From contig CASEQJ010000002.1 of assembly GCA_949290055.1 (NCBI GenBank), positions 38,010 through 102,009 on the forward strand: a stretch of 64,000 bases of DNA. The letters run 5' to 3'. Both the position numbers and the translations under genes were made by a program. Source of the DNA: an uncultured Olsenella sp. Lineage in GTDB: Bacteria; Actinomycetota; Coriobacteriia; Coriobacteriales; Atopobiaceae. The notes beneath the pieces were generated by a model, which had not been told where the DNA came from, did no database searches, and saw only the letters and a list, made by a program, of their open reading frames with translations. Positions 1 to 64,000 of the stretch are shown here, piece by piece; within the stretch, counting starts at the first letter, position 1; every line of letters starts with the position of its first letter.

Positions 1-1
1 G

Positions 2-172
2 CCGGTGATTCGCATGCGCCTGCCGTTCGTGAACGTGCTCTCCGTGACGCAGGCCCTCGCGCTGCGCCGTCTGCGCGCCGGCGATCTTGCGCCGGAGGAG
101 CGCGACGCGCTCACCTACCTCATTCTCTGTACCGTCTCCGGTGTCGCTGCGGGCCTGCAGAACACGGGGTGA
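2..172 (+). CDS. 3' end of an upstream CDS (last 56 aa, hydrophobic C-terminus; product not identified)
   Basis: The frame starting at nt 2 is open from the window edge to TGA at 170-172 (...LTYLILCTVSGVAAGLQNTG*). It is absent from the ORF track because no start codon lies in the window. Confidence 0.4.
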   Translation, partial: PVIRMRLPFVNVLSVTQALALRRLRAGDLAPEERDALTYLILCTVSGVAAGLQNTG

Positions 173-512
173 TACGAGCCTTTGTCCTTCTCGGCAAAGG
201 GTCCCGCGGTCCTCAGAATCACCGTTCTGGCAGGGTTGTATCGAGAGGGCTCCTCGAATAACCCGACTTGGCGCAAAATGGTCTGCCAGATTGGCGATTT
301 AGAGGATGGTGCCGAGAAGAACCCCAGCTCGCGAATCGCAACGCGTGCCAAACCTCCCAATTTGAGGAAACCGCCCGGCGAAGCGATTCGGCCAATGGCC
401 GCATAAAGTTTCCTTGCTGTAACTCATTCGGTGAACGGTGCTTGCTTCGGCAGAAGTTAGTCGTATATTACTTGTCGTGAGTTGACGAAGGATAACTTCT
501 AGGGAGGCCGTC

Positions 513-743
513 ATGGCACAACCGCAGCTTCCGCTGGCGATGGCGGGCACGGACGAGGTCGTGCGCGTCGCGAGCGTGCGCGGGGACGCTGCCCTGCGTC
601 AGCACCTCTCAGAGCTCGGCTTTGTCGAGGGGGCCGAGGTCAAGGTCGTCTCGCGCGCCGCCGGGGACGTCATCGTGACCGTCAAGGGCGCGCGCCTCGC
701 GCTCAACCGCTCCATGGCGAGCCACATCACCGTGTCTATCTAA
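513..743 (+). CDS. feoA: FeoA family ferrous-iron transport protein
   Basis: 76-aa ORF with a FeoA-like pattern (VVRVASVRGD...LSELGFVEGAEVKVV...GDVIVTVKGARLAL). An SD-like GGGAGG precedes the ATG. It heads a feoA-feoA-feoB cluster. Confidence 0.8.
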   Translation: MAQPQLPLAMAGTDEVVRVASVRGDAALRQHLSELGFVEGAEVKVVSRAAGDVIVTVKGARLALNRSMASHITVSI

Positions 744-796
744 ATGATCCAAAAGGGGTCTGTCCCCTTTTGGGTCATCGGGAAGAAGGGAAGGCT

Positions 797-1036
797 ATGG
801 CAACACTCAGGGACGTGAAGGTGGGGGAGAGCTGCACCGTGGCCGCGCTCACGGGCGCCGGAGCCCTCAAGCGCCGGATCATGGACATGGGCCTCACCAA
901 GGGCACGCGTGTCCACGTGCGCAAGGTGGCGCCGCTCGGTGACCCGCTGGAGCTCACGGTGCGCGGCTACGAGCTCTCGATCCGCAAGGACGAGGCGGCC
1001 TCGATCGAGGTCACGGACGTGTCCAGGGGCGAGTAG
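797..1036 (+). CDS. feoA: FeoA family ferrous-iron transport protein (second copy)
   Basis: MATLRDVKVGESCTV...LKRRIMDMGLTKGTRVHVRKVAPLGDPLELTVRGYELSIRKDEA is typical of FeoA. A GGAAGAAGGGAAGG SD precedes ATG 797, so the ORF-track start at 770 is probably too early. Confidence 0.8.
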   Translation: MATLRDVKVGESCTVAALTGAGALKRRIMDMGLTKGTRVHVRKVAPLGDPLELTVRGYELSIRKDEAASIEVTDVSRGE

Positions 1037-1164
1037 CGCGGACGAGAAGAACCTTGCGCAGCAGGCACGGCCGGGAGCGGCCGTTTTTCTCGCCCAACGA
1101 GTTAACCTTATCTAACAAATGGTACCACACAAGTAGCAATTAGCTAACTTGAGAAAGGCAGGAC

Positions 1165-3414
1165 ATGGCAGAGACAACCATAGGTCTCGCAGGAAACCCA
1201 AACTGCGGCAAGACCACGCTGTTCAACGAGCTCACGGGCTCAAACGGGTATGTGGGCAACTGGCCCGGCGTCACCGTGGAGAAGAAGCAGGCCGCCTGGC
1301 GCGCAAACCCTGACGTCACCTTCGTCGACCTGCCCGGAATCTACTCGCTCTCGCCGTACACGCCCGAGGAGGTCGTCTCGCGCGACTACCTGGTGGGGGA
1401 GCGCCCCGACGCCGTGATCAACCTCGTTGACGTCACCAACCTCGAGCGCAGCCTCTACCTCACCACGCAGCTCCTTGAGGCCGGGCGTCCCGTCGTCGTG
1501 GGCCTCAACATGTGCGACCTGCTCAAGGAGCAGGGCGACGTCATCGACGCCGCCGCCCTCTCGGAGCGTCTGGGCGTGCCGGTGGTCCAGGTCTCCGCCC
1601 TGCGCAACACCAACCTCCACGAGCTCGTCAAGAAGGCCGTCGCCGCCGGCCAGGCGGGCAGGGTCCAGCCGGGCGCCAAGTGCTTCTCGCCTGAGGTTGA
1701 GGACGCGCTCGGCAAGATCGCCCAGCTCATTTCTGGCAGCTGTGACGCCAACCTCGTGCGCTGGTACTCGATCAAGGTCTTTGAGCGCGACGCCGAGGCT
1801 GTGAAGGCTCTGCACCTCTCCTCCGCCCAGCTGGGGCAGGCCGAGAAGATCGTGCGCTCCGTGGAGGAGTCCCGCGACGACGATGCCGAGTCCATCATCA
1901 CCTCCGACCGCTACGACTGGATCGGCGAGGTCATGGCCGCCTGCGTCAAGAAGGCGCCCAAGAAGCTCAGCATGTCCGAGAGGATCGACAAGGTCGTGAC
2001 CAGCCGCGTGCTGGGTCTGCCGATCTTTGTGGCGGTCATGTTCGTCGTGTACTACATCGCTGTCTCCACGGTGGGCGACTGGGGAACCGTCTGGGCCAAC
2101 GACGAGGTCTTCGGCGAGGGCTGGGAGCTCTTTGGCATGGCGATTCCGTCCATCCCTGCGGTGGTCGAGGGCTGGCTCTCCGCGGCGGGTGCCTCTGATA
2201 TGGTGAGCTCGCTCGTGCTCGACGGCATCGTGGGTGGCGTGGGCTCGGTCCTCGGCTTCATTCCGCAGATGCTCGTGCTGTTCATGATGCTTGCGTTCCT
2301 CGAGGACTGCGGCTACATGAGCCGCGTGGCCTTTGTCATGGACCGCCTGTTCCGCCGCTTTGGCCTCTCGGGCAAGAGCTTCATCCCGTTTCTCATCTCC
2401 TCCGGCTGCGGCGTTCCCGGCGTCATGGCCACCAAGACCATTGAGAACGAGAAGGACCGCCGCATGACGGCCATGCTCACCACCATGATTCCGTGCGGCG
2501 CCAAGACCCCGATCATAGCGCTGGTCATGGGCGTGCTCGTGGGCGGCGCTGACGCCTGGTGGGTGGCCCCGATGTTCTACTTCCTCGGCCTCGCCGCGAT
2601 TGTGGTCTCCGCGCTCATGCTCAAGAAGACGCGCATGTTCGCCGGCGAGCCCGCGCCGTTTGTCATGGAGCTGCCCGACTACCACCTGCCCGCGCTCAAG
2701 AGCTGGTGGCTGCACGTGTGGGAGCGCATCTCCGCGTACCTCAAGAAGGCCGCGACGATCATCTTTGCCGCGTGCGTGATCGTGTGGTTCCTCTCGAACT
2801 TCGGCTTTGCCTCGTGGGAGGGCGGCGACGGCTCCTTCGGCTTTCTCGCCTCGCTGCCGGGCGCGCCCGAGTTCAGCGCCGACTACTCGCTGCTTGCCAT
2901 CGTGGCCGGTGCCATCTCGTGGATCTTCGCGCCGCTCGGCGCCGACAGCTGGCAGGCGACCGCCGCTTCCATAAACGCGCTTATCGCCAAGGAGAACCTG
3001 GTCTCCACCTTTGGCACGATCTTCGGCCTGGGCGAGGCCACCGAGGGCGACCCGGTCATGTGGCAGGCCTTTGCGGCCATGTTCACCGACGGCGCGGGCG
3101 TCATGCACGCGGGTGCCATGTGCGCGTTCGTGGCGTTCAACATGCTCGACGCCCCGTGCTTCGCGGCCATCGGCACCATCCGCAGGCAGATGGACTCGCC
3201 CAAGTGGTTCTGGTTCGCGATCGGCTACCAGTGCGTCTTTGCCTGGTGCGTGGGCCTGATTATCAACCAGCTCTGGGAGCTCTTCGCGCTGGGGAACTTC
3301 GGCGCGTGGACCGTGGTGGCGTTTGTGCTGCTCGCGGGCATGATTTTCCAGATTGCGCGTCCGATGCCCAAGTCCGAGCAGGCTGACGAGAAGATTCTCG
3401 CCCAGCTCGCCTAA
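1165..3414 (+). CDS. feoB: Ferrous iron transporter FeoB
   Basis: 749 aa. N-terminal G domain with GNPNCGKTTLFN (G1), DLPGIYSL (G3) and NMCD (G4), followed by a long polytopic membrane domain. Confidence 0.95.
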   Translation: MAETTIGLAGNPNCGKTTLFNELTGSNGYVGNWPGVTVEKKQAAWRANPDVTFVDLPGIYSLSPYTPEEVVSRDYLVGERPDAVINLVDVTNLERSLYLTTQLLEAGRPVVVGLNMCDLLKEQGDVIDAAALSERLGVPVVQVSALRNTNLHELVKKAVAAGQAGRVQPGAKCFSPEVEDALGKIAQLISGSCDANLVRWYSIKVFERDAEAVKALHLSSAQLGQAEKIVRSVEESRDDDAESIITSDRYDWIGEVMAACVKKAPKKLSMSERIDKVVTSRVLGLPIFVAVMFVVYYIAVSTVGDWGTVWANDEVFGEGWELFGMAIPSIPAVVEGWLSAAGASDMVSSLVLDGIVGGVGSVLGFIPQMLVLFMMLAFLEDCGYMSRVAFVMDRLFRRFGLSGKSFIPFLISSGCGVPGVMATKTIENEKDRRMTAMLTTMIPCGAKTPIIALVMGVLVGGADAWWVAPMFYFLGLAAIVVSALMLKKTRMFAGEPAPFVMELPDYHLPALKSWWLHVWERISAYLKKAATIIFAACVIVWFLSNFGFASWEGGDGSFGFLASLPGAPEFSADYSLLAIVAGAISWIFAPLGADSWQATAASINALIAKENLVSTFGTIFGLGEATEGDPVMWQAFAAMFTDGAGVMHAGAMCAFVAFNMLDAPCFAAIGTIRRQMDSPKWFWFAIGYQCVFAWCVGLIINQLWELFALGNFGAWTVVAFVLLAGMIFQIARPMPKSEQADEKILAQLA

Positions 3415-3621
3415 TGACGAAAAGGGACAGCTCCTTTTCGCCGCATGGGCGCGTCGCCGAGTCCCGGCGGCGCGCCCAATTTTATCTGGGTACTTTTTTC
3501 GGAGGCTACCGAGTATCCGGGGAACGATTGCCCAAAGACCCGCAGGTAGAAAATTGGTACTGTTTGGGTAGTACTTAAGGAGGCACGAAAAAAGTACCCA
3601 GACAACGAAAGAGGCCCCCAG

Positions 3622-4431
3622 ATGCTCGACAACATCCCCCAGGCGCTCGCATGGGCCGCGCTCGGCTGCGGCTTCACCTGGCTTATGACCACGGCGGGCT
3701 CGGCGGTCGTGTTCTTCTTCCGCTCTGAGCGCAAGCTCATGCACCACATCTTCCTCGGCTTTGCCGCGGGCGTCATGGTGGCGGCGAGTGTGTGGTCGCT
3801 GCTCAACCCGGCGATCGAGCAGGCCGAGGGACTCGGCGTGCCCGGTTGGCTCCCCGCAGCGGGTGGCTTTCTCCTGGGCGTGGCCTTCCTCATGGCGCTC
3901 GACACGCTGCTGCCGCACCTGCACGCCGACGCGGACCAGCCGGAGGGCCTGCCCTCGGGCTGGAAGCGCACGACCCTGCTCGTCTCGGCGGTGACGCTGC
4001 ACAACATACCGGAGGGCATGTCGGTGGGGCTGCTCTTTGCCATGGCGGCGCAGACCGCTGGGGCGGCGGGGGAGGCCTACCTTGGCATGGCCGTGGCGCT
4101 TGCCGTGGGCATTGGTCTGCAGAACTTCCCGGAGGGCGCTGCCGTCGCGCTGCCGCTCGCGCGCGAGGGCATGAGCCGGCGCCGCGCCTTCACCATGGGT
4201 AGCCTCTCCGGCGTCGTGGAGCCTGTGTTTGGCGTGCTCGTGGTCCTGGCCAGCGGTTGGATCGCTCCGTACATGCCGTGGCTGCTTTCCTTCGCCGCCG
4301 GTGCCATGATCTACGTTGTGGTGGAGGAGCTCGTCCCCGAGGCGCACCTCGGCGAGCACTCCAACGTGGGGACGCTCGGGTTCATTGCGGGTTTCGTTGT
4401 GATGATGGTCCTTGACGTGGCGCTGGGGTGA
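3622..4431 (+). CDS. ZIP family (ZupT-like) divalent metal transporter
   Basis: 269 aa, multi-TM, with the paired motifs HNIPEGMSVG and LQNFPEGAAVA characteristic of ZIP/ZupT. Confidence 0.85.
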   Translation: MLDNIPQALAWAALGCGFTWLMTTAGSAVVFFFRSERKLMHHIFLGFAAGVMVAASVWSLLNPAIEQAEGLGVPGWLPAAGGFLLGVAFLMALDTLLPHLHADADQPEGLPSGWKRTTLLVSAVTLHNIPEGMSVGLLFAMAAQTAGAAGEAYLGMAVALAVGIGLQNFPEGAAVALPLAREGMSRRRAFTMGSLSGVVEPVFGVLVVLASGWIAPYMPWLLSFAAGAMIYVVVEELVPEAHLGEHSNVGTLGFIAGFVVMMVLDVALG

Positions 4432-4684
4432 GCTAGTAAACCATAGTTAACTTATGGAGAAGCCGTGAATCCCACTGCGACGGTGGGATTACCCGTGAGT
4501 TACCCTATACTAACAACCGTGCCGAAAACAACAGCGACTCGAAAACCCGGCACGTTTCGTTTAACCCTGCCCGAGCGACGGCCCCTCTCCCCGTCGCGAA
4601 CGGCGCACCCAAGCGCCGCCTGCCCACCCCTCAAGGCAGGCGGCGCGTTATTTCAGGCGCAGGCATTGACGCTGCAACGCAAAT

Positions 4685-4744
4685 GGCCCCGGGTTTCCGG
4701 AGAGAAGTTCCGCGCAGCGCACTTCTCGTAGGAAACCCGGGGCC
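4685..4744. terminator. Nested perfect hairpin between convergent ZIP and gpmA genes (REP-like, probable bidirectional terminator)
   Basis: The outer 14-bp stem is GGCCCCGGGTTTCC/GGAAACCCGGGGCC and the inner 7-bp stem is GAGAAGT/ACTTCTC. The core GAGAAGTTCCGCGCAGCGCACTTCTC recurs at 11029-11054 in inverted orientation with 1 mismatch. Confidence 0.6.
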
Positions 4745-4767
4745 CTTCCCGAGCGCTCAGTGGCAGG

Positions 4768-5538
4768 CTACTTGGCCTTGCCCTGGTTGGCGACGGCGTT
4801 GATCTTGGCCTCGATGGTGGCGGGGTCGCCAATGTAGTGCTTGTCGACGACGTTCCAGTCCTTGTCGAAGGTGTAGGCGCACGGCACGCCGGTCGGGATG
4901 TTGACCTCGAGGATCTCCTCGGGGGTCAGCTTCTCGAACTGCATGACGAGGGCGCGCAGGCTGTTGCCGTGGGCGGCGATCAGCACGCGCTTGCCGGCCT
5001 CCATCTGCGGCTTGATCTCGGCCTCAAAGTACGGCCAGGCGCGGGCGATGGTGTCCTTGAGGCACTCGGTGTAGGGGAGGTCCTCCTTGGGCACGTCGCG
5101 GAACATCTCCTGGACGTGGGGGTCGCGCTCGTCGCCGGGCTCGAGGGCGGGCGGCTGGACGTCAAAGGAGCGACGCCAGATCTTGACCTGGTCCTCGCCG
5201 TGCTCGGCGGCGGCGTCGGCCTTGTTCAGGCCCTGGAGGGCGCCGTAGTGGCGCTCGTTGAGCTGCCAGGCCTTGTGGACGGGCAGCCAGTTGCGGTCGA
5301 GCTCGTCGAGCACGCAGTTGAGCGTGTGGATGGCGCGCTTGAGCAGCGAGGTGTAGCACACGTCGAAGTCAAAGCCGGCCTCCTTGAGGGCCTTGCCGCC
5401 CGCGTGGGCCTCCTCGCGACCGGTGTCGGTGAGGTCGACGTCGGTCCAGCCGGTGAAGAGGTTGAGCTTGTTCCACTCGGACTCGCCGTGGCGGACGATG
5501 ACGAGCTGCATGGTCTGATCGTCGTTCATTGGAGACAC
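4768..5538 (-). CDS. gpmA: 2,3-bisphosphoglycerate-dependent phosphoglycerate mutase
   Basis: VIVRHGESEWNKLNLFTGWTDVDL (RHGE phosphohistidine motif) and IAAHGNSLRAL (second His motif). Length is about 250 aa. Confidence 0.95.
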   Translation of the reverse strand: MSPMNDDQTMQLVIVRHGESEWNKLNLFTGWTDVDLTDTGREEAHAGGKALKEAGFDFDVCYTSLLKRAIHTLNCVLDELDRNWLPVHKAWQLNERHYGALQGLNKADAAAEHGEDQVKIWRRSFDVQPPALEPGDERDPHVQEMFRDVPKEDLPYTECLKDTIARAWPYFEAEIKPQMEAGKRVLIAAHGNSLRALVMQFEKLTPEEILEVNIPTGVPCAYTFDKDWNVVDKHYIGDPATIEAKINAVANQGKAK

Positions 5539-5640
5539 GTCCCTTCTCGATGCGGAGTTTGTGCGGCGGGCGCCGCGCTACGTATATAGTAGCCGGAACG
5601 GGTATAGTTGACCTTGGTTAACACAAAAACATTCTCCCCA

Positions 5641-5850
5641 ATGGAGTGGCGTATGGGACCGGTGGATCTTCTCGTCATAGTGGTCGTCGCAGTGCTGTTC
5701 GTGCTTGCCGTTCGCTCGGTTGTGCGCCGCGGCGCCGATGGCTGCTCCGACTGCGGAAGCAAGGACGGTTGCTCCGCGCACGCGACGGGCGGTCCGTGCC
5801 CTGCTGCCCGACGCATGCTCGAGGACGTGGAGAAAAACCTCGGCGCGTGA
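5641..5850 (+). CDS. Small Cys-rich single-TM protein (resembles FeoB-associated Cys-rich membrane proteins)
   Basis: MEWRMGPVDLLVIVVVAVLFVLAVRSVVRRG is followed by a Cys cluster, DGCSDCGSKDGCSAH...GGPC. The start could be 5641 or 5653. The family call is pattern-based only. Confidence 0.5.
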   Translation: MEWRMGPVDLLVIVVVAVLFVLAVRSVVRRGADGCSDCGSKDGCSAHATGGPCPAARRMLEDVEKNLGA

Positions 5851-5871
5851 GACAGAGCAGCGTGCCACGGT

Positions 5872-6087
5872 GCAAAACGGCCGCTCGTGTGATGAAACCG
5901 CCGCTTCAGAAGCAAAACATTCGCTCGTGTGATGGGTTTTGGACGCGGAGCGGCGACGCGTTTTGCAAAACCCCAGTTGAAAAATCAAATACTGAATCAA
6001 TATGGCGCTTGAGACCAGAAAACCAATCACACGAGCCCCCGTTTTGCTCTCCACGAGCCGAAAACATCACACGAGCGGACGTTTTGC
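5872..6087. repeat. Four-copy ~23-nt repeat array (2 direct + 2 inverted) around a central palindrome, upstream of the GS gene
   Basis: GCAAAAC-N5-GCTCGTGTGATG occurs at 5872-5894 and 5912-5934. Its reverse complements are at 6026-6047 and 6065-6087. A perfect palindrome GTTTTGCAAAAC sits at 5960-5971. Confidence 0.85.
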
Positions 6088-6218
6088 AGAATCTCAGCGG
6101 ATCGTCTCATGCGCGGCGGCCGCTCCGCGCGCCACGCCTCGCCGGTAACAGTGGCGAAACACTCTTGTGAGAACCTCCTCTGGACTATGACCTTCGGCGC
6201 CGTCGGAGAGGAATCCGC

Positions 6219-7559
6219 ATGAGCAGCGAGAAAGACATTGACTTCGTCCTGCGCACCGTCGAGAAGCGCGACATTCGCTTCGTGCAGCTGTGGTTTACGG
6301 ACGTGCTGGGCAACCTCAAGTGCTTCGCGATCTCCCCGGAGGAGCTCGAGGAGGCCTTCGAGGAGGGCATCGGCTTCGACGGCTCGGCCGTGGACGGCTT
6401 TGCCTCGCTCGAGGAGTCGGACATGCTGGCGTTCCCGGACCCGGCTACCTTCGCGTTGCTCCCGTGGCGCCCCAAGGAGTCCGGCGTGGCGCGCGTCTTC
6501 TGCGACGTCTACACCCCGTCGCGCGAGCCCTTCGAGGGCGACCCGCGCCGCTGCCTGCGCAGGGTCTTTGCCCGCGCCGACGAGCAGGGTCTCGTGCCCA
6601 ATGTGGGTCCCAAGATCGAGTACTTCTACTTCGACAACGACCTCGACCCCGTGCCGCTCGACACCGCCGGCTACTTTGACCTCACGCCCATGGACCGTGC
6701 CAACGACCTGCGTCGCCAGACCACGCTCACGCTCGAGAAGATGTCCATTCCGGTGCAGTACTCCTACCATGCCGCCGGCCCGTCCCAAAACGGCGTCGAG
6801 CTGCGCTTCACCGAGGCCGTGAGCTGCGCGGACAACATCATGACCGCGCGCCTGGTCATCAAGCAGGAGGCCGCCGGCCAGGGCATGTTCGCCTCGTTCA
6901 TGCCCAAGCCCATTGCCAGCGCGCCAGGCTCGGCCATGTACCTCTACCAGTCCCTTCTCGACCACGACGGCGAGAACCTCTTCTGGGGTCCCAAGGAGCT
7001 CCACCCCGCGCACCTCTCCGAGCTCGCGCAGCACTACATTGCGGGCGTCCTCAAGTACGCGCCGGAGTTCACGCTGGTCACCAACCCCACGGTCAATTCC
7101 TACAAGCGCTTCGTCTCCACCGGTGAGGTGCCCACGCACGCCACCTGGGGCCGCAAGAACCGCTCCGCGCTCGTGCGCATTCCCACGCACAAGCCGGGCA
7201 AGCACATTGCCACTCGCATAGAGCTGCGCAGCCCCGATCCCACGGCCAACCCCTACCTGGCGCTCGCCGTGACCATCGCCGCCGGCCTGCGCGGCATAGA
7301 GGAGGGCCTGCCCATGCCGGAGGAGTCCACGTGCGACACCTTCGCCGCGCCCGACCGCGAGCTCGAGGCCAAGGGGATTCAGCGTCTGCCGCGCACCCTC
7401 GGCGAGGCGATTGACCGCTTCGAGTCCTCCGACCTCATGCGCGAGGTCCTCGGTGAGCACATCTTCACCTACTTCGTGCGCGAGAAGCGCCGCGAGTGGG
7501 AGGAGTTCTGCACGTCCGTGACCGACTGGGAGCGCGAGCACTACTACGGCGGCGTGTAG
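6219..7559 (+). CDS. glnA: Glutamine synthetase family protein (type I fold)
   Basis: 446 aa with FDGSAVDGF, NRSALVRIP and ELRSPDPTANPYL. The canonical GSGMH ATP-site motif reads GSAMY here, so a GS-like (gamma-glutamyl-amine ligase) paralogue cannot be excluded. Confidence 0.8.
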   Translation: MSSEKDIDFVLRTVEKRDIRFVQLWFTDVLGNLKCFAISPEELEEAFEEGIGFDGSAVDGFASLEESDMLAFPDPATFALLPWRPKESGVARVFCDVYTPSREPFEGDPRRCLRRVFARADEQGLVPNVGPKIEYFYFDNDLDPVPLDTAGYFDLTPMDRANDLRRQTTLTLEKMSIPVQYSYHAAGPSQNGVELRFTEAVSCADNIMTARLVIKQEAAGQGMFASFMPKPIASAPGSAMYLYQSLLDHDGENLFWGPKELHPAHLSELAQHYIAGVLKYAPEFTLVTNPTVNSYKRFVSTGEVPTHATWGRKNRSALVRIPTHKPGKHIATRIELRSPDPTANPYLALAVTIAAGLRGIEEGLPMPEESTCDTFAAPDRELEAKGIQRLPRTLGEAIDRFESSDLMREVLGEHIFTYFVREKRREWEEFCTSVTDWEREHYYGGV

Positions 7560-7987
7560 GCTGCCTCTAGGAAAAGCCGCCCTTGTCCAGAGGGCGCCTA
7601 GGAATCGCGGCTCTTGTCGCGTGAGGCTCTGCAAAACATGATCCTTCTTGTCCAATTGCCGAGAAAACTCGCTTTTGGGCGAGAAGAACCTGCAAGGTCC
7701 CGAATTTCTAGACGGCCGTATGACAAGGGTGCCGTTTCTTAGAAGCGCCCATGACAAGGTCGGAGATTTCTAGATCGGACGCGTTGTCCTTTTCGACGGG
7801 CGAGAAGGGCGACGCCGTCATGTCAATCTTGTTAAGTAACCCATGCGTCGTGGGTCGGACCCGCGACGTTGGAGCAAACTTTTCACTTGGCGACGGGCGG
7901 GGCATGCGCCCTGACACGGGAAGACCCGTGCCTCCGTCGGGAAAGGGCGTGACCACGCGCCAAAGCTTTGGGGGAAGGAACCCAGAC

Positions 7988-8827
7988 ATGAAGAGCATGA
8001 CCAGAAGGAACTTTCTGACCGTCGCGGGTGCGCTCGCGGGCACCGCCACCCTCGCCGGTTGCGGCGGCGAGCAGGCCGAGCAGACCGACCAGGCTGCCGA
8101 CGACACCGCTGACGACGCCGCCGACGGCGACCTCGGCCTCGTGACCGAGGGCTCGATCACCTTTGCCGTCTCGCCCGACTACCCGCCCTTCGAGAACCTC
8201 GTGGACGGCGAGTACGTGGGCCTGGACATGGACCTTGGTCGTGCGGTGGCCGAGCAGCTCGGCCTCGAGTGCGTCTACACCAACATTGACTTTGACGGCA
8301 TCGTCCCGGCCATTGTCGCCGGCGGCCAGGCCGATGCGGGCCTCTCGGGCATCTCCATTACCCCCGACCGCGAGGACGAGGTCAACTTCACCACGCCCTA
8401 CTACATTGACAACCAGGCCGTTGCCACCCTCTCCTCCAACACCGACGTTACCGAGGAGAACGCCGCCGAGGTCCTCAACACCGCCGACATGACGATCGCC
8501 GTCCAGAGCGGCTCGACCGGTGCCGACTTTGCCGCCGAGAACTTCCCCAACGCCGAGCAGCTCGCGTTCCCGCAGTTCACCGACGCCTTTGCCGCCGTCT
8601 CCGCCGGCCAGGCCAACGCCGTCTGCGGCAACCTCGCCGTGGTCGAGCAGATGCTCGCGGGCGCCTACACCGACCAGCACGTCGTGCTCACCTCCGCCAC
8701 CGGCGAGGAGTACGCCATCTGCGTCAACAAGGACAACGAGGCCCTGCTCGACGCCATCAACGACGCCCTCGCCACCCTCCAGGAGGACGGCACGATCGAC
8801 GAGCTCATCGCCGCTAACATGGGCTAA
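7988..8827 (+). CDS. Amino-acid ABC transporter substrate-binding lipoprotein (family 3 SBP)
   Basis: Tat/lipobox signal MKSMTRRNFLTVAGALAGTATLAGC. A GGGGGAAGGAA SD precedes ATG 7988. SBP core ITFAVSPDYPPFE...GISITPDRE. The ORF-track start at 7751 is rejected. Confidence 0.85.
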   Translation: MKSMTRRNFLTVAGALAGTATLAGCGGEQAEQTDQAADDTADDAADGDLGLVTEGSITFAVSPDYPPFENLVDGEYVGLDMDLGRAVAEQLGLECVYTNIDFDGIVPAIVAGGQADAGLSGISITPDREDEVNFTTPYYIDNQAVATLSSNTDVTEENAAEVLNTADMTIAVQSGSTGADFAAENFPNAEQLAFPQFTDAFAAVSAGQANAVCGNLAVVEQMLAGAYTDQHVVLTSATGEEYAICVNKDNEALLDAINDALATLQEDGTIDELIAANMG

Positions 8828-8848
8828 GCCGCACCCGCATTCCAGGAC

Positions 8849-10252
8849 ATGGTCGCGCGGCCCCTTCCCGCTTCTTGCGAGGAGGGGCCGTCAGCGCATA
8901 CGAAGCGAGGACGTCACGTGAACACTCTTCTGACCAACACCGCCGCCCAGCGCCGCGCTCCCGTGGCTCTTCTCGGCATTCTGATCGTTGTGGTTGCGCT
9001 CTTTGGCGCGCTGGCGCTGCCGGCTCCGCGTGCCGAGGCCATGGAGGCAGTCAAGTGCACCGGCCGCCCCAACTCCGAGGATGACCCCACGGCGATCATG
9101 GGCGCCACCGAGTCGCGCATCACCTTTGAGGCCAGCATCGCCGAGGGCGAGGGCGTCACGAGCCTCACCCTGCGCCTTCCCGAGGGAACCGGCTACAGCA
9201 ACCAGAATCTTGCCGTGACGCTGCTCACGGGGGACGACCTCATGACCAGAAACGAGCTCGACTACACCGAGACCATGGACGGTCAGAGTCTCACCCTCGA
9301 CTTTGCGGAGCCCATAACCCAGGCGGGTCACCTCAACGTCATGATCTACGACGTGTTCTTCCCCGCAGAGGGTGGCGAGATGCAACTCGAGGCCACCTAC
9401 GAACTGGCCGACGGCACCGAGAAGGACATCGAGGGCATTCCGTCCATTCCGGTCGAGGGGATCTCGACCACCGAGTCCCTCTCGCAGTGGCTCGAGGAGC
9501 AGCCCTGGGTCCAGGCGTGGAACTCCAACCGGTTCCTGCACCTCTTCTTTGACCCGGCGCTTCTCGTCACGAGCTTCCCGGTGGTGCTCACCGGCTTCTT
9601 CATGTCCGTCTCGATCGTGGCCGTGGCCTTCCCGCTGGCCATTCCCATGGGCCTCCTGCTTGCGCTCATGCGCATCTCCAAGCTGCGCCTTCTGCGCGGC
9701 ATTGCCACCACCTACGTCAATATCGTCCGCGGCACGCCGCTCTTCCTGCAGATCTACGTGGCCTTCTTCGGCCTGCCGCTCGCCGGCATCCAGATTCCCA
9801 ACTTCGTGCTGGGCGTCACGGTCATGTGCATGAACTCGGGTGCCTACATGTGCGAGATCTTCCGCGCCGGCATCCTCTCCATCAGCAAGGGCCAGACCGA
9901 GGCCGCGCGCTCGCTCGGCATGAACGGCGCGCAGACCATGTTCTACGTCATACTGCCGCAGATGTTCCGGATCGTGATTCCCAACCTCACGAGCGAGTTC
10001 ATAGTCCTCTACAAGGACACGTCGCTGCTCGCCGCCGTGGGCATAATGGAGCTCGTCATGTACGCGCGCACGATCGTGGCCTCCACCGGCTCGATCACGC
10101 CCTACATTGTGGCTGCCCTGTTCTACCTGGTGATCACGCTGCCGCTCTCCAAGGTCACGCGCCACCTGGAGGACCGCGTCCGCGGCCACCGCACCCGCAA
10201 GCACGCCGTCGAGCCTGAGGCGGCCTCCGAGGAGGGAGCCTCCCATGAGTGA
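8849..10252 (+). CDS. Amino-acid ABC transporter permease with an extra ~220-aa N-terminal extracytoplasmic domain
   Basis: The C-terminal half has the His/Glu/Gln/Arg/opine permease core ([24 protein letters not shown]). The N-terminal half has a signal/TM segment ([24 protein letters not shown]) followed by an unrecognised domain. An alternative GTG start at 8918 is plausible. Confidence 0.8.
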
Positions 10253-10997
10253 CGCCACCTTGACCGACGAGCCGATCCTGCGCATTGTCGACCTCCACAA
10301 GAGCTTCGGCGAGACCGTGGTCCTGCGGGGGATCGACATTGACATACACCGCGGCGAGGTCGTGGTCGTGCTCGGCCCGTCCGGCTCGGGCAAGTCCACC
10401 ATGCTGCGCTGCCTGAACCGCCTCGAGGAGCCCACGAGCGGCAAGATCGTCTTCGAGGGGCAGGACATAACCGGCCCCAAGACCGACGTCAACGACGTCC
10501 GCAAGCGCATGGGCATGGTGTTCCAGCAGTTCAACCTGTTCCCGCACCTTGACGCCCTGCACAACGTCATGCTCGCCCAGCAGAAGGTGCTGGGCCGCTC
10601 CGCCGCGGAGGCCGAGAAGGTCGCCCGCGAGCAGCTGGCCCGCGTCGGCCTCGCCGAGCGCGCCGACTACTACCCCGACGAGCTCTCCGGCGGCCAGCAG
10701 CAGCGCGTGGCGATTGCCCGCGCCCTCGCCATGGAGCCGCACGTCATGCTCTTCGACGAGGCCACGAGCGCGCTCGACCCGGAGCTCGTGCGCGGCGTCC
10801 TCGACGTCATGCGCGAGCTCGCCGAGCAGGGCATGACCATGGTCGTCGTGACGCACGAAATGGGCTTTGCGCGCGACGTCGCCGACCGCGTGATCTTCAT
10901 GGAGGGCGGCTACGTCGTGGAGGAGGGCACGCCCGAACAGCTCTTCGAGCACCCCAAGAGCCCCCGCACCGCGGAGTTCCTCGGCAGCATAGACTGA
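10245..10997 (+). CDS. Amino-acid ABC transporter ATP-binding protein (GlnQ-like)
   Basis: Walker [10 protein letters not shown], signature [15 protein letters not shown], Walker [12 protein letters not shown]. It overlaps the permease stop by 8 nt. Confidence 0.95.
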
Positions 10998-11028
10998 CCG
11001 CCCAGCCAGGCCGTCGGGACATTCCTCC

Positions 11029-11144
11029 GAGAAGTGCGCTGCGCGAAACTTCTCTCCGGAACATCGGGACGGCCGACGTAGGCCCTTCGACGCTCCGGAA
11101 GGAAGTTCCGCGAAGCGCACTTCCTGGAGGAGCGTCGAAGGGCC
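11029..11144. repeat. Two REP-like nested hairpins downstream of the ABC operon (same core as 4685-4744)
   Basis: At 11029-11054, GAGAAGTGCGCTGCGCGAAACTTCTC is the reverse complement of the 4.7-kb core with 1 mismatch. At 11081-11144, an outer stem GGCCCTTCGACGCTCC/GGAGCGTCGAAGGGCC encloses GGAAGTTCCGCGAAGCGCACTTCC. Confidence 0.7.
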
Positions 11145-11214
11145 CCTCGTGCGCGCAGGGATTGTTGTGGTAACATGCTCATATTCATGCTGATGCTTTG
11201 GGAGGGGCCTCAGG

Positions 11215-11889
11215 ATGCACCATAAGAACATCCTGCTCGTTTCAGCCACGACGCGCCTGCACGACCGCATGCGCGAGCTCTCGCACGCGATCGACGTCTC
11301 GATCGCGCTCGCGAACGAGGAGACCTTCCCGCAGGCCGTGTCCTCGGGACATGAGTTCGACCTCGTCATTCTCGACGGCGAGGGCATGAGCCAGGACCTC
11401 CTCAACGCCGTCGACTCGTTCGTGGCGGAGAACGGCTTCATGCCGCGCCTGCTCGTCCAGGACCCGGACAAGCTGGCCACGCTCCACATGCCCACGCAGG
11501 GCACCAACGACTTCATTCTCTCCACCGCCGGCGCCGCCGAGTTTGAGCTGCGCTGCACCCTGCTTCTGTGGCCGGGGGAGGAGAGCGCGCCCGCCGACAT
11601 CGTCACGATCGACAACATGACGATCAACCTCGCCACCTACCAGGTCTACATAGACGAGCGTCCCGTCGACCTCACGCTCATGGAGTACTCGCTGCTGTCG
11701 TTTCTCGCCACGCACCCCTCCCGCGCCTACTCGCGCGAGACGCTGCTTCACCGCGTCTGGGGCTTCGAGTACTGCGGCGGCACCCGCACCGTCGACGTCC
11801 ACATTCGCCGCGTCCGCTCCAAGGTGGGGCCGCAGGTCGCTAGCCACATCGTCACCATTCGCGGCGTGGGCTACCTCTTCCGCATATAG
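11215..11889 (+). CDS. OmpR-family winged-helix regulator with a degenerate receiver domain (orphan, GlnR-like)
   Basis: C-terminal wHTH (LTLMEYSLLSFLATHP...VWGFEY...RTVDVHIRRVRSKV...IVTIRGVGYLF). The receiver lacks the acidic pair (ILLVSATT) and the conserved T/K positions but keeps one Asp (DLVILDGEG). No histidine kinase is adjacent. Confidence 0.8.
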   Translation: MHHKNILLVSATTRLHDRMRELSHAIDVSIALANEETFPQAVSSGHEFDLVILDGEGMSQDLLNAVDSFVAENGFMPRLLVQDPDKLATLHMPTQGTNDFILSTAGAAEFELRCTLLLWPGEESAPADIVTIDNMTINLATYQVYIDERPVDLTLMEYSLLSFLATHPSRAYSRETLLHRVWGFEYCGGTRTVDVHIRRVRSKVGPQVASHIVTIRGVGYLFRI

Positions 11890-12110
11890 TCGAGAGAGCC
11901 GCCCCCTTGCGGTTCGCGGGGTGCCCGTGCGCGAACTGGTGACCTATGGCGCGTGAGACGGGCGGGTGAGAAGAGCTTTCAGGAAGCGGAAAGCAACGTG
12001 TCCGAGAGGTGTCAAACCCCGGACTCGAGAATCCGGTGCGGAGCTTTGGGTACATTCGACCTCGGAAGGAAAACCCCGTCGTTTGACGGCGTTCGAGGAA
12101 AGAAGGAAAC

Positions 12111-13469
12111 ATGACCGAGTATCCCTACGGTGCCCCTGCGTCGCAGGGACCGAGCCAGCCGACGGAGCAGCGCCCGACGCCGCCCGCGACCGGCCACATG
12201 GGCGGCGACCAGCCGCAGACCCCGCCGAACTTCTCGCCCGAGAAGCCCAAGAAGGAGAAGAAGCCGCGCCGCACCCTGAAGACCCTGCTCGTGGGCCTGC
12301 TGGGTGGCGTGCTGGGCGCCGGTGCCCTCACGGGCGTCCTCATGCTGACGGGCCTTGTTGGTCCCGCGAGCACGCAGGTCGTGAGCGGTGACGCCACGCA
12401 GCAGATCACGATCGACCCGGCGGACGAGGACACCACGGTCGCCAACGCCGTCGCCGCCAAGGCGCTGCCGTCCGTCGTCACGGTCTACTGCACCTTCCCC
12501 GAGGGCGAGGGCATGGGCTCCGGCGTCATCTACGACACCGACGGCAACATAATCACCAACAACCACGTGATCGAGGACGCCGAGAGCATTTCCGTCTCCT
12601 ACAACGGCAAGAGCTACGACGCCACCCTCATGGGCACCGACCCGTCGAGCGACGTTGCCGTGATCCATGTGGACTTTGGCGGCGACGAGGTGACCCCGAT
12701 TGAGCACGGCGACTCCGACGCGCTGCAGGTCGGTGACTGGGTCATGAGCGTGGGCAGCCCGTTTGGCCTGGAGAACTCCGTCTCCCAGGGCATTGTCTCG
12801 GCGCTCTCGCGCTCCACACTGCTCGAGAACTCGACCGGCAACACCCTCTACACCAACCTGATTCAGACCGACGCCACGATCAACCCTGGCAACTCCGGCG
12901 GCGCGCTCGTCGACGCCGAGGGCAAGCTCGTGGGTATCTGCACGCTCTTCTCCTCCGACACGGAGAGCTTCGCGGGCATTGGCTACGCCATTCCGGGCAA
13001 CTATGCCATGGAGATCGCCGACAAGGTGATCGCCGGCGAGACGGTCACTCACGCCTACATCGGCCTCTCCATGCAGACCGTGACCGCCGCCAATGCGCTG
13101 CGCAACGGACTTTCCGTGGAGGAGGGCGCCTACGTCGTCGAGGTCACCGAAGGCAGCCCGGCGGCAGAGGCGGGAATCGAGGTCGGCGACGTCATCACCA
13201 GCATTGGCGGCGAGGCGATCTCCTCGGCCGACGGCGCCATCCTCGCCGTGCGCTCCCATGACATCGGCGACACCGTCGAGGTGGTCGTCATGCGTGGAGA
13301 CCAGGAGAGGACCTTCGAGGTGACCCTCGGCTCCGATGAGGCGCTTCAGCAGGAGCAGACCAGCGAGGAGGAGACCGTGAACCTCAACGGCCAGGAGATT
13401 AGCGTCGAGGACCTCATGCGCCTCTACGAGCAGTACCAGCAGGAGCGCAGCAATCCCTTCGGACGCTAG
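12111..13469 (+). CDS. HtrA/DegP-family trypsin-like serine protease with PDZ domain
   Basis: Pro-rich N-terminus plus a TM segment. Triad contexts NNHVI, SSDVAVIHV and GNSGGALVD. C-terminal PDZ-like segment (GAYVVEVTEGSPAAEAGIEVGDVITSIGG). Confidence 0.9.
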   Translation: MTEYPYGAPASQGPSQPTEQRPTPPATGHMGGDQPQTPPNFSPEKPKKEKKPRRTLKTLLVGLLGGVLGAGALTGVLMLTGLVGPASTQVVSGDATQQITIDPADEDTTVANAVAAKALPSVVTVYCTFPEGEGMGSGVIYDTDGNIITNNHVIEDAESISVSYNGKSYDATLMGTDPSSDVAVIHVDFGGDEVTPIEHGDSDALQVGDWVMSVGSPFGLENSVSQGIVSALSRSTLLENSTGNTLYTNLIQTDATINPGNSGGALVDAEGKLVGICTLFSSDTESFAGIGYAIPGNYAMEIADKVIAGETVTHAYIGLSMQTVTAANALRNGLSVEEGAYVVEVTEGSPAAEAGIEVGDVITSIGGEAISSADGAILAVRSHDIGDTVEVVVMRGDQERTFEVTLGSDEALQQEQTSEEETVNLNGQEISVEDLMRLYEQYQQERSNPFGR

Positions 13470-13495
13470 TCCGAGGACGGGATCGACGACTCGTA

Positions 13496-13527
13496 GGCCC
13501 CGCGGCACGCGCCGCGGGGCCTTTTTT
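13496..13527 (+). terminator. Rho-independent terminator after htrA-like gene
   Basis: GGCCCCGCGG-loop-CCGCGGGGCC followed by TTTTTT. Confidence 0.8.
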
Positions 13528-13768
13528 CGGGCCGAGGGGCCGTGCGGGGGACGGTTTTCTGGTTATGTACACCCATTGCGGAGAGTCGATGTAGGGACAG
13601 TGCAACTACCTGCGGATTTGTGGCCGTCTCATTTCTGCGAGCGTCGAGCAGGTGTACATAACCGGAGCTGTAGACGAACGTCGTCCAACAGGACCTGACC
13701 CCATTTAGGCAATTTGTGTCCGGAGGGTTGGGTAAGCTGGTCTCAGAACAAGTCGAACGGAGGATTCC

Positions 13769-15127
13769 ATGGCTGAGATCAGGTGCCCGCACTGCGGCGA
13801 GGTGTTCCAGGTAGACGAGACCGAGTACGCGCAGATCGTGCGGCAGGTGCGCGACGCTGAGTTCACGCGCGAACTCAAGGCGCGCGAGCACATGGCCGAG
13901 CGCGAGCGCGCGAGCGCCGTCGAGGCGGCGGTGGCTCGCGCGCGCCAGGAGGCGCTTGCCGACGCCGCCCAGAAGGACGCCGAGATCTCCCGGCTCAAGG
14001 CCCGCGTCAAGGAGGGGGACGACGCCCTCGCCCTCGAGCGCGCCCAGGCCGAGAAGAGCCTCGCGGAGCGGCTCTCCGAGCGGGAGCGTCAGATTGCGCA
14101 GCTTGAGGCCAAGCTCAGGGCCCGCGAGGAGTCCTTTGCCACTGAGAAGGCGCTCGCGGTCAGCGAGGCTACGGGCGAGCAGGGTCAGCGCATTATCGAG
14201 CTCGAGGGCGACCTGCGCGCCGCGCAGCTCGAGCGCGAGCAGGTGGAGGCGTCGCTCAAGCGGCAAATGGCCGAGCAGGCGAGCTTCAAGGACCAGACCA
14301 TTCGCGACCGCGAGGACGAGATCGAGCGCCTGCGCAACCAGCGCGCGCGTCTGTCCACCAAGCTCATTGGCGAGACGCTCGAGCAGCACTGCGAGATGGA
14401 GTTCAACCGCTGGCGCTCGCTGGGGTTCCGCGGCGCCGAGTTCCACAAGGACAACGACGTCGTGGGCGGCTCCAAGGGCGACTACGTCTTCCGCGAGGTC
14501 GACGAGGACAACGTCGAGATCGTCTCGATCATGTTTGAGATGAAGAACGAGGACGACGCCTCGGCTTCGTCCAACCGCCACAAGAACGCGGACTTCTTCA
14601 AGAAGCTCGACCAGGACCGGCGCAATAAGGGCTGCGAGTACGCGGTACTCGTCTCCATGCTCGAGCCCGAGAGCGAGCTCTACAACTCGGGAATCGTCGA
14701 CGTGTCCTACGAGTACGAGAAGATGTACGTCATCCGGCCCCAGTTCTTCATTCCCATGATCACGCTGCTGAGAAACGCCGCGGAGAACGCCCACGCCTAT
14801 CGGCGCGAGCTCGCCGAGGTTCGTCAGCAGAACATTGACGTCACCAACTTCGAGAACGCGCTCGAGAAGTTCAAGGACGGCTTTGGCAAGAACTACGCGA
14901 CGGCGAGCAAGAAGTTCGGTGACGCGATCGACGAGATCGACAAGGCCATAGCGCGCCTCCAGAAGGTCAAGGAGGACCTGACCTCCTCGGAGCGGCAGCT
15001 GCGCTTTGCCAACGACAAGGCCGAGGCGCTGACCATTCGCAAGCTCACCTACAAGAACCCCACCATGCGCGAGAAGTTCAACGAGGCCCGGGCCCTGGGC
15101 GAGGGAGGGGAGGAGTCTAGCTCCTGA
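13769..15127 (+). CDS. DUF2130 domain protein (Zn-ribbon + coiled coil + PD-(D/E)xK-like core)
   Basis: [29 protein letters not shown] is the typical DUF2130 N-terminus. A long E/R/A-rich coiled coil follows. The C-terminal part has GDYVFREV...[11 protein letters not shown] (D...E-x-K pattern). Confidence 0.8.
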
Positions 15128-16886
15128 GGGCGCGAAGCGCGTCGTTCGTGACGCCCTCGACCGTGAGGCTGCAGCGGGCGAGAAGCTCGGCGGGCTCGTA
15201 GCGGTCGACGTAGGCGCGCGGCAGGCCGTAGCAGAGCACGCGCACGTCGTCGGCGGCAAGCTCTCGGGCGCAGCGCTCGCCAAAGCCGCCGTCGAGGACG
15301 CCGTCCTCGAGGGTCACGATCACGCGGTGCCCGTCCGCAAGCCGCCCGAGCAGGTCCTTGTCGGGCGTGGTGGCAAGGCGGGGGTTGACGAGCGTCGCGT
15401 GGAAGCCGTGCTCGGCCAGCGAGTCCGCGATCTTCTCGCCCAGGGGAAGGAAGTCGCCGAGGGCGAGAAGCGCCACGTCGGAGCCCTCCTGCAGGACCTC
15501 GCAGCCATGCGCGTAGTCGTCCGCGCGCACGAAGTCCGGCCGCGACACGACGCCCTCGGCGACGGGGACGCGAATCGCCACCGGGCCTCCCTCATGCTCG
15601 ATCGACCAGGAGAGCATGTCGAGGTACTCCTCTATGCAGGTGGGGGCGAGGTAGGTGAGGCGCGGCAGGGAGCCGAGCATGGGAATGTCAAAGAATCCGA
15701 GGTGAGTGACGTCGGAGGTGCCAAAGACGGAGGCGCCGAAGACGAGAATGGTCACGGAGAGGTCGTTCAGGCAGAGGTCGTGCCAGAGCTGGTCGTAGGC
15801 GCGCTGCAGGAAGGTGGCGTAGATTCCGAGCACGGGACGCGCGCCGCCGCGCGCAAGGCCGCACACGTAGCTCACGGCATGCTCCTCGGCTATGCCGACG
15901 TCAACGAATCGCGGGCCCGCAAGCTGGCGGAGCTCGGGGGTGAAGCCCATTATGTAGGGGGTCGCGGCATTCACCGCGACGACGCGCGAATCGGTCCCCA
16001 TCCAGTCCATGAGCAGCGCGCCGGTGACGTTGGCGTAGTTCTCGTCGGCCGGGTGCGACGCGGTCCCGGGGCGAATGACCCCCGTGTCAACCTGGAACGG
16101 GACGGCATGGTGCCAGCCCTCGGGGTTTGCGGCGGCGGGAGCGTAACCGTGGCCCTTCTCGGTGTGAATGTGGAGAACCGCCGGGTGGTCGGTGCCGCGC
16201 AGCTCGGAGAGGGCCTTGACGAGCGCGGAGACGTCGTGGCCGTCCTCGAGGTAGCGGTAGTCGAGCCCGAGGGCGCGGAACACGTTGTCGGGAGAGGTCC
16301 CGCCGCTCGCGCGCAGCTCAGCGAGGGAGCGGTAGATCCCGCCGTGGTTGGGCGCGATCGACCACTCGTTGTCGTTCACCACGATTATGAGGCCGCTGCC
16401 AAGCTCGGCGGCGTTGTCCAGTCCCTCGAAGGCGAGGCCGCCGGAGAGCGACCCGTCGCCGATCACGGCGACCACGTCGTACTTCTCGCCCGCAAGGTCG
16501 CGCGCCGAGGCAAGGCCGCAGGCGAGGCTCACCGAGGTGGACGTGTGGCCCATGGAGAAGAGGTCGTGCTCGGACTCGGAGGGGTTGGAGAACCCCGAGA
16601 CCTCGCCGTAGCGCGCCGGGTCGAGATAGGCCGCGGCGCGTCCGGTGAGCATTTTGTGCGCGTAGGACTGGTGGGAGACGTCAAACACGATCTTGTCGCG
16701 CGGCGTCTCGAAGACGCGGTGCAGGGCGACGGTGAGCTCGACGGTGGCGAGGTTCGAGGCGGTGTGGCCGCCGGTCACCGAGGTGCTCTCGACGATCGCG
16801 GTGCGCACCTCGCTGACGAGCGCGGGCAGCGCGGACTCCGGAAGGGCGCGCACGTCCTCGGGCGAGCTGATGTGCTCGAGATACAT
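15117..16886 (-). CDS. dxs: 1-deoxy-D-xylulose-5-phosphate synthase
   Basis: [16 protein letters not shown]...[21 protein letters not shown]...[13 protein letters not shown] and the TPP motif [17 protein letters not shown]-like ([18 protein letters not shown]). The start is taken at ATG 16886 rather than the ORF-track 16931. Confidence 0.9.
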
Positions 16887-17034
16887 TGCCCCCTCCTCAC
16901 TCGAATCGTCGCTTGTCTTACAGCATCTCACATTTTCAGCCCGAAGTTGTGTCGCATCTGCGGAATGGCCCCCGCGAGCGCCGCGCTCGCGACACCGCTA
17001 CACTGTGCATATGACTGCGACCTGGGAGGGACCC

Positions 17035-17889
17035 ATGCCGAAGATCGTTATCACCGCCGAGACCGGATGCGACATTCCCGCCGCTGAGGCGGCCGAGCTG
17101 GGCGTCGTGCTCGTTCCCATGCATGTTACGCTGGGCGACAAGACCATAGACGACGGCGAGCTCTCCTCTGCGGAAATGCTCGAGCGGTGCCGCCAGCTCG
17201 GTGTGCTCCCCAAGACGAGCGGCTGCATGCCCGTCGACTTCCAGCGCGTCTTCGACCGAATCCACGAGGAGGACCCCGAGGCCCAGATCCTGCACGTGGC
17301 GTACTCGGCGGCGACGACCTGCTCGCTCGAGTCCGCCCTCGCCGCCGCCGAGGGCCGCGACTACGTGGCGACGCTCGACACCGCGCACGTGACGGTGGGG
17401 CAGGGTCTTGTCGTGCGCGAGCTCGTCGCCTGGCTGCGAGAGCACCCCGAGGCGACGCTCGGGGAGGCGCGCGAGCATGCCCTCGGCGTCGCCGCACGCA
17501 CCCGCATGGCGTTTCTCCCGGGCGACCTCGGCTACCTGCGAGCGGGTGGCCGCCTCTCCAACGTGGCCTTCCTCGGTGCGACGTTGCTCAAGATCAAGCC
17601 GGTGGTGGAGCTTCTGGACGGCAAGCTCGTCGCCACGAAGAAGCTGCGCGGCTCCATGACCTCCGCAGCGATAGCGCTCATTGACTACCTTGCGCTGCGC
17701 GAGGAGTTCGACCCTGTGCGCGTCGTCTTCGTGAAGTCCCCCGGTCTTCCCGAGCAGGTCCAGTCAGCCGCCACCGAGCACGCGCGCGCCCTTGGCTTCG
17801 AGCGCGTGGAGTGGTACGACACGGGCAACGTGATCACCTCGCACTGCGGCCCCGGTGCCCTCGGCGTCGCCTTCCTCGTGAGGCAGTAG
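17035..17889 (+). CDS. DegV family fatty-acid-binding protein
   Basis: MPKIVITAETGCDIP... and a length of ~285 aa are typical of DegV. The ORF-track start at 16693 lies antisense inside dxs and is rejected. Confidence 0.8.
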   Translation: MPKIVITAETGCDIPAAEAAELGVVLVPMHVTLGDKTIDDGELSSAEMLERCRQLGVLPKTSGCMPVDFQRVFDRIHEEDPEAQILHVAYSAATTCSLESALAAAEGRDYVATLDTAHVTVGQGLVVRELVAWLREHPEATLGEAREHALGVAARTRMAFLPGDLGYLRAGGRLSNVAFLGATLLKIKPVVELLDGKLVATKKLRGSMTSAAIALIDYLALREEFDPVRVVFVKSPGLPEQVQSAATEHARALGFERVEWYDTGNVITSHCGPGALGVAFLVRQ

Positions 17890-17918
17890 CGCGCTCCCAA
17901 ATTACCCCTGATTGATCC

Positions 17919-17967
17919 TTGATTAGAACAGTTGTTCTAGTATAGACTAGAACAGAACAAACGTTCT
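17919..17967 (+). promoter_or_regulatory. Near-consensus promoter (TTGATT-N16-TATAGA) overlapped by two GAAC-N4-GTTC palindromes (LexA/Cheo-box-like)
   Basis: TAGAACAGTTGTTCTA at 17924-17939 fills the promoter spacer. AGAACAAACGTTCT at 17954-17967 lies just downstream of the -10. An AAGGAGGG SD precedes the GTG start at 17985. Confidence 0.6.
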
Positions 17968-17984
17968 AATTCAAGGAGGGCACT

Positions 17985-19103
17985 GTGGACGAGCTACAGC
18001 GTGTCGACGAACTCTACGAGCGGGTTTCTCTCCTTATTGAACGCTCTCGGGAGCGTGCTCGGACCGCAATCAACGTCTCCATGGTCTACGCCTACTTCGA
18101 GATAGGGCGCATGATCGTTGAGGTGGAGCAAGGGGGAAGCCGGAGGGCGGAGTACGGGAAAGCGGTGCTCAAGGGGCTTGCGCAGCGGCTGACCGCGCGC
18201 TTTGGCAGGGGATACTCGGAGGATAACCTCAAGCTTATGAGGCGCTTCTATCTCGTCTATTCCGAGGACGAGATTGGGGAAACACCGTTTACCAAATTCA
18301 AGGGTCTCCCCAAGACGAGCACGGGCCGCTCATTCTACCTTAGCTGGTCCCATTACCTTCTGCTCATGCGTATCAGTAACGTCGAGGAGCGCCATTTCTA
18401 TGAAATTGAGGCGGCTCGCAACGGCTGGAGTCTCTCAGAGTTGAACCGTCAGCGAGACAGCTCGCTCTACGAGCGGCTTGCCCTCAGTCGAGACAGGGAC
18501 GAGGTGTGGCGTCTCTCGCAAGAGGGTCAAGTGGTCGAGCGCCCCGAGGACCTCGTCAAAGACCCTTACGTTCTCGAGTTTCTCGGGCTGCCAGAGTCCC
18601 CTGGGCTCTCCGAGTCGGAGCTCGAATCTCGCATCATTGCTCAGCTTGAGACGTTTCTGCTGGAAATGGGAACGGGATTCACCTTTGTGGAGCGGCAGGC
18701 GAGGCTCACCTTCGAAGAAGACCACTTTTATGTCGACCTGGTCTTTTTCAACAGGATTCTGAGATGCTTCGTTCTAGTTGATTTAAAAATGGGAAAGCTC
18801 CGGCATCAGGACATTGGGCAGATGCAGATGTATGTGAACTATTACGACCGCAAGGTGAAGCTGCCAGACGAAGCTCCCACGATAGGAATTGTCCTTTGCA
18901 AGGACAAGAAGGACTCGGTGGTTGAAATGACCCTTCCGGAGGGTCGGCAGCACATTTTCGCGAGTGCGTACCAAACGGTGCTTCCACGGAAGGAGGACCT
19001 TGTGCGACTGCTCGAGGAGGGTGAGTCTCTAGGCTTGGCGCGCGAGCACTCGTCTACGCGCGGGCGGCTCCCCACACGCTACAATTGCGAGCGGACAACG
19101 TGA
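17985..19103 (+). CDS. YhcG-like PDDEXK nuclease domain protein (DUF1016)
   Basis: 372 aa. N-terminus ...INVSMVYAYFEIGRMIVEVEQGG..RAEYGKAVLKGLAQRL and C-terminus FYVDLVFFNRILRCFVLVDLKMGKL..QDIGQMQMYVNYYD are typical of DUF1016. The gene is visibly less GC-rich than its flanks. Confidence 0.85.
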   Translation: MDELQRVDELYERVSLLIERSRERARTAINVSMVYAYFEIGRMIVEVEQGGSRRAEYGKAVLKGLAQRLTARFGRGYSEDNLKLMRRFYLVYSEDEIGETPFTKFKGLPKTSTGRSFYLSWSHYLLLMRISNVEERHFYEIEAARNGWSLSELNRQRDSSLYERLALSRDRDEVWRLSQEGQVVERPEDLVKDPYVLEFLGLPESPGLSESELESRIIAQLETFLLEMGTGFTFVERQARLTFEEDHFYVDLVFFNRILRCFVLVDLKMGKLRHQDIGQMQMYVNYYDRKVKLPDEAPTIGIVLCKDKKDSVVEMTLPEGRQHIFASAYQTVLPRKEDLVRLLEEGESLGLAREHSSTRGRLPTRYNCERTT

Positions 19104-19116
19104 CGAGGGGGAGCGC

Positions 19117-21471
19117 ATGAACCTGGACGAGCTGGAGATTGGCAAGGACGCAGTCGTGGCGTCGGTTGACTGCGACGAGGCGTCCCTGCGCCAGCACATC
19201 CTCGACATGGGCCTCACGCCCGGTGTGGAGGTCACGCTCATGAAGCGCGCCCCCATGGGCGACCCGATCGAGATCCGCCTGCGCGGCTACGAGCTCACGC
19301 TGCGCCGTGCCGACGCCGCGCACATCGCGCTCACCGACGTCCACGACATGCACGACCTTCCGCAGGGCCGCGAGCGCCTGGAGGCCTCCGATCACCCCGC
19401 CATTGGCGAGAAGTACGCACCGCGTGCGGCCGGCAAGGCGATTCCCGAGGGACGGCCGCTCAAGCTGGCGCTCGCCGGCAACCAGAACTGCGGCAAGACC
19501 ACGCTCTTCAACGCGCTCACGGGCTCAAACCAGCACGTGGGCAACTTCCCGGGCGTGACCGTTGACCGCAAGGACGGCCAGATCAAGGGCCATCCCGAGG
19601 CCACGGTCACCGACCTGCCGGGCATTTACTCGCTCTCCCCGTACACGAGCGAGGAGGTGGTGAGCCGCCGCTTCATTCTGGAGGACGACCCGGACGCGAT
19701 CATAGACATCGTGGACGCCACCAACATAGAGCGAAACCTCTACCTGACGCTGCAGCTCATGGAGCTGGACCGGCCCATGGTCCTGGCGCTCAACATGATG
19801 GACGAGCTCACGGCAAACGGCGGAACGGTGAGCGTGAACCGCCTGGAGGCCGCGCTCGGCATTCCCGTGGTGCCCATCTCCGCCGCGCGCGAGGAGGGCA
19901 TTTCCGAGCTCGTGGAGCACGTGCTGCACGTGGCGCGCTTCCGCGAGCACCCGGGGCGCGTGGACTTCTGCGCGGCGGACGGTCCGGACCATGGCGCCCT
20001 GCACCGCTGCATTCACGGTATCTGTCACATAATCGAGGACCACGCCGCTGCGGCCAACCTCCCGGTGCGCTTTGCGGCGACCAAGCTCATCGAGGGTGAC
20101 TCCCTCGTCATGCGCGCGCTGGGGCTGGACCAGAACGAGCTCGACGCGGTTGAGCACATAATCACGCAAATGGAGGACGAGTCCGGGCGCGACCGCCTGG
20201 CGGCCCTCGCGGACATGCGCTTCTCGTTCATAGAGGGTGTCTGCGCCGAGTGCGTGGTCAAGCCTCACGAGAGCCGCGAGCACGCGCGCTCGGTGGCCGC
20301 CGACCGCGTGCTCACGGGCAAGTACACCGCGATTCCTGTGTTCGTGGGTATAATGGCGCTCGTCTTCTGGCTTACCTTCGACGTGGTGGGCCAGCGGCTC
20401 TCCGACCTTCTCGCGCTGGGCATTGAGTGGGTGACGGCGCAGGTGGACGCCGCGCTCACGGCCTTTGGGCTCAACCCGGTGGTGCACAGCCTGGTCATAG
20501 ACGGCGTCTTTGCCGGCGTGGGAAGCGTGCTCTCCTTCCTGCCGATCATCGTGGTCCTCTTCATCCTGCTCTCGATTCTCGAGGACTCCGGATACATGGC
20601 GCGCGTGGCCTTTGTGATGGACAAGCTGCTGCGGCGCCTGGGCCTCTCCGGCCGCAGCTTCGTGCCCATGCTCATCGGCTTTGGCTGCAGCGTGCCCGCC
20701 ATCATGGCCACGCGTACCCTGCCCTCCGAGCACGACCGCAAGATGACGGTCATGCTCACGCCGTTCATGAGCTGCTCGGCAAAGGTGCCGGTCTACGCGC
20801 TCTTCTCGGCCGCGTTCTTCCCGGAGTGCGCGCCGCTCGTGATGATCGCCCTCTACCTCATGGGCATCGTGGTGGGCATTCTCGTGGCGCTCGTGCTCAA
20901 GGGGACGGCCTTCCGCGGCGACCCGGTGCCGTTCGTTATGGAGCTTCCCAACTACCGCATGCCCGCGCCGCGCACCGTGGCGCGCCTGGCCTGGGACAAG
21001 GCAAAGGGCTTTGCCACCAAGGCGTTCACGATCATATTCGTGGCGAGCGTGGTGATCTGGTTCCTGCAGACCTTCGACGTGCGCCTCAACGTGGTGTCCG
21101 ACCAGTCCGTCAGTATGCTCGCCGCACTGGGCGCCTTGCTGGCGCCGCTCTTCGCGCCGCTCGGCTTTGGCAACTGGCGCGCTGCGGCTGCCCTGGCGGC
21201 GGGCTTCGGTGCCAAGGAGAACGTGGTGGCCACGCTGACCGTCCTCATGGGCGGCTCCACGGCGGGGCTGCCGGAGCTCTTCTCGCCGCTCACGGCGTTT
21301 GCGTTTCTCACGTTCACGCTGCTCTACACGCCGTGCGTGGCCGCGGTGTCTGCGGTGAAGGCCGAGCTGGGTACGCGCATGATGTGGGCCGTGGTCGCCA
21401 TGCAATGCGGCGTGGCATGGGTCGTGGCGCTGGCGGTGCGCCTGGCGGGGATGGCCCTCGGCCTGGGCTAG
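19117..21471 (+). CDS. feoB: FeoA-FeoB fusion ferrous iron transporter
   Basis: 784 aa. N-terminal FeoA domain (LRQHILDMGLTPGVEVTLMKRAPMGDPIEIRLRGYELTLRRADA), then G domain GNQNCGKTTLFN / DLPGIYSL / NMMD, then a membrane domain. Confidence 0.95.
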   Translation: MNLDELEIGKDAVVASVDCDEASLRQHILDMGLTPGVEVTLMKRAPMGDPIEIRLRGYELTLRRADAAHIALTDVHDMHDLPQGRERLEASDHPAIGEKYAPRAAGKAIPEGRPLKLALAGNQNCGKTTLFNALTGSNQHVGNFPGVTVDRKDGQIKGHPEATVTDLPGIYSLSPYTSEEVVSRRFILEDDPDAIIDIVDATNIERNLYLTLQLMELDRPMVLALNMMDELTANGGTVSVNRLEAALGIPVVPISAAREEGISELVEHVLHVARFREHPGRVDFCAADGPDHGALHRCIHGICHIIEDHAAAANLPVRFAATKLIEGDSLVMRALGLDQNELDAVEHIITQMEDESGRDRLAALADMRFSFIEGVCAECVVKPHESREHARSVAADRVLTGKYTAIPVFVGIMALVFWLTFDVVGQRLSDLLALGIEWVTAQVDAALTAFGLNPVVHSLVIDGVFAGVGSVLSFLPIIVVLFILLSILEDSGYMARVAFVMDKLLRRLGLSGRSFVPMLIGFGCSVPAIMATRTLPSEHDRKMTVMLTPFMSCSAKVPVYALFSAAFFPECAPLVMIALYLMGIVVGILVALVLKGTAFRGDPVPFVMELPNYRMPAPRTVARLAWDKAKGFATKAFTIIFVASVVIWFLQTFDVRLNVVSDQSVSMLAALGALLAPLFAPLGFGNWRAAAALAAGFGAKENVVATLTVLMGGSTAGLPELFSPLTAFAFLTFTLLYTPCVAAVSAVKAELGTRMMWAVVAMQCGVAWVVALAVRLAGMALGLG

Positions 21472-21510
21472 GTGCGCCGTCGACTGCCCGTCCTTCTCGC
21501 CTGCCTTTGA

Positions 21511-21643
21511 GGTTTTGGGGCGAAAGTTTGATGAACAAGTTCTAGACCTTATGCAAAAGTACGGATGTCTTGGCTTGTGGCCCGCAAAACCATGAAATTG
21601 CGGGCAGCTGGTCGGCTGAAGATAAAACCTTTGCCCCAAAACC
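21511..21643. repeat. Intergenic element bracketed by ~16-nt terminal inverted repeats GGTTTTGGGGCGAAAG / CCTTTGCCCCAAAACC
   Basis: The arms are at 21511-21526 and 21628-21643, with an internal 8-bp hairpin GCCCGCAA...TTGCGGGC. The same arms recur at 42869-43023 around an unrelated interior. Confidence 0.75.
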
Positions 21644-21836
21644 ACGGGAGATGCCTCGAGGACGTCTCGCGCGGAAGCACGCGGAGCGCCAAAACACAAA
21701 ACCAGCCTAATCGTGGCATCGCGTCGCGCTCTCAGCCCCGACAAGAACGTCAAAACGGGTACACAAACCCCATGGGCGGCTTACCCGTCGCTGACCTTTG
21801 CGGCGTAGCGTTATGCTCCGGAAAGAAGGAGACGAC

Positions 21837-22586
21837 ATGGCAGACGAGAAGGACGACGTCCTCGGTACCACCTATCACCGCGGTCCCGTGATCCTGCGCG
21901 GGCCGATGATCCCCGAGAAGACCACCACGACCAACCTGCTGGAGCCGGAGGCAGACACCGACTGGCTACACATGGACCCCTGGCGCGTCCTGCGCATCCA
22001 GGCGGAGTTCGTGGACGGCTTTGGTGCGCTCGCTGAGCTGGGGCCGGCCGTGACCGTCTTTGGCTCCGCGCGCACGCCGCGCACGGACCCGATGTATCGT
22101 GCCGCGCGCCATGTGGGGCGCAAGCTGGCCGAGGCGGGCGTCGCCGTGATCACGGGCGGCGGCCCCGGAATCATGGAGGCTGCCAACTGCGGCGCGGCGC
22201 GCGCGGGCGGCAAGTCCGTGGGCCTGGGCATCGAGCTCCCGCACGAGCAGGACATCAACAAGTGGGTGAACCTGGGCATGACGTTCAGGTACTTCTTCGT
22301 GCGCAAGACGATGTTCGTGAAGTACTCGCGCGGCGCGATCATCTTCCCAGGCGGGTTTGGTACCCTTGACGAGGCCTTCGAGCTGCTCACGCTCGTGCAG
22401 ACGCACAAGGTGGCGCGCACGCCGGTGGTCCTCTTCGGCACCGAGTACTGGCGCGGCCTCATGGACTGGCTCGAGGGCACGGTGCTGGGGGAGGGTAACA
22501 TCTCGCCGCTCGACCCCGAGCTCATGGTCGTGACCGACGACGAGGACGAGGCCGTGCGCGTGGCGCTCTCGGAGCTGCGTCGCTAG
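21837..22586 (+). CDS. LOG family protein (TIGR00730-type nucleotide 5'-monophosphate nucleosidase)
   Basis: GGGPGIMEAAN and PGGFGTLDEAFE motifs. The start is taken at MADEKDD (21837). Confidence 0.85.
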   Translation: MADEKDDVLGTTYHRGPVILRGPMIPEKTTTTNLLEPEADTDWLHMDPWRVLRIQAEFVDGFGALAELGPAVTVFGSARTPRTDPMYRAARHVGRKLAEAGVAVITGGGPGIMEAANCGAARAGGKSVGLGIELPHEQDINKWVNLGMTFRYFFVRKTMFVKYSRGAIIFPGGFGTLDEAFELLTLVQTHKVARTPVVLFGTEYWRGLMDWLEGTVLGEGNISPLDPELMVVTDDEDEAVRVALSELRR

Positions 22587-22587
22587 C

Positions 22588-23307
22588 GTGGCACGCGAAG
22601 GGGGAGAGGTGGACGAGAAGGACGAGCGCTCGGCCCTGCGCCGTCGCCGGATGGCCGTCGTCGCGACCCTGCTCGCGGCACTCGCGCTGGTCGGCATTGC
22701 GTGCTGGCACGGCCTTCCCGAACTCTATGCCTGGCTCTCCGACGTCTCCGCGGTGCGCGCCCTCGTGGCGGAGCACCCCGTCCTCTCGAGGCTCGCGCTC
22801 GGCGCGGTGAACGCGCTCCAGATCATGTGCGCCTTCCTGCCGGGCGAGCCGGTGGAGCTGGCCTGCGGCTATGCCTTTGGCTTCTGGGAGGGCACGCTGG
22901 TCTGTCTCGTCGCGAGCGCCGTGGCCTCGGCCGCGATCTTCCTCGCGGTGCGTCGCTGGGGCTGGTCGCTCGTCGGGCTCTTCTTCGACCGCAGCCATCT
23001 CGAGCGCTTCGGCTGGCTCCATAACGCGCGGCGGCTCGAGCTCGTGATGCTCGTCGTGTTTCTCATCCCCGGCACGCCCAAGGACTTCCTCACCTACTTC
23101 GCCGGGCTGACGGAGGTTCGCTTCTGGCCCGTGCTCGCCATCACCACGCTCGGCCGCATTCCCTCGATCGTCACGTCGACGGTCGCGGCGTCCGCCTTCG
23201 GCGCCGGCAACTACGGTATGGCGGTGGGTGCTGTCGTGGTCGCCGTTGCGCTGGCGGCGGCGGGCGGCCTGCTCTACAAGCGTTTCGAGGGCATGGTGCG
23301 GGGATAG
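22588..23307 (+). CDS. TVP38/TMEM64 (DedA-related) family membrane protein
   Basis: Multi-TM protein with ...FLPGEPVELACGYAFG... and ...LIPGTPKDFLTYFAGLT... typical of the family. The start is uncertain (22588 GTG or Met at 22651). Confidence 0.7.
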   Translation: MAREGGEVDEKDERSALRRRRMAVVATLLAALALVGIACWHGLPELYAWLSDVSAVRALVAEHPVLSRLALGAVNALQIMCAFLPGEPVELACGYAFGFWEGTLVCLVASAVASAAIFLAVRRWGWSLVGLFFDRSHLERFGWLHNARRLELVMLVVFLIPGTPKDFLTYFAGLTEVRFWPVLAITTLGRIPSIVTSTVAASAFGAGNYGMAVGAVVVAVALAAAGGLLYKRFEGMVRG

Positions 23308-23317
23308 TCGCTCAGGG

Positions 23318-23572
23318 CTAGAACGTCGCCATGATCTTGCGGATGGCCTCCGCGGCAGTCGCCTCGTCGGGGCCGCTCACACGCACGACGATGTGCTCCC
23401 CGCAGCGAATCCCGAGCATCATGAGCTCCATGGGCTGCGAGACGCCGACGGAGCGCCCCGCGTGCTCGAGCGTCACGCTGCTGCGCCACCGCTGCGCCTC
23501 GCTGGCGAGCAGGACGGCGAGCTGGACGTGCAGACCCAGGGGGTCGGTGATGTCGCACGGAATCTCGAGCAT
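23318..23572 (-). CDS. HPr family phosphocarrier protein
   Basis: 84 aa. MLEIPCDITDPLGLHVQLA places His15 in the GLH context. The start at 23572 was derived from the long 23318..24274 ORF. Confidence 0.7.
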   Translation of the reverse strand: MLEIPCDITDPLGLHVQLAVLLASEAQRWRSSVTLEHAGRSVGVSQPMELMMLGIRCGEHIVVRVSGPDEATAAEAIRKIMATF

Positions 23573-23716
23573 GGCTTCCTCTCGGGGGTCGAGGTGGGTG
23601 CCAACTTCATAAACCTTACGTTCGCGCACGTCAAGCGGCACGCTGAACTCGCCGAGCGCGCGTGGCGCTCTCGGCGGACGGTAGCGCTTGGCCGGTGGGC
23701 GCGCTACGATGGCCCC

Positions 23717-24229
23717 ATGGCTGACTACCAGCACATATCCCACGGCTTTGAGCCGGTCTTCGACGAGCACAGCCGCGTGCTCGTGCTCGGCTCGTTCCCC
23801 TCGGCACTCTCTCGCGAGAATCGCTTCTACTACGGCAACCCGCGCAACCGCTTCTGGCGCGTGATGGCAAACGTGCTGGGGGAGCGCGAGCCCGCGGTGG
23901 ACGACATCGCCGCCAAGCGGGCGATGCTGCTGCGGCACGGCATCGCGCTCTGGGACGTGATCGAGAGCTGCGACGTGCGCGGCTCCTCGGATGCCTCCAT
24001 TCGCAACGTGGTGCCCGCGGACGTGGCGAGAATAACGGCGGTGGCGCCGATTCGTGTCGTGCTCTGCAATGGCGGCACGGCGGCGCGTCTGTATCGCCGC
24101 TGGCTGGAGCCTGTGACGGGGCTGACCGCGGAGACGCTGCCCTCGACGAGTCCGGCGAACGCCGCCTGGTCCGCGGAGCGGCTCGCTGAGCGCTGGGGCG
24201 AGGTTCTTCTCGCCGCGCTTGGGGGCTAG
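23717..24229 (+). CDS. DNA-deoxyinosine (hypoxanthine) glycosylase, UDG superfamily
   Basis: MADYQHISHGFEPVFDEHSRVLVLGSFPSALSRENRFYYGNPRNRFWRVMA matches the family N-terminus. Length is ~170 aa. Confidence 0.75.
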   Translation: MADYQHISHGFEPVFDEHSRVLVLGSFPSALSRENRFYYGNPRNRFWRVMANVLGEREPAVDDIAAKRAMLLRHGIALWDVIESCDVRGSSDASIRNVVPADVARITAVAPIRVVLCNGGTAARLYRRWLEPVTGLTAETLPSTSPANAAWSAERLAERWGEVLLAALGG

Positions 24230-24408
24230 GCCCCGACCCCCTCTACCGGAGACCAAGAATCCCGACTTACGCACGGAGCAAGCTCGTTACCTGATCGCGT
24301 AATTCGGGATTCTTGTCCAATTGACCATCTTTCCCGACTCACGCGCTTTTGGAGCCGAGAAGGACATCGCGCAAGTTGAGATTCTTGGCAGGGAATAGGA
24401 ATGCGCGG

Positions 24409-25362
24409 CTACGCGCCGAGAAGCGCCTCGACGTCTGCGCGCTCCGGCATCGCGGGGATGGCGCCGCGCTTGCGGACGCAGAGGGACGCCACCGCGTTGC
24501 CGAGGCGCGCGAAGCCCGCGGCGTCCTCGCAGGTGACGTCGTCGGCCGCCTTGCCGCTCTCGCAGAAGCCCGCGAGGAAGCCGCCCCAGAAGGAGTCGCC
24601 GGCGCCCGTGGCGTCTACGGCGTCCGCGGGGAAGCCCGGCACCTCGACGCCGCCGTCGGCGCAGCGCACGTACGCGCCGCCCGCGCCGAGCGTCACGGCC
24701 ACGACCTTGGGGCCCTGGGCCAGAAGCGCGGCCGCCGCGGCCTCGGGGTCGTCAAGGCCGGTGAGCAGCCCGCACTCCTCGTCGGAGAGCTTCATGAGGT
24801 CCATCTGCGGCACTACGGCGCGCATCTGCTCCACGGCGGCCTCGACGCTTGGCCAGAGGTTCGCGCGGTAGTTGGGGTCGTACGAGAGGGTGCAGCCGGC
24901 CTCGCGCGCGCAGGCGAGCGCGGCGAGCGTGGCGGAGCGGGCCGGCTCGTCGGTGAGCGAGAGCGAGCCCACGTGGAAGACGCGCGAGGCGGCGATCACG
25001 TCGCGCGCGATCTCGTCCGCGGCGATGCGGGTGTCCGCGCCGGGCTTGCGGGCGAAGGAGAACTCGCGCTCGCCGTCCGCGGAGAGGGCCACGAAGGCGA
25101 GGGTGGTGAAGGCGTCCGGGTCGCTGATCAGGCCCGTGGTGTCGATGCCGTTGGCCTCGAGCGTGGCGCGCAGGAACTCGCCGTGCATGTCGCAGCCCAC
25201 CTTGCCGAGAAACGCCGTCTTGTGGCCGAGCTTCTCCAGGGCCACGAGCACGTTGGCGGGCGCGCCGCCGGCGTTGCGCTCGAACAGCTGCTGGCCGCCC
25301 TCGGACGTGCCGGCGTCGGTGAAGTCGATGAGGAGCTCTCCCAGTGCGCTGACAGAGAACAT
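24409..25362 (-). CDS. PfkB-family carbohydrate kinase (fructokinase-like)
   Basis: MFSVSALGELLIDFT... and the C-terminal DATGAGDSFWGGFL motif. A GAAAGGA SD precedes ATG 25362. Confidence 0.85.
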   Translation of the reverse strand: MFSVSALGELLIDFTDAGTSEGGQQLFERNAGGAPANVLVALEKLGHKTAFLGKVGCDMHGEFLRATLEANGIDTTGLISDPDAFTTLAFVALSADGEREFSFARKPGADTRIAADEIARDVIAASRVFHVGSLSLTDEPARSATLAALACAREAGCTLSYDPNYRANLWPSVEAAVEQMRAVVPQMDLMKLSDEECGLLTGLDDPEAAAAALLAQGPKVVAVTLGAGGAYVRCADGGVEVPGFPADAVDATGAGDSFWGGFLAGFCESGKAADDVTCEDAAGFARLGNAVASLCVRKRGAIPAMPERADVEALLGA

Positions 25363-25561
25363 GTTGGATCCTTTCGTTTGCGGAATCGATTCCATGCCCA
25401 TTATCGCCCGTCGGGAAAGCCCGTGCCACCTGCCTCGCGCCCTTCTCGGCCAACGGCGGCGCGCGCGGCGCGGGGAGCGCCGCCGGGGCGGGGCCACCCA
25501 CAGAAGGGCCCCGCCGGTGGGGGAGACCGGGGGGCCAGGAGGGGATGGACGCGCCAGGAGG

Positions 25562-27484
25562 CTAGCGCGTCACGCGGATGATCGGGCTGCCGGCGGTGAC
25601 GGGACCGTCCTCGCGCGGCTGGACGGAGGCGAAGTCGTCGGTGTTGGTCACGATGACGAAGACCGTGTCCTGCTTTCCCGCCGCGGCGACCTTGGCCTTG
25701 GAGAAGGTCACGATGGGGTCTCCCGCCGTCACGCGGGCGTCCTGCTGGACGTGGCAGGTCAGGCCGTCACCGGCCATCTCCACCGTGTCGATGCCCACGT
25801 GCACGAGTACCTCGGAGCCGTCGTCGGCGAGGATGCCCACGGCGTGCGGCATGGCGGAGAGCACGGTGCCGGAGACCGGCGAGAAGACCGTCTCCTCGGC
25901 GGGGCTCACGGCGACGCCGGCGCCCATCGCCCCGGAGGAGAACACGGGGTCGGCGGTCTCGGAGAGCTGGACCACGGAGCCGGTGACGGGGGAGCAGACG
26001 GTGCCGCGCTCGTACTCGGTCTGGACGGGCGCGAGCTCGGGCGCGCCCTCCTCGGCATCAGGCCGGTAGGTGACGAACTCGACGACGAAGGCCAGGACCG
26101 CCGAGACGAGCGAGGCGACGATCGCGAAGACCATGTGGGAGATCCCGGCGCCGCCGGGGGTCTCGTCGATGAAGTTGAGCAGGTTGAAGACGCCGAGCCC
26201 GCCCGAGATGTACATGAGGGCGCCCGTCATCCCCACGATGGCGCCGCCCACGGCGGAGCTCAGGCACGCCACGACGAACGCGCGCTTGTTGGGGAGGGCG
26301 ACGCCGTAGATGCCCGGCTCGGTGACGCCGAAGAAGAACGCGGAGATCATCGCGGGGAGGGCGATGCCGCGGAAGCGCTCGTCCCTGTTCCTGAGGTACA
26401 TGGCGAAGATGACCGCGCCGAGCGCGAACCCGTGCCCGATGGTGGCGGCGAGCACGTAGTCGTGGCCGAGGGTGTTCAGGTTCATGATGGAGATGGGGAT
26501 GAGGCTCCAGTGGAAGCCAAAGATGACGAGGCACATCCAGAGCCCGCCGACCAGGGCGCTGCCCAGGACCGCGCCCACCACGGGGAGCTGGAAGATGAAC
26601 GAGAACGCCGCGCTCAGCAGGTTGGTGATGAGGGTGGCCACCGGGCCGATGACGAGGTAGCCCAGGACGATGGAGACCGTCATCGTGGCGAGCGGGACGA
26701 GGAACATCTTGAGCGCCGCCGGCATCCAGCCCTTGAGCCAGCGCTCCACGAGCGAGCCGAACCACACCATGAGAAGGACGGGAATCACCGAGCTCGCGTA
26801 GCCCGAGGCGGGCATGATGATGGGGATCCCGAGGGCGGTCGCGTACCACGAGAACGTGCCGGCGACGCCGAGGTCGATGCTGCCGAGGACCTCGCCCGAG
26901 GTCAGGGCGACCATCGTCGGGTAGACGAGCGCCACGCCTATCGCCACGCCGGTGAACTCGTTCATGCGGAACTTGCGTGCGGCGCTGAACGCCAGGGCGA
27001 CGGGGAGGAAGTAGAAGAAGCCGTCCGCCACGGTGTAGAGCAGCGTGTAGAGGCCGTCGTTGGCAAAGTCCGGGACGAAGTAGGTGAAGAGGGCGAGAAG
27101 CCCCTTCATGATGCCCGCGGCGGCGAGCGGTCCCAGGATGGGCTGGAAGATGCCCGAGATGAGGTCGATGATGACCGACGCCACGGTCTTCTCGCCCTCA
27201 GGCTCGTCCTCGGCGGCGCTGCCGCCGCCCGCAAGCCCGCCGGCCTCCAGGACCGCGTCGTAGACGTCCTCCACGATGTTGCCCACGACCACCTGGTACT
27301 GGCCGTTGGCCTGGATGACCTGGATGACGCCCTTCAGGGCCTCGATCTTGGGCGTGTTGGCGCGCGACTCGTCCTTGAGCTTGAAGCGCACGCGCGTGAT
27401 GCAGTGCGCGACGCTCGTGACGTTCTCGGCGCCGCCCACGTTCTCGAGTATGGATCTGGCCAGGTCGTCGTATTTTTCAGCCAT
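25562..27484 (-). CDS. PTS beta-glucoside-family transporter EIIBCA
   Basis: EIIB Cys context SVAHCITRVRF, a polytopic EIIC, and a C-terminal EIIA with HVGIDTVEMAGDG. Confidence 0.9.
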   Translation of the reverse strand: MAEKYDDLARSILENVGGAENVTSVAHCITRVRFKLKDESRANTPKIEALKGVIQVIQANGQYQVVVGNIVEDVYDAVLEAGGLAGGGSAAEDEPEGEKTVASVIIDLISGIFQPILGPLAAAGIMKGLLALFTYFVPDFANDGLYTLLYTVADGFFYFLPVALAFSAARKFRMNEFTGVAIGVALVYPTMVALTSGEVLGSIDLGVAGTFSWYATALGIPIIMPASGYASSVIPVLLMVWFGSLVERWLKGWMPAALKMFLVPLATMTVSIVLGYLVIGPVATLITNLLSAAFSFIFQLPVVGAVLGSALVGGLWMCLVIFGFHWSLIPISIMNLNTLGHDYVLAATIGHGFALGAVIFAMYLRNRDERFRGIALPAMISAFFFGVTEPGIYGVALPNKRAFVVACLSSAVGGAIVGMTGALMYISGGLGVFNLLNFIDETPGGAGISHMVFAIVASLVSAVLAFVVEFVTYRPDAEEGAPELAPVQTEYERGTVCSPVTGSVVQLSETADPVFSSGAMGAGVAVSPAEETVFSPVSGTVLSAMPHAVGILADDGSEVLVHVGIDTVEMAGDGLTCHVQQDARVTAGDPIVTFSKAKVAAAGKQDTVFVIVTNTDDFASVQPREDGPVTAGSPIIRVTR

Positions 27485-27515
27485 TATTTTCTCCTTAGTG
27501 ATATTGCCCGGGCGG

Positions 27516-29072
<1,557 letters not shown>

Positions 29073-30056
29073 CTAGCTGGCTGCCTGGCCCGCGGCGGCG
29101 CGACGGGCCGCCCTGCCGCCGAGCAGGGAGGGCAGCTGCGCCAGGCACACGCCGGCGAGGATGATGGCGACGCCCAGCCACTCGACGACGCCGAGCGGCT
29201 CGCCGAGGACGATCATGGCGATGAGCAGGCCGGCGGGGAGCTCCGCAGCGGCCATGACGGTGGAGAGGCCCGCGGGCAGGTGCGGGGAGCCCATGCCGAA
29301 GAGCAGGACCGGGCAGAGCAGGCCGAAGAACCCGGCGATGACGGCAAAGGGGAGGATGCCCTGGACGAGGACGCCCGAGACCAGGTAGTCGGGGCAGACC
29401 GTGAGCGACATGACCACGGAGCCCGCGCACACGATGACGCCGCGCTGCTCGCTGGAGCAGGGGGCCTCGACCTTGCCGGAGAGGGTGACGAAGAGGGAGC
29501 AGGACACGGCCGCCCCCAGCGCGCAGAGCAGGGCCACGGGGTCGTACCCGGCGATGCCGGTCTTGTAGACGCCGCTCGCGAAGACCGTTCCGAAGACGAT
29601 GACCAGGGCGGAGACGACTTGGACGGCCTTGGGCGGCCGGCGCGTCATGATGGTCTGCCACACGAGCCCGAGCCACGTGAACTGGAAGAGCAGCGTGAGC
29701 GCCACCGGGGCGGGCAGCACGCTCATGGCGTAGCAGTAGAGGATCGAGGTGAGGCAGGTGAGGGCTCCCAGGCCCATGAGCTTGAGCGCGAGCCTCCAGC
29801 CCACGTGCTGCCAGCGGTGGCCGAGCGCGCGCCCCGCGAGCGTGGCGAGGGCGAAGAAGAGGCAGCCGAACCACGCCTGGCTCGCCACCACCTGCGCCGA
29901 GGTGAAGCCCGCGGCGTAGGCGAGCTTGTACGTCGTGGCCATGGCGCCGTAGCAGGCGCCTCCCGCGAACACCTGAAGTGCCGCCTTGGCCTGCCCGGAG
30001 GCCGCGGCGCCCTGCGTCCCGGCAGCCTGCCGCTCGATCGTCGTCTCTGCCATCAT
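29073..30056 (-). CDS. EamA/DMT family transporter
   Basis: ~10-TM hydrophobic protein with two similar halves. The start is taken at MMAETT (30056). Confidence 0.7.
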   Translation of the reverse strand: MMAETTIERQAAGTQGAAASGQAKAALQVFAGGACYGAMATTYKLAYAAGFTSAQVVASQAWFGCLFFALATLAGRALGHRWQHVGWRLALKLMGLGALTCLTSILYCYAMSVLPAPVALTLLFQFTWLGLVWQTIMTRRPPKAVQVVSALVIVFGTVFASGVYKTGIAGYDPVALLCALGAAVSCSLFVTLSGKVEAPCSSEQRGVIVCAGSVVMSLTVCPDYLVSGVLVQGILPFAVIAGFFGLLCPVLLFGMGSPHLPAGLSTVMAAAELPAGLLIAMIVLGEPLGVVEWLGVAIILAGVCLAQLPSLLGGRAARRAAAGQAAS

Positions 30057-30292
30057 GCTCCCTTCCGCCCGCCTGAGCGGGCACACGTGTCGTGCGTCTG
30101 CCTCTCGCAGTCGGAAGGTGGGGTTCGTCCGGCCCTGCCGCGGTGCTCTCGGCACCAAAAACCACGCAACCGACTACTCGGTTGCGTGGCGAAAAGGTGG
30201 CTAGCGCCCAGAAAAGTCCACGCGTTTTTAGACGCGGACAGCGTACTACGGCGGCGTGGCGACGTCAAGGGGCTGAAGAAAAAAACTCCCTG

Positions 30293-31732
30293 CTACATAA
30301 CGCCGTCTTGCCCTGCGGGCGGGTACGTCCCGGACATCCCGTCGCCCATCTCCCAGGCGGTGACGCCGTCTACGCCGGAGGCCGCGAGCGAGAGGGCGGG
30401 GGAGCGGGGGAACCAGCGCGTGGAGAGCACGAGCGCCCCCTCGTTGACGTAGACCTCGACGGCCGAGCTGTCGACAAGGACGCGCAGGTCGCGGACGTCC
30501 CCGCAGCGCGCGGCGCGCTCGGTGCGGCCGCATCCCACGGCGTCGTCCGCAAAGCGCAGGCAGACCGCGCCGTCCCCCCAGCCAATCGAGAGCGCCCCGT
30601 CGAGGGCGAGCTCGCCTCGGGCGTGCGGATGTTCCACCACCACGTCCGCGCGGTGGCGGGGCAGCTCGAGCGCGCCCGCAGCGCCCGCGAGCTCGTGCCG
30701 CGCGCCGCGCAGCCCCTCGAGCTCGCGGGCGGGCCACTGACGCAGCCCGCCGTCCGCGCCTGCCGTGACCTCGCGCGGCACCGTGAGGCAGTGGCACCAG
30801 GTGAGCCCCTCCGGCGCGCTCCCGTAGGGGGCCTCGGGAAGCCCCATCCAGCCCACGAGCAGCGTGCGGCCGGACTCGTCCACGAAGGTCTGCGGCGCGT
30901 AGAAGTCGAAGCCGTGGTCCCAGAGGCGGAAGCGGCCCTCGTCCACCACAAGCTCGCCCGCGCGCGCGAGGCTCGCCCCCTCCGGCAGCGGGACGTAGCC
31001 CGCCACATCACGCTGCCCGAAGGACCAGGGCCGGCCCTCCATGCCCTGCGGGCAGAGCGAGAGCCACGTGCGCCCGGCGAGCGCCACGCGGTCCGGGCAC
31101 TCCCACATGAAGCCGAACGTCTCCCGCGGGCGCACCGTGCCCGTGCCCTCCCAGGCCACGCCGTCGCCCGAGCGCAGCACGAGCGCAAGCCCCCGGTCGT
31201 CGAGGTCGCGCGCCCCGAGGAGCATCCACCACGAGCCGCCCTCGCGCCAGACCTTGGGGTCGCGTACGTGGCACGAGCAGAACGCGGGGTAGTCGGCGTT
31301 TCTCAGCAGCACGTCCTTCTTGCCGAGCGCGAGGCCTCCGGGTGCGGCGGGGTCCGCCTCGGCCTCAATGAGGATCTGCGCGGAGCGGCGCCCCGCGCGC
31401 ACGTAGTCGAAGTCTCCCGGCTCCTTGGTGTTACCGGTGTAGTAGAGGCGCACCCCGCCCTCGAAGGGGACGGCGCAGCCCGAGTAGGCGCCCGAGGCCT
31501 CGTCGGGCGTGTCCGGCGCGATGGCGAAGCCGCTGCCCCCGCCCTGCCAGTGGACGAGGTCGTGGCTCCAGAGGTGCCCCCACCCGCGCGCCGCGCCGGG
31601 CATGGGCCAGTCGGGGCTGTACTGATGGAACACGTGGTAGGTGCCGCCCAGCTGGCAGAGCCCGTTGGGATCGTTGAGCCAGCCGACGGGCGGCATGAGG
31701 TGAAAGCCCATTCTCCATAGATCGTGTGACAT
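30293..31732 (-). CDS. scrB: Sucrose-6-phosphate hydrolase / beta-fructofuranosidase (GH32)
   Basis: HLMPPVGWLNDPNGL (nucleophile block), RDPKVW and WECPD motifs. Confidence 0.9.
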   Translation of the reverse strand: MSHDLWRMGFHLMPPVGWLNDPNGLCQLGGTYHVFHQYSPDWPMPGAARGWGHLWSHDLVHWQGGGSGFAIAPDTPDEASGAYSGCAVPFEGGVRLYYTGNTKEPGDFDYVRAGRRSAQILIEAEADPAAPGGLALGKKDVLLRNADYPAFCSCHVRDPKVWREGGSWWMLLGARDLDDRGLALVLRSGDGVAWEGTGTVRPRETFGFMWECPDRVALAGRTWLSLCPQGMEGRPWSFGQRDVAGYVPLPEGASLARAGELVVDEGRFRLWDHGFDFYAPQTFVDESGRTLLVGWMGLPEAPYGSAPEGLTWCHCLTVPREVTAGADGGLRQWPARELEGLRGARHELAGAAGALELPRHRADVVVEHPHARGELALDGALSIGWGDGAVCLRFADDAVGCGRTERAARCGDVRDLRVLVDSSAVEVYVNEGALVLSTRWFPRSPALSLAASGVDGVTAWEMGDGMSGTYPPAGQDGVM

Positions 31733-31798
31733 GATGGCTCCCGAGTGTGAGGGGGGCGGCCCGTCCGGCGCGGGCTGCCCCCGTGCGAGGAGGGACGG

Positions 31799-33826
31799 TT
31801 AGGAGAGCTCGACGAGGCTCTCGCCGGCGCGCACGGCCATGCCGACATGCGGCGCGACCGTGGCGTAGGCATCGGCGTTGGTCACGATGACCGGGGTCAC
31901 CGGGTCGAGCCCCGCGGCGCGGATGGCGTCGAGGTCGACGTCCATGAGGAGCTGCCCGGCCTCCACGTGATCGCCCACCTTGACGTGCGCGGCGAAGGGC
32001 TTGCCCTCGAGCGTCACGGTGTCGATCCCGATGTGCATGAGCACCTCGGCGCCCGCGTCCGTGGTCATGCCGAGGGCGTGGCCGGTCTCGGCGAGCACGG
32101 TGACGGTGCCCGCGGCAGGGGCGACGAGCCTGCCCTCGGTGGGGCGGACGGCGGCGCCGGTGCCCATGGCCTCGCTCGCGAAGACGGGGTCGGGGACCTC
32201 GGTCATCCTGATTGCGGCGCCCGTCATCGGGGCGAGAAGGACCTCTGCTCGCATGGCGGGCGCGGCGTCGGTCACGGTTGCGACGGCGGCGTCGGCAGCG
32301 GCGGCGGAGAGGGCCGCGGCGTTGGCGGCGTCAGTGGCGGGCGCGGAGACGGAGGCCTGGACGACGGGCTTCTCGGCGGGGGTCGCGGCCTCGGGGTCCT
32401 TGTAGAGCGCGTAGGAGATGGCGAAGGCCACGACTCCGGAGATGGCGAACATGATCACGTACTGCACGGGCTGGCTGAGGCAGAGCAGGATGCCAAAGAT
32501 GCCGGTGACGCCGGTGCCCGCCGCGGCGAGCCCCACGATGGAGGCGAACATGGCGCCCAGGCCACCGCCGATGCAGCCGGCCACGAAGGGTTTGAAGAAG
32601 CGCAGGTTGACGCCAAAGATGGCGGGCTCGGTGATTCCCATGAAGGCGGAGAGCGAGGAGGGGAGGGCGAGCGAGCGGACCTTGACGTCCTTGGTCTTGA
32701 GGGCCACGGCGAGGGCGGCGCCGGCCTGGCCGATGTTGGCGGCGCTGGCGAGCGGCAGCCAGTAGGTGACGCCGTAGGTGGCGATCTGGCCGAGGTCGAT
32801 CGTGGTGTACATCTGGTGGATGCCGGTGACCACGGTGGGGGCGTAGAGCGCGCCCATGATGAGCGAGCCCAGGCCGAGCGGCAGCGTGAGCAGGAACTGG
32901 ATGCCGCCGAGGATGGCGTTCTCGGCCCACACGAAGATGGGCCCGACGGCGAGCATGGTGACGTAGGCGGTCGCGGCAACGGAGACGAGCGGCGTCACGA
33001 AGAGGTCGAAGGCCTCGGGCACCACCCTGTGCAGGCGCTTCTCGATGAAGGCGAGGATGCCGCAGGCGATGACGATGGGAATGACGTGGCCCTGGTAGCC
33101 GGTCCATTCGATGGAGTAGAGGCCGGGGATGACGGGATAGGTCTGGAGCACGCCCTCGGTGGCCACCGTGTTGGCGTTCTGGAGGCCCGGGTTGATGAGC
33201 AGCATGCCCACGACCGCGCCGAGGTAGGGGTTGGCGCCAAATGCCTTGGCCGCGGAGAAGCCGATGAGGATCTGCAGGAACGTGAACGCCGTGTTGGAGA
33301 CGAGGTTCAGGATCTGGTACCAGGCGTTGTTGGTGTCCAGGCTGATGAAGCCGTTGGTGTCCATGAAGCTGAGCGCGCTCATGATGCCGAGCAGCAGGCC
33401 CGAGGCCACGATGGCCGGGATGATGGGCACGAAGACGTCGCCCAGGAGCTTGATCGCGCGCATGAACGGGTTGGTCTGCTGCTGGGCGGCTGCCTCCTTC
33501 ACCTCCGCCTTGGTGGCGGCGGTGATGTTGCCGAGGGCGATGAACTCGTCGTAGACCTTGTTCACCGTGCCCGTGCCGTAGATGACCTGCAGCTGGCCGG
33601 ATGCCTTGAAGTTGCCCTTGGCGCCGGTCGCGTTGTCCACGGCAGCCTGGTTGACCTTGGAGTCGTCCGCGAGCACGAGGCGCAGGCGCGTGGCGCAGTG
33701 CGCAGCAGAGACCACGTTTCCCGGTCCGCCTATCGCGTCCAATATCTCCTGTGCTGCCTGCCTGTAGTCGAGTGCTATTCGATTCCACCTTTCCCCTGAC
33801 CGTTCTCGGCATGAGAACGTTCCCAT
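31799..33826 (-). CDS. scrA: PTS sucrose-family transporter EIIBCA
   Basis: EIIB SAAHCATRLRL, polytopic EIIC, EIIA MHIGIDTVTLEGKPF. The 5' end is uncertain: ATG 33826 lies inside the operator-like palindromes and lacks an SD, whereas a good SD (GGAAAGGTGG) precedes an in-frame ATA about 45 nt downstream. Confidence 0.85.
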   Translation of the reverse strand: MGTFSCRERSGERWNRIALDYRQAAQEILDAIGGPGNVVSAAHCATRLRLVLADDSKVNQAAVDNATGAKGNFKASGQLQVIYGTGTVNKVYDEFIALGNITAATKAEVKEAAAQQQTNPFMRAIKLLGDVFVPIIPAIVASGLLLGIMSALSFMDTNGFISLDTNNAWYQILNLVSNTAFTFLQILIGFSAAKAFGANPYLGAVVGMLLINPGLQNANTVATEGVLQTYPVIPGLYSIEWTGYQGHVIPIVIACGILAFIEKRLHRVVPEAFDLFVTPLVSVAATAYVTMLAVGPIFVWAENAILGGIQFLLTLPLGLGSLIMGALYAPTVVTGIHQMYTTIDLGQIATYGVTYWLPLASAANIGQAGAALAVALKTKDVKVRSLALPSSLSAFMGITEPAIFGVNLRFFKPFVAGCIGGGLGAMFASIVGLAAAGTGVTGIFGILLCLSQPVQYVIMFAISGVVAFAISYALYKDPEAATPAEKPVVQASVSAPATDAANAAALSAAAADAAVATVTDAAPAMRAEVLLAPMTGAAIRMTEVPDPVFASEAMGTGAAVRPTEGRLVAPAAGTVTVLAETGHALGMTTDAGAEVLMHIGIDTVTLEGKPFAAHVKVGDHVEAGQLLMDVDLDAIRAAGLDPVTPVIVTNADAYATVAPHVGMAVRAGESLVELS

Positions 33827-33841
33827 ATGAAATCGTTCTCA
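33812..33841 (-). promoter_or_regulatory. Two LacI-family operator-like palindromes with central CG upstream of scrA
   Basis: TGAGAACGTTCCCA at 33812-33825 is 12/14 self-complementary. TGAAATCGTTCTCA at 33828-33841 is 10/14 self-complementary. A LacI regulator is encoded immediately upstream. Confidence 0.55.
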
Positions 33842-34085
33842 CAATACGGCGAGAAGGGACGCGCGACCGTAATGGTCTGCGAGCGGCATGATCTTGTCGG
33901 TAAACGGCGAGAAGGTTCCCGGGCAGCCTCCATCCCTCAGAGGTTTGGGTTCGTCGTTGGCGCGCCGCAACGCTGCCTGCCAAAGAAACGGCAGGTAGAC
34001 CGTTCGGTAAAGAATTGATTTCCACGCAGGGACCGAGAAGATGAACCCAAACCGCAGCGGGGCGGGGGTGGCAGGGACGGATCGC

Positions 34086-35096
34086 CTAGCGCGTGGAGTT
34101 CCTCGTCACGACTTCGTAGCTCATCTTGACCTTGCGGGGCACGTACTCCTTACCGGTCATGAACCCCACGAGCATCCGCGCCGTCTCCATGCCGGAGGTC
34201 TTGTAGTGGAGGTGGACCGTGGTGAGCGTGGGCGTGACGATCTGCGAGATCTCCGAGTCGTCCACACCGGTCACGACGACGTCTTCGGGCACGATGCGGC
34301 CGTACTCGCGCAGGCAGGTGAGGGCGCCGTAGGCAATCGAGTCGGTGGCACAGACGATGGCATCGAGCTCGGGATAGTCCTCGAGCAGCGCCTCTGCCTG
34401 CTCGTAGCCGGAGTCCACGGTGAAGTCCGCGATGCGCAGGGCGCGCTCGGGCACCTCGATTCCAGCCTCGGCGCACGCATCGAGAAAACCCTTGCGGCGC
34501 ATCTGGCCGACGGCAACGTCCTCCTCGAAGACGCCGATGTAGGCAGGGTGGCGAGCGTCTCGCAGCGCGACGGCGGCCACCTCGCGCATGGCCGCGTAGT
34601 CGTCCTGGTAGACGCAGGAGCAGATGTCGACGTCCTGGTCGAGCACAACGATAGGCACGGGCAGGGCGGAGATGGCCTCGCGGTGCTCGGGGGTGATGAC
34701 GGTGGCGATGAGAATGACGCCATCCACCTGGCTCTTCTCGGCAAAGAGATGGAGAAACTCCACCTCACGCGCGGCGTCGTTGTCCGTGTTGGCGAGAAGG
34801 ACCTGGTAGCCGGCTTCGTTCAGGACGAGGGTGATACCCGCGACCATCCGGCTCACCGAGGCGGAGTTGATCTTGGGGATGATGACGCCCACGACGTTGG
34901 TCTTGCCGGTGCGCAGGGACTTGGCCTGGCGGGAGGGGACGTAGCCGGTCTTCTCGATGACGCGGCGGATGGCGGCGCGCTTCTCCTGGCTCACGTAGCC
35001 GTCGTTCAGGTAGCGCGAGACCGTCGCGCGCGACACGCCTGCCATCTGGGCAATCTGGTTGATGTCCATGTTAACGTTAACCTCCTCGTCTACCAT
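34086..35096 (-). CDS. scrR: LacI family transcriptional regulator (sucrose operon repressor-like)
   Basis: N-terminal HTH MDINQIAQMAGVSRATVSRYLN followed by a periplasmic-binding-protein-like sugar domain. The start is 35096 or 35069. Confidence 0.85.
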   Translation of the reverse strand: MVDEEVNVNMDINQIAQMAGVSRATVSRYLNDGYVSQEKRAAIRRVIEKTGYVPSRQAKSLRTGKTNVVGVIIPKINSASVSRMVAGITLVLNEAGYQVLLANTDNDAAREVEFLHLFAEKSQVDGVILIATVITPEHREAISALPVPIVVLDQDVDICSCVYQDDYAAMREVAAVALRDARHPAYIGVFEEDVAVGQMRRKGFLDACAEAGIEVPERALRIADFTVDSGYEQAEALLEDYPELDAIVCATDSIAYGALTCLREYGRIVPEDVVVTGVDDSEISQIVTPTLTTVHLHYKTSGMETARMLVGFMTGKEYVPRKVKMSYEVVTRNSTR

Positions 35097-35168
35097 GAGT
35101 TTAGCGTATGAAACCCGTCGACCCGGTATCATGTTGAGAGAAAGTCAACCAAGGAGAGAGAAACGACC

Positions 35169-35507
35169 ATGGCAGTGCCGGGCAAGGCGGGCCGCGTCGT
35201 CGCGGGGGTCATCGTGGTCGCCATAATCGCGATCGGCGTCATCATGGGCTTCAACCCGTTTGGCAGCAACGTCCCCGAGGGCGTGGACACTGACGCCACC
35301 GAGGTGCGCAGCGTCACCATGAGCGGTGACGATTACGAGGTCGTGGATTACAACGACGTCCTCTACGTGCTCACTCCGGAGAACGCTGAGGTCTTCGTGC
35401 TGGACGAGGACGTCACGCGCCAGTTCATCTCGCGCGACCGCAACACCATCTGGATCACTGAGGACACGGCCGAGAAGATCGGCGTCGTCGATCTCGCCAC
35501 GGAGTAG
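35169..35507 (+). CDS. Hypothetical membrane-anchored protein
   Basis: 112 aa with an N-terminal TM (VVAGVIVVAIIAIGVIMGF) and a GGAGAGAGAAA SD region. No recognisable domain. Confidence 0.5.
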   Translation: MAVPGKAGRVVAGVIVVAIIAIGVIMGFNPFGSNVPEGVDTDATEVRSVTMSGDDYEVVDYNDVLYVLTPENAEVFVLDEDVTRQFISRDRNTIWITEDTAEKIGVVDLATE

Positions 35508-35610
35508 GCCGCGCCGCTGGCCGAGCACTGGTGCCCGCATGGCCCGGGCGGCGACATGCCCGGCGGCGCTCCTCGTAGAATCGCATCAGGTATGCGACGA
35601 GGGGAGTGCC

Positions 35611-36144
35611 ATGATCGAGCGGGACGGGATTGCCGTGCGGCTGCTGCACGCGTGCGTTGAGGTCATTACCTCCGAGGACGAGCTGATGCAGGTCGACGCC
35701 GCGGGCGGGCCCGTCATGGTCGAGGTGGTCTCGGCCATTAGCAGCGCCGTCGCCGCCTGCAACGGCGACGTTCTGGACCTCTTCGACGACGCGTCGCGCT
35801 CCGTCTCTCGGCTCGAGCCTTCGAGCGGCGCCGCGCAGTTCTGGGACGCCTGGCTCGAGGGGCTGGCCGAGGCCGCGCCGAACGACGACGAGATGACCCT
35901 CGAGGACTTCCGCGCCATGCTCGCGCTCGGGCGCGACGAGGTTGCGCGAGCGCTCGAGAGCGGGCTCGGTGACGCCGCCGCCCTCGACGTCCTTGTCGCC
36001 GCCTGCGAGGCCGCGGACGCGAGCGAGGACGACCTCGAGGTGTTCGACGACGCCGCCGACGCCGCCGAAGAGGCCGCCGACGGCTCGACGAGCGTGGCCG
36101 CCGTCTCCCTCGCGCGCTTCCTGCGCGGCCTCGCGCAGGCCTAG
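35611..36144 (+). CDS. Hypothetical acidic protein
   Basis: 177 aa, D/E/A-rich, starting MIERDGIAVRLLHACVEV. Coding-like composition in this frame. No recognisable domain. Confidence 0.45.
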   Translation: MIERDGIAVRLLHACVEVITSEDELMQVDAAGGPVMVEVVSAISSAVAACNGDVLDLFDDASRSVSRLEPSSGAAQFWDAWLEGLAEAAPNDDEMTLEDFRAMLALGRDEVARALESGLGDAAALDVLVAACEAADASEDDLEVFDDAADAAEEAADGSTSVAAVSLARFLRGLAQA

Positions 36145-38033
36145 GCGAGCCACCACCTGAAGTCCCACGCCGCGAGCTCGAAGGTCTCGAACTCGTCGAG
36201 CTTGCCGCTCACGAGGTCGGCGTACTCGCCCCGCTCCGGCATCCACAGCGTGCGGTCCTCGTCGCTGAAGTTGAAGACCGCGTGGAGGGTCTTCTCGCCC
36301 GCGCGCCGCCTGATCCAGAGGACGGAGGGGTCGCTGTAGCCCACGACCGTCACCTCCGCGTCCGCGTCGAAGACGGCCTGGCTGCGGCGAATCCCCTCGA
36401 GCGCTCGCAGCGCGTCGTAGAGGCGCTGCTGGACGCTGCCGGGCTCGTCCGTGCGGTCCACGAGCGCCCAGTCAAAGCGGCCGCGGTGCAGGTAGCGGGA
36501 GTCCTCGGCCTTCTCGGGGTCGTCGTGGTAGGTGTAGTCGTTCACCTGGCCGACCTCGTCGCCGCTGTAGACGATCGGCAGGCCGGACTGCGTGAGCAGG
36601 TAGGCGTGGAGCATGACGTCCTTGCGTATGGCCACGTCCATGGCCGCGGCGTCGCCGGCAAACCCCGCCGCCTCGACGCCGCACATGGAGGCCGTGGTCG
36701 CGCAGAAGCGCGCGTCGCCGGTCACGGGGTCGGCGTTGTAGAGCTCGCCGCGGGAGACGCTGCCCTCGGTGTGCCCCTGGAAGTACGCGTTGAGGTAGCG
36801 CTTGTGCGGCACCTCCTCCATGCCCCAGTCCGAGAGCGTGGCGTAGTCCAGGCCCCAGCCGATGTCGTCGTGGCAGCGCAGGTAGTTGAGGAAGGTGCAC
36901 GAGCGCGGCAGGCCGCAGACGGCCTCGAGCTGGCGACGCAGCAGGCGCGTGTCGCAGCAGGCCACGCTGTTCCAGGTGGTCGCCATCGTCGTGACGTTGT
37001 AGAGCATGTGGCACTCGGGCTTCTCCGGCGTGCCAAAGTAGGGCACGACCTCGACCGGCGCCATGACCACCTCGCCGAGCAGGACGGTGCCCGGGCAGAC
37101 GATCTCCGAGATCATGCGCATCATGCGCACGATCGTGTGGACCTGCGGCAGGTTTCGGCAGTTGGTGCCGAGCTGCTTCCATATGTAGGGGACGGCGTCT
37201 ATGCGGATTATGTCCATGCCCTGGTTGGCCAGGTAGAGGAAGTTGTACATCATCTCGTTGAAGACGCGCGGGTTCTTGTAGTTGAGGTCCCACTGGTAGG
37301 GGTAGAACTGCGTCATGACCGACTGCCCCAGCTCCGGCAGGTAGGTGAAGTGGCCGGGCGCGGTGGTGGGGAAGACCTGGGGCACGTCGCGGGTGTAGCG
37401 GTCTATGAGGGCCTGGTCGCCGGTGAAGAAGTAGCGGCTCAGGTACTCGCCCTCGCCGGCGCGGGCCCGACGCGCCCACTCGTGCTCGTCGGAGGTGTGG
37501 TTCATGACGAAGTCCATGCAGAGGCTGATTCCCCGCTCGTGGCACTTCTCGGCCAGGTGGGCGAGGTCGTCCATGGTGCCAAGCTCGGGCTTCACGCGTC
37601 GGAAGTCGCTGACCGCGTAGCCGCCGTCGGAGCGACTGCGGTCCGCGGGCGTGTCCAGGAAGGGCATGAGGTGCAGGTAGTTGACTCCCGTGCGCTCGAG
37701 GTAGTCCAGGTGCTCCTCCACGCCGCGCAGGGTGCCGGCAAAGTTCTCCACGTACATTTGCATGCCGAGAAGATCGCGGTCCCGATACCACGCGTGGCCC
37801 TCGCGGCGGGCGTCGAGGGCCTTGAGGGCGGCCGCGCGCTCGTCGTAGAAGGCCTTCATCTGGTCGCAGAGCTCGGCGAACATGGCGCCGTTGTCGTAGA
37901 GCTCCATGTAGAGCCAGCGCAGCTCGTCGTGGTGGCGGCGCAGACGGCGGAAAAAGGCGGCGTCCTCGCGGGCCCTCGCGGCGGAGCGGGCGAGCGGCTG
38001 GCGCCTTGGCGCGCGGGGGTTCGTCTTTGTCAT
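36141..38033 (-). CDS. Amylosucrase-like GH13 alpha-amylase family enzyme
   Basis: GH13 regions DFVMNHTS (I), GMDIIRIDAVPYI (II), LLGEVVM (III) and YLRCHDDIGW (IV). NYLHLMPFLDTP and a ~630-aa length resemble amylosucrase. The start is taken at MTKTNP (38033). Confidence 0.8.
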   Translation of the reverse strand: MTKTNPRAPRRQPLARSAARAREDAAFFRRLRRHHDELRWLYMELYDNGAMFAELCDQMKAFYDERAAALKALDARREGHAWYRDRDLLGMQMYVENFAGTLRGVEEHLDYLERTGVNYLHLMPFLDTPADRSRSDGGYAVSDFRRVKPELGTMDDLAHLAEKCHERGISLCMDFVMNHTSDEHEWARRARAGEGEYLSRYFFTGDQALIDRYTRDVPQVFPTTAPGHFTYLPELGQSVMTQFYPYQWDLNYKNPRVFNEMMYNFLYLANQGMDIIRIDAVPYIWKQLGTNCRNLPQVHTIVRMMRMISEIVCPGTVLLGEVVMAPVEVVPYFGTPEKPECHMLYNVTTMATTWNSVACCDTRLLRRQLEAVCGLPRSCTFLNYLRCHDDIGWGLDYATLSDWGMEEVPHKRYLNAYFQGHTEGSVSRGELYNADPVTGDARFCATTASMCGVEAAGFAGDAAAMDVAIRKDVMLHAYLLTQSGLPIVYSGDEVGQVNDYTYHDDPEKAEDSRYLHRGRFDWALVDRTDEPGSVQQRLYDALRALEGIRRSQAVFDADAEVTVVGYSDPSVLWIRRRAGEKTLHAVFNFSDEDRTLWMPERGEYADLVSGKLDEFETFELAAWDFRWWLA

Positions 38034-38256
38034 GTGTCTGCCGACCTTTCGTGTGAAACCGTTCTCATATCTAGAGAGCATTGTAGACCGCGGGCGCCGG
38101 TGGGCAAGGGACAATCCCGTGAGCGTGGCGTGGTTTCGCCGGGCACGCGGCGCCTTGTTCAACCCTGCGTTTAGGTCACGCGCTCAGGTCGTGCGGGCGC
38201 GGACCGTGTGCAACCATAGAAAGGCTGCATGAGCGTTTGACGGTCGAGGAGGACCC

Positions 38257-39147
38257 GTGAACATCAAGCAGGTCAGATACGTGTGCGCAATCATGGATCT
38301 GGGGAGCTTCTCTGCCGCCGCGGCGCGGGAGGGGGTATCCGTCCAGGCCGTCTCCAAGGCCATGGCGGAGCTCGAGTCCTCGCTCGGCGAGCCGCTCTTT
38401 GAGCGCCGCAGCGCGGGCGTCACGCCCACGCCGCTCGGCCGCGCCTTCGCGACGCGCGCCCGCCGCGTGCTCGACGAGTGGGAGGCCCTGGAGCGCTTTG
38501 CGAGCGAGCCGGGCGTCGCGTCGGCGCCCGCACCCCTGCGCATGGGCTTCTGCTGCCCCGTCTACCCGGGCGTCGAGCGGCTCGTCAAGCTCATTTCCAC
38601 GGTGACGGGCAAGGTGCTTGGCCGCCAGGTCAACGTGGACATGCTGCGCTGCTCCGACGCACTCGACGCGCTGCGCTCCGGGCGCTGCGACGCGCTGATC
38701 ACCGTCGGCCCGCTCGAGGCGGACGACGTCTCCTGCGGCCCGCTCGGCACCGTCTCCTCCGACGTGCTCGTCCCCCAGAACCACCCGCTCGCCGCAAAGA
38801 GCGAGGTCTCGCTCGACGAGCTTGCGGACTACCCCGTGCTCTACCCCTGCGACTTCGAGCACTACTGCCGCGCCGTGGTGGACGAGTACCTCAAGCGCGG
38901 CCTGCGCTCCGAGGTCGTCAAGTTCTCGGTGGGCGACGCTGTGCCCGACTCCCTCACCGACGGGAGCTGCTACTCGTTCATCTTCGTTGGCAACATCACC
39001 GGCGCTCCCGAGGGGTACGTCATTCGCCCGCTCGCGAAGGGCGACGCCCTGCCGGTCCCCATCTGCCTCTCCTCGCTGCGCCGCCCCGGCGGGATCGACT
39101 TTGTCGCGTTCCGTCGCTCCCTCTCGCGTCTGAGCCTCTTCGGCTAG
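38257..39147 (+). CDS. LysR family transcriptional regulator
   Basis: N-terminal HTH MNIKQVRYVCAIMDLGSFSAAAAREGVSVQAVSKAMAELE followed by a LysR substrate-binding-like domain. Confidence 0.9.
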   Translation: MNIKQVRYVCAIMDLGSFSAAAAREGVSVQAVSKAMAELESSLGEPLFERRSAGVTPTPLGRAFATRARRVLDEWEALERFASEPGVASAPAPLRMGFCCPVYPGVERLVKLISTVTGKVLGRQVNVDMLRCSDALDALRSGRCDALITVGPLEADDVSCGPLGTVSSDVLVPQNHPLAAKSEVSLDELADYPVLYPCDFEHYCRAVVDEYLKRGLRSEVVKFSVGDAVPDSLTDGSCYSFIFVGNITGAPEGYVIRPLAKGDALPVPICLSSLRRPGGIDFVAFRRSLSRLSLFG

Positions 39148-39288
39148 GGCGCCGCGGTCCTTCTCGCCCGCCCTTCTCGCCCGCAGACCTTGCCGCAACC
39201 CAAACGCAACCCCACGTTGCGCGATAGGTGGTGGGCGCAACCGCCTCGCTCGGCTACAGTGGGGGCAAGCCAGCGAAGGGAGGGTGTC

Positions 39289-39660
39289 ATGATCTTGGGA
39301 ATGGGGCCGACGGAGCTTCTGATTTTGCTGCCGCTCTTTCTTGCCCGCGTTGTGCCGTGGGTCCTCTTTGTCGTGCTGCTGGTTCTTGCCATTCGCTGGT
39401 TCCTGCGGCAGGAGAGGGCCGACAAGAGCCCCGAGACCGTGGCCGCGCGCCGCTCGCTCGGCGAGGTCCTGCGCGATCACCGGGAGCGCTGCAAAATGAC
39501 GCAGGAGCTCGTGGCCGAGAAGCTCGGCGTGAGCCGGCAGGCCGTGTCCAAGTGGGAGCAGGGCAAGACGGAGCCCTCGACGACGAACCTCGTGAAGCTC
39601 GCGCACCTCTACGGCGTGGACCCCGCCGACCTGCTGCGTGAGGTTGGCGGCTCAGACTGA
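39289..39660 (+). CDS. Membrane-anchored XRE-family HTH protein
   Basis: N-terminal TM (LLILLPLFLARVVPWVLFVVLLVLAI), then the Cro/C1 HTH LRDHRERCKMTQELVAEKLGVSRQAVSKWEQGKTEPS. A GAAGGGAGGG SD precedes ATG 39289. Confidence 0.8.
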   Translation: MILGMGPTELLILLPLFLARVVPWVLFVVLLVLAIRWFLRQERADKSPETVAARRSLGEVLRDHRERCKMTQELVAEKLGVSRQAVSKWEQGKTEPSTTNLVKLAHLYGVDPADLLREVGGSD

Positions 39661-39962
39661 TCCGCTTGCCCCGCCCCCAGTTTGCTCCACCCTATGTTTT
39701 GGGCAACAAGTTTGATGCGCAGACGAGAAAAACATCAAGGTTGTTGCCCACTACCTTGCATAGCGTGGCGAAGTGGCGGCTCGACGGTCCTTCTCGGCGC
39801 TCCGACATAAAACCTGTTGCCCACAACCTGAAGATTTGCTTCGAAATCGGCCTCTCCGCGAGCACGCGAGGGCTGAAAACCCAAAACCATGCGGTTTGTG
39901 GCGTCACTCCGGGGCTCGAGGTGGGGTATAACCACCTCAGGACAAGCGTCGAGGAGGTACCC

Positions 39963-40484
39963 ATGAACGAGGTAATCCGGGCCATGGAGGAGCGCCGCAG
40001 CGTGCGCGCCTACACCGACGAAATGCCGGAGCGCGAGAAGATCGACGAGGTCGTGGAGGCGGGGCTCTGGGCCGCGAGCGGCATGAACCGCCAGGGCCCC
40101 ATCGTCATTGCCGTCACGAACCGCGAGCTGCGCGACCGCCTCTCGGCCATGAACGCCGAGATCATGGGCCGTCCCGGCACCGATCCGTTCTACGGCGCGC
40201 CGGTCGTCCTGGTCGTGCTCGCGCCGCGCGACCAGCCCAACCGCGTCTACGACGGCAGCCTCGTCATGGGCAACCTCATGCTCGCCGCGCACGCGCTCGG
40301 GCTGGGCAGCTGCTGGATCCACCGCGCGCGCGAGGAGTTCGACACCCCCGAGGGCAAGGCCATTCTCGCCGAGCTCGGCGTCGAGGGCGACTACGAGGGC
40401 ATAGGCCACTGCATACTGGGATACGCCGCCGAGGAGCCCGAGGCCAAGCCGCGCCGCGAGGGCCGCGTCTTCCACGCCGCGTAG
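39963..40484 (+). CDS. Nitroreductase family protein
   Basis: MNEVIRAMEERRSVRAYTDE...AASGMNRQ... typical nitroreductase N-terminus. 173 aa. Confidence 0.85.
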   Translation: MNEVIRAMEERRSVRAYTDEMPEREKIDEVVEAGLWAASGMNRQGPIVIAVTNRELRDRLSAMNAEIMGRPGTDPFYGAPVVLVVLAPRDQPNRVYDGSLVMGNLMLAAHALGLGSCWIHRAREEFDTPEGKAILAELGVEGDYEGIGHCILGYAAEEPEAKPRREGRVFHAA

Positions 40485-40541
40485 TAATATGCCTAAATGG
40501 GGTCCGACCCCTTTTAGGCAACCGAGCGGAAGAGGGCGGTA

Positions 40542-41504
40542 GTGGATCTGAGCCAGGCCATAGACTGCGCGAGCGCGCTGACGTTCCCGGGCTTTCTCAC
40601 CGACGACGCCTCGCTCGCGGCGGAGCGCACGCGCAACGAGGACGCGCTCGTCACGCTCATGGCGGCCTGGCGCGATGCCGAGCCTGGCAAGGAGCCCTGC
40701 GGCTACGACCTCATTCGCGAGCTCGCCGACCGCAACCGCGACCTCTGCGACCGCTACGGCATTGAGCGCCTGCGCGACGTGAGCCCGTCGTGTCTGTCGC
40801 GCGGCCTCACGAACGCCGAGCTCATTCATGCGGTCGCCGTGCTCCAGCACCGTAGCGACACCAAGGTGGCGGCGCTCGCCGGTCCGGACGCGCGCGACCT
40901 CAACGTGGCGTGGGTGGACGCGCCGGTCTCCGGCATGGTCGTGGGGATCGACATCGAGACCACCGACCGCGACCCCGCGCGCGGCTACATAATCAACGTC
41001 GGCCTCGAGTTCATGACCGTGGGGCCGGATGCCAAGCCGCACGACCCCTTTGCCGGCTACTTCGGCCTGCCCGAGATGTACGCCGAGAAGGGCGTGCCGC
41101 TCGCGGACATTCACAAGATCTCATGGTCCGACCTCGAGGGCCGGCGCCCGTTCCGCGAGGACAAGCAGGTCCAGGCCGCGCTTCTCGCCGCGCTCACGGC
41201 CTACCCGTTCATGGCGCACAACGCCGCCTTCGAGGACTCCTGGTTCACGCTGCACATCGACGGCTACGCCGAGGCGCGCAAGGCGGGTCGCGTGGTGCCC
41301 ATCGACACGCGCGACATCTGCCGCCGCGTGGACCCCGAGACCAAGACGCTGCCGCACGAGCAGCGACCCGCCTCGCTCGAGAGCTGGGCGCGCCGCCGCG
41401 GCACCCTCAAGGCGGGGGAGTCCGAGCGCCACCTCGGCCTCGACGACGTGGAGCTCATGCTCGCCACGGTCCAGGCGGAGTTTGCGACGCGCAACATGCT
41501 GTAG
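40542..41504 (+). CDS. DEDD-type 3'-5' exonuclease (DnaQ-like) with N-terminal extension
   Basis: Exo I VVGIDIETTD and Exo II FMAHNAAFEDSWF. The Exo III region has an H-x4-D-like context (HLGLDDVELM). Confidence 0.75.
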   Translation: MDLSQAIDCASALTFPGFLTDDASLAAERTRNEDALVTLMAAWRDAEPGKEPCGYDLIRELADRNRDLCDRYGIERLRDVSPSCLSRGLTNAELIHAVAVLQHRSDTKVAALAGPDARDLNVAWVDAPVSGMVVGIDIETTDRDPARGYIINVGLEFMTVGPDAKPHDPFAGYFGLPEMYAEKGVPLADIHKISWSDLEGRRPFREDKQVQAALLAALTAYPFMAHNAAFEDSWFTLHIDGYAEARKAGRVVPIDTRDICRRVDPETKTLPHEQRPASLESWARRRGTLKAGESERHLGLDDVELMLATVQAEFATRNML

Positions 41505-41607
41505 GGGCGCGGCCGCACGTCCTTCTCGCCAGCGCTCTTGTCACTATGAAAAAGCGGCGGGGCTCCGAGGGGCCCCGCCGCTGCCTTTGAGCTGCCGAGA
41601 AGAACGT

Positions 41608-42687
41608 CTACTCGTCGCCGAAGCTGATTCCGAGCGCCTTGGCCTCGCGCACGAGGTCGCCCTCGGGGTCGACGTACTTGAGCTTGCCGGCGACCTCCTT
41701 GAGCGGCACGCGGGTCATTTTCCCCTTGCGCTGCGCGACCATGAAGCCGAACTCGCCCTCGAGGCAGCCGAGCGCCGCCTCGACGCCGCACTGCGTGGCG
41801 AATATGCGGTCCTGGGCGTCGGGCTGGCCGCCGCGCTGGGTGTGGCCGGGCACGGCGATGCGGATCTCGCGGCCGGTGCGCTTGTCGATCTCTGCCGCGA
41901 TGTCGTAGGCGATCGACGGCGTGGTACGCGCGGCCACGAGCTTCTTGTACTCCTTCTTGGAGAGGGCGGCCTCCTCCTTGGAGATCGCGCCCTCGGCGAC
42001 GACCACGATCGTGAAGCGCGAGCCGGCCTTGTCGCGGTCCTCAATCACGCGCACGACGTTGTCCATGTCGTAGGGGATCTCGGGGATGAGGATGACGTCG
42101 GCGCCGCCGGCCACGCCCGCGTACAGCGGGATCCAGCCGACCTTGTGGCCCATGATCTCGATCACGAAGACGCGGCCGTGGGAGCTCGCGGTGGTGTGGA
42201 TCTCGTCGATGCAGCGGGTGGCCACCTCGACGGAGCTCGTGAAGCCAAAGGTGAGGTCGGTGCCAAAGGTATCGTTGTCGATCGTCTTGGGCAGGGCGAT
42301 GACGTTCAGGCCCTCCTGGGAGAGGCGGTTGGCCGTCTTGGTGGAGCCGTTGCCGCCGAGCATGAACAGGCAGTCGAGCTTGAGCTTGCGGTAGGTGTGC
42401 TTCATGGCCTCGACCTTGTTGATGCCGTCGGCCTCGGGGGTGTCGAGCAGCTTGAACGGGGTGCGGCTCGTGCCGAGCACGGTGCCGCCGCGCGTGAGCA
42501 GGCCGGAGAAGTCGCGGTTGTCCATCATGCGGTAGTGCTCGTAGATCAGGCCCTGGTAGCCGTCCTCGAAGCCGTAGACCTCGACGGGCTCGTCGGACTG
42601 ACGGTAGAGCGTCTTGACGATGCCGCGCATGGTTGCGTTGAGCGCCTGGCAGTCGCCGCCGCTCGTGAGAAGACCAACTCGAAGCAT
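41608..42687 (-). CDS. pfkA: 6-phosphofructokinase
   Basis: MLRVGLLTSGGDCQALNATMRGIV, ALPKTIDNDT and GHTQRGG motifs. Confidence 0.9.
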   Translation of the reverse strand: MLRVGLLTSGGDCQALNATMRGIVKTLYRQSDEPVEVYGFEDGYQGLIYEHYRMMDNRDFSGLLTRGGTVLGTSRTPFKLLDTPEADGINKVEAMKHTYRKLKLDCLFMLGGNGSTKTANRLSQEGLNVIALPKTIDNDTFGTDLTFGFTSSVEVATRCIDEIHTTASSHGRVFVIEIMGHKVGWIPLYAGVAGGADVILIPEIPYDMDNVVRVIEDRDKAGSRFTIVVVAEGAISKEEAALSKKEYKKLVAARTTPSIAYDIAAEIDKRTGREIRIAVPGHTQRGGQPDAQDRIFATQCGVEAALGCLEGEFGFMVAQRKGKMTRVPLKEVAGKLKYVDPEGDLVREAKALGISFGDE

Positions 42688-42868
42688 GGGTGTTTCCTTC
42701 CCTCAGGGCCACAGATAGGAAAAGTATGCGCCTGAATCGGTCGGGTGCGCGCGTTTCTCCGCAAACGGTATCGTTCTCAGGGTCTGACGCGGAACCCGCG
42801 TGCGTCTACGTGCGCATGCGGGCCCCTGCTTGTCTGCGTGGGGGCGCTGGCGTCGAGGCGCCTTTACT

Positions 42869-43023
42869 GGTTTTGGGGCGAAACTTTTATGCCCGTCCTA
42901 CGCTGCACGTTGTCTGCGGGTGGGGAGAAGACCTCGACCTGCGGAAACGTGTGCGTGCGCGCCCGAGGGTGGAACGAGTTTCGGCGGGAAGAAGGTTTTG
43001 TATAAATCGTTTGCCCCAAAACC
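42869..43023. repeat. Second copy of the GGTTTTGGGGCGAAA / TTTGCCCCAAAACC inverted-repeat bracket
   Basis: The arms are at 42869-42884 and 43008-43023. The flanks (CTTTnnGG... on the left, ...CCAnG..ATGCC on the right) also resemble 21505-21655. The interior is not similar. Confidence 0.7.
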
Positions 43024-43181
43024 AAGCAATGCCCCTTGGATTTTGCCTCGCTAGAAGCAAGCGGTGACCACCTAATGCAAAACCTGCCCAAACAAGGTCA
43101 AAAACTTTGAATCAACTCCCTCGCGGCACGCGCTCCGCCCTGCTACCATGGTCGAGGAGACTGACGAGACGGGGGGATCGC

Positions 43182-43601
43182 ATGACGCCGAGCGAGAGAC
43201 GCGAGGTTGCCGAGGCCGTGGCGGCCGGACGGCGTGCCCTAGCGAGCCTGGAGGAGGCTGCCGACGCGCTGGACAGCGCGAGCAACTGGGGCCTCTTTGA
43301 CATGGTGCTCGGCGGGCCGATCTCGAGCATGGTCAAGCACTGGCGTCTCGGCGGTGCCCGCGAGGCGCTCGATCGGGCCCGCGCCGACCTCCATGCGTTC
43401 ACGCGCGAGGTCAACGACGTGAGCGGCATAGAGTCGCTTCGCGTGGACGTAGGGGCCGTCGCCTCTGCGCTCGACGTCCTTGTGGACAACCCCTTCGTGG
43501 ATCTCTACGTGCAGAAGAAGATTCAGGACGCCGACGAGAACGTGCAGGCCGCGATTGCTGCGACGCGCACGGTGTTGGCCCGCCTGGAGGCCCTGCGGTA
43601 G
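43182..43601 (+). CDS. Hypothetical protein
   Basis: 139 aa starting MTPSERREVAEAVAAGRRALASLEEA. Helical composition. No recognised domain. Confidence 0.5.
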   Translation: MTPSERREVAEAVAAGRRALASLEEAADALDSASNWGLFDMVLGGPISSMVKHWRLGGAREALDRARADLHAFTREVNDVSGIESLRVDVGAVASALDVLVDNPFVDLYVQKKIQDADENVQAAIAATRTVLARLEALR

Positions 43602-43940
43602 CGGCTGGTCGGGCGCCTGGCTCCCGGTGCCGTAGCTCAAGGCACGTATCGGGCTCCGCTGTGTCACTTGAGGCCTCATCTGAGTGGCTGAATCTGGCTT
43701 GTGTGCACAGCGGCGCCAAACCGGACGACAAAATGCCTGTTGGCAAACGAGCCGCTTTAGTCTGTATCCCAAGTTGACGCTTCGAGGACCTCAGAAGGGG
43801 CTCAAAGTGACACAGGGGCCCCGCTCTGCCGCCTTTGAGTTCGGGCGCATATGTCACGCGACCGTAAACGCTTGCCCTCTCCCGCACGCTCAGGTCGTAG
43901 AATCAGCGCAGCGAGTTTTCAGGTTCAACAGGAGGGCAGT

Positions 43941-45242
43941 ATGCAGGAGATTCTCCACGCGCCCCACGAGCAGATCGAGCAGATCCAGCTCGAGGGCATC
44001 AAGAAGACCGTGATCGCGTGCTACGAGAACGTGCCGTTCTACAAGAAGAGCTTCGATGACGCCGGCTTTGACCCGTACTCGGTCAAGAGTCTCGACGACC
44101 TTCAGAAGGCGCCGTTCGTCACCAAGCAGGACCTGCGTGACAACTACCCCTACGGCATGTTTGCCACGCCGCTCTCCGAGGTGAAGGAGATCCACATGTC
44201 CTCCGGCACCACGGGCGTGGCGACGGTGGGCGGCTACACCCAGCACGACCTGGACATCTGGGGCGAGTGCTTCGCGCGCGGCATCGAGTACGCGGGCGGC
44301 GGCGCCGACGACGTCGTTCACGTCTGCTACGGCTACGGCCTCTTCACCGGCGGCCTGGGCGCGCACTACGGCGGCCTCTACTCCGGCGCCACCACGATTC
44401 CCATGTCCGCGGGCAACACCGAGCGCCAGATCCGCGTGCTCAAGGAGATGGGCTCCACGATCATCTGCTGCACGCCGAGCTACGCCATGCACATCGCCGA
44501 CACCGCCCTCGAGATGGGCATCGACCCGGCACGTGACTTCCACCTGCGCGCGGGCATCCACGGCGCCGAGCCCTTCAGCGACAACTTCCGTCGCGACCTG
44601 GAGCGCAAGCTCAACTACCACGTGCTCGACGTCTACGGCCTCACCGAGACCATGGGCCCGGGCGTGGCCATCGAGTGCTGGGAGCAAAACGGCCTGCACC
44701 TGGCCGAGGACCACTTCTACGCGGAGATCATCGACCCCAACACCGGCGAGGTCCTGCCCGACGGCGAGTGGGGCGAGCTCGTGCTCACCACCACCGACCG
44801 CGAGGCGTCGCCCGTGGTGCGCTACCGCACGCGCGACATCACGCGCATCCTGCCCGGCGAGTGCGCCTGCGGCTGCACCCACCGCCGCATTGACCGCATC
44901 CACGGCCGCACCGACGACATGCTCATAATCCGTGGCGTCAACGTCTTCCCGAGCCAGATCGAGGACGTCATGAAGACCTTCGACCAGATCTCGTCCTGGT
45001 ACCAGATCGAGGTCGACACCGACCACCGCTCGCTCGACATGGTCACCCTCAAGGCCGAGGTTAACCCCGGCTTCAACTTCGACTCCGTCGCCGCCGTCGA
45101 GCGCCTGCAGAAGGAGATGTCCGCGCGCCTCAAGACGGCCCTCTCCGTGGGCGTCAAGGTCAAGCTCGTCGAGCCCAAGACCATTGCGCGCAGCGAGGGC
45201 AAGGCCAAGCGCATTGTCGACCTGAGAAAGGGGATCCGCTGA
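43941..45242 (+). CDS. Phenylacetate-CoA ligase family (PaaK-like) adenylate-forming enzyme
   Basis: Starts MQEILHAPHEQIEQIQLEGIKKTVIACYENVPFYKKSFDDAGFDP. Contains the SSGTTG P-loop, YGLTE, and IRGVNVFPSQIEDV. A GGAGGG SD precedes ATG 43941. Confidence 0.85.
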   Translation: MQEILHAPHEQIEQIQLEGIKKTVIACYENVPFYKKSFDDAGFDPYSVKSLDDLQKAPFVTKQDLRDNYPYGMFATPLSEVKEIHMSSGTTGVATVGGYTQHDLDIWGECFARGIEYAGGGADDVVHVCYGYGLFTGGLGAHYGGLYSGATTIPMSAGNTERQIRVLKEMGSTIICCTPSYAMHIADTALEMGIDPARDFHLRAGIHGAEPFSDNFRRDLERKLNYHVLDVYGLTETMGPGVAIECWEQNGLHLAEDHFYAEIIDPNTGEVLPDGEWGELVLTTTDREASPVVRYRTRDITRILPGECACGCTHRRIDRIHGRTDDMLIIRGVNVFPSQIEDVMKTFDQISSWYQIEVDTDHRSLDMVTLKAEVNPGFNFDSVAAVERLQKEMSARLKTALSVGVKVKLVEPKTIARSEGKAKRIVDLRKGIR

Positions 45243-45670
45243 TGATTGACCAGATCACGGTTTTTCTGGAGAACGAGAAGGGCCGCATCGCGGCGCTCTG
45301 CCGCACCCTCGGCGACGCCAACATCAACATGGCGGCGCTCTCCGTGGCCGACACCACCGAGTACGGCATCGTCCGCATAATCTGCGGCGACACGAACGCC
45401 GCCCTCGCTGCGCTCGAGGCCGGCGGCTATCGCGCAATCAAGACCGAGGTCATGGCCATTGCCGTCCCGCACCAGCCGGGCGGCGCGGCCGACCTCCTCG
45501 AGAAGCTTGACGACCTCGACATCAACATCGAGTACTTCTACTGCTTCTCCACGACCGACGACCTCGCGATTCTTGCGCTCAAGATCGCCGACCCCGCGAG
45601 CGCCGCAGAGGCGAGCTGGGCCATTGAGAAGGCCGGCTTCCACGTCTTTGACCAGGACGAGGTCGAGTAG
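45242..45670 (+). CDS. ACT domain-containing protein (partner commonly found next to PaaK-like ligases)
   Basis: 142 aa with two ACT-like halves (ITVFLENEKGRIAALCRTLGDANINMAALSV...; VMAIAVPHQPGGAADLLEKLDDLDINIEY). Its start overlaps the upstream stop. Confidence 0.75.
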   Translation: MIDQITVFLENEKGRIAALCRTLGDANINMAALSVADTTEYGIVRIICGDTNAALAALEAGGYRAIKTEVMAIAVPHQPGGAADLLEKLDDLDINIEYFYCFSTTDDLAILALKIADPASAAEASWAIEKAGFHVFDQDEVE

Positions 45671-45700
45671 GGTCTCGCGCCACGACGATCTTTTTTGTCT

Positions 45701-45736
45701 GGGGCTGCCGCGTGATTGCGTGCGGCAGCCCCTTTT
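45701..45736 (+). terminator. Rho-independent terminator after the ACT gene
   Basis: GGGGCTGCCGC-loop-GCGGCAGCCCC followed by TTTT. Its 3' half is already part of repeat copy A. Confidence 0.75.
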
Positions 45737-45930
45737 CCTGTCGAGCGGGGGGCGAGTGGCGCCCGTTTTTCCCGCGAGTGGACAATTATGGAGATTCCCG
45801 TTTACTTCTGGCGGGGGAGCGGGCATACTAGCCAACGCACATTTCAGAAGGGCGCCCCCCGGCGCAGCCGAGCACATCACTTTTCAGGTTTCAGCGTGTA
45901 AGAGGTAAGGGCAAGAGACATGATCACCAA
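45722..45930 (+). repeat. Copy A of a ~210-bp duplicated non-coding leader module
   Basis: By manual alignment, the core 45790-45928 matches 49232-49370 at 129 of 139 positions without indels. A 64-nt run is identical (45861-45924 = 49303-49366). Weaker similarity extends back to 45722/49163. Confidence 0.9.
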
Positions 45931-46134
45931 CACCACCACCATATAAAACGTAATCAGTTTTCACTGTTGCCTTGGGGTGGCTCCATCTTGCGTGGACGCG
46001 CTGCTCCTTCGGCACCGGTGTGTGTTCTCGTGCGGTCCGTCGAGATCGTGGCGGACGTGCGTGCGAGGGAGGGATTCCCCAATGCGCCTGGGAAGCTATA
46101 AATTAGACACCAATCCTTCGAGAGGGGTGACGGT

Positions 46135-47796
46135 ATGGACAACGAGAAGACCGAGGCCGCGCAGGACGGAGCCGCAGAGCAGGGCGTCTCTCTGAGCAAA
46201 TTGCTCAAGCGCCTACGCGAGCAGGGAAGCATTGGCGCTGACGTCAAGTCGCCCGGGATGCACCTGATGCTCGCGGATGCCGGGCTCGTCGAGCGCGTCA
46301 CGGACGAGGAGGGCGCGAAGACCTGGCAGGTCACGGAGCTCGGCCGCAAGTGGGGCATCAGCCAGAGGCCCTCGACCGACGGGCACGGCTCGTACCCCGT
46401 GTACGATGAGCGCGGCGTCCGGAAGGTCCTTGAGCTCTTGTCGGCCGACGTCGACGGCTCGGCCTACGCTGCCGCCAGGGAGCGCGTCGCAGCCGCAGCC
46501 AAGCCCGACAAGCCCCGCTTCCCCGATTCCATCGACGACGGGAACGCGCTCTGTCGCCGCGGCGAGCGCCTCGTGCCCGACTTCGTCGAGCGCGCCGCGC
46601 CGCTCATTGGCCGCAACCTGAGCGCAGGGCCGGATCTCGACGCCCTTCCCAGCATGTCAAGTCTCTACGACCACGACCACGACCGTCCGGCCCTTCTCTT
46701 GTGCGCCAGGACGCCGTACTTCAAGGCCGGTTACTACGGCAGGGACAAGCGGGGTCGACTCCTCGAGAAGAAAAACGGCCCGTCCTGCACCGTCTCGCTT
46801 GACGCCAACCAGCTCAGGCGGGCCCGTGCGGCATATCCGGACAGCGATCTCTATGTCTATGTGCACTGGGAGCGCCTTGCCATGGGCGGCAGGCGCGTCG
46901 AGCCGCTCGAGGGCGTGTGGGTGGCACGCCTTGCCGACCTTGGGGACAAGGTCGATCAGGGCCTGCTCGCTCACTCCGGCCCCGTTGAGAGCAAGGTGCA
47001 CGACGGCGAAAGCCTTGACATTTACCTCATCAGCCTGCTCGACCCCGTCTTCACGGAGCTCTGGTCGCGCAGGGGCAAGGACGTCCTCGCCCCCATGGAG
47101 CCTGACGCGCCCGCCTCGTGCAAGCGGCTGATAGCGGAGGCGTCCATGGGAAGCCTCCGCGACGCCCTGTCCAAGGGGTGGGAGGTGCTCGAGAAGGGCG
47201 TACAGGAGATGGACTGCGACGAGAAGTGCGTCATCGCGCCGGACTTCTCGCCCAACGAGGGGGGCAATCAGGACAAGGCGAAGTACGACACGTCCCTCTC
47301 CCGTCTCTACTACTTCCTTCGCTACGGGTACGGCTATGCCTATGAGTACTACCTCATGTGGCGTGATCTGCTCGAAGACATGGACCGACAGAACCTTGGG
47401 AAGGAGAAGTTGGACGTCCTCTCGCTCGGGTGTGGCAACGGCGTCGACCTCTGGGCGCTCCGCTCTCTGTTGGCAGAGCGCGGAGAGTCCGACCGACTTA
47501 CGGGCTACGTGGGCGTTGATATTGCTGACTGGTCCGACCTCTGCTTCCCGCTCCCAGAGGGGGAGGGCTATCGGTATCGGTGGGGGTGCAGTGCCGCCGA
47601 TTACCTGGAGAGCGAAGAGGCGCGCAAGCACAGGTACCCCTGCGCGCGCGTCATCGTCCTCCCAAAGAGTCTCGGGGAGATGAGCGAGGACGAGATTAAG
47701 AGGGTTGGTGAGAGCATCTTCCAGTACAACGAGCACTGCTGGCATTACCTGTGCGTCTGCCCACCCCATGGCTACAAGGACAGGGAGGGAATCTGA
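46135..47796 (+). CDS. Hypothetical 553-aa multidomain protein with a C-terminal class-I SAM-methyltransferase-like motif
   Basis: A GAGAGGGG SD precedes the ATG. Motif I is LDVLSLGCGNGVDLWAL, followed by an acidic post-I residue (YVGVDIADW). The N-terminal ~100 aa look HTH-like, and the central ~250 aa are unrecognised. Confidence 0.7.
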   Translation: MDNEKTEAAQDGAAEQGVSLSKLLKRLREQGSIGADVKSPGMHLMLADAGLVERVTDEEGAKTWQVTELGRKWGISQRPSTDGHGSYPVYDERGVRKVLELLSADVDGSAYAAARERVAAAAKPDKPRFPDSIDDGNALCRRGERLVPDFVERAAPLIGRNLSAGPDLDALPSMSSLYDHDHDRPALLLCARTPYFKAGYYGRDKRGRLLEKKNGPSCTVSLDANQLRRARAAYPDSDLYVYVHWERLAMGGRRVEPLEGVWVARLADLGDKVDQGLLAHSGPVESKVHDGESLDIYLISLLDPVFTELWSRRGKDVLAPMEPDAPASCKRLIAEASMGSLRDALSKGWEVLEKGVQEMDCDEKCVIAPDFSPNEGGNQDKAKYDTSLSRLYYFLRYGYGYAYEYYLMWRDLLEDMDRQNLGKEKLDVLSLGCGNGVDLWALRSLLAERGESDRLTGYVGVDIADWSDLCFPLPEGEGYRYRWGCSAADYLESEEARKHRYPCARVIVLPKSLGEMSEDEIKRVGESIFQYNEHCWHYLCVCPPHGYKDREGI

Positions 47797-47811
47797 GACA
47801 ACGACCTTGCC

Positions 47812-48138
47812 ATGCGGGAGAGCGTTTCCCTCCTGCTCGAGCACGTGGGCCTCAGGGTTGGGGTCGACGACGCGATCAGGGGCGAGAAGCGCCGCGCGGA
47901 CAGGCGCATCTCCCAGCTCACCGACGAGGGCTGGTGGGGGCACCTGAGCATGGACGACGAGGATTGTCTCAAGCGGGTGCTGGGCGAGGAACTTCCCCCA
48001 TGCTGCCCGTATCACGGGGCGACGACGTGCACGTGGAAGGAGCGCGAGAAGAAGGTGCGCTGCCCGATCGAGAAGAGCCCCATCCTGCGCGGCTGGTTCC
48101 CCTGCTACCGCGTCTACTATCTCGACGGCCTGTGCTAG
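47812..48138 (+). CDS. Hypothetical Cys-rich small protein (108 aa)
   Basis: The C-terminal half reads CCPYHGATTCTWKEREKKVRCPIEKSPILRGWFPCYRVYYLDGLC (7 Cys). It starts 15 nt after the upstream stop. The SD is weak. Confidence 0.5.
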   Translation: MRESVSLLLEHVGLRVGVDDAIRGEKRRADRRISQLTDEGWWGHLSMDDEDCLKRVLGEELPPCCPYHGATTCTWKEREKKVRCPIEKSPILRGWFPCYRVYYLDGLC

Positions 48139-48165
48139 CAGCGCGCCCGCGCGAAAGGAGCGACC

Positions 48166-49113
48166 ATGATCATAAGCGCGAGCCGGCGCACGGACATACC
48201 GGCGTTCTACGCTGAGTGGTTCGCGAACCGCGTCCGCGAGGGGTTCGTGTGCGTGCGCAACCCCATGAACGCCCACCAGGTGAGTCGCGTGAGCCTCGAC
48301 CCGGCCCTTGTGGACTGCATCGTCTTCTGGACCAAGAACCCCGCTCCCATGCTCGAGCACCTCGACGCCTTCGCGGCTTACCCGTACTACTTCCAGGCCA
48401 CGCTCACCGGCTACGGCCGCGACGTCGAGGGCAACCTTCCCGACAAGCACGAGGTCCTTCTCCCCGCCATGAAGGAGCTCGCGCACAGAATCGGCCCCGA
48501 GCGCGTCGTCTGGCGCTACGACCCCATTCTCTTTAACGAGAAGTACACGCCGCAGTACCACCTGCGCGCGGTGCGCGAGATCGCGGAGGAGCTCGAGGGC
48601 TGCACGGAGAAGTGCGTCATCAGCTTCGTTGACACCTACCAGCGGAACCGCAAGAGCATTGAGACGCTCGGCGCGCGTGACGACCTGCCCTCCGAGCGGG
48701 AGTTCCGCGCCTTTGCGACCGAGCTCGCGGACACGGTGCGCGCCCACGGCATGGCGTGCGCGAGCTGCGCCGAGCGGGTGAACCTCGCCGACTGCGGCAT
48801 AAAGCACAACTGCTGCGTCGACCGCGCCCTGATCGAGCGCATTCTGGGCTGTCCCCTGGACGTCAAGAAGGACAAGACGCAGCGTCCGGAGTGCGGCTGC
48901 GTGACGAGCATTGACGTGGGCACCTACAACACCTGCCCGCACGGTTGCCGCTACTGCTACGCCAACTTCAGTCCCGAGTCCGTCGAGCGCAGCCGCGCCG
49001 CCTACGACCCGGCCTCCCCGCTTCTGTGTGATCGCCTGCGCGAGGACGACGTCGTGACGGACCGCAAGGTCAAGCGGCTCTCCTCGGGTCAAGCCACGCT
49101 GCCGTTCGCATAG
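48166..49113 (+). CDS. DUF1848 domain protein with a C-terminal CxxxCxxC cluster (radical-SAM-like)
   Basis: MIISASRRTDIPAFYAEWFANRVREGFV...IVFWTKNP is the typical DUF1848 N-terminus. The C-terminus reads ECGCVTSIDVGTYNTCPHGCRYCYAN. A strong AAAGGAG SD is present. Confidence 0.8.
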   Translation: MIISASRRTDIPAFYAEWFANRVREGFVCVRNPMNAHQVSRVSLDPALVDCIVFWTKNPAPMLEHLDAFAAYPYYFQATLTGYGRDVEGNLPDKHEVLLPAMKELAHRIGPERVVWRYDPILFNEKYTPQYHLRAVREIAEELEGCTEKCVISFVDTYQRNRKSIETLGARDDLPSEREFRAFATELADTVRAHGMACASCAERVNLADCGIKHNCCVDRALIERILGCPLDVKKDKTQRPECGCVTSIDVGTYNTCPHGCRYCYANFSPESVERSRAAYDPASPLLCDRLREDDVVTDRKVKRLSSGQATLPFA

Positions 49114-49162
49114 GGCCGCGCGCTGTCGCTCTTCCCGCCTGAGGGCCGTCGCACACGAGCGT

Positions 49163-49372
49163 GCGGCGGCTCCCTTTTCCTGCCAGACAGGGGTCGAACG
49201 GTACCCGTTTTGCCCGCGAGCGGATTTTTTTGGAGATTCCCGTTTACTTCCGGCGGGGGAGTGGGCATACTATCCACCGCGTAATTCAGAAGGGCGCCTC
49301 CGGGCGCAGCCGAGCACATCACTTTTCAGGTTTCAGCGTGTAAGAGGTAAGGGCAAGAGACATGATTACCAA
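49163..49372 (+). repeat. Copy B of the ~210-bp duplicated leader module
   Basis: See copy A. It begins in the 3' half of the terminator-like hairpin GCCGTCGCAC...GTGCGGCGGC (49145-49170). Confidence 0.9.
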
Positions 49373-49821
49373 AGAATCCATTTTCTAACTCAATAGGCTT
49401 CCATCGACGCTTCTGAGGGTCGTGCTGTGTCCCGCGCGGACGCCGAGCCCTCTCAAAAGTGCCGGTGGATTCTCATGTGGCTGCGTCGCATGAGCTGGCG
49501 TTCTTTGACAAACGAAGAGCGGGAGTGTCCCCTTGTCTCTTTTGGGTAGCCGCCTCGAGCGTGCCGTGACCCAACAACAGGAGAGCCGACGGGCGAGGAC
49601 CCTGGGAGAACAGGGGGCACGGACAGAGACCGCGGGCGTTGGTGCAGGAAAGCGCGGGAGCGGAGAGGAGGATTCGCGTGGGGCGGCGGTCCCCGGCACA
49701 AGCCCACCAACGGCCAGCAGCAATCAGAAAGCGGCAAATCACACGTCCACGGGCAAGCAGGAGCGGCAAGGGGAGCAGACGAATGGTCGGACGGCTCTCC
49801 GTCGCAGAAAGGAAGGTCAGC

Positions 49822-50718
49822 ATGACAATGCACGGTTCCGTTCTAGACGAGCGCATAGAGGGGGCGTTCTCGTTTGTCCCCACTCCCGAGCTTATCGTCG
49901 TAAGCCTGCGCATTGCGGCGGACATGCCTCTCGAGCGCTACTGCCTCGGGGGCGCCGCGCTTGCGGCATGCCAAGAGGTCATGGATTCGGACCTGGTTGG
50001 CCTTGAGGTCAAAACAAACGGTTCTCACCTGCCGTCTCAGTTGAGCTCGGTCCGCGAGGCCGTGGGCGTTGCGCTCCTGCTGGACGAGGCCTCCCAGAGC
50101 TCACGGGCTCGCGCCAAGACCCTCGCGAACCTGCGCGACCAGCTGATACGCGCCCTTCTCGCTCCGGTCGAGCGCTACGTCGAGCGACACCGCAGGGGGT
50201 GGGACCGGCGGCAGGAGGGCAGCGCCGGCTCACGCGCGAGACGGGCGTTTTGCTACGACGTGAGCATTCTCACGACGCAGCGAAGGGGGCCAAGGCCCAC
50301 CCCTCGCGAGGCTTATGCGCTGCTCTGCGCGCTCGCCTTTGCCGACGACGCGCACATTCGAGAGGCAATAGCGACCCTGGGAGGCCTCGACGGTCGCGAC
50401 GCGCTCGAGGCGCAGGCTCGCTACGAAGAACATTCGCGCTTCTTCTCCGGCTGCCAGTCCGCAAGCGCCGCGAGCGCATACAACAGCGTCGTCTATGCCG
50501 ACCATGGCGAGCCCGAGGGAATCGACGACCTCATTGAGGCGTGCGCGGGCGCGACGGAGCAGCCCGAGCCGATCTCCGGGGACACCGCGGCCGCGTTTCT
50601 CCACCTCTACCTCGAACCCATTGCGCTCATGGAGCGCTTTGGGGGAGGCTGCGCGCCCGGCGACCTAATCGGGAGCAGCCCCAACCCCACGCTCACCAAG
50701 CGAATCCTGGCGGCGTGA
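49822..50718 (+). CDS. Hypothetical protein (298 aa)
   Basis: An AAGGAAGG SD lies 6 nt before ATG 49822 (MTMHGSVLDERIEG...). No recognised domain. An in-frame TTG at 49639 would add a very basic extension, which I consider unlikely. Confidence 0.55.
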   Translation: MTMHGSVLDERIEGAFSFVPTPELIVVSLRIAADMPLERYCLGGAALAACQEVMDSDLVGLEVKTNGSHLPSQLSSVREAVGVALLLDEASQSSRARAKTLANLRDQLIRALLAPVERYVERHRRGWDRRQEGSAGSRARRAFCYDVSILTTQRRGPRPTPREAYALLCALAFADDAHIREAIATLGGLDGRDALEAQARYEEHSRFFSGCQSASAASAYNSVVYADHGEPEGIDDLIEACAGATEQPEPISGDTAAAFLHLYLEPIALMERFGGGCAPGDLIGSSPNPTLTKRILAA

Positions 50719-50761
50719 CCCGTCGCCCCTCTCGCTCGTTCACCCATACGTCGAAGGGATC

Positions 50762-52126
50762 ATGCACATGCACAACACCACCGTCGTCACCGAATCCACC
50801 CGCGCCCCCTACCGCGGCTCGACGATCGTCGGCCGCGACCGCTCCCTCGAGACCGACTCTTTTCTGACGGGACTCAACGACAACGTGCTCGTCATAGGTC
50901 CCTCTGGCGCGGGCAAGACGCGCCACGTGCTCAAGCCCAACCTGCTCCAGACGGGACCGAGCTTCATCGTGCTCGACACGAAGGGCACACTCTGTGCCGA
51001 CATGGCGCCGGCGCTCGTGCGGGCGGGCTATACCGTCGAGCGGCTCGACTTCGCCGGCGTCTGCGACCGGCCCGCGTCGCTTCCCGAGGGCGTGAGAAAC
51101 GTCGGGTACGACCCGCTCGTCTTCATTCGGCGCAACGCTGACGGCGGCGTGAACCAGCAGGACGTCATCTCCGTCGCCAGCGCGCTCTGCCCCGTCGAGA
51201 ACGGTGACGAGCCGTTCTGGGACCACGCCGCCTCGAACCTGCTCACCGCGCTCATCGCCTACGTCGTCGAGGAGCTGCCCCAGGAGGAGCAGACCTTCGC
51301 CGCGGTGATCGAGCTCGACGAGCACCTGCACGACGGCGCGACGTTTCGCCTGCTCGAGGAACTCGAGCTCACAAGTCCTCGGAGCCTCGCGGGCTCCACG
51401 TACCGCCGCTACGCCGCCACGCGGGAGTCCGAGCGGACGAACGCGAGCATAGTCGGCATAATCGCCGAGAAGCTCAGGTGCCTGGGCTTTGACGGGGCAC
51501 TTAACCTCTACACTGCCCCCGATCGGGTGGACTTTGCCCGCTACGGCCACGAGCGTCGCGCTCTGTTCGTGACGATCAGCGACGTCGACCGCTCGCTCGA
51601 CTCGCTCACGAGCCTGTTCGTCGCCCAGGCGTTCGGCGCGCTCATACGCGAGGCCAATCGCTGCCCGGGCGGTCGGCTGCCCCAGCCTGTGCGCCTCTTC
51701 CTTGACGACTTCGCGAACCTCTACATAGAGAACATCGACGACATCCTCGCCGTCGTTCGCAGCCGAGAGATCTGGTGCACGCTTCTGCTGCAGTCGGTGA
51801 ACCAGCTCGAGGCGCGCTACGGCCGCTCGCGTGCCATGTCGATCATGGGCAACTGCGACACGCAGCTCGTCCTGGGCTTCCAGGACCTCGACACGGCGCA
51901 CTGCTTCTCCGAGCGCGCGGACCGCATGCCCAAGACCCTGCTCGAGATGAGCCCGGAGCGCTCCTGGCTCTTCGTGCGCGGTCATGCCGCCGAGGAGATC
52001 GAGTCCTACCACCTCGAGGAGCACCCGCGCTACTTCGAGCTCCGCGAGGGCGAGGGCGCGGGCCTCGGGCGAGAAGAGCCCGCGCCCGCCTCGAGCGACT
52101 TCGACGACCCCGAGCTCCCACGCTAG
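50762..52126 (+). CDS. VirD4/TraG-like type IV coupling-protein-family ATPase lacking TM segments
   Basis: Walker A VIGPSGAGKTRHVLKPNLL, Walker B VRLFLDDFANL, and the T4CP-typical SREIWCTLLLQSVNQLEARYG. There is no hydrophobic N-terminal anchor. The start is 50762 or, with better SD spacing, 50768. Confidence 0.75.
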   Translation: MHMHNTTVVTESTRAPYRGSTIVGRDRSLETDSFLTGLNDNVLVIGPSGAGKTRHVLKPNLLQTGPSFIVLDTKGTLCADMAPALVRAGYTVERLDFAGVCDRPASLPEGVRNVGYDPLVFIRRNADGGVNQQDVISVASALCPVENGDEPFWDHAASNLLTALIAYVVEELPQEEQTFAAVIELDEHLHDGATFRLLEELELTSPRSLAGSTYRRYAATRESERTNASIVGIIAEKLRCLGFDGALNLYTAPDRVDFARYGHERRALFVTISDVDRSLDSLTSLFVAQAFGALIREANRCPGGRLPQPVRLFLDDFANLYIENIDDILAVVRSREIWCTLLLQSVNQLEARYGRSRAMSIMGNCDTQLVLGFQDLDTAHCFSERADRMPKTLLEMSPERSWLFVRGHAAEEIESYHLEEHPRYFELREGEGAGLGREEPAPASSDFDDPELPR

Positions 52127-52166
52127 CGCCTCTTCACGTCAGGAACCCCAACAGAAGGGACATCTC

Positions 52167-52763
52167 ATGAGCCACCAGATCCTCAGCCCCCACACCATGC
52201 GCGAGACCTCGCGCGGTATCTCGCTCACGAGCATTTACGACGAGATGCTCGCTCGCCGTGAGCTCTCCGTGACCGGCGAGGTGACGCAGGCCATGGCGTT
52301 CGACGTCTGCCAGCAGCTGCTGCAGCTCGAGCATACCGACCCCGAGGCAGAGGTCACGCTCTACGTGGCGAGCCCGGGCGGCAGCGTCTCGGCCGGCCTC
52401 GCCATAGTGGACACCATGCGCACGATCTCCTGCCCCGTGCGCACCGTGTGCCTGGACACGGCCGCGTCCATGGGTGCGGTCATTTTCGTTTGTGGCGACC
52501 GCCGGGAAATGTTCCCGCACGCCGAGCTCATGATCCACGACCCGCTGATCCAGAACGCGGGCGGCTCGGCGCTCTCCGTGCAGGAAACGAGCCGCCGCCT
52601 CATGGGCCTGCGCCGCACCCTCAGCCAGATCCTGGCCGAGCGCAGCGGCCTCTCCGTCAAGCGCGTGCAGACGCTCACCGCGCGCGACACGTTCCTCACC
52701 GCCGAGCGTGCCTGCGAGCTGGGCTTTGCCGACGCGATCGTGAGCCCGCGCAAGGCTGCGTAG
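52167..52763 (+). CDS. ClpP-fold serine protease family protein
   Basis: 198 aa with YVASPGGSV, the catalytic Ser context DTAASMGAVIF, the His context LMIHDP, and the Asp context LTARDTFLTAERACELGFADAIV. Confidence 0.8.
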   Translation: MSHQILSPHTMRETSRGISLTSIYDEMLARRELSVTGEVTQAMAFDVCQQLLQLEHTDPEAEVTLYVASPGGSVSAGLAIVDTMRTISCPVRTVCLDTAASMGAVIFVCGDRREMFPHAELMIHDPLIQNAGGSALSVQETSRRLMGLRRTLSQILAERSGLSVKRVQTLTARDTFLTAERACELGFADAIVSPRKAA

Positions 52764-52798
52764 GGACGCACATGTTCCCAGAGGAAGGAGGTGTGGAA

Positions 52799-53101
52799 AT
52801 GGCAGAGAACGACCAGCCGACGTTTTTTGAGGCGAACCCCACGTACGCGACGCTCGTCTTCGCGGCGCAGGACGCCCGCGAGCGCCTCGTGGAGGCGCTC
52901 TCCGGTGAGCTCGACCGGCGCCTGACGCTGGAGGGCGACCCCGAGTACGAGCGCTACGGGCGTCCCAGCAACGACGAGTACCTCGCTGACTACGTTCACG
53001 CGCTGTGGCGCGTTCGGGAGTACGAGAACGAGCACCCGGACGAGGCTCGCGCCTGCGCGGAGCGGTTCGGCGCTGCGGCGCGCGTGGAGGGAATCGAGTG
53101 A
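52799..53101 (+). CDS. Hypothetical small acidic protein (100 aa)
   Basis: A strong GGAAGGAGG SD is present. Starts MAENDQPTFFEANPTYATLVF. No recognised domain. Confidence 0.55.
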   Translation: MAENDQPTFFEANPTYATLVFAAQDARERLVEALSGELDRRLTLEGDPEYERYGRPSNDEYLADYVHALWRVREYENEHPDEARACAERFGAAARVEGIE

Positions 53102-53197
53102 TTGGAGGAAGCCAAGCGACCTGAGCACGACCAACCAGGCATGCAAGCGTGAACGAGGTTGACGGCGCAGCCGTCTCAGAGAGAAAGAGGGAGTTGC

Positions 53198-54148
53198 ATG
53201 AACGGCACCACTATTCCTTTCGAGAAGAACGACGAGGTCAAGGGCGGGCTCTCAGCAGCCGCCGTCAGGCGCTATGAGCCCCTGGTCACGAACGGGACGA
53301 TTCGCTCGTTCAATGGCTTTCTTGCCGGCCTGTGCTGCCCCGAGGGAGAGATCGGGACGTTTGCCCCTGGCGTGAGGTACCTCTGCGAGCGCCTGGACGG
53401 GGCGAGTCACGCCCTGCTCGAAAGGAGCGGGTTCTTCTCGCTCGAGACGGAGGAGGCGCGCGCCGGGCTCTTGGAAAGCTCGCCGGAGGCGACCCTCGGC
53501 ATGGGTCTGCAGACGTCCTGTCTCGTGCTTGGTACGCAGGTCAAGAGCTCCATGGAGAAGTGCGAAGCCGTGCGTGCAGAGTGGCTCGCCGCAGACGACC
53601 TTGACGAAGTCGACGACTTCAACGACGAGGACGAAAACCTCGAGTGCCTTCCCGTCAGCGAGCTCTCGGTCATTGTCGGCCTCGTTCCGGACGGAATGGC
53701 GCAGGCGCTTCTCGCCGCCTTCCACACCATCGTGCACGACCCCGCGCTCGAGGCGCTTCTCGACGTCATGGTGTCGCTTATCGACGGGGACATTGAAAAG
53801 GAGGAGGGCGGCTGGTTCATAGAGACCGACGTCGCCCTTGGCGTTGCGTTCATGTGCGAGCAGTTCCTCCGCTTCGCCGAAAGCCACCGCGGCGAGCAGA
53901 GTCTGGTTGAAATCAGCGAGGACCGCCTTAACCTCCGCGACGGGGGAGACCCGGTGCTTGACGGCCTCTACGACCATGTGGGGGACGACGGCTGGTTTGC
54001 CTCGCTTTCCGAGGACGAGCGTCGCCGCCTCGAGGCGTGGTCGAGCGGCGAGGGGTTCGAGGCGTGCTTCGCCCTGACGCTCCTCACGATCGGCATGCTC
54101 GCGGGCAACGTCCGTGACAACGCCGCCGTTCGGGTGGTCAACCGCTAG
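53198..54148 (+). CDS. Hypothetical protein (316 aa) with an acidic central patch
   Basis: An AGAGGGAG SD precedes ATG 53198. It has a D/E-rich central segment (AADDLDEVDDFNDEDENLE). No recognised domain. Confidence 0.55.
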   Translation: MNGTTIPFEKNDEVKGGLSAAAVRRYEPLVTNGTIRSFNGFLAGLCCPEGEIGTFAPGVRYLCERLDGASHALLERSGFFSLETEEARAGLLESSPEATLGMGLQTSCLVLGTQVKSSMEKCEAVRAEWLAADDLDEVDDFNDEDENLECLPVSELSVIVGLVPDGMAQALLAAFHTIVHDPALEALLDVMVSLIDGDIEKEEGGWFIETDVALGVAFMCEQFLRFAESHRGEQSLVEISEDRLNLRDGGDPVLDGLYDHVGDDGWFASLSEDERRRLEAWSSGEGFEACFALTLLTIGMLAGNVRDNAAVRVVNR

Positions 54149-54225
54149 CGGCGCCCTCTCCGGGGCGGGTGGGCCCCGCCCCGGATTCGGTGCGTCCGAT
54201 CAACGCAACGTCAAGGGAGCCGCGA

Positions 54226-56664
54226 ATGGAAATCGGAGAGATCCTCGACCGCTACGCCGTCTGCGCCGACGTGCTCGGTCGAAAGAAGGACTCGAGGAGG
54301 TCCAGGGACCCAAACGCCTACCCAGCCTACGAGCAGGAGGGCTACTCGACGGCGTGGTTCTTCAAGGAGGCGGGCGACGGCGCGGGCCTGAACGACCTCA
54401 CGCGCGCCTTTCTCGGTGACGCCTCGGCGCGCTCGCGCCTTCGCTTTGGCGCGGCGGAGGCGGCCTCGTTCGAGGGTCACCTGCTCGAGGGTGACCACCC
54501 GCTCAACGCCAGCCAGCGCCGGGCCGTTGCCCGTGCGCTCGAGAGCGACGTCTCGCTCGTGCAGGGGCCTCCGGGCACCGGCAAGACCAAGACGATCCTC
54601 AATATGGTCTCGTGCATGCTCGCGCGCGGGGCGACGGTCGCCGTGGTCGCCAACAACGGCAAGGCGATCGACAACGTTCGCGAGCAGGTCGAGGGGTGGG
54701 GACCGGGCTCGGGTGCGGGTCCCAACCAGCGGCGCATGAACGAGTGCTATGCCCGTCTCGGCAGGAAGGACCTTCGACGGGGGTGGGTCAGGCGCCACCC
54801 GGACGCCCCCGAGTGCCTCCGCTTTGCCGATTGCGGCTGGGAGCCCACCGTGCGCGCCGAGGTCTTTCTCGCCAGCTATCCCTTTGTGACGAGCACGATC
54901 CACTCGCTCAAGAAGTGCTTCGCCGACGGCCGCAGCCACCAGTACGACTACGTGATCATGGACGAGGCGTCGCAGTGCAGCCCGCTTCTGGGCCTCATTG
55001 CCATGAGCGCGGCGCGCCACCTCGTGCTCGTGGGGGACGACGAGCAGCTTCCGCCGATTCACTCCGAGGAGCAGGACCTCGAGCTGCGTTCCGCCCTCGC
55101 CGAGCGGGGGCTCGACGAGATCGGGGACGCGCGCTATGCGCTCGCCGACGCCGAGACGGGCACCGGCAGGAGCGTCCTTCTCGCCATGAGGCTCGCCCTC
55201 GGCGACGACCTGCCGAGCACGCTTTTGAACGAGCACTACCGCTGCCACCCGGGAATCATCGGCTTCTGCACCGAGGCGGTGTACGCGCCCGTGGGAAAGG
55301 AGCTGCAGGTTCGCACCCCGGACGACGGCCGGGGCGTGAGGGTCCCGATTCGCGTGCGGTGGTTCGAGGGGAACTACTGCGAGCGCGTGCGCCCCGAGGA
55401 CGGGGGCGAGCGGGGGTACCACAAGCTTTCGCGCACCAACGCGCGGCAGCTCGAGGTCTTCATGCGCGAGGAGTGGCCGGAGCTGCGGCGACGCATGGGG
55501 GAGCGCCGCCCGCCGAGCGTCTGCGTGCTCTCGCCGTATCGCGGGCTGCTCGCAGAGCTGGGGGAGCGCCTTGCTCGTGAGGGCGTCGACCCCGCGGAGA
55601 CGACCGAGGGGACGGGAGGCGACCCGCTCGTGGCTCCGGAGGTTCCCGCGCTCACCATTCACAAGTCCCAGGGTCAGGAGTTTGACATGGTCTACCTGCT
55701 CCCGGGTGAGGACGGTTCGTGGGAGTGGCCCTGGACGGAGGCGAGGTCGCTGATCAACGTGGCCGTCTCGCGGGCGAGGCGCGAGCTCGTGATTGTGGCG
55801 TCGTCGTGCCTCATGGGCGTCGACGTTCAGGTGGCGCTCGTGGGGGAGGACCGCGTGGTCGGACCCTACCAGCGCGACATGAGCGAGGAGGAGCGGGAGC
55901 GCCGCAAGCGGCGCGAGCTGTACCTGCAAAAGCTCGTCGACTACGTGCGCGAGCGCAACGACCCCGCACGCGACTCCGACGCGCCGAGCGGTTTCCCGGA
56001 GAGCTCGTATGACTACGGGTTCCACCGCACGGCTCTGCGTTCCGTCTTCGACGTCGTGGCGCGCCTTCGCAGGGAGGCGCCGCATAGGTGGGGCGCGGAC
56101 GACTGGGCCACCGAGCGGGCCCTCGAGCGCGCGTTCGAGGGGGTCGACCTCGCGGGGCGCGGGCTCGGCGTCAGGCGCGGCGTCAGGCTCGCGGAGTGTT
56201 TCGACGCGAGCGACGAGCGGCTCGCAGGTGCGGGCGACCCGGCGCGCGTGAGGGAGTTTCTCGCGACGGACGCGCACTTCGACTTTGTGGTCCATGAGCT
56301 GGCAACGGGGCGCATGGTGCTCGCCATCGAGGTCGACGGCGCGCCGCACCGCACGCTCAAGGGCAAGGCCACCGAGCAAAACTGGGGGGAGAAGGTCCGT
56401 GAGCTGAGGCTCAGGCGGGAGAACGACGCGTTGAAGGACGCCATGGCTCGGGCGCTCGGCGCTCGGGTGCTCGCCACCAACCGACGCGCGGAGCTCGAGC
56501 GCTGCGAGGTGGAGCGGCCCGCGTTCACCCTGCTGCGCCTGCCCACCGACGGTTCGTGCGCCTTCGAGGTCGAGGCCCTGTTCGACGGAGCCCCCGCCGG
56601 CGCGGCAGACGACTTCGTGACAATTGAGGAGCTGCTCGACGAGACGGGGGGACGGAGGTTCTGA
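54226..56664 (+). CDS. Upf1/DNA2-like SF1 helicase fused to a C-terminal Vsr/DUF559-like endonuclease domain
   Basis: Helicase motifs: LVQGPPGTGKT (I), YVIMDEASQ (II), LVLVGDDEQLPP (III), YRCHP, TIHKSQGQEFD (V) and NVAVSRARRELVIV (VI). C-terminal DFVVHELATGRMVLAIEVDGAPHR (D...ExDG..H) is nuclease-like. The start is at MEIGEILDRY. Confidence 0.85.
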   Translation: MEIGEILDRYAVCADVLGRKKDSRRSRDPNAYPAYEQEGYSTAWFFKEAGDGAGLNDLTRAFLGDASARSRLRFGAAEAASFEGHLLEGDHPLNASQRRAVARALESDVSLVQGPPGTGKTKTILNMVSCMLARGATVAVVANNGKAIDNVREQVEGWGPGSGAGPNQRRMNECYARLGRKDLRRGWVRRHPDAPECLRFADCGWEPTVRAEVFLASYPFVTSTIHSLKKCFADGRSHQYDYVIMDEASQCSPLLGLIAMSAARHLVLVGDDEQLPPIHSEEQDLELRSALAERGLDEIGDARYALADAETGTGRSVLLAMRLALGDDLPSTLLNEHYRCHPGIIGFCTEAVYAPVGKELQVRTPDDGRGVRVPIRVRWFEGNYCERVRPEDGGERGYHKLSRTNARQLEVFMREEWPELRRRMGERRPPSVCVLSPYRGLLAELGERLAREGVDPAETTEGTGGDPLVAPEVPALTIHKSQGQEFDMVYLLPGEDGSWEWPWTEARSLINVAVSRARRELVIVASSCLMGVDVQVALVGEDRVVGPYQRDMSEEERERRKRRELYLQKLVDYVRERNDPARDSDAPSGFPESSYDYGFHRTALRSVFDVVARLRREAPHRWGADDWATERALERAFEGVDLAGRGLGVRRGVRLAECFDASDERLAGAGDPARVREFLATDAHFDFVVHELATGRMVLAIEVDGAPHRTLKGKATEQNWGEKVRELRLRRENDALKDAMARALGARVLATNRRAELERCEVERPAFTLLRLPTDGSCAFEVEALFDGAPAGAADDFVTIEELLDETGGRRF

Positions 56665-56796
56665 CACCTTCCCGTCCCCCTGTCACGGGGCTTTGACATA
56701 CAAACGTTGTATGGGAACCCATACTCTTATGTATTTTACCGCTGGGCTCTCGCGCTCTACCATGGACGAGAAGAACAGCGTCAGAGGAGGTCTCAC

Positions 56797-57009
56797 ATGG
56801 TCTTTGGCATGGGTCCCATGGAGCTTGCCGTCATACTGCTCGTCGTGCTCGTGATCTTTGGGCCCAAGAACCTGCCCAAGCTGGGCTCCGCCATTGGCAA
56901 GACGGTCAAGAACGTGCGCGACGGCATGGAGGAGGGCTCCGGCGACTCGGAGCCCGAGTCCGTGCCCGTGAGCGAGTCCGAATCCGTCGACGAGCCCGTC
57001 CAGCACTAG
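56797..57009 (+). CDS. tatA: Twin-arginine translocase subunit TatA/E
   Basis: MVFGMGPMELAVILLVVLVIFGPKNLPKLGSAIGKTVKNVR. An AGAGGAGG SD is present. Confidence 0.9.
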   Translation: MVFGMGPMELAVILLVVLVIFGPKNLPKLGSAIGKTVKNVRDGMEEGSGDSEPESVPVSESESVDEPVQH

Positions 57010-57020
57010 CCCTTCCTCCT

Positions 57021-57084
57021 GCGCCCCCGGACCTTTCCCGCCGGGGGCGCTTTCTGTTAATTGGGGACTGTCCCCAATTAACAG
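57021..57084. terminator. Two consecutive perfect hairpins between convergent tatA and the LysR gene
   Basis: GCGCCCCCGG...CCGGGGGCGC (57021-57050) is followed by TTTCTG. CTGTTAATTGGGGA-CTG-TCCCCAATTAACAG lies at 57054-57084. Confidence 0.75.
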
Positions 57085-57935
57085 AGCTCGCCGAGAAGCG
57101 CCACGGCGCGCTCCGCGAGCGGGGAGAGGGTGCGGTCGGCCTTCCAGACGACGGCGGCGCGGCTCTCGAGGTCCTTCTCGGCAAGCGTCTTTATGTAGCA
57201 GGGGCCGGTGTCGCATACGGCGAGCATGGAGCGCGGCGCGAGCCCGACGCCGAGGCCAGCCGCGGCGCAGGAGCAGGTCGTGCGCGCGTCCTCGGTGACG
57301 CAGAAGGGCGCGCGACCCAGGGCGTGTGCCGTGCGGGCGTCGCAGACGATCGGCACGTCCTCAAGCTGGGCGAGAAGAACGGTGAGCTCGTCGCCGCGCT
57401 CGAGCGCGGGCGGCATGACCGCCACGAGCGGCTCGGTCGGGGCGTAGCGCGTGCGCAGGCCCTGGGTGGAGAAGGGCGTGCGCACGACGCCGGCCTCGGC
57501 AATGCCGCTGGTCACGAGCTCGAGCACCTCGGGGACGCTGCCCTCGCGCAGCTCGAGCGAGACGTCCGGGGCAAGCTGGGCGAGCTCTGCCAGGCGCGCG
57601 GACGGCGCGAGCCCCGCGACGGAGTCGCAGACCGCGAGGCAGAGGGTGCCCGTGAGGCCCTTGCCCACGCTCGAGACCTCGCGCGCGGTGGCCGTCGCCA
57701 TGGCGAGAATGCGCGTCGCGCGCTCGTGGAGGAGCCGCCCCGCCTCGGTGAGCGTGACGCCGCGCGGCCCGCGGCGCACGAGCTGCGTGTCCAGCTCGCG
57801 CTCGAGTTCGCGGAGCTCGTAGGAGAGGGGCGGCTGCGAAATGTGCAGCCTACGCGCGGCGGCCGTGATCTGGCCCTCCTCGGCTATGGCGACGAAGTAC
57901 TCGAGTTGTTTGAGATTCAAAAGACGCCTCCCCAC
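57078..57935 (-). CDS. LysR family transcriptional regulator
   Basis: N-terminal HTH LNLKQLEYFVAIAEEGQITAAARRLHISQPPLSYELRELE. Confidence 0.9.
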   Translation of the reverse strand: MGRRLLNLKQLEYFVAIAEEGQITAAARRLHISQPPLSYELRELERELDTQLVRRGPRGVTLTEAGRLLHERATRILAMATATAREVSSVGKGLTGTLCLAVCDSVAGLAPSARLAELAQLAPDVSLELREGSVPEVLELVTSGIAEAGVVRTPFSTQGLRTRYAPTEPLVAVMPPALERGDELTVLLAQLEDVPIVCDARTAHALGRAPFCVTEDARTTCSCAAAGLGVGLAPRSMLAVCDTGPCYIKTLAEKDLESRAAVVWKADRTLSPLAERAVALLGELC

Positions 57936-58025
57936 GTGGCTGCGAAATACTCGAATTGTATCTCGCGGCGGCGGGGGAGGCGCCCTTCTCGTCGATATGA
58001 CCCGGCTCGTGCCCGTCGGGTGGCG

Positions 58026-58715
58026 TCAGACGTTGTAGCTGAGTGCAACGACTAGCGGGTTGTCAGGGTCGATGGCCGTGTCCGGCCCGTAGAGGGCAAC
58101 GCTCAAGATCCAGTGGGTCTCAGTGCCCATGAACGTCCCGGGACCGTCGTAGGTGACAATCTTTGTCTCGGGGTCGGCAACGGTCACCTCCGTGGCGTTG
58201 CTGATCTCCCCCAGTCCGAGCGCCTCGGCCACCTGCTGCGCGTGGGCGTCGAACTCCTCGGGATCGATCGCTGGGCCCTGGAAGGTGACGCTGAATCTGC
58301 TTGGGGTCGTGCCCTGCGCGAGGTCGTTAGCCGTGGGCTTGTCCGTCTCGCCCTCGACGGCGGGGTCGTTCACCGAGAGGCTGACGTATACCGTCTCGCT
58401 GTAGCCCTCCAGGGGGTTGTCGGAGGGCTTTCCCTCGTAGGAGGCTGCAAACACGTTGGTCCCGTCCTGCGTCGTGACGAGGGACTGCTCGAGCGGCTCG
58501 AAGCCCAGGAGCTCGAGGTCGCTCGCGATCTCGGACACGGGGCGCTCGTAGAAGGCGGCTTCCTGCCAGTTGGTCATGGCGGGCTCCGCCTCCGGCTCGG
58601 CCTGCTCGACGGCGGCCTCGTCCTGCGTCGCGTTGGTGACCGGCGCCTGGCCGCAGCCCACGAGCAGCGCCGTCGAGAGGACGAGCGCAGCCACCACGGT
58701 CTTGGTGAACCTCAT
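58026..58715 (-). CDS. Hypothetical lipoprotein (paralogue 1)
   Basis: Lipobox MRFTKTVVAALVLSTALLVGC. A GGAGGAAACC SD is present. It shares WQE(A/G)AFYERPV.EI.SDL.LLGF with 59272-59976. Confidence 0.7.
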   Translation of the reverse strand: MRFTKTVVAALVLSTALLVGCGQAPVTNATQDEAAVEQAEPEAEPAMTNWQEAAFYERPVSEIASDLELLGFEPLEQSLVTTQDGTNVFAASYEGKPSDNPLEGYSETVYVSLSVNDPAVEGETDKPTANDLAQGTTPSRFSVTFQGPAIDPEEFDAHAQQVAEALGLGEISNATEVTVADPETKIVTYDGPGTFMGTETHWILSVALYGPDTAIDPDNPLVVALSYNV

Positions 58716-58975
58716 GGTTTCCTCCGTTCTTGTCGTCCTGAAACACCCTTTGCCTTTGTTGGATTTCATTCTCTGGGAGCGTCAGGTAGCTGAAAGTCGG
58801 GACTTCGGTAGGTGGGCGCCAACGCTCCCTTAACGCTTCCCTAAGACGCCGGAAACGCAGGTGGACACATTTGTGAAGCCTCTGCGTAGGAGAGATAATG
58901 ACTTTGTCAACCCTCTTTCCACGAACGGTTGGAATGGGTATAACGAACGTGTCAAAACCCGAAAGGAGGGAAGGC

Positions 58976-59203
58976 ATGACCAAGATCAAGGACATGAGCA
59001 AGCGTCAGCGCAAGGTGCTCGACGCCTGCCACAACGGCTGGTTCATGAGCGGCGAGTACCGCGCCATGATTGACGGCCACGAGCGTCGCTTCTGGGCCGA
59101 CAGCCCGAGGCTGCTGTTCAATGACGTTGACGAGTGGTTCTCCTCCCACGAGCAGAACCACGTGGATTCGCCGCTGCTCGTCAAGTGCGTGTGTGCGGCG
59201 TAA
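58976..59203 (+). CDS. Hypothetical small protein (75 aa)
   Basis: A strong AAAGGAGGGAAGG SD precedes ATG 58976. Starts MTKIKDMSKRQRKVLDACHNGWFMSGEY. No recognised domain. Confidence 0.55.
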   Translation: MTKIKDMSKRQRKVLDACHNGWFMSGEYRAMIDGHERRFWADSPRLLFNDVDEWFSSHEQNHVDSPLLVKCVCAA

Positions 59204-59271
59204 GCGTCACCACATCCCTTACGGGAGGAGGAGCCTGCGGGCTCCTTTTTCTTTGCCGCGACCTGCCGCCG

Positions 59272-59976
59272 TCACGCCTCGGGCGCGACAAAGCAGCTGA
59301 ACGAGACCAGAAGCGGCGCCTCCGGGTTCCGGGCGGTCTCGGCGCCCTCGCAGATCACCCCGATCGACCAGGTGGCCCGCTCGCCCATGAGCGTTCCCTC
59401 GCCGGTGAAGGAGCCGGTCATGGTCCCCGTTCCCAGGGAGTCCTCGACGCTGGAGGAGGTGAACTCTCCCAGCCCGAGCCCGTCGGCGAGCTCCCGGGCG
59501 AGCGCCTCGTACTCGGAGGCGTCGACCGCAGGGCAGGAGAGGCTGAAGGCGTAGCAGCTGAGACGCGCGTCCTCGGCGAGGTCCTCGACGGACGAGCCGT
59601 CCGTGCCCTCGCGGAAGACGGGGTCGTCGACCTGTAGGGTGACGTCGACGACGCCGTCCGAGCCCTCGAGCGGGAGCTCGGCGGGCGTGCCCCGCAGCCC
59701 AATCGAGAACAGGTCGTACCCCTGGATCTGGTCATGGTTCTGGTAGGAGACGTCGAACCCAAGGAGCTGCAGGTCGCTCACGATCTCGGGGACGGGGCGC
59801 TCGTAGAAGGCGCCCTCCTGCCACCGCTCCATGGCGGGCTGCTCCGCCGGCGAGGCCCGCTCCTCCAAGACGGTCGCCCGCGGCGTCGCGTCGTCGCTGG
59901 CGGGTGCCTGCGCGCAGCCCGTCAGAAGCGCCGTCGCAAGGCACAGCGCCGCTACGGTTGCTCCCGTAAACCTCAT
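59272..59976 (-). CDS. Hypothetical lipoprotein (paralogue 2)
   Basis: Lipobox MRFTGATVAALCLATALLTGC. It lies immediately downstream of the M20 peptidase gene on the same strand. Confidence 0.7.
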   Translation of the reverse strand: MRFTGATVAALCLATALLTGCAQAPASDDATPRATVLEERASPAEQPAMERWQEGAFYERPVPEIVSDLQLLGFDVSYQNHDQIQGYDLFSIGLRGTPAELPLEGSDGVVDVTLQVDDPVFREGTDGSSVEDLAEDARLSCYAFSLSCPAVDASEYEALARELADGLGLGEFTSSSVEDSLGTGTMTGSFTGEGTLMGERATWSIGVICEGAETARNPEAPLLVSFSCFVAPEA

Positions 59977-59980
59977 GGTC

Positions 59981-61177
59981 TCACCCGTCCTTCTCGACAT
60001 GCGGCGCCTCCCGTTCGTCCCTCAGCTGGGTCGCGTGATCCAGCATGAGGGCGAGAATGACGGCGAGGCCGCGACGCAGACTGTCCTTCTCGATCCACTC
60101 CTCGCGCGTGTGCAGCAGGTCGCCCTCGACGGTGCCCACGGTGTGGGCGGGAATGCCCAGCGAGAGGGGTATGTTGGCGTCGGTGGAGGACTCCTGGTGG
60201 TGAATCTTCTTCACGCCGCCGAGCTCGCGCAGGACCTCGTCGGTGCGGGCTATGAGCGCGGCCTGGCCCTCGGGCACGTGCTCGCCGGAGGCGGGGCGCC
60301 GGCCAATGAGCTGCACGTCGATGCGGGTGCCGGCCTTGAGGTGCTCCTCCACGAGCACCACGAACTTCCCGTACATCTCCTCGAGGCACTCCTCGGACGC
60401 CGAGCGGTACTCCACGAGCACGCTCGCGTCCTCGGCGATCGAGTTCACCGTGGTGCCGCCGACGAAGCGTCCCACGTTGATCGTGGTCTTGGCGCGCGTG
60501 GGCAGCTCGAGCGCGTAGAGGTCCTCAATGAAGCTGCAGAGCGCCTCTATTGCGTTGTCGCGCCCGAAGTTCTCCCAGGAGTGGCCGCCCTCGGTGTGGC
60601 ACTTCACGCGCCAGCGGTGGCTGCCCACGGCGGAGACCACGTGCATGCCGAGGTAGAGGTCAAAGCTCGTGAACTCGCGCACCTGTCCGTCGTAGTGGCG
60701 GAAGAGCTCGCGCGTGCCAGCGAGGTTGCCGAGGCCCTCCTCGCAGGAGTTGGCCACCACGAGCAGGCGCCGGTCAAGCGGCACGCGCTCGCGCAGCAGG
60801 TAGCGCGCCGCGAGGAGCAGTCCCACGAGGTTGGCCGTGTCGTCGCCGACACCCGGTGCCAGAAGGCGCGTCGTGCTCTCGGCGAGCGGCAGCGGCTCGG
60901 TGTCGGGGAAGACCACGTCGGTGTGGGCGGCAAAGACGGCGATTCCGTCGTCGTCCGCGGGGCCGGGCAGGCTCAAGATCACGTTCTTGGCGTCGTCGAC
61001 GCGCACGGCGCCCACGGGCGCGCCCTGCGCAAGCAGCCAGTCGCGAATGAACTCGGCGCGCCGCTCCTCGTGGCCGGACGGGGCCGGAATCTGCGCGAGC
61101 GTGCGCAGGAGCTCGAGCTCCTCCTCGTAGCACTCGTCGGCATATGCCCGCGCGATGCGCCCGATCTTCTCGTCCAC
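59981..61177 (-). CDS. M20 family metallopeptidase
   Basis: FAAHTDVVFP (H-x-D metal ligands), ANSCEEGLGN (catalytic/metal Glu pair), ~400 aa. Confidence 0.8.
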   Translation of the reverse strand: MDEKIGRIARAYADECYEEELELLRTLAQIPAPSGHEERRAEFIRDWLLAQGAPVGAVRVDDAKNVILSLPGPADDDGIAVFAAHTDVVFPDTEPLPLAESTTRLLAPGVGDDTANLVGLLLAARYLLRERVPLDRRLLVVANSCEEGLGNLAGTRELFRHYDGQVREFTSFDLYLGMHVVSAVGSHRWRVKCHTEGGHSWENFGRDNAIEALCSFIEDLYALELPTRAKTTINVGRFVGGTTVNSIAEDASVLVEYRSASEECLEEMYGKFVVLVEEHLKAGTRIDVQLIGRRPASGEHVPEGQAALIARTDEVLRELGGVKKIHHQESSTDANIPLSLGIPAHTVGTVEGDLLHTREEWIEKDSLRRGLAVILALMLDHATQLRDEREAPHVEKDG

Positions 61178-61440
61178 CGTGCCTCCCTTCCTCGCCTCTA
61201 GCGTATCGCAGCTGGCTGCCGGCGGGCGCTCGATTTAGGCGGTCGGGCGAATCCGGCGGATAACGCGCTCGATCAAGCACAACATTCTATATGCGCAGGT
61301 GAAAATAACGCGCTTGTACGATTGAGCGCATTATTATGTGCGGCGGCGCGGGCGGGCGAGAAGAACGCGCAGCCCCGCATGTTTCAGGTTTGTTTTTCGC
61401 CCTGTGCGCCGCGGGTCCGCCGTGCTAGGCTACCCACACA

Positions 61441-61599
61441 GATAGAGGAGCGGACACGAAGAGCCGTGGGGGAGCCGGCAGGCACAGATCCCCGGGGAGG
61501 CGAGGTCCGCCGAACTGTCGCGTCGGGCGCGGCGCGGCGGTGGGCCCGCGGGAAAGACCCTCGGGACTGTCTGCGAGAAGAACTCGCAGGTGCGCTATC
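61441..61599 (+). promoter_or_regulatory. Lysine riboswitch (L-box) in the lysA leader
   Basis: P1 pairs GATAG...CTATC. The conserved blocks are AGAGGAGCG (consensus AGAGGCGC), GGCGAGGTCCGCCGAAC (consensus ...CGCCGAAG), and GGGACTGTCT followed by the hairpin GCGAG-AAGAA-CTCGC and GGTGCGCTATC. Lysine biosynthesis genes lie downstream. Confidence 0.8.
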
Positions 61600-61657
61600 C
61601 TTGCCGGACGCACGTCCGCCCCGGGGCCGCGCACCTGCACGGCGAGCGAGGGGTGTC

Positions 61658-62905
61658 ATGCAGAAGCGTCCGTTTGTCACGCGCGAGAAGCTCGAGGCCA
61701 TAGCGGCCGAGTACCCAACGCCGTTCTACCTCTATGACGAGGCCGAGATTCGCCGCCGCGCGGCGGAGCTCTCCGCCGCCTTTGCGTGGAACCCCGGCTT
61801 CAAGGAGTACTTTGCCGTCAAGGCCACGCCCAACCCCGCCATACTTCGAATCCTCGCGGAGTGCGGCTGCGGCTGCGACTGCGCCACGGGCGTGGAGCTT
61901 TTGCTCACGGACCGCGCGGGCGTGAGTGGCCGCGACATTATGCTCTCCTCCAACGACACGCCCGACGAGGACTTCCGTGCCGCGGACGAGCGCGGTGCGA
62001 TTATCAACCTGGACGGTCCGGACATGGTGGCCTGCCTCCAGCGCGCCCTCGGCGGGCGCGTGCCGCGCACCGTGTGCTGCCGCGTGAACCCGGGCGGGAC
62101 CTTCGAGAGCGCGAACGGCATAATCGGCTCGCCGGCAGACTCCAAGTTCGGCATGACGCCGGCGCAGCTCGAGGCCGCCTTTGCCGAGCTTGCCGCCCTG
62201 GGCGTGGAGGAGTTTGGGATCCACGCGTTTCTCGCCAGCAACACGCAGGTGAACGACTACTACCCGCGCCTTGCGCGCCGGCTCTTTGAGACGGCGGTGG
62301 ACCTCTCCGCGCGCCTGGGCGTGCACATTGGCTTCGTCGACCTCTCCGGCGGGATCGGCGTGGCCTACCACCCGGAGGACACCCCCTGTGACCTGGCAGT
62401 CATTAGCGAGGGGGTGCGGCAGGCGCATGAGGACGTGCTCGTGCCCGCGGGCATGGGCGACGTCGCGGTCTTCTCTGAGCTGGGACGCTGGCTGCTCGCG
62501 CCGGCGGGCGCGCTCGTGACCCGCGTCATTCACGAGAAGGTCACCTACCATGACTACCTGGGTGTGGACGCCTGTGCGGCCAACCTCATGCGCCCGGCGA
62601 TCTACGACGCCTACCACCACGTGAGCGTCATGGGCGCCGAGGACGCGCCGTGCACGCGCCGCTACAACGTGGTCGGCCGGCTCTGCGAGAACAACGACCA
62701 GTTCGCCCGTGACCGCCTCATGCCCGAGTGTCACGTCGGCGACCTGCTGTTCATTCACGACGCGGGCGCCCATGGCCACTCCATGGGCTACAACTACAAC
62801 GGCGCGCTGCGCTCCGCGGAGCTGCTGCTGCGCACAGACGGATCGGTGCAGCTGATCCGCCGCGCCGAGACACCCGCCGACTACCTGGCAACGCTGGACG
62901 TGTGA
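61658..62905 (+). CDS. lysA: Diaminopimelate decarboxylase
   Basis: Starts MQKRPFVTREKLEAIAAEYPTPFYLYDE. PLP-Lys context YFAVKATPN. C-terminal VVGRLCENNDQFARD (C-E-x-x-D). The start is taken at 61658 rather than the ORF-track 61322. Confidence 0.85.
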   Translation: MQKRPFVTREKLEAIAAEYPTPFYLYDEAEIRRRAAELSAAFAWNPGFKEYFAVKATPNPAILRILAECGCGCDCATGVELLLTDRAGVSGRDIMLSSNDTPDEDFRAADERGAIINLDGPDMVACLQRALGGRVPRTVCCRVNPGGTFESANGIIGSPADSKFGMTPAQLEAAFAELAALGVEEFGIHAFLASNTQVNDYYPRLARRLFETAVDLSARLGVHIGFVDLSGGIGVAYHPEDTPCDLAVISEGVRQAHEDVLVPAGMGDVAVFSELGRWLLAPAGALVTRVIHEKVTYHDYLGVDACAANLMRPAIYDAYHHVSVMGAEDAPCTRRYNVVGRLCENNDQFARDRLMPECHVGDLLFIHDAGAHGHSMGYNYNGALRSAELLLRTDGSVQLIRRAETPADYLATLDV

Positions 62906-62938
62906 GGTTCGCTCGCATACGAGAGAAGAGAGGCAACC

Positions 62939-63829
62939 ATGGACATGACCAACCTGACCGGATCGATCGTCGCGCTCGTCACCCCGTTTACCGAGGACGG
63001 TGCCATTGACTTCCCCGCGCTCGAGCGCCTCGTGGACTTTCACTTGGAGAGCGGCACCGACGGCATTCTCGTGCTCGGAACCACCGGCGAGTCCTCGACC
63101 ATGACCGACGACGAGGACCTCGAGGTCGCCCGTTGCGTCATTGAGCGCGTGGCCGGCCGCGTCCCTGTGATCGGCGGCGCCGGCTCCAACGCTACCTTCG
63201 AGTCCGAGCGCAAGGCCGCCGGCCTGGTCAAGCTCGGCATAGACGGCCTGCTGCTGATCACCCCCTACTACAACAAGTCCAACGAGGAGGGAATCTACCG
63301 CCACTTCACCGCCGTCCTCGACAAGGTGGACGTGCCCTGCATTCTCTACAACATTCCCGGCCGCACCGGCTGCTCGATCAGCGAGAAGAACCTCGCCCGC
63401 CTGGCGCAGCACCCCAACGCGTGGGGCCTCAAGGAGGCCTCGGGCTCTATCAGCTACGCAACCATGGCCGCCCGCTACCTCTCCGACGACTTCCGCATGT
63501 TCTCCGGCAACGACGACATCGTGGTGCCGCTCATGAGCCTCGGCGCCAAGGGCGTCATTTCCGTCTGGGCCGACGTCGCGCCCGCCACGGTGCACCAGCT
63601 GTGCGCGGACTTCCTCGCCGGCGACGTCGAGGCCGCCCGCCGCGCCCAGCTCGAGAACCTCGAGCTCATTCACGCCCTCTTCTGCGAGGTCAACCCCATT
63701 CCGGTCAAGTGCGCGCTCGCGGAGATGGGTCTCATCGGCGAGCACTACCGCCAGCCGCTCTGGCAGATCTCCGACGCCGGTCGCGAGCGCCTCGTGGCGG
63801 CCATGAGGGAGGTCGGTCTCCTTGGCTAG
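62939..63829 (+). CDS. dapA: 4-hydroxy-tetrahydrodipicolinate synthase
   Basis: GSIVALVTPF..., VLGTTGESSTMT, PCILYNIPGRTG, and the Schiff-base Lys context WGLKEASG. Confidence 0.95.
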   Translation: MDMTNLTGSIVALVTPFTEDGAIDFPALERLVDFHLESGTDGILVLGTTGESSTMTDDEDLEVARCVIERVAGRVPVIGGAGSNATFESERKAAGLVKLGIDGLLLITPYYNKSNEEGIYRHFTAVLDKVDVPCILYNIPGRTGCSISEKNLARLAQHPNAWGLKEASGSISYATMAARYLSDDFRMFSGNDDIVVPLMSLGAKGVISVWADVAPATVHQLCADFLAGDVEAARRAQLENLELIHALFCEVNPIPVKCALAEMGLIGEHYRQPLWQISDAGRERLVAAMREVGLLG

Positions 63830-64000
63830 CGCGATCGTCGTCGGCGGGGCGGGTCGCATGGGGCGCCTTGTGCGCGAGGAGCTTCTCGCCCGCGGCTTTG
63901 AGGTGCTCGGCTCCTACGACGTGGACAACATCGACGAGCTTGACGCCGCCGCGCCGGCTGCAGACGTTGCTGTGGACTTCTCCGCCCCGGCCGCGCTGCC
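63822..64000 (+). CDS. dapB: 4-hydroxy-tetrahydrodipicolinate reductase, 5' part (runs off the window)
   Basis: A TTG start overlaps the dapA stop. (M)ASAIVVGGAGRMGRLVREELLARGFEVLG matches the DapB NAD(P)-binding N-terminus. Confidence 0.75.
   Translation, partial: MASAIVVGGAGRMGRLVREELLARGFEVLGSYDVDNIDELDAAAPAADVAVDFSAPAAL

Follow-up and report, generated by a model that had tools for sequence, protein, structure and literature searches.

A probable strain-variable island of leader-bounded gene cassettes, one of them built on an undescribed ATPase-ClpP trio, in a gut Coriobacteriales bacterium

What is encoded by the 11 kb that separate a paaK-like and an ACT-domain gene from tatA in this genome, and do its genes form one defense system, several or none? 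In the window, the whole 64-kb stretch of DNA analyzed, the original prediction placed here nine same-strand genes in two blocks, each with the same leader. The flanking genes were verified as the paaK-like gene, the ACT-domain gene and TatA named before, together with a LysR regulator. An ORF check bore out both blocks (46135-49113 and 49822-56664), their + strand and the ORF coordinates given originally. The nine genes, however, became eight, as g1 (46135-47796) and g2 (47812-48138) share one frame and are separated by a TGA (Table 1). The reported absence of mobility features was also upheld: domain-model searches of the island proteins turned up no integrase, transposase or relaxase domain, no tRNA was found in the 64-kb window, and an att duplication was found neither there nor in any related locus. 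Proteins that share at least 90% identity with those encoded here carry the NCBI label Thermophilibacter sp.

Table 1. Features of the island, with their coordinates in the window.
Feature	Coordinates	Strand	Basis or remark
Terminator-like hairpin after the ACT gene	45701-45732	+	14-bp stem, then TTTTCC; 3' half already within leader copy 1
Leader copy 1, 214-bp direct repeat	45718-45930	+	Repeat search, alignment
Core motif AGCACATCACTTTTCAGGTTTCAGCGTGTAAGAG, then GT of the Shine-Dalgarno site	45871-45904	+	Regular expression, cross-locus conservation
Mini-ORF 1, MITNTTTI-stop, 8 codons	45920-45946	+	Sequence reading
g1/g2, single gene, multidomain protein, in-frame TGA at 47794-47796	46135-48138	+	Domain searches, comparison with relatives
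g3, DUF1848 protein, C-terminal CxxxCxxC	48166-49113	+	Pfam E 2e-104; PADLOC RTasDUF1848 E 2e-45
Terminator-like hairpin after g3	49143-49172	+	Hairpin scan; overlaps leader copy 2
Leader copy 2	49159-49372	+	Core motif 49313-49346; hexamers 49243 and 49266
Mini-ORF 2, MITKESIF-stop, 8 codons	49362-49388	+	Sequence reading
g4, all-alpha protein, g4/hyp348 family, first trio gene	49822-50718	+	Iterated HMM to Collinsella hyp348, E 6e-38
g5, soluble VirD4/TraG-type (T4CP-like) ATPase, Walker A at aa ~47	50762-52126	+	Pfam; NCBIfam
g6, ClpP paralog, Ser-His-Asp motifs intact (AASMG, MIHDP, RDTFLTA)	52167-52763	+	Pfam CLP_protease E 3e-49
g7, acidic 100-aa protein, with the trio in some genera	52799-53101	+	60-64% identical in L005, L007, L008, L092
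g8, 316 aa, very acidic (pI 4.2)	53198-54148	+	Computed pI
g9, Upf1-like SF1 helicase (AAA_11/AAA_12)	54226-56664	+	Pfam E 2e-26

Each block follows a terminator hairpin that overlaps a copy of the leader, as predicted, and the shared leader is a real repeat. Its two copies, the only ones in the 64-kb window, were 86.9% identical over 214 bp (blastn, E about 1e-70). Their hairpin stems differ in sequence, yet both can pair. Besides the tail of the terminator, leader copy 1 contains another small hairpin with a T-run, hexamers that resemble a promoter, a 5' hairpin, the core motif and a Shine-Dalgarno site, and a mini-ORF starts within it. The hexamers, TTTACT (45801) and CATACT (45824), are spaced by 17 nt, match at 8/12, which is under the scan threshold, and could be read as a putative promoter. 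No significant fold was found for the full leader RNA (z = 0.05). The 3' core of about 34 nt, followed by a Shine-Dalgarno site and a mini-ORF of 5-11 codons, is conserved across genera. The core matched 74 of the 87 sources and none of 30 shuffled loci, and was kept in L003, L005, L008 and the Collinsella loci. Mini-ORFs were readable at the equivalent position in 9 of the 11 leader copies compared; the Collinsella copies of L041 and L017 had a displaced 3-codon ORF only.

Among strains of the same species, whose ACT proteins were 100% identical, three states of the ACT-tatA interval were found: cassettes 1 and 2, cassette 2 with a single leader, and the ACT gene directly followed by tatA. 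The content of the interval differs between strains of one species, in line with the predicted hotspot. Cassette 1 was missing from six same-species contigs that retain cassette 2. The presence/absence junction falls exactly within the leader repeat, and the single leader of strains without cassette 1 aligns to both window copies. The leader may have two roles, as a common regulatory switch by which cassettes would be co-expressed and as a homology arm, or recombination handle, by which they would be swapped in and out.

Cassette 1 is a separable two-gene module. Its g1 and g2 are one gene of roughly 670 aa, split in the window by a TGG>TGA nonsense codon: relatives have TGG (Trp) at this codon and encode one protein of 669-690 aa, and strain L107 carries an intact 669-aa allele with TGG. 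Its domains are a winged-helix-like domain (aa ~12-103), an alpha/beta domain (aa ~115-310), a SAM-methyltransferase-like Rossmann region (aa ~400-555) and a Cys-rich tail. The predicted methyltransferase motif was recovered as a region, at a sub-threshold level weaker than claimed (E about 1e-3), and the structure model was of low confidence (pLDDT 45). The predicted CxxxCxxC DUF1848 protein was confirmed. In L091, an 82% identical counterpart accompanies another methyltransferase-like protein; the pair recurs there under another leader, and no trio is found in the 8.8-kb contig. The g1/g2 and DUF1848 proteins may constitute a toxin/effector-and-partner pair that acts on nucleic acids.

Cassette 2 is built on an undescribed, lineage-conserved trio of a g4-family helical protein, a TM-less VirD4-like ATPase (g5) and a ClpP paralog (g6). 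No known domain was found in g4 by Pfam, PADLOC, NCBIfam and PHROG searches; its structure model, of low confidence (pLDDT 42), was all helices. Of the predicted FtsK/VirD4-type ATPase, the match to T4SS-DNA_transf/TrwB_AAD_bind/TraG-D_C stood (E 4e-32), and g5 scored 243 bits against NCBIfam conju_CD1115, whose cut-off is 250. No hydrophobic or membrane segment was found in g5, and it has no N-terminal membrane anchor. Its identities to CD1115-family coupling proteins were 28-34%; the latter have about 114 extra N-terminal residues, PcfB, VirB6 and VirB4 as neighbors and no ClpP nearby. From its domains and neighbors, g5 is derived from conjugative coupling proteins but stand-alone. The predicted ClpP fold of g6 was recovered, with scores under every NCBIfam ClpP cut-off.

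A relative of the g5 ATPase was identified in at least 590 genome stretches. ClpP adjoins the ATPase in 84 of 85 loci, in three gene orders (A-B-C, A-C-B and C-A-B), a co-occurrence count that is biased because loci were retrieved through the trio or the leader. The Walker A and hhhDDF motifs were present in 102 of 102 ATPase homologs, and 92-96 of 97 ClpP homologs retain the triad motifs. In L099 (another bacterium labeled Thermophilibacter), L101 (Olsenella) and L103, the most distant of the trio loci that were inspected, the leader motif and the g4 HMM both went undetected. A candidate ClpP-docking LGF loop was not conserved. Each apparent fusion protein in the databases was a frameshift artefact.

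Cassette 2 also contains g7 and the paired g8 and g9. No domain was found in g7. The fastest-evolving island gene is g8, with 88-92% amino acid identity and indels between strains versus 97-99% for g5 and g9; Pfam, PADLOC, NCBIfam and PHROG searches found neither a homolog nor a domain for it. For g9, predicted to be an SF1 helicase-nuclease, the helicase stood, while the nuclease gave only weak matches to DUF2726 (E 0.012) and MTES_1575 (E 0.13); its C-terminal extension of about 270 aa is PD-(D/E)xK nuclease-like. L095 and L096 (48-53%) and Olsenella L101 (43%) have full-length g9 relatives in the vicinity of the trio. Similar to cassette 1, g8 and g9 could be a toxin/effector-and-partner pair acting on nucleic acids. 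None of the PADLOC, NCBIfam and Pfam models places the trio, g7, g8 or block 1 in a described system, as originally stated for the island's genes.

In relatives, homologous cassettes lie among the defense toxin-antitoxin (TA) systems DarT-NADAR, PsyrT and ShosTA, encoding g1N-DarT with NADAR, g1N-PsyrT (E 5e-217), or ShosA (E 4e-59) with a ShosT-like protein. PsyrTA and ShosTA are published phage-defense TA systems (bioRxiv 10.1101/2022.05.11.491447; PMC12961424). Moreover, the leader core is found upstream of the trio, SSB, ShosA-ShosT, the PsyrT fusion and g9-type helicases in L003, L005 and L091-L096. The 11-kb stretch is a real, strain-variable island of likely anti-phage or anti-plasmid genes, and from the sequences we infer that the window's genes may serve in defense. 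The predicted defense-island-like hotspot held for the variable interval and for the relatives' cassettes beside defense TA systems, but the core of cassette 2 is lineage-conserved rather than strain-variable accessory DNA.

The explanation that we favor by a modest degree, taken as a whole with its leader roles, trio machine and effector pairs, is that cassettes bounded by leaders make up a chromosomal island in this gut member of the Coriobacteriales. The trio would be a cytosolic ATP-dependent proteolytic machine in which the ATPase is predicted to contact ClpP and which would act as a switch or effector. Its hexameric T4CP-like motor, descended from proteins that recognize DNA-protein transfer intermediates, would select a substrate and pass it on to the ClpP dedicated to it. 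That substrate could come from the invader's proteins, or be a labile antitoxin or a repressor, for example g4; as a result, invader components would be destroyed, or adjacent effectors released or induced.

Appreciably less probable, though the strongest competitor, is a trio with no role in defense. It would be a proteolysis module specific to the lineage, for housekeeping or stress, in which a ClpP paralog works with an unusual ATPase and an adaptor; defense cassettes would gather next to it because insertions are tolerated there and a strong, portable promoter and leader are at hand. In about 78 Collinsella loci, the trio occurs by itself at a syntenically fixed position, conserved to the level of the flanking housekeeping genes and with no adjacent defense genes, which fits housekeeping as well as defense. 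The trio was also present on every same-species strain contig spanning the block 2 region, and g4 and ClpP have no PADLOC match. Housekeeping is at odds, however, with the same leader core upstream of the trio and of defense cassettes alike, with the g9-type helicases, g1N-effector fusions and TA defense systems that at least four genus-level groups carry directly next to the trio, and with the descent of the ATPase from DNA-transfer coupling proteins rather than AAA+ unfoldases.

It is unlikely that the island is a decayed integrative conjugative or mobilizable element whose coupling protein, SSBs, methyltransferase and helicases are former transfer or leading-region genes. Beyond the lineage, g5 is indeed closest to CD1115-family conjugative coupling proteins of Firmicutes plasmids, and SSB genes in related loci and transposase fragments near L005 point the same way. 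However, neither the window nor any related locus has a relaxase, VirB4, mating-pore gene or integrase, g5 lacks the membrane anchor needed for docking to a secretion channel, the intact ATPase motifs and the fixed Collinsella position argue for a maintained host function, and the GC3 of island genes equals that of the flanking genes. Even more doubtful is a single composite system of all the genes, active only as a whole; one composite system, or two co-regulated ones, had been proposed originally. A shared strand, short intergenic gaps inside the blocks and the common leader agree with it, but cassette 1 is gained and lost independently of cassette 2, its large gene is nonsense-mutated in the window where cassette 2 is intact, the trio stands alone in Collinsella, and the methyltransferase-like and DUF1848 pair occurs under another leader in L091. 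Least credible is that the island was left by a prophage or phage satellite, the ClpP being its head-maturation protease and the ATPase its packaging motor: g6 does match head-maturation protease families of PHROG and NCBIfam (E 2e-36 and 4e-27) but scores higher against cellular ClpP models (171 vs 95 bits), no capsid, portal, terminase or integrase was found, 6 of the 9 proteins as first called had no PHROG match, and the leader pattern had 0 matches among 2.9 million viral contigs.

For the favored island of cassettes, partial counterparts exist among known systems. Similar to g1/g2 and g3, UG25 defense-associated reverse transcriptases, which are methyltransferase-RT fusions, are paired with DUF1848 (PMC9226505), but no reverse transcriptase domain was found in g1/g2 or elsewhere in the island. 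DarTG, PsyrTA and ShosTA fill equivalent leader-preceded positions in related genomes, and some of their toxins share the N-terminal module of g1; none is in the window, where g1/g2 has a methyltransferase-like domain and a DUF1848 partner instead. Mokosh MkoA shares the Upf1-like SF1 helicase core with g9 (E 9e-37), and the helicase core only. Different from Mokosh MkoA/MkoC, Hhe and Nhi, g9 has no detected PLD or DUF4011 domain, and it scored 60 bits against the Hhe model, whose cut-off is 2000. As a link to TOTE conflict systems, an Olsenella g9 ortholog comes after an S1CSD-TOTE-2 protein, but g8 lacks cold-shock, TPR and TBP domains.

For the trio, a T4CP-like domain has been proposed as a DNA sensor in Menshen NsnA (PMC12065111). 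With type IV coupling proteins (VirD4/TraG/TrwB and the CD1115 family of Firmicutes), g5 shares the nucleotide-binding domain with its all-alpha insertion, the TraG-D_C region and the Walker motifs; in contrast to them, it is paired with a ClpP paralog and has no relaxase, VirB4 or mating-pore genes nearby. The ATP-dependent proteases ClpXP and ClpCP degrade antitoxins and regulators. Similar to these, g6 has a ClpP fold with an intact Ser-His-Asp triad, an N-terminal loop region and a ring-type ATPase neighbor, but g5 is of the FtsK/VirD4 lineage rather than an AAA+ unfoldase, and no docking motif was identified. Finally, CapH/CapP of CBASS and ImmR/ImmA of ICEBs1 are protease-plus-repressor switches that induce defense or mobile-element genes, with metalloproteases acting on HTH repressors. 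The island instead combines ClpP and an ATPase with a helical protein that has no recognizable DNA-binding domain, and its conserved element is in the transcribed leader. The likeness is one of idea, that of a protease in the operon that it controls and of a conserved cis-element before the regulated cassettes.

The island between the ACT-domain gene and tatA is bounded by leaders and its content varies between strains. A paaK-like gene and the ACT-domain gene were verified on one side of the island, and tatA and a LysR regulator gene on the other. The same-strand ORFs of the original prediction were found where they had been placed, and domain and tRNA searches of the island detected no tRNA, integrase, transposase or relaxase, as had been claimed. 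The interval had also been suggested to be a hotspot, and among the contigs whose ACT protein was identical to that of the window it existed in three states. In six contigs (L105, L106, L108-L110 and L114), the ACT gene was followed by a single leader and g4. The join in L105 was exact, as its positions 1-1542 matched window positions 44390-45930 and its positions 1329-10151 matched 49159-57994; thus its single 214-bp leader aligned to both copies of the window. Four other contigs (L107, L112, L115 and L117) possessed cassette 1. In one contig (L111), tatA came directly after the ACT gene and a leader copy was found 3' of tatA. The tatA of L111 was only 85% identical, and the ACT-tatA spacer of this contig (916-1110) contained two tandem copies of a ~60-nt hairpin unit (GGTTCACAGCTTCCGGACGCTT...CCGGAAGCTGTG) that was not found in the window.

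Positions of the features of the island and its surroundings in the window
Feature	Position	Strand	Description
Hairpin 1	45701-45732		Terminator-like
Leader copy 1	45718-45930		Direct repeat
Mini-ORF 1	45920-45946		MITNTTTI, stop
g1/g2	46135-48138	+	Cassette 1, large gene
In-frame TGA	47794-47796	+	Splits g1/g2
g3	48166-49113	+	Cassette 1, DUF1848 (E 2e-104)
Hairpin 2	49143-49172		Terminator-like
Leader copy 2	49159-49372		Direct repeat
Mini-ORF 2	49362-49388		MITKESIF, stop
g4	49822-50718	+	Cassette 2, trio, helical protein
g5	50762-52126	+	Cassette 2, trio, VirD4/TraG-type ATPase (PF02534 E 4e-32, PF10412 E 8e-19, PF12696 E 3e-19)
g6	52167-52763	+	Cassette 2, trio, ClpP paralogue (CLP_protease PF00574, E 3e-49)
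g7	52799-53101	+	Cassette 2
g8	53198-54148	+	Cassette 2, acidic protein
g9	54226-56664	+	Cassette 2, Upf1-like SF1 helicase (E 2e-26)
Inverted repeat	57046-57092		Near-perfect, 23 nt, between convergent tatA and LysR genes (GGCGCTTTCTGTTAATTGGGGAC / GTCCCCAATTAACAGAGCTCGCC)
ORF	61322-62905	+	Its start is spanned by the riboswitch
Lysine riboswitch	61435-61605	+	Rfam RF00168, 66 bits, E 4e-15

The GC content of the window was ~66%, and a foreign origin of the island was not supported by composition, as its GC and GC3 equaled those of the flanks. An integron-type cassette array was also rejected, given that no integrase was present and that the joints were 214-bp direct repeats with a putative promoter rather than attC hairpins. 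Among the predicted domains, the DUF1848, VirD4/TraG-type ATPase, ClpP and SF1 helicase assignments were firm, whereas the methyltransferase motif and the nuclease of the helicase remained below threshold. No island protein contained a transmembrane segment or, in domain and profile searches, matched a reverse transcriptase (RT) domain, and no AAA+ gene was found within the island. Beyond the island, the inverted repeat 3' of tatA is probably a bidirectional terminator. The lysine riboswitch is an ordinary one and unrelated to the island; in the related strain L115, the next genes 3' of it were those of the diaminopimelate/lysine pathway (Orn_DAP_Arg_deC, DHDPS and DapB).

The duplicated leader that had been described before each block was confirmed as a 214-bp direct repeat (86.9% identity, blastn E ~1e-70) with just two copies in the window. 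Both copies start inside the terminator-like hairpins, and their nearly invariant 3' third stops four codons into an 8-codon mini-ORF. The conserved 3' core of the leader reads AGCAyAT-(10-20 nt)-AGCGnGTrAGAG; a Shine-Dalgarno site and then a 5-11-codon mini-ORF come next. The core is located ~90-100 nt 3' of sigma-70-like hexamers, which were read by eye, and directly 3' of a short hairpin that varied in sequence and was the sole recurring fold element. The core precedes the trio of g4, g5 and g6 homologs in Enorma-like loci and Collinsella, and neighboring cassettes in the loci L003 and L005. The leader pattern was found in 74 of 87 sources and in none of 30 shuffled loci; because the loci were gathered via the trio or the leader, association counts of this kind are biased. 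A metagenome motif scan added ten more loci from the same clades, and neither the leader motif nor a match to the g4 HMM was detected in three distant trio loci, L099 (labeled Thermophilibacter), L101 (Olsenella) and L103. As read from these sequences, the leader motif is clade-limited. The trio operons of L099 (~5600-5700) and L101 (~6440-6540) share another conserved upstream block (CCTTGACAGnCGCATACCnnCTnCCCGGGnAAGGG...GCGCGATGACnGCCCTCG); its presence where the leader core is absent suggests a clade-specific alternative leader.

The leader was also assessed as a structured RNA, which was rejected: the z score of the whole-leader fold was 0.05, the consensus fold was negligible, and an Rfam covariance-model search yielded nothing at the gathering threshold and only chance-level matches up to E 10. 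A second repeat was observed in Enorma-like genomes, GAGACAG-TTGTGCCAGGTCAAT-CTGTCTC, with 7-bp inverted arms and a 15-nt loop, at times in tandem. It was found at cassette boundaries just 5' of the putative leader promoters (L005 15050-15110, 18230-18320 and 18620-18650; L003 15560-15620; also L091, L093 and L096) and not in the island of the window. This repeat might serve in recombination or be bound by a protein.

Cassette 1 contains two genes, and the count of nine genes in the original prediction has to be corrected. g1 and g2 are in the same frame and are split by a TGA codon, for which strain L107 (97.8% identical) has TGG. The homologs P0121-P0123 were 673-690 amino acid residues in length, and their C-termini were 95% identical to g2. 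The in-frame TGA and these full-length homologs indicate that cassette 1 encodes a ~670-residue protein and a DUF1848 protein. The large gene was intact in all three contigs covering it (L107, L115 and L117) and is nonsense-mutated in the strain of the window. One g1/g2 allele was just 60-68% identical, beside a DUF1848 protein that was 98% identical. The g1/g2 protein starts with a winged-helix-like region. An unassigned alpha/beta domain (residues ~115-310), also seen as stand-alone proteins of 160-250 residues, comes second, and a methyltransferase-like Rossmann region and a Cys-rich tail complete the protein. The C-terminal region of g1 matched Methyltransf_34, Methyltransf_31 and mRNA_G-N7 at sub-threshold E values of 1e-3 to 9e-3 and over motif I only. 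The structure model of a full-length homolog (pLDDT 45.1) was too poor to confirm a methyltransferase, Foldseek gave only non-significant, generic Rossmann matches, and a PDB profile search found nothing for g3 or g1/g2.

In cassette 2, the C-terminus of g9 showed weak nuclease matches (DUF2726, E 0.012; MTES_1575, E 0.13) at ...FDFVVHE...AIEVDG..H. The g8 protein has a pI of 4.2, with 59 Asp and Glu against 23 Lys and Arg residues, and shows no similarity to the cold-shock-domain protein of TOTE. Within the species, it was the fastest-evolving protein of the island and changed several times faster than its neighbors, with 88-92% amino acid identity plus indels versus 97-99% for g5 and g9. Its acidity and fast evolution would fit a DNA mimic, an inhibitor or a specificity partner of the g9 helicase.

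Both accessory pairs of the window, g1/g2 with g3 and g8 with g9, have counterparts that recur in relatives. In L003, the gene after the trio joins the g1 N-module to DarT (identified by PADLOC) and is itself followed by NADAR; behind a second leader, the g1 N-module is joined to PsyrT in its full length (E 5e-217). In L005 and L096, the leader is followed by genes for SSB, ShosA (E 4e-59), a ShosT-like PRTase protein and a helicase that aligns with g9 along its entire length at 48-53% identity. In Olsenella, the trio precedes an S1CSD-TOTE-2 protein and a helicase 43% identical to g9. In L091, the leader precedes SSB, a methyltransferase-like protein that is 29% identical to residues 312-513 of g1, and a DUF1848 protein 82% identical to g3. 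PsyrTA and ShosTA are phage-defense toxin-antitoxin systems (bioRxiv 10.1101/2022.05.11.491447; PMC12961424), and UG25 is a methyltransferase-RT fusion associated with DUF1848 (PMC9226505). On these grounds, the neighborhood in relatives is of the defense type. SSB, 'DprA' and a DEAD helicase carrying a PRTase domain had pointed to a regulon for competence or DNA uptake. This reading was rejected, as the DprA-like gene is ShosA and the helicase-PRTase protein is PsyrT.

The trio is conserved. Homologs of g5 in Coriobacteriales formed 317 clusters and were encoded in at least 590 genome stretches, and a ClpP gene adjoined the g5-type ATPase gene in 84 of the 85 loci examined. The order is ClpP-ATPase in Collinsella and ATPase-ClpP in the window, Enorma and L005. 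Iterated HMM searches placed g4, hyp348 of Collinsella and the proteins of Enorma and L005 in one family, for which no model existed in any profile library searched. In more distant relatives (another bacterium labeled Thermophilibacter, Olsenella and one further clade), a protein of 250-350 residues that precedes or intervenes is kept. Walker A and hhhDDF motifs were present in all 102 ATPase homologs. The catalytic motifs of g6 (AASMG, MIHDP and RDTFLTA) are conserved, the Ser, His and Asp motifs being found in 92-96 of 97 homologs. A PDB profile search found nothing for g4 or g5, and the g4-family model from 29 sequences was poor, with a pLDDT of 41.7. An 'LGF' ClpP-docking loop in g5 was rejected, as the motif was variable among homologs (LGF, LGL, LAF, LSF, LSS and others). 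Apparent ClpP-ATPase (P0028 and P0029) and g4-ClpP (P0173, P0178 and P0193) fusions contained out-of-frame low-complexity linkers or internal deletions or duplications and are assembly or frameshift artefacts of metagenome contigs; they were left out of the evidence. With P0156 and P0224, the misleading set also included an apparent g4-ATPase fusion and an internally duplicated g4, and at least those inspected were artefacts. Such proteins could mislead domain-fusion analyses.

The feature of the original prediction is thus real and its interpretation partly supported. We infer that the trio would work in the cytosol as an ATP-dependent protease, whose motor, resembling type IV coupling proteins (T4CP-like), may pick substrates for the dedicated ClpP. 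The trio would attack invader proteins themselves or else a labile regulator or antitoxin controlling the adjacent effectors. The leader would serve as a shared regulatory element and as a homology arm for cassette gain and loss. A more specific proposal, which we consider unlikely, is that the soluble VirD4/TraG-type hexameric ATPase was co-opted as the dedicated motor of the ClpP paralog, in a new, non-AAA+ class of Clp motor, and that together with the g4-family protein they form a proteolytic switch that senses invaders, with the cassettes as a regulon. Foreign DNA-protein complexes would then trigger degradation of a repressor, antitoxin or invader pilot protein, which would turn on exchangeable defense cassettes, each marked by the leader and mini-ORF. 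A T4CP-like domain has a precedent as a DNA sensor in NsnA of Menshen (PMC12065111). The main rival to a defense-related device is a housekeeping protease module without a role in defense; in ~78 Collinsella loci the trio was at a single syntenic site with conservation equal to that of its neighbors, and in relatives it stands in the defense-type context. Remnants of a prophage (the leader had no match in viral contigs) or of a conjugative element (relaxase, VirB4 and mating-pore genes were absent from the window and >100 related loci and present beside a true CD1115 member), and the single composite system originally proposed, are each contradicted by specific results.

If the defense-related device and the leader's dual role hold, a widely conserved immune or regulatory module would be added in the abundant human-gut Coriobacteriales, and a motor of DNA-translocase lineage could drive ClpP. 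The cross-genus leader would be a simple sequence tag for finding more cassettes. It would also provide a testable model for how defense genes share their regulation and are exchanged through homologous recombination, with no need for integrases. The methyltransferase-like and DUF1848 pair would offer a clue to what DUF1848 does, a protein otherwise known only as a UG25 RT accessory.

In agreement with the original prediction, searches for known systems assigned the island to none. Compared with Mokosh, g9 matched the MkoA/MkoC profiles in their helicase part alone and lacks the PLD domain; compared with Hhe, it scored 60 bits against a cut-off of 2000 (NF042953), and its match to Nhi (E 7e-4) covered only ~50 residues. 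Of the UG25 system, only the DUF1848 component was matched, the RT domain being absent. Similar to type IV coupling proteins, g5 possesses a P-loop NTPase with an all-alpha insertion and a TraG-D_C region. Different from them, however, g5 has no N-terminal transmembrane anchor, its Walker A being at residue ~47 and its maximal 19-residue hydropathy 1.19. Its nearest relatives outside the lineage, at 28-34% identity, are the CD1115-family coupling proteins of Firmicutes conjugative plasmids, which are longer by ~114 N-terminal residues and are found among PcfB, VirB6 and VirB4 without ClpP; its score of 243 bits was below the trusted cut-off of 250 for conju_CD1115 (NF045973). The g6 protein resembles cellular ClpP more than it does the head proteases of phages, yet is under every ClpP cut-off (146 vs. 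309 bits for TIGR00493 and 171 vs. 249 for PRK00277), different from housekeeping ClpP. Thus, what is new is the module of ClpP, T4CP-like ATPase and g4 with its cross-genus leader, and not the existence of a defense island as such.

Follow-up and report, generated by a model that had tools for sequence, protein, structure and literature searches.

A uORF-containing leader family that recurs ahead of variable operons in gut Coriobacteriia and may double as homology for cassette exchange

Why should two unrelated gene cassettes in one genome be introduced by nearly the same stretch of non-coding DNA? The question is raised by a contig of an uncultured Olsenella sp. (GenBank assembly GCA_949290055.1, contig CASEQJ010000002.1), of which we analyzed a stretch of 64,000 nucleotides, hereafter the window. 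A first-pass annotation had described a duplicated leader ending in an eight-codon mini-ORF, and had offered two readings of it: a promoter and regulatory leader shared by both cassettes, or direct repeats at a cassette boundary that would permit loss of cassette 1. From the comparisons below, we propose that the repeat belongs to an undescribed family of leaders containing an upstream open reading frame (uORF) and probably doubling as recombination homology.

Most of the earlier description of the repeat held on recounting. We obtained 129 identities over 139 positions, with no indels, between 45790-45928 and 49232-49370, and the perfectly identical stretch is exactly the 64 nt claimed (45861-45924 = 49303-49366). 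The ten differences between copies A and B had been placed within 45809-45860, where all but one of them fall, the exception being at 45925; two of them (45857 and 45860) lie in the loop of the GC hairpin, which had been said to differ between the copies. Three TTTCAG words (45842, 45882 and 45889) and both mini-ORFs (45920-45946, MITNTTTI; 49362-49388, MITKESIF) were recovered as claimed. The promoter suggested at 45801-45829 is present as TTTACT-N17-CATACT, with 8 of 12 matches to the E. coli consensus, and was not called by a promoter scan. The repeat is real, and its unit is longer than the ~210 bp first assigned to it, beginning in the 3' half of the upstream terminator hairpins (45701-45732 and 49143-49172). 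A repeat search paired 45730-45930 with 49172-49372 at 87% identity, and the window contains two copies of a 47-nt core against none expected (100 shuffles). The terminator at 45701-45738 is an upstream insulator whose 3' half opens repeat copy A; by alignment, copies A and B have GCGTGCGGCAGCCCCTTTTCCTG in common, which in copy A falls within the terminator region. The features of both copies are collected in Table 1.

Table 1. Features of the two leader copies and their cassettes (positions in the window).
Feature	Position	Strand	Remark
Terminator hairpin and T-run, 3' of the ACT-domain gene	45701-45738	+	14-bp stem, TTTTCC tail
Promoter-like TTTACT-N17-CATACT, copy A	45801-45829	+	Weak, 8/12 to E. 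coli consensus
Small 5' stem-loop GCGCC-CCCC-GGCGC, copy A	45852-45865	+	Both A/B differences in loop
Conserved unstructured block CCGAGCACATCA...TTTCAGGTTTCAGCGTGTAAGAGGTAAGGG, copy A	45868-45911	+	Tandem Shine-Dalgarno motif at end
uORF A, ATG ATC ACC AAC ACC ACC ACC ATA TAA	45920-45946	+	MITNTTTI
Distal leader A	45947-46134	+	188 nt, no BoxA-like box
Cassette 1: 553-aa, 108-aa (47812-48138) and DUF1848 (48166-49113) proteins	46135-49113	+	
Terminator-like hairpin and T-run, start of repeat copy B	49143-49178	+	
Promoter-like TTTACT-N17-CATACT, copy B	49243-49271	+	
5' stem-loop GCGCC-TCCG-GGCGC, copy B	49294-49307	+	
Conserved block, copy B	49310-49353	+	Identical to that of copy A
uORF B (49362-49388) and tail	49362-49397	+	MITKESIF; stop runs into AACTCAATAGG
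Hairpin CTCATG-N11-CATGAG (49472-49494), then BoxA-like box GTTCTTTGACAAACGAAGAGCGG	49472-49522	+	Distal leader B
Hairpin GACGG-CTCT-CCGTC and AAAGGAAGG Shine-Dalgarno motif	49790-49821	+	Adjoins first gene of cassette 2
Cassette 2: 298-aa protein, VirD4-like ATPase, ClpP-like protease, 100-aa protein, 316-aa protein, SF1 helicase	49822-56664	+	

The block might have been confined to its two places in this genome, an outcome that the first-pass annotation had named as evidence against a regulatory leader; it heads other Coriobacteriia loci as well. In islands of metagenomic Coriobacteriia, the block and its mini-ORF precede no fewer than seven first genes, unrelated to one another, which encode 553-aa, 298/313-aa, SSB, 241-aa, 528-546-aa, helicase-PRTase and SSB-DprA proteins. 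Window copies A and B share with loci L001-L005 and L009 an invariant 24-mer of the block, which is near-invariant in all variants; an exact-pattern scan of 185,579 GTDB species-representative genomes and of viral contigs did not find it. Every copy of the block lies on the coding strand, co-directional with its operon and 107-635 nt ahead of the first gene, the leaders extending over this distance past the uORF. Each family member has a hairpin of 4-6 bp, of differing sequence, immediately before the block, and relatives carry stronger promoter hexamers at the equivalent position (e.g., TTGACG-16-CATAAT in L005, 10/12). The family exists, and it heads variable operons of predicted conflict or defense islands in gut Coriobacteriia. 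A second, gapped pattern gave a single match, which lay inside coding sequence of a Pyrinomonadaceae MAG (L006) and was set aside as chance.

PDB sequence searches with the 553-, 298- and 316-aa proteins of the two cassettes returned no match. Relatives of cassette 2 carry a gene for a protein of the S1/cold-shock type (Pfam S1CSD-TOTE-2). The 316-aa protein had no detectable relation to the S1CSD-TOTE-2 protein of L016, and a search for literature on 'TOTE conflict systems', after the name of this Pfam domain, found none in the collection searched.

The ORF behind the block varies in sequence while its dimensions are kept. Its length is eight codons in six of the seven independent lineages, although their sequences differ (P ~5e-7 against shuffles), and ANN codons make up 43 of its 54 codons (80%) compared to 20.7% in genes (P = 3e-20), both statistics being taken over lineages that share ancestry. 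Start-to-stop distance is fixed at 24 nt, and block-to-stop distance ranges from 27 to 39 nt. By codon position, A occupies 43/54, 12/54 and 10/54 (first, second and third), with C at the third position of 35/54 codons; composition is periodic in frame and nearly G-free. In uORF A every codon is ANN and no G follows the ATG; the 45 nt from the start codon contain three G in copy A and five in copy B, within the lowest 0.1% of windows. All alleles start with ATG or GTG behind a GGAG-like motif, and in ~14 alleles there is neither a lost start codon nor a premature stop. Other peptides include MTTTTFLI, MITIITNN and, in L005, MSSNQSNK. As length is conserved, ANN codons are enriched, composition is periodic in frame and G is nearly absent, these data indicate that the uORF is likely to be translated.

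Conservation of the block is at the level of sequence and not of structure. We found no conserved RNA fold in it (RNAalifold consensus energy -1.7 kcal/mol), no unusual stability of the leaders (folding z-scores of 0.28 and 0.02 versus shuffles) and, among the lineages folded, no conserved terminator/antiterminator pair after the uORF; a hairpin with a short T-run occurs 10-20 nt past the uORF stop in some lineages only. The Rfam search proposed in the first-pass annotation (release 15, cmscan at gathering threshold) returned no family for the block, and an E-value scan of 45600-49900 gave two chance-level matches, both outside it. A lysine riboswitch elsewhere is the only gathering-threshold Rfam match in the window.

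The longer leaders, copy B included, carry a BoxA-like motif of the rrn type. At 49500-49510, GTTCTTTGACA agrees at 10 of 11 positions with the published consensus GYTCTTTAANA (PMC5725501). With a position weight matrix that was itself built from the distal boxes, the leader B box has the top score in the window (29); a score of 8 is reached at only two positions across the 64 kb, and in L011 (8.2) and L020-3 (7.8) the second-best match of the matrix coincides exactly with the stop codon of the uORF. The relaxed pattern GYTCYTT[GA]ANA has eight perfect matches in 237 kb, four of the eight in leaders, the leader B box being one of the matches. In half of the lineages the 5' part of the box fits less well (TAGCTTGACA). 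These boxes may be like the actinobacterial rrn BoxA, for which text searches of the literature yielded no usable sequence. The uORF stop codon itself lies inside a BoxA/BoxC-like motif in several lineages, and in copy B a tail of this kind, AACTCAATAGG (49387-49397), abuts the stop codon and presumably resembles the actinobacterial rrn signal. We know of no precedent for a second BoxA-like copy overlapping a uORF stop codon. The distal TTGACA box was also considered as the -35 element of an internal promoter and rejected: no -10 element follows, the promoter scan made no call, and TTGACA is missing from the related motif that overlaps the uORF stop. A hairpin and Shine-Dalgarno motif arranged like those adjoining cassette 2 precede unrelated first genes in L004 and L011.

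Related strains bear on the suggestion that the direct repeats would permit loss of cassette 1. Both cassettes are present in the window and in L025 and L030, a single leader with cassette 2 in seven others (L023, L024, L026, L027, L028, L031 and L032), and the site is empty in L029. The single-leader strains share the flanking ACT gene and have cassette 2 directly after the leader, and their single leaders are A/B mosaics, with crossovers at ~45750, at ~45815 or within the 64-nt block, depending on the strain; the leader of L032, for example, follows copy A as far as the identical block and copy B beyond it. These strains show that cassette 1 varies in presence from one strain to the next and that the crossover falls within the leader. 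Since crossovers are spread over the repeat, the exchange resembles general homologous recombination. A 3438-nt Logan contig (L007), considered as an excised circle of cassette 1, was rejected as a k=31 graph break: the 3378 nt that separate the identical blocks, with 2 x 30 nt added, account for its length.

On balance, the probable explanation is that each copy is a cassette head, a leader module that combines uORF-gated expression with recombination homology. Such a head would consist, in order, of an insulating terminator, a sigma-70-type promoter and a short 5' stem-loop, then of an unstructured conserved landing pad for ribosomes with two Shine-Dalgarno motifs, followed by a translated uORF of about eight codons, nearly all of them A-starting (Ile, Thr, Asn, Ser, Lys), and lastly of a long untranslated leader (188 nt in copy A and 433 nt in copy B). 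Whether RNA polymerase survives through the leader would depend on how ribosomes occupy the G-poor uORF and its stop, and this occupancy, together with Nus-factor antitermination signals, would set read-through versus premature, probably Rho-dependent, termination. With read-through set by ribosome occupancy, cassette expression would track the translation state, much as for the toiL uORF described below. We infer translation-gated premature termination or antitermination as the mechanism. The conserved module would also provide homology for cassette gain and loss via general recombination. Block recurrence, conservation of ORF length and in-frame periodicity back the earlier proposal of a shared promoter and uORF-type leader, and our results support the view that the two alternatives first offered, expression leader and recombination repeats, are true together.

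Several observations count against the cassette-head explanation. Both window copies have a promoter that is weak by consensus and uncalled by the scan, and TATAAAT at 46097-46103 in distal leader A is a candidate second promoter. In copy A the distal BoxA-like box is missing and the motif at the stop codon is degenerate. The distal box of other leaders might instead be a -35 element (TTGACA), even though it has no -10 element after it. One lineage has a uORF of five codons and one a uORF of nine, and relatives of cassette 2 in Olsenella and Thermophilibacter keep the distal box with no recognizable uORF.

We consider it unlikely that the module is a constitutive 5' mRNA stabilizer or translation standby site, in which ribosomes loaded by a 5' hairpin, a strong Shine-Dalgarno motif and a short ORF shield the long leader from 5'-exonuclease or Rho and nothing is sensed. 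Stabilizers of the STAB-SD and ermC types exist in Bacillus, and this alternative is likened to them. It would accommodate the hairpin near the 5' end of all variants, the conserved double Shine-Dalgarno motif, the long leaders and the failure to find a switch-like structure; it leaves unexplained why the codons are restricted to those starting with A, why their number is fixed at eight and why 30 nt ahead of the Shine-Dalgarno motif (CCGAGCACATCA...TTTCAGGTTTCAG) are invariant.

A more specific version of the cassette-head explanation, which we regard as quite unlikely as stated, makes the uORF a translation sensor of the ANN codon class that gates Nus antitermination of conflict operons, the module again being a recombination handle for cassette shuffling. 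ANN codons are read by the tRNAs for Ile, Thr, Asn, Lys and Ser-AGY; phage, toxins or starvation could deplete or damage those tRNAs, ribosomes would stall, and the operons would turn on. With the stop codon placed inside a BoxA/BoxC-like Nus-factor site, stalled or lingering ribosomes would gate Nus-dependent antitermination.

We give little credence to the view that the repeat is only a passive recombination scar or cassette boundary, recent or homogenized by gene conversion, with no role in expression. The mosaic single leaders and the presence or absence of cassette 1 speak for it, and a perfect 64 nt flanked by 87% identity resembles a conversion tract. However, the block is invariant at other chromosomal sites, in loci whose flanks are unrelated or ~60-80% identical; the ORF keeps its length, start, Shine-Dalgarno motif and codon class while the peptide changes; and the element always faces the same way as the next operon.

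A classical ribosome-mediated transcription attenuator for Thr/Ile, of the thr/ilv kind, is similarly improbable. The leaders share with thr/ilv attenuators a short leader ORF rich in Thr/Ile codons upstream of an operon, several peptides are rich in Thr, Ile and Asn (MITNTTTI, MTTTTFLI, MITIITNN), and some lineages have the hairpin and T-run after the stop. In contrast to thr/ilv, the downstream genes are non-biosynthetic (DUF1848, VirD4-like, ClpP-like, helicase, SSB), conserved alternative terminator/antiterminator hairpins were not found, eight codons is very short for a leader ORF, and MITKESIF of copy B and MSSNQSNK of L005 contain no codon run.

Equally doubtful is a block that acts as a DNA or RNA site for a trans-acting factor (a repressor roadblock or an RNA-binding protein), with the mini-ORF incidental. 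Primary-sequence conservation without structure, the repeated TTTCAG words and the S1/cold-shock-type protein of cassette 2 relatives would fit such a site, but the block has no palindrome, no regulator gene is common to all islands, and the ORF statistics are unexpected for an incidental ORF.

A mobile-element end, an integron-like attC, an oriT or single-strand promoter, or a reverse-transcriptase template RNA is already largely refuted and very improbable indeed: despite the cassette-like organization, the VirD4-like and SSB genes nearby and the PADLOC match of DUF1848, there is no integrase, transposase, relaxase or reverse transcriptase within 45.7-56.7 kb, no inverted repeat or stable fold, and no match in plasmid, phage or viral collections, and crossovers are spread as in general recombination. 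BLAST of the plasmid and phage collections gave no match to the block, and the end of a known mobile element, which the first-pass annotation had named as a refuting outcome, was not found among them. The block occurs as only two copies in the 64 kb, both direct, unlike an insertion sequence or MITE, and has neither the conserved, stable fold of an attC nor an integrase among the island genes. The template-RNA idea was prompted by the match of the DUF1848 protein to the PADLOC model RTasDUF1848, named for its reverse-transcriptase association; it was rejected, as there is no reverse transcriptase and the leader is shared by unrelated cassettes. VirD4-like and SSB genes prompted the idea of a conjugative element; a leading region, single-strand promoter or oriT was rejected given minimal islands without transfer genes, tandem copies and no long hairpin.

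Known systems offer partial parallels to a cassette head. In E. coli, the eight-codon toiL uORF controls the topAI-yjhQP toxin operon via Rho-dependent termination, and ribosome stalling on it is proposed to relieve repression and premature Rho-dependent termination (PMC12121999). The present leaders likewise are long 5' leaders whose eight-codon uORF lies more than 100 nt ahead of an accessory operon that is potentially toxic, and they show the traits of tnaC and toiL, namely a short uORF, a long 5' leader and a C-rich, G-poor unstructured tract. Unlike toiL, to which they have no sequence similarity, they vary in peptide and keep only length and codon class (ANN), whereas the ToiL peptide is conserved, and they conserve no structure comparable to the one that occludes the RBS in toiL. 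Leader B and those of relatives resemble the BoxA-BoxB-BoxC signals of rrn and lambda nut in having a hairpin followed by a GTTCTTTGACA-type box (PMC2724277, PMC5725501), and the ..AUAG tail after the leader B box resembles their NusA-binding AUA region; in contrast to rrn and nut, the box lies outside 45722-45946 and copy A has none. Activity of BoxA and Nus factors extends beyond rRNA operons (PMC5725501), and the leader B box, in the long untranslated leader of a long operon, may be of this non-rRNA kind. As in integron arrays and defense-island hotspots, tandem variable cassettes occupy one spot and a repeated boundary mediates their gain and loss; unlike in integrons, the boundary is a promoter-leader module before each cassette, with no folded attC, no integrase and variable crossovers, apparently from general homologous recombination.

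What is understood of how accessory defense or conflict operons stay silent but inducible, and of how strains exchange their cassettes, comes largely from model bacteria; this module is a compact case, open to testing, in Actinobacteria that abound in the human gut. Within ~200 nt, a single element would supply the signals for expression, a uORF that probably senses translation, and the homology by which cassettes come and go. Should the stop codon's overlap with BoxA prove functional, ribosome occupancy would be tied directly to Nus-factor antitermination, a coupling that is undescribed; if it does not, the module would still be a new conserved leader family and an annotation marker for variable islands of Coriobacteriia.

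On recount, the ungapped match between copies A and B of the leader module was exactly the 129 of 139 positions that the first-pass annotation had given, and the perfectly identical 64-nt stretch, the three TTTCAG words and both mini-ORFs were reproduced. The ten differences had been placed in 45809-45860; one of them lies outside that interval, at 45925. The proposed promoter TTTACT-N17-CATACT is present but weak (8/12) and was not called by a promoter scan, and the core of the repeat stands but the repeat itself extends farther 5', with its start inside the 3' half of a terminator hairpin. Two occurrences of a 47-nt core were counted in the window (G+C 66.6%), with zero expected from shuffles.

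Coordinates of features in the window and in comparison loci from public assemblies and metagenomes (L numbers)
Feature	Sequence	Coordinates	Remarks
Terminator hairpin at module start	window	45701-45732 (A); 49143-49172 (B)	
Repeat-finder match	window	45730-45930 (A); 49172-49372 (B)	87% identity
Ungapped match	window	45790-45928 (A); 49232-49370 (B)	
Proposed weak promoter	window	45801-45829 (A)	
Identical 64-nt stretch	window	45861-45924 (A); 49303-49366 (B)	
Conserved block	window	45868-45911 (A); 49310-49353 (B)	
uORF	window	45920-45946 (A); 49362-49388 (B)	MITNTTTI-stop; MITKESIF-stop
uORF-stop region	window	49386-49397 (B)	
Distal hairpin	window	49472-49494 (B)	
Distal box	window	49500-49522 (B)	GTTCTTTGACAAACGAAGAGCGG
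TATAAAT	window	46097-46103	32 nt 5' of 553-aa gene start
Cassette 1 (after copy A)	window	46135-49113	
Cassette 2 (after copy B), trio island	window	49822-56664	
Trio islands	L011; L013; L016	8446-11338; 5725-9752; 8578-15236	
GC hairpin, then CAGCATAGAAAGGA-type Shine-Dalgarno	window; L004; L011	49790-49816; about 1423-1470; about 8405-8445	directly 5' of first gene
Hairpin GAGACAGTTGTGCC(A/G)GGTCAATCTGTCTC	L020	18241-18269; 18271-18299; 18618-18646	7-bp stem, conserved 15-nt loop
Same hairpin	L001	2550-2578	
Palindromic element, ~50 nt, two copies	L029	950-1075	GGTTCACAGCTTCCGGACGCTT...GAACGACCGGAAGCTGTG; ACT-tatA spacer
tRNA-Thr(UGU)	L011	7632-7706	just upstream of minimal trio
Direct ~81-nt copies	L011	7687-7767; 7877-7957	tRNA-Thr 3' end plus downstream sequence
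Paralogous genes, diverged	window	1165-3414; 19117-21471	about 750-780 aa
Paralogous genes, neighbouring	window	58026-58769; 59272-60000	minus strand; no Pfam hits; 42% amino-acid identity
110-nt repeat common to these neighbours	window	58498-58607; 59753-59862	81%
Lysine riboswitch (Rfam RF00168)	window	61435-61605	66.4 bits
Mechanically listed ORF	window	61322-62905	Orn/DAP/Arg decarboxylase domains

Among other features of the window, the lysine riboswitch lies inside a listed ORF, and the real gene start is therefore downstream of the riboswitch. The diverged paralogues are 71-87% identical in nucleotide sequence over parts of their length (repeat families D1, D7 and D18), and the P-loop region looks FeoB-like by eye.

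Variable cassettes share the module as a conserved head with a fixed orientation. The 24-mer TTTCAGGTTTCAGCGTGTAAGAGG had no match in GTDB (one genome per species) or in viral contigs and was found in four metagenome contigs; the module segment 45780-45960 (181 nt) was unmatched in plasmid and phage collections, and the module matched no family in an Rfam scan. Many further copies of the block were found on contigs encoding relatives of the neighbouring proteins, with the VirD4-like relatives assigned to Enorma, Collinsella, Olsenella, Thermophilibacter and Coriobacteriia. Across all loci collected, a profile search placed the module only on the coding strand, 5' of operons; the most copies in one island is three (L020). 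The first gene after it is the 553-aa gene (copy A), a 298-, 307- or 313-aa gene of an ATPase-protease trio (copy B, L008, L011), SSB (L001, L004, L005, L009, L020), a 241-aa gene (L002), a 528-546-aa gene (L005, L009, L020), a helicase-phosphoribosyltransferase gene (L008) or SSB-DprA (L020). Promoter regions upstream of the module are unrelated across lineages, each with an AT-rich hexamer pair (in L005, TTGACG-16-CATAAT, 10/12).

A phenylacetate-CoA ligase gene and then an ACT-domain gene (ACT) precede copy A. Cassette 1 encodes a 553-aa protein without hits, a 108-aa protein and a DUF1848 protein; cassette 2 encodes a 298-aa protein (true start 49822, from tblastn and public gene calls), a VirD4-like ATPase, a ClpP-like protease, 100-aa and 316-aa proteins and an SF1 helicase, and is followed by tatA and a LysR gene. 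Neither within nor beside this 11-kb island was there an integrase, transposase, relaxase, reverse transcriptase or tRNA. The cassettes headed by the module resemble conflict or defence systems: some have DarT-NADAR neighbours, one relative encodes a Pfam 'S1CSD-TOTE-2' protein, and a helicase is 44% identical to that system's helicase. PADLOC gave weak hits only. A trio made up of a protein of ~256-313 aa, a VirD4-like ATPase and a ClpP-like protease, frequently accompanied by an SF1 helicase, recurs as a small island at differing chromosomal sites in Coriobacteriia. Because PADLOC returned only weak mad8 and Mko-like hits on this trio, we read it as what looks like an uncharacterised conflict system.

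Cassette 1 has been gained or lost via the module. Contigs from public assemblies that encode exactly this ACT-domain protein were set against the window and show the same locus in three states: empty, with tatA directly after ACT and another leader copy 3' of tatA (L029); a single leader followed by cassette 2 (L023, L024, L026, L027, L028, L031, L032); and both cassettes (the window, L025, L030). Single leaders combine A and B sequence as mosaics whose crossover points differ, lying near 45750 in L026, L027 and L028 and near 45815-45820 in L031. The L032 leader is of copy-A type at every diagnostic position until the 64-nt stretch and of copy-B type from the uORF onward and, as read from these positions, is an exact A x B recombination product. 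These single leaders bear out the suggestion that the direct repeats allow loss of cassette 1. As crossover points vary and a recombinase is absent, we attribute the exchange to general homologous recombination. Island-to-island homology breaks just 3' of the module in L001, L002, L004 and L008, and a recombination role for the module is highly probable.

Several further observations concern these islands. The public Logan contig L007 is exactly cassette 1, cut at the identical 64-nt stretches; we rejected it as a circular form, as its 3438 nt equal 3378 + 2 x 30 nt, a k=31 assembly-graph break. The leader copy after tatA in L029 has a 9-codon uORF. The tRNA-Thr repeats of L011 resemble an att-like scar left by integration at this tRNA, and the L008, L009 and L020 islands sit between yacP (NYN) and tuf. 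The 15-nt-loop hairpin lies between cassettes and just 5' of L001-type leaders.

Within the module, the promoter is followed by a 4-6 bp hairpin of lineage-specific sequence (GCGCC/GGCGC, CCGC/GCGG, GCTC/GAGC, CCTTG/CAAGG), next by a near-invariant CCGAGCACATCA-N2-3-TTCAGGTTTCAGCGTGTAAGAGGTAAGGG, and 6-14 nt downstream by the start codon; the 3' end of the block is a double Shine-Dalgarno motif. The block is not a structured RNA: RNAalifold found no conserved pairing in it (consensus energy -1.7 kcal/mol), and leaders A and B folded no better than shuffles (z-scores 0.28 and 0.02), which argues that it is conserved as primary sequence. The hairpin-plus-Shine-Dalgarno layout at the leader 3' end is common to leaders of unrelated genes (SSB, 313-aa, 298-aa), and this end therefore seems to be another reusable module. 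Just 5' of cassette 1, TATAAAT may be a second promoter, in which case the cassette could be partly independent of leader A.

The uORF is maintained. It has exactly eight codons in six of seven independent lineages, with unrelated sequences; the alleles are MITNTTTI, MITNTIII, MITKESIF, MTTKESIF, MTSKESIF, MITIITNN, MITIISNN, MIANTTNS, MSSNQSNK (GTG start), MSSNQFNK, MSNTRIIL and MTTTTFLI, plus MTTISNTTI (nine codons) and MGKTI (five). Since block-to-stop distance varies (27-39 nt) and start-to-stop distance is constant, the conserved entity is the ORF and not a fixed RNA-motif spacing. Shuffles gave the eight-codon length at ~0.04 per lineage (P ~5e-7, conditional on the first lineage), and A stands first in 43 of 54 sense codons, against 20.7% in window genes (P = 3e-20); because the lineages share ancestry, we treat these P values as upper-bound impressions. 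A occupies the second and third positions in 12/54 and 10/54 codons and C the third in 35/54, a periodicity in frame with the start codon. Differences between close alleles are mostly synonymous or at second codon positions (ACC/ATC/AAC/AGC); start codons are intact throughout and no premature stop has arisen. The 45 nt beginning at the start codon rank with the window's most G-poor stretches (3 G in copy A). Together these features make translation of the mini-ORF very likely.

BoxA-like boxes accompany the module in long leaders. From uORF to first gene, leaders span 107-635 nt (188 nt in copy A, 433 nt in copy B), and most long ones carry a box 120-190 nt past the uORF stop, usually after a hairpin, as in copy B; relatives have TCTTTTGACAACCGCAGAGCGG, CCTTGACAACCGCATAGCGG and GCTCCTTGACAGCCGCATACC. 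The window box matches 10 of 11 positions of the gamma-proteobacterial BoxA consensus GYTCTTTAANA (PMC5725501). Perfect GYTCYTT[GA]ANA matches number eight in 237 kb of collected sequence, four of them inside these leaders. The distal TTGACA was rejected as a promoter, having no -10 element behind it and no call in the promoter scan. A position weight matrix trained on distal boxes alone scored at least 8 at only two positions in the whole window, and its second-best match coincided exactly with the stop codon of the uORF in L011 (TCATCTGACAACGCAATAGG, 8.2) and L020-3 (7.8); in copy A the scan found no distal box and a degenerate stop motif. In Olsenella and Thermophilibacter, relatives of cassette 2 retain the distal box and have no recognisable uORF. 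At the uORF stop, copy B reads TAACTCAATAGG. For comparison, TTTGAGAACTCAATAGTG is found in the mycobacterial rrn leader, and GAACUCAAUAG is a binding sequence of NusA. The uORF-stop region of L008, CATCTAACAATTTCATAG, is similar to the boxA-spacer of E. coli rrn, ugcucuuuaacaauuua, and M. tuberculosis NusA binds boxC, with AUA critical (PMC2724277).

We propose that the module probably acts in cis as a leader for expression or regulation, has a translated uORF, and also serves as a recombination handle. Transcription would start ~25-35 nt 5' of the block, the double Shine-Dalgarno motif would load ribosomes onto the G-poor, ANN-rich uORF, and their occupancy of the uORF and stop region, with Nus-type boxes, would set the fraction of polymerases crossing the long untranslated leader; gating by Rho and Nus specifically is a tentative and rather unlikely version. 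The module lacks the structural and gene-context hallmarks that define integron attC sites and thr/ilv attenuators. Its closest described counterpart is toiL, a uORF of eight codons located 139 nt 5' of the toxin gene topAI; toiL responds to ribosome stalling and governs premature termination by Rho (PMC12121999), and BoxA acts outside rRNA operons at suhB (PMC5725501). Control by toiL/tnaC-type uORFs and BoxA leaders is alike in logic but shares no sequence with the module, which we regard as an undescribed uORF-leader family. It is unusual in that a codon class is conserved instead of a peptide, a BoxA-like motif embeds the uORF stop codon in some lineages, and the module doubles as homology for cassette exchange.

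What the first reader, a model, noticed from the sequence alone, without database searches (positions are those of the whole stretch)
46135..49113. Cassette 1: MTase-motif protein + Cys-rich 108-aa protein + DUF1848 (CxxxCxxC). Candidate radical-SAM-type modification module
Seen in sequence:
- Three tightly packed same-strand genes have gaps of 15 and 27 nt and are flanked by the two leader copies.
- DUF1848 ends with ECGC…CPHGCRYCYAN. CPHGCRYC is the CxxxCxxC spacing used by radical-SAM enzymes to bind a [4Fe-4S] cluster, although here it is C-terminal.
- The middle gene encodes 7 Cys in its last 45 aa (CCPYHGATTC…RCP…FPC…GLC).

Inference, two readings:
- (a) A nucleic-acid modification or repair-type enzyme set (SAM-using MTase-like plus radical-SAM-like plus a Zn/Fe-S accessory) that marks self DNA or RNA for the neighbouring helicase-nuclease cassette.
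- (b) A RiPP-like set in which the Cys-rich protein is a substrate.

I know of no described defence or modification system built on DUF1848.
Basis: partly seen in the sequence, partly recalled or inferred. Interest (0 to 1): 0.75.

Follow-up and report, generated by a model that had tools for sequence, protein, structure and literature searches.

The report
Methyltransferase-like/DUF1848 pair in defence-type island
The "three-gene cassette" is really two genes, a methyltransferase-like protein (broken here by a stop codon) and a conserved iron-sulfur-type DUF1848 enzyme, and they belong with the neighbouring helicase-nuclease, ATPase and protease genes to an untested, probably anti-phage or anti-plasmid system.

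Summary
All three ORFs, both gaps and the flanking ~200-nt repeat are real. However, ORF1 (553 aa) and the "Cys-rich 108-aa protein" share one reading frame and are split only by TGA at 47794-47796. Five related contigs read TGG (Trp) there and encode one 673-690-aa protein. This excludes the RiPP reading.

The second half of that protein is a SAM-methyltransferase-like fold with a Cys-containing tail. It belongs to a family of mostly ~300-aa stand-alone proteins. Such a gene lies directly upstream of DUF1848 in 27 of 61 surveyed DUF1848 loci.

In other genomes the same domain is fused to the C-terminus of an SF1 helicase-nuclease that sits beside ClpP-like and VirD4-like genes. So "cassette 1" and "cassette 2" are functionally linked.

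DUF1848 has an invariant CX3CXYC motif plus about six other invariant Cys. A confident model shows a beta/alpha barrel with no close solved relative. Radical-SAM chemistry is plausible but unproven.

DUF1848 is not wholly undescribed in defence: it is a reported partner of UG25 reverse transcriptases and has a PADLOC model.

Best reading: a modular, methylation-associated-type defence island, Atopobiaceae-type by PfkA similarity, whose methyltransferase-like gene is mutated in this strain.

The parts
45701..45930 (+). Leader copy 1. It holds the terminator hairpin of the upstream ACT-domain gene (45701-45732), promoter-like TTTACT (45801) - 17 nt - CATACT (45824), and a 64-nt block (45861-45924) identical to copy 2.
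   Evidence: The promoter reading is by eye and falls below the scan threshold. No Rfam match.
46135..48138 (+). One gene for a ~667-aa protein, interrupted by TGA at 47794-47796 (TGG in relatives). It has an N-terminal region and a methyltransferase-like region with a Cys-containing tail.
   Evidence: Intact 673-690-aa orthologs are P0001-P0003, seen in L002, L003, L005 and L098.
46135..47154 (+). N-terminal ~340 aa: a helix-rich winged-helix-like part plus a beta-rich domain. The stand-alone homologs of the beta-rich domain carry a PD-(D/E)xK-like motif (AIDLxD...ADLKxQxTPFF). Here the acidic and Lys positions are replaced (SLYDHDHDRPALLLCARTPYF).
   Evidence: Pfam and PDB give no assignment. 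The nuclease-like reading is inference from the motif only.
47155..47793 (+). Rossmann-type SAM-methyltransferase-like core. Family motifs: LRYGYGYAYEYY, LSLGCGNGVDLW (motif I), YVGVD and LPKSLGE.
47797..48138 (+). Family-conserved positions are LC(P), a second C, and RxPI.
48166..49113 (+). DUF1848 protein, 315 aa. Invariant Cys: C51, C201, C217, C243, C245, C257, C261, C264 and C288. CPHGCRYC fits CX3CX(aromatic)C.
49143..49372 (+). Leader copy 2. It holds the terminator hairpin after DUF1848 (49143-49172), TTTACT (49243) - 17 nt - CATACT (49266), and the identical 64-nt block (49303-49366).
49822..50718 (+). Unknown 298-aa protein, the first gene of the second operon. The start is as called in L002, with GAAAGGAAGG upstream.
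   Evidence: No family hit.
50762..52126 (+). VirD4/TraG-like P-loop ATPase of the CD1115 type, with Walker A GPSGAGKT.
52167..52763 (+). ClpP-like serine protease. The Ser/His/Asp motifs are intact (AASMG at 99, MIHDP at 122, ARDTF at 172).
52799..53101 (+). Unknown 100-aa protein.
53198..54148 (+). Unknown acidic 316-aa protein.
54169..56664 (+). SF1 helicase (AAA_11/AAA_12) with a C-terminal restriction-endonuclease-like domain. The domain gives weak DUF2726 and MTES_1575 hits and carries the motif FDFVVHE...EVDGAPH.

Best explanation
The region 45.7-56.7 kb is one modular, defence-type (conflict) island inserted between housekeeping genes (PaaK/ACT upstream, TatA downstream). The host is an Atopobiaceae-type actinobacterium, judged from PfkA cluster membership.

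The island has two modules.
- Module 1 is a two-gene SAM-related unit. Gene 1 encodes a methyltransferase-like protein, here extended by an N-terminal nucleic-acid-binding region with a degenerate nuclease-like domain. Gene 2 encodes DUF1848, a very conserved beta/alpha-barrel protein. Its invariant Cys, including CX3CXYC, most likely bind one or two Fe-S clusters.
- Module 2 comprises a VirD4-like ATPase, a ClpP-like protease, three small unknown proteins and an SF1 helicase fused to a restriction-endonuclease-like domain.

Inferred mechanism: the methyltransferase-like/DUF1848 pair acts on nucleic acid, either marking or sensing it with SAM-dependent and possibly radical chemistry, in physical contact with the helicase-nuclease. 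The helicase-nuclease, together with the ATPase and protease, then acts on foreign DNA.

Both operons carry the same promoter/leader and are probably co-regulated.

In this strain the methyltransferase-like gene carries a TGG-to-TGA nonsense mutation. Module 1 is therefore probably impaired, or at best expressed as two polypeptides.

Shown: gene structure, conservation, pairing, fusions, synteny and fold class. Inferred: defence role, substrate, chemistry and interaction.
For: - Gene structure. The single gene is split by TGA, and relatives read TGG.
- Pairing with DUF1848. A methyltransferase-like gene lies directly upstream and co-directional in 27 of 61 DUF1848 metagenome loci that have enough upstream sequence, with gaps of -145 to +197 nt and mostly -4 to +6. 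The same pairing is seen in L008, L009, L011, L012, L101 and L102.
- Helicase fusions. The methyltransferase-like domain is fused to the C-terminus of SF1 helicase + DUF2726 proteins (P0016, P0023, P0038 and others). These fusions sit next to DUF1848 and to ClpP and VirD4-like genes (L010, L093, L097).
- Synteny. The full gene set recurs in four different orders: window/L002/L098, L010, L011 (Collinsella) and L093.
- Defence or mobile-element context. DUF1848 hits PADLOC RTasDUF1848 at 2e-45, and UG25 RT + DUF1848 is published. The helicase's best PADLOC hits are MkoA and MkoC. L012 carries a WYL/WCX regulator, a PLD-helicase and an AAA ATPase. Firmicutes pairs lie next to HsdR, an N6-methyltransferase, a Mob_Pre relaxase and an integrase.
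- Modularity of the core. ClpP + VirD4-like genes also occur with other partners (an S1CSD-TOTE-2 protein + helicase, or a metallophosphatase) and as a ClpP::VirD4 fusion.
- Mosaic evolution. In L008 and L009, DUF1848 is 98% nt identical to the window gene, while the upstream partner is only ~35-40% aa identical to the window protein's methyltransferase-like half.
- DUF1848 properties. Nine Cys are invariant. The AlphaFold model has pLDDT 91.8 and shows a beta/alpha barrel. Weak fold matches include the Elp3 radical-SAM domain and several phage radical-SAM proteins.
- Shared leader. It is present in front of both operons in all close relatives.
Against: - There is no experimental evidence for any component.
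- None of the non-helicase proteins matches a validated defence system. PADLOC gives nothing for ClpP or the unknown proteins.
- DUF1848 is unusually conserved for a defence gene: over 8000 homologs scored at E<=1e-5, and the 120 best listed are at least 56% identical.
- About half of its loci lack the partner and sit among ordinary genes, such as NUDIX, endonuclease IV, ABC transporter and glycosidase genes.
- Paired and solitary DUF1848 genes are intermixed in a tree.
- None of the 80 gut metagenome loci carries the helicase/ClpP/VirD4 set.
- The ClpP/VirD4-like core exists without the methyltransferase-like/DUF1848 pair, so the two modules are separable.
- The methyltransferase-like domain has LPKS where DNA amino-methyltransferases have (D/N/S)PP(Y/F). 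Its strand assignment comes from a low-confidence model.
- The gene is disrupted here and, by a frameshift, in L006 and L007.
Confidence: 0.5

Rival explanations
1. The island is an accessory or remnant module of a conjugative or mobilisable element. The VirD4-like coupling ATPase, ClpP and helicase would process or transfer DNA. The methyltransferase-like/DUF1848 pair would modify the element's own DNA to evade recipient restriction.
For: - The VirD4-like protein nearly reaches the NCBIfam 'conju_CD1115' cut-off (243 vs 250 bits).
- Its homologs are abundant on conjugative plasmids (1551 of 2285 matching plasmid records).
- Some Firmicutes methyltransferase-like/DUF1848 pairs lie beside Mob_Pre relaxases or integrases.
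Against: - No relaxase, VirB4, integrase or other T4SS gene lies in the 11-kb island, whose flanks are housekeeping genes.
- Close VirD4-like homologs (50-74% identity) are chromosomal in Coriobacteriia and always sit beside ClpP and variable effector-like genes, not T4SS genes.
- Plasmid homologs are only 28-34% identical.
Confidence: 0.15
2. The methyltransferase-like/DUF1848 pair is a housekeeping nucleic-acid modification or repair enzyme set (tRNA/rRNA modification, or DNA repair). It merely lies next to an unrelated helicase/ClpP/VirD4 cassette.
For: - DUF1848 is very conserved and often solitary among ordinary genes, sometimes near endonuclease IV or NUDIX genes.
- The best, though weak, fold matches of the methyltransferase-like part are to TYW4 and small-molecule O-methyltransferases.
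Against: - The methyltransferase-like domain is repeatedly fused to the helicase-nuclease, and the two gene sets are syntenic in four arrangements.
- The methyltransferase-like partner is rare (440 hits at E<=0.001 among 1.84 billion representatives), hypervariable and mosaic.
- The gene is inactivated in two lineages, which is unlike an essential housekeeping enzyme.
Confidence: 0.13
3. RiPP-like set: the Cys-rich 108-aa ORF is a precursor peptide modified by the radical-SAM-like enzyme.
For: Only the local appearance of a small Cys-rich ORF next to a CX3CX2C protein.
Against: - The ORF is in frame with the upstream gene and contiguous with it in five related contigs.
- The same tail is part of the ~300-aa stand-alone family and of the helicase fusions.
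- Only 2-3 of its Cys are conserved.
Confidence: 0.02

Closest known systems
UG25 reverse transcriptases (Class 1 UG/Abi, N-terminal methyltransferase domain) with associated DUF1848 protein (Mestre et al. 2022, PMC9226505; PADLOC model PDLC03815 'RTasDUF1848')
   Same: A DUF1848 protein is partnered with a methyltransferase-domain protein in a predicted defence context. The window DUF1848 hits the PADLOC model at 2e-45.
   Different: No reverse transcriptase is found in the island. The partner here is a methyltransferase-like protein with an N-terminal DNA-binding or degenerate nuclease-like region. The associated machinery is an SF1 helicase-nuclease, a VirD4-like ATPase and ClpP. I could not test whether the UG25 methyltransferase domain is the same family, because no UG25 sequence was available.
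Methylation-associated multi-gene defence systems (BREX, DISARM, MADS). Their composition is recalled from my own knowledge, apart from the PADLOC hits.
   Same: A multi-gene island combines a methyltransferase-type protein with a helicase, a nuclease, an ATPase and (as with BrxL in BREX) a protease-family protein. 4 of 54 methyltransferase-like family members hit PADLOC mad2, and the VirD4-like protein hits mad8 at 2.9e-8.
   Different: No PglX, PglZ, BrxC, DrmA, DrmB or other signature proteins are present. The methyltransferase-like domain lacks the DNA amino-methyltransferase (D/N/S)PP(Y/F) motif. A DUF1848 Fe-S-type enzyme is not part of any of these systems. The mad hits are weak and partial.
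Radical SAM superfamily (PF04055; for example Elp3, TYW1)
   Same: DUF1848 has a CX3CX(aromatic)C motif (CPHGCRYC) that is invariant across its homologs and a beta/alpha-barrel fold. Weak Foldseek hits include Elp3 and phage radical-SAM proteins. A local match to the cluster loop of TIGR04470 scores E=0.0036.
   Different: The motif lies at residues 257-264 of 315, after the last barrel strand instead of after strand 1. There is no PF04055 hit. Five to six further invariant Cys suggest other or additional clusters. No biochemical data exist.
Mokosh (MkoA/MkoC) and other SF1-helicase defence proteins
   Same: The cassette-2 helicase gives its best PADLOC hits to MkoA (9e-37) and MkoC (5e-34).
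   Different: The hits cover only the helicase core. There is no PLD nuclease. The gene partners differ (ClpP, VirD4-like, methyltransferase-like/DUF1848).
VirD4-like conjugal transfer protein, CD1115 family (NCBIfam NF045973)
   Same: The 454-aa ATPase scores 243 bits against a cut-off of 250, and it has T4SS-DNA_transf and TraG-D_C domains.
   Different: It is below the family cut-off, chromosomal and without T4SS neighbours. It is always next to ClpP and is sometimes fused to it.

Membership tests
Pfam DUF1848 (PF08902) | Full-length match above the gathering score | tested here: met
   349.5 bits against a cut-off of 30.5; residues 2-266 match profile positions 1-262 of 262.
Radical SAM superfamily | CX3CX2C (CX3CX-aromatic-C) cluster-binding motif, conserved | tested here: met
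   C257-PHG-C261-RY-C264 is invariant in 40 homologs of 56-99% identity.
Radical SAM superfamily | Sequence match to the Radical_SAM domain (PF04055) or a curated radical-SAM family | tested here: not met
   No PF04055 hit at E<=0.01. The only match is 23 residues to TIGR04470, at 16.7 bits against a cut-off of 410.
Radical SAM superfamily | Partial or full (beta/alpha) TIM barrel with the cluster loop following strand beta1 | tested here: inconclusive
   The confident model is a beta/alpha barrel. The best PDB matches are generic TIM barrels plus Elp3, with E about 1e-3 and TM at most 0.37. The motif follows the last strand, not beta1, so membership would require a circular permutation.
Radical SAM superfamily | [4Fe-4S] cluster and reductive SAM cleavage | not testable with these tools
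   Needs anaerobic purification, UV-vis/EPR and a 5'-deoxyadenosine assay.
Class I SAM-dependent methyltransferase | Motif I (GxGxG) and the acidic residue at the end of beta2, conserved | tested here: met
   LSLGCGNG and YVGVD are present. G107, G109 and D137 (P0006 numbering) are invariant in 54 family members.
Class I SAM-dependent methyltransferase | Match to a curated methyltransferase family above threshold | tested here: not met
   Methyltransf_34 gives 16.3 bits against a cut-off of 26. Only 4 of 54 family members hit Methyltransf_23, best E=8e-6. No PDB sequence hit.
Class I SAM-dependent methyltransferase | Rossmann methyltransferase fold | tested here: inconclusive
   The model has mean pLDDT 50, rising to about 70-78 in the core. 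Its Foldseek hits are methyltransferases (TYW4 at 3e-4, plus O-methyltransferases), but TM is only about 0.15.
DNA amino-methyltransferase of restriction-modification/BREX type | (D/N/S)PP(Y/F/W) catalytic motif after strand beta4 | tested here: not met
   The family has (F/L)PKS at that position. The strand assignment comes from a low-confidence model.
UG25 DRT-type system | Reverse transcriptase gene fused or adjacent to the methyltransferase domain | tested here: not met
   No RT domain is found in any island protein, nor in the 20 representative-search hits with the methyltransferase-like and/or N-terminal domain that were scanned.
UG25 DRT-type system | Associated DUF1848 protein | tested here: met
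   PADLOC RTasDUF1848 at 2e-45.
MADS | Set of mad1-mad8 genes | tested here: not met
   Only the VirD4-like protein hits mad8 (2.9e-8), and 4 of 54 family members hit mad2. P0001 and the other island proteins hit no mad model.
RiPP biosynthetic cluster | Separate precursor peptide gene | tested here: not met
   The 108-aa ORF is the in-frame C-terminus of the upstream gene.
Integrative conjugative element / T4SS | Relaxase, VirB4-type ATPase, integrase and mating-pore genes near the coupling protein | tested here: not met
   None lies in 45.7-56.7 kb or in the related loci L002, L010, L011, L093 and L105-112.

The most novel reading that the evidence does not exclude
DUF1848 is a circularly permuted, C-terminal-cluster radical-SAM-type enzyme. 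Together with its dedicated SAM-binding methyltransferase-like partner, it would install or read a so far unknown nucleic-acid modification. This two-gene unit would be a portable self/non-self module that plugs into different effectors: reverse transcriptases (UG25), SF1 helicase-nucleases with a ClpP/VirD4-like core, and AAA ATPases. That would define a new chemistry for modification-based immunity.
Probability: 0.2. Interest if true: 0.8.

Novelty: new variant of a known kind. Interest (0 to 1): 0.55.

Why it matters
DUF1848 is a large family of strongly conserved proteins with no known function: more than 8000 sequence clusters scored at E<=1e-5 in one capped search, and the 120 best are at least 56% identical to the window protein.

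This analysis gives it a concrete, testable context: a dedicated methyltransferase-like partner, recurrent fusion of that partner to a helicase-nuclease, and residence in defence or mobile-element neighbourhoods.

If the pair performs a new SAM/Fe-S-dependent nucleic-acid modification, that would add a new marking chemistry to bacterial immunity. It would also explain the DUF1848 partner of the UG25 reverse transcriptases.

The ClpP + VirD4-like core with exchangeable effector genes also looks like an undescribed family of conflict systems in gut Coriobacteriia.

Natural alleles exist for comparison: intact in L002/L098-type strains, nonsense in this strain, and frameshift in L006-type strains. 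These offer a ready-made comparison for modification mapping.

Tried and rejected
- Exact search for the 55-nt leader core in genome contigs found 0 hits.
A narrower alignment found only 2 genome loci.
- Leader as a known RNA: no Rfam hit at the gathering threshold or at E<=1. Fold z-scores were 0.67 and -0.62.
- AlphaFold of the 673-aa protein from 5 sequences gave pLDDT 50, so its fold matches are only indicative.
- PDB sequence searches found nothing usable for DUF1848, the 673-aa protein, the methyltransferase-like family or the middle domain.
- The PD-(D/E)xK reading of the middle domain has no Pfam or PDB support and is kept only as a motif-level inference.
- Homology among the small unknown proteins of the different system variants was not detectable by BLASTP.
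- Literature: only the UG/Abi paper links DUF1848 to defence. No paper describing a ClpP/VirD4/helicase/methyltransferase system was found. The primary MADS paper and any 'TOTE/S1CSD' paper are not in the library.
- Selenocysteine or recoding at the TGA was rejected: relatives have plain TGG, a single G-to-A change.
- RiPP reading rejected (see rival explanations).
- Reverse-transcriptase fusions were sought among the representative-search hits. 20 multi-domain or stand-alone hits were scanned and none has an RT domain. Several are helicase fusions.

Full report
**1. What is in the sequence**

The three ORFs exist exactly as reported:
- 46135-47796, 553 aa
- 47812-48138, 108 aa
- 48166-49113, 315 aa

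All are on the + strand, with gaps of 15 and 27 nt. Third-position GC is 0.85, 0.92 and 0.91, like the surrounding genes of this ~66% GC genome.

The PfkA encoded in the window shares a 90%-identity cluster with Olsenella uli and Thermophilibacter proteins. The host is therefore an Atopobiaceae-type member of the Coriobacteriia.

A 201-nt direct repeat (45730-45930 and 49172-49372, 87% identity) flanks the cassette. It occurs only twice in the window.

**2. The "three genes" are two**

ORF1 and ORF2 are in the same reading frame and are separated only by TGA at 47794-47796.

A protein search with ORF1 returned just five proteins. Three are 673-690 aa long and cover ORF1 and ORF2 without interruption (...DREGIWDNDLAMRESVS...).

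At the nucleotide level, L002, L003, L005, L098 and L006 all read TGG where the window reads TGA. This is a single G-to-A transition.

An independently assembled contig (L001) is 100% identical to the window over 3438 nt and carries the same TGA. The stop is therefore a property of this strain and not a one-off assembly error.

In L006 and L007 the same gene is split differently, into 331 + 324 aa, by a frameshift in the variable linker.

The "Cys-rich 108-aa protein" is thus the C-terminal tail of the upstream protein. This removes the basis for the RiPP reading. The tail has 6 Cys in its last 45 residues, not 7. Only two or three of these Cys are conserved across the family.

**3. The large protein**

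An exhaustive profile search found 440 relatives at E<=0.001.

*C-terminal half (~aa 340-667).* This half is a family in its own right, made up mostly of ~300-aa stand-alone proteins. Its conserved features are:
- a Tyr-rich helix (LRYxYAYAYEY)
- methyltransferase motif I (VLSxGCGxGxDYW)
- YxGID
- FPKSIxE
- a C-terminal tail with conserved Cys and RxPI

Curated methyltransferase models are hit only weakly. A low-confidence AlphaFold model (pLDDT 50) matches class I methyltransferases, with TYW4 first, at low TM-scores. I therefore call the domain "methyltransferase-like". It has (F/L)PKS where DNA amino-methyltransferases have (D/N/S)PP(Y/F).

*N-terminal 340 aa.* This region is specific to the window's close relatives. 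It also occurs at the N-terminus of a DEAD-helicase/phosphoribosyltransferase protein (P0009).

*Middle part.* The middle part occurs as ~240-aa stand-alone proteins. Some of these begin with a cold-shock-type domain, and all carry a PD-(D/E)xK-like motif, AIDLxD...ADLKxQxTPFF. In the window protein the acidic and Lys positions are replaced (SLYDHDHDRPALLLCARTPYF). If the domain is nuclease-derived, it is probably inactive and may serve in binding. This point is inference only, because Pfam and PDB give no assignment.

**4. DUF1848**

ORF3 is a full-length DUF1848 protein (E=2e-104).

The family is very large and very conserved. One capped search returned 8000 homologs at E<=1e-5, and the 120 best listed are at least 56% identical across Actinobacteria and Firmicutes.

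In 40 aligned sequences, nine Cys are invariant: C51, C201, C217, C243, C245, C257, C261, C264 and C288. CPHGCRYC fits the radical-SAM pattern CX3CX(aromatic)C.

The AlphaFold model is confident (pLDDT 91.8) and shows a beta/alpha barrel. No solved structure is close:
- The best PDB matches have E about 1e-3 and TM at most 0.37. They are generic TIM barrels plus the radical-SAM domain of Elp3.
- Among viral predicted structures, one fragment of a large crAss-like phage protein matches at E=1.4e-8 with TMq 0.59.
- Several phage radical-SAM proteins appear among the weak hits.

There is no PF04055 hit, and the motif lies after the last barrel strand rather than after strand 1. Radical-SAM chemistry is therefore plausible, and would need a permuted topology, but it is not established. 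An Fe-S cluster with a structural or DNA-binding role is an alternative.

**5. The two genes form a conserved pair**

I surveyed 80 metagenomic DUF1848 loci. Of these, 61 have at least 900 nt of upstream sequence. In 27 of the 61, a methyltransferase-like gene lies directly upstream and co-directional, usually overlapping or within a few nucleotides.

The pair is also seen in L008 and L009, L011 and L012, and two virome contigs.

The remaining DUF1848 genes are solitary among unrelated genes (NUDIX, endonuclease IV, ABC transporter, glycosidase) or show remnants or IS insertions. Paired and solitary DUF1848 genes are intermixed in a tree. The partner is therefore gained and lost often.

In L008 and L009, DUF1848 is 98% nt identical to the window gene. 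The upstream partner there is only ~35-40% aa identical to the window protein's methyltransferase-like half and lacks the N-terminal extension. A near-invariant enzyme with a hypervariable partner is the pattern expected when the partner carries specificity.

**6. Link to "cassette 2"**

The methyltransferase-like domain is repeatedly fused to the C-terminus of SF1 helicases that also carry a DUF2726-type nuclease domain (P0016, P0023, P0038 and others). This is the architecture of the window's 831-aa helicase. The fusion genes are adjacent to DUF1848 and, in L010 and L093, to ClpP-like and VirD4-like genes:

| Locus | Gene order |
|---|---|
| L010 | 299 aa - ClpP - VirD4-like - helicase::methyltransferase-like - DUF1848 |
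| L093 | VirD4-like, ClpP and three small genes, divergent from helicase::methyltransferase-like - DUF1848 |
| L097 | DUF1848 - helicase::methyltransferase-like |
| L011 (Collinsella MAG) | methyltransferase-like - DUF1848, convergent with helicase - VirD4-like - ClpP |
| L002, L098 | Whole window arrangement, with an intact first gene |

The association is not obligatory, however:
- The ClpP + VirD4-like core also occurs with an S1CSD-TOTE-2 protein plus helicase (L105-108).
- It occurs with a metallophosphatase (L109-112).
- It occurs as a ClpP::VirD4-like fusion (P0330, P0331).
- The methyltransferase-like/DUF1848 pair also occurs with an AAA ATPase behind a WYL/WCX regulator and next to a PLD-helicase (L012).
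- The pair also occurs with a ClpX-like ATPase (L014 group).
- In Firmicutes it lies beside HsdR, an N6-methyltransferase, Mob_Pre relaxases and integrases.

This exchangeable, mosaic organisation is typical of defence (conflict) systems and of mobile-element cargo.

**7. What was already known**

Mestre et al. 2022 report that UG25 reverse transcriptases, which have an N-terminal methyltransferase domain, are associated with a DUF1848 cluster. PADLOC carries the corresponding model, which the window protein hits at 2e-45.

No reverse transcriptase is present here.

Some members of the methyltransferase-like family weakly hit PADLOC 'C3a159 methyl transferase' (18 of 54) and mad2 (4 of 54). 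The VirD4-like protein hits mad8 (2.9e-8). The remaining proteins hit nothing.

I found no paper describing a ClpP/VirD4-like/helicase/methyltransferase-like/DUF1848 system.

**8. The leader**

Each repeat copy has three parts:
- It starts with the terminator hairpin of the preceding gene.
- It continues with a block conserved in all close relatives. This block includes TTTACT-17-CATACT, which looks promoter-like by eye but falls below the scan threshold.
- It ends with a 64-nt stretch that is identical in both copies (45861-45924 and 49303-49366).

The leader precedes both operons in L002, L006 and L098. It is absent from the more distant variants. It has no Rfam match and no significant predicted fold.

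The simplest reading is a shared promoter/operator that co-regulates both operons. It was probably duplicated when the pair was placed upstream of the second operon. Why the 64-nt block stays identical is unexplained. The repeat could also mediate deletion of cassette 1.

**9. Mechanism, as far as it can be argued**

*Shown:*
- gene structure
- the conserved pair
- the fusions and synteny
- intact catalytic-type motifs in ClpP (AASMG, MIHDP, ARDTF), in the ATPase (Walker A) and in the helicase
- conserved SAM-binding motifs in the methyltransferase-like domain
- the invariant Cys set and barrel fold of DUF1848

*Inferred:*
- The methyltransferase-like/DUF1848 unit acts on nucleic acid with SAM-dependent, possibly radical, chemistry.
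- It works in contact with the helicase-nuclease, either as a self-marking or as a sensing module.
- The helicase-nuclease, with the hexameric-type ATPase and the protease, is the effector.

I put about 0.5 on this defence-island model. I put about 0.15 on a mobile-element transfer or anti-restriction role, about 0.13 on a housekeeping modification or repair pair that is only a neighbour, and about 0.02 on RiPP.

In this particular strain the nonsense mutation probably impairs the first gene.

**10. Verdict**

- Reading (a) is supported in outline, and reading (b) is rejected.
- The claim of complete novelty is softened by the UG25/PADLOC precedent.
- The locus remains an interesting, uncharacterised variant of modular defence systems, built around a large protein family of unknown function.
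- Interest: 0.55.

Noticed in passing
window 61435-61605 (+): Lysine riboswitch aptamer (RF00168, 66.4 bits, E=3.8e-15), upstream of the ORF at 61322-62905 region.
   Followed up: no
window 18001-19000: Local GC dip to 0.556 in a genome that otherwise runs at 0.62-0.73. It could be foreign or non-coding DNA.
   Followed up: no
P0330 / P0331 (637 aa); L105-L108; L109-L112: The ClpP-like + VirD4-like pair is a recurrent core in Coriobacteriia. It occurs as a single fused protein. It also occurs with other partners: an S1CSD-TOTE-2 protein + SF1 helicase, or a metallophosphatase. In those cases the methyltransferase-like/DUF1848 pair is absent.
   Followed up: partly
L098 48-1004: A second VirD4-like gene lies upstream of the intact 690-aa methyltransferase-like gene, where the window has PaaK/ACT. 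This suggests tandem or rearranged copies of the system in that strain.
   Followed up: no
L016-L019 (about 6926-7915 in L019): An IS3-family transposase sits directly upstream of DUF1848, and the methyltransferase-like gene is displaced four genes downstream. This is an insertion or rearrangement within a related multi-gene system that also contains a ClpX-like ATPase.
   Followed up: partly
BFVD A0A7M1RU68_5; L104 (LR756501, 7989-8756): A large protein of crAss-like phage cr272_1 contains a DUF1848-like fold (E=1.4e-8, TMq 0.59). A 735-kb 'uncultured phage' encodes a 255-aa DUF1848 relative.
   Followed up: no
L100 (Roseburia plasmid NZ_CP135163) 6322-8942: A macrodomain protein-ADP-ribose hydrolase, a SIR2-family protein and DUF1848 lie in a row, followed by a Phd/YefM antitoxin. 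This is another, NAD/ADP-ribose-flavoured context for DUF1848.
   Followed up: no
L008 / L009 vs window 48165-49224: DUF1848 and the start of leader copy 2 are 98% nt identical to the window. The upstream methyltransferase-like gene is a different, 345-aa stand-alone variant. This mosaic indicates recombination at the gene boundary.
   Followed up: partly
window 45861-45924 and 49303-49366: A 64-nt block is perfectly identical in both leader copies, although the surrounding repeat has diverged to 87% identity. No known RNA family matches it and no significant structure is predicted.
   Followed up: partly
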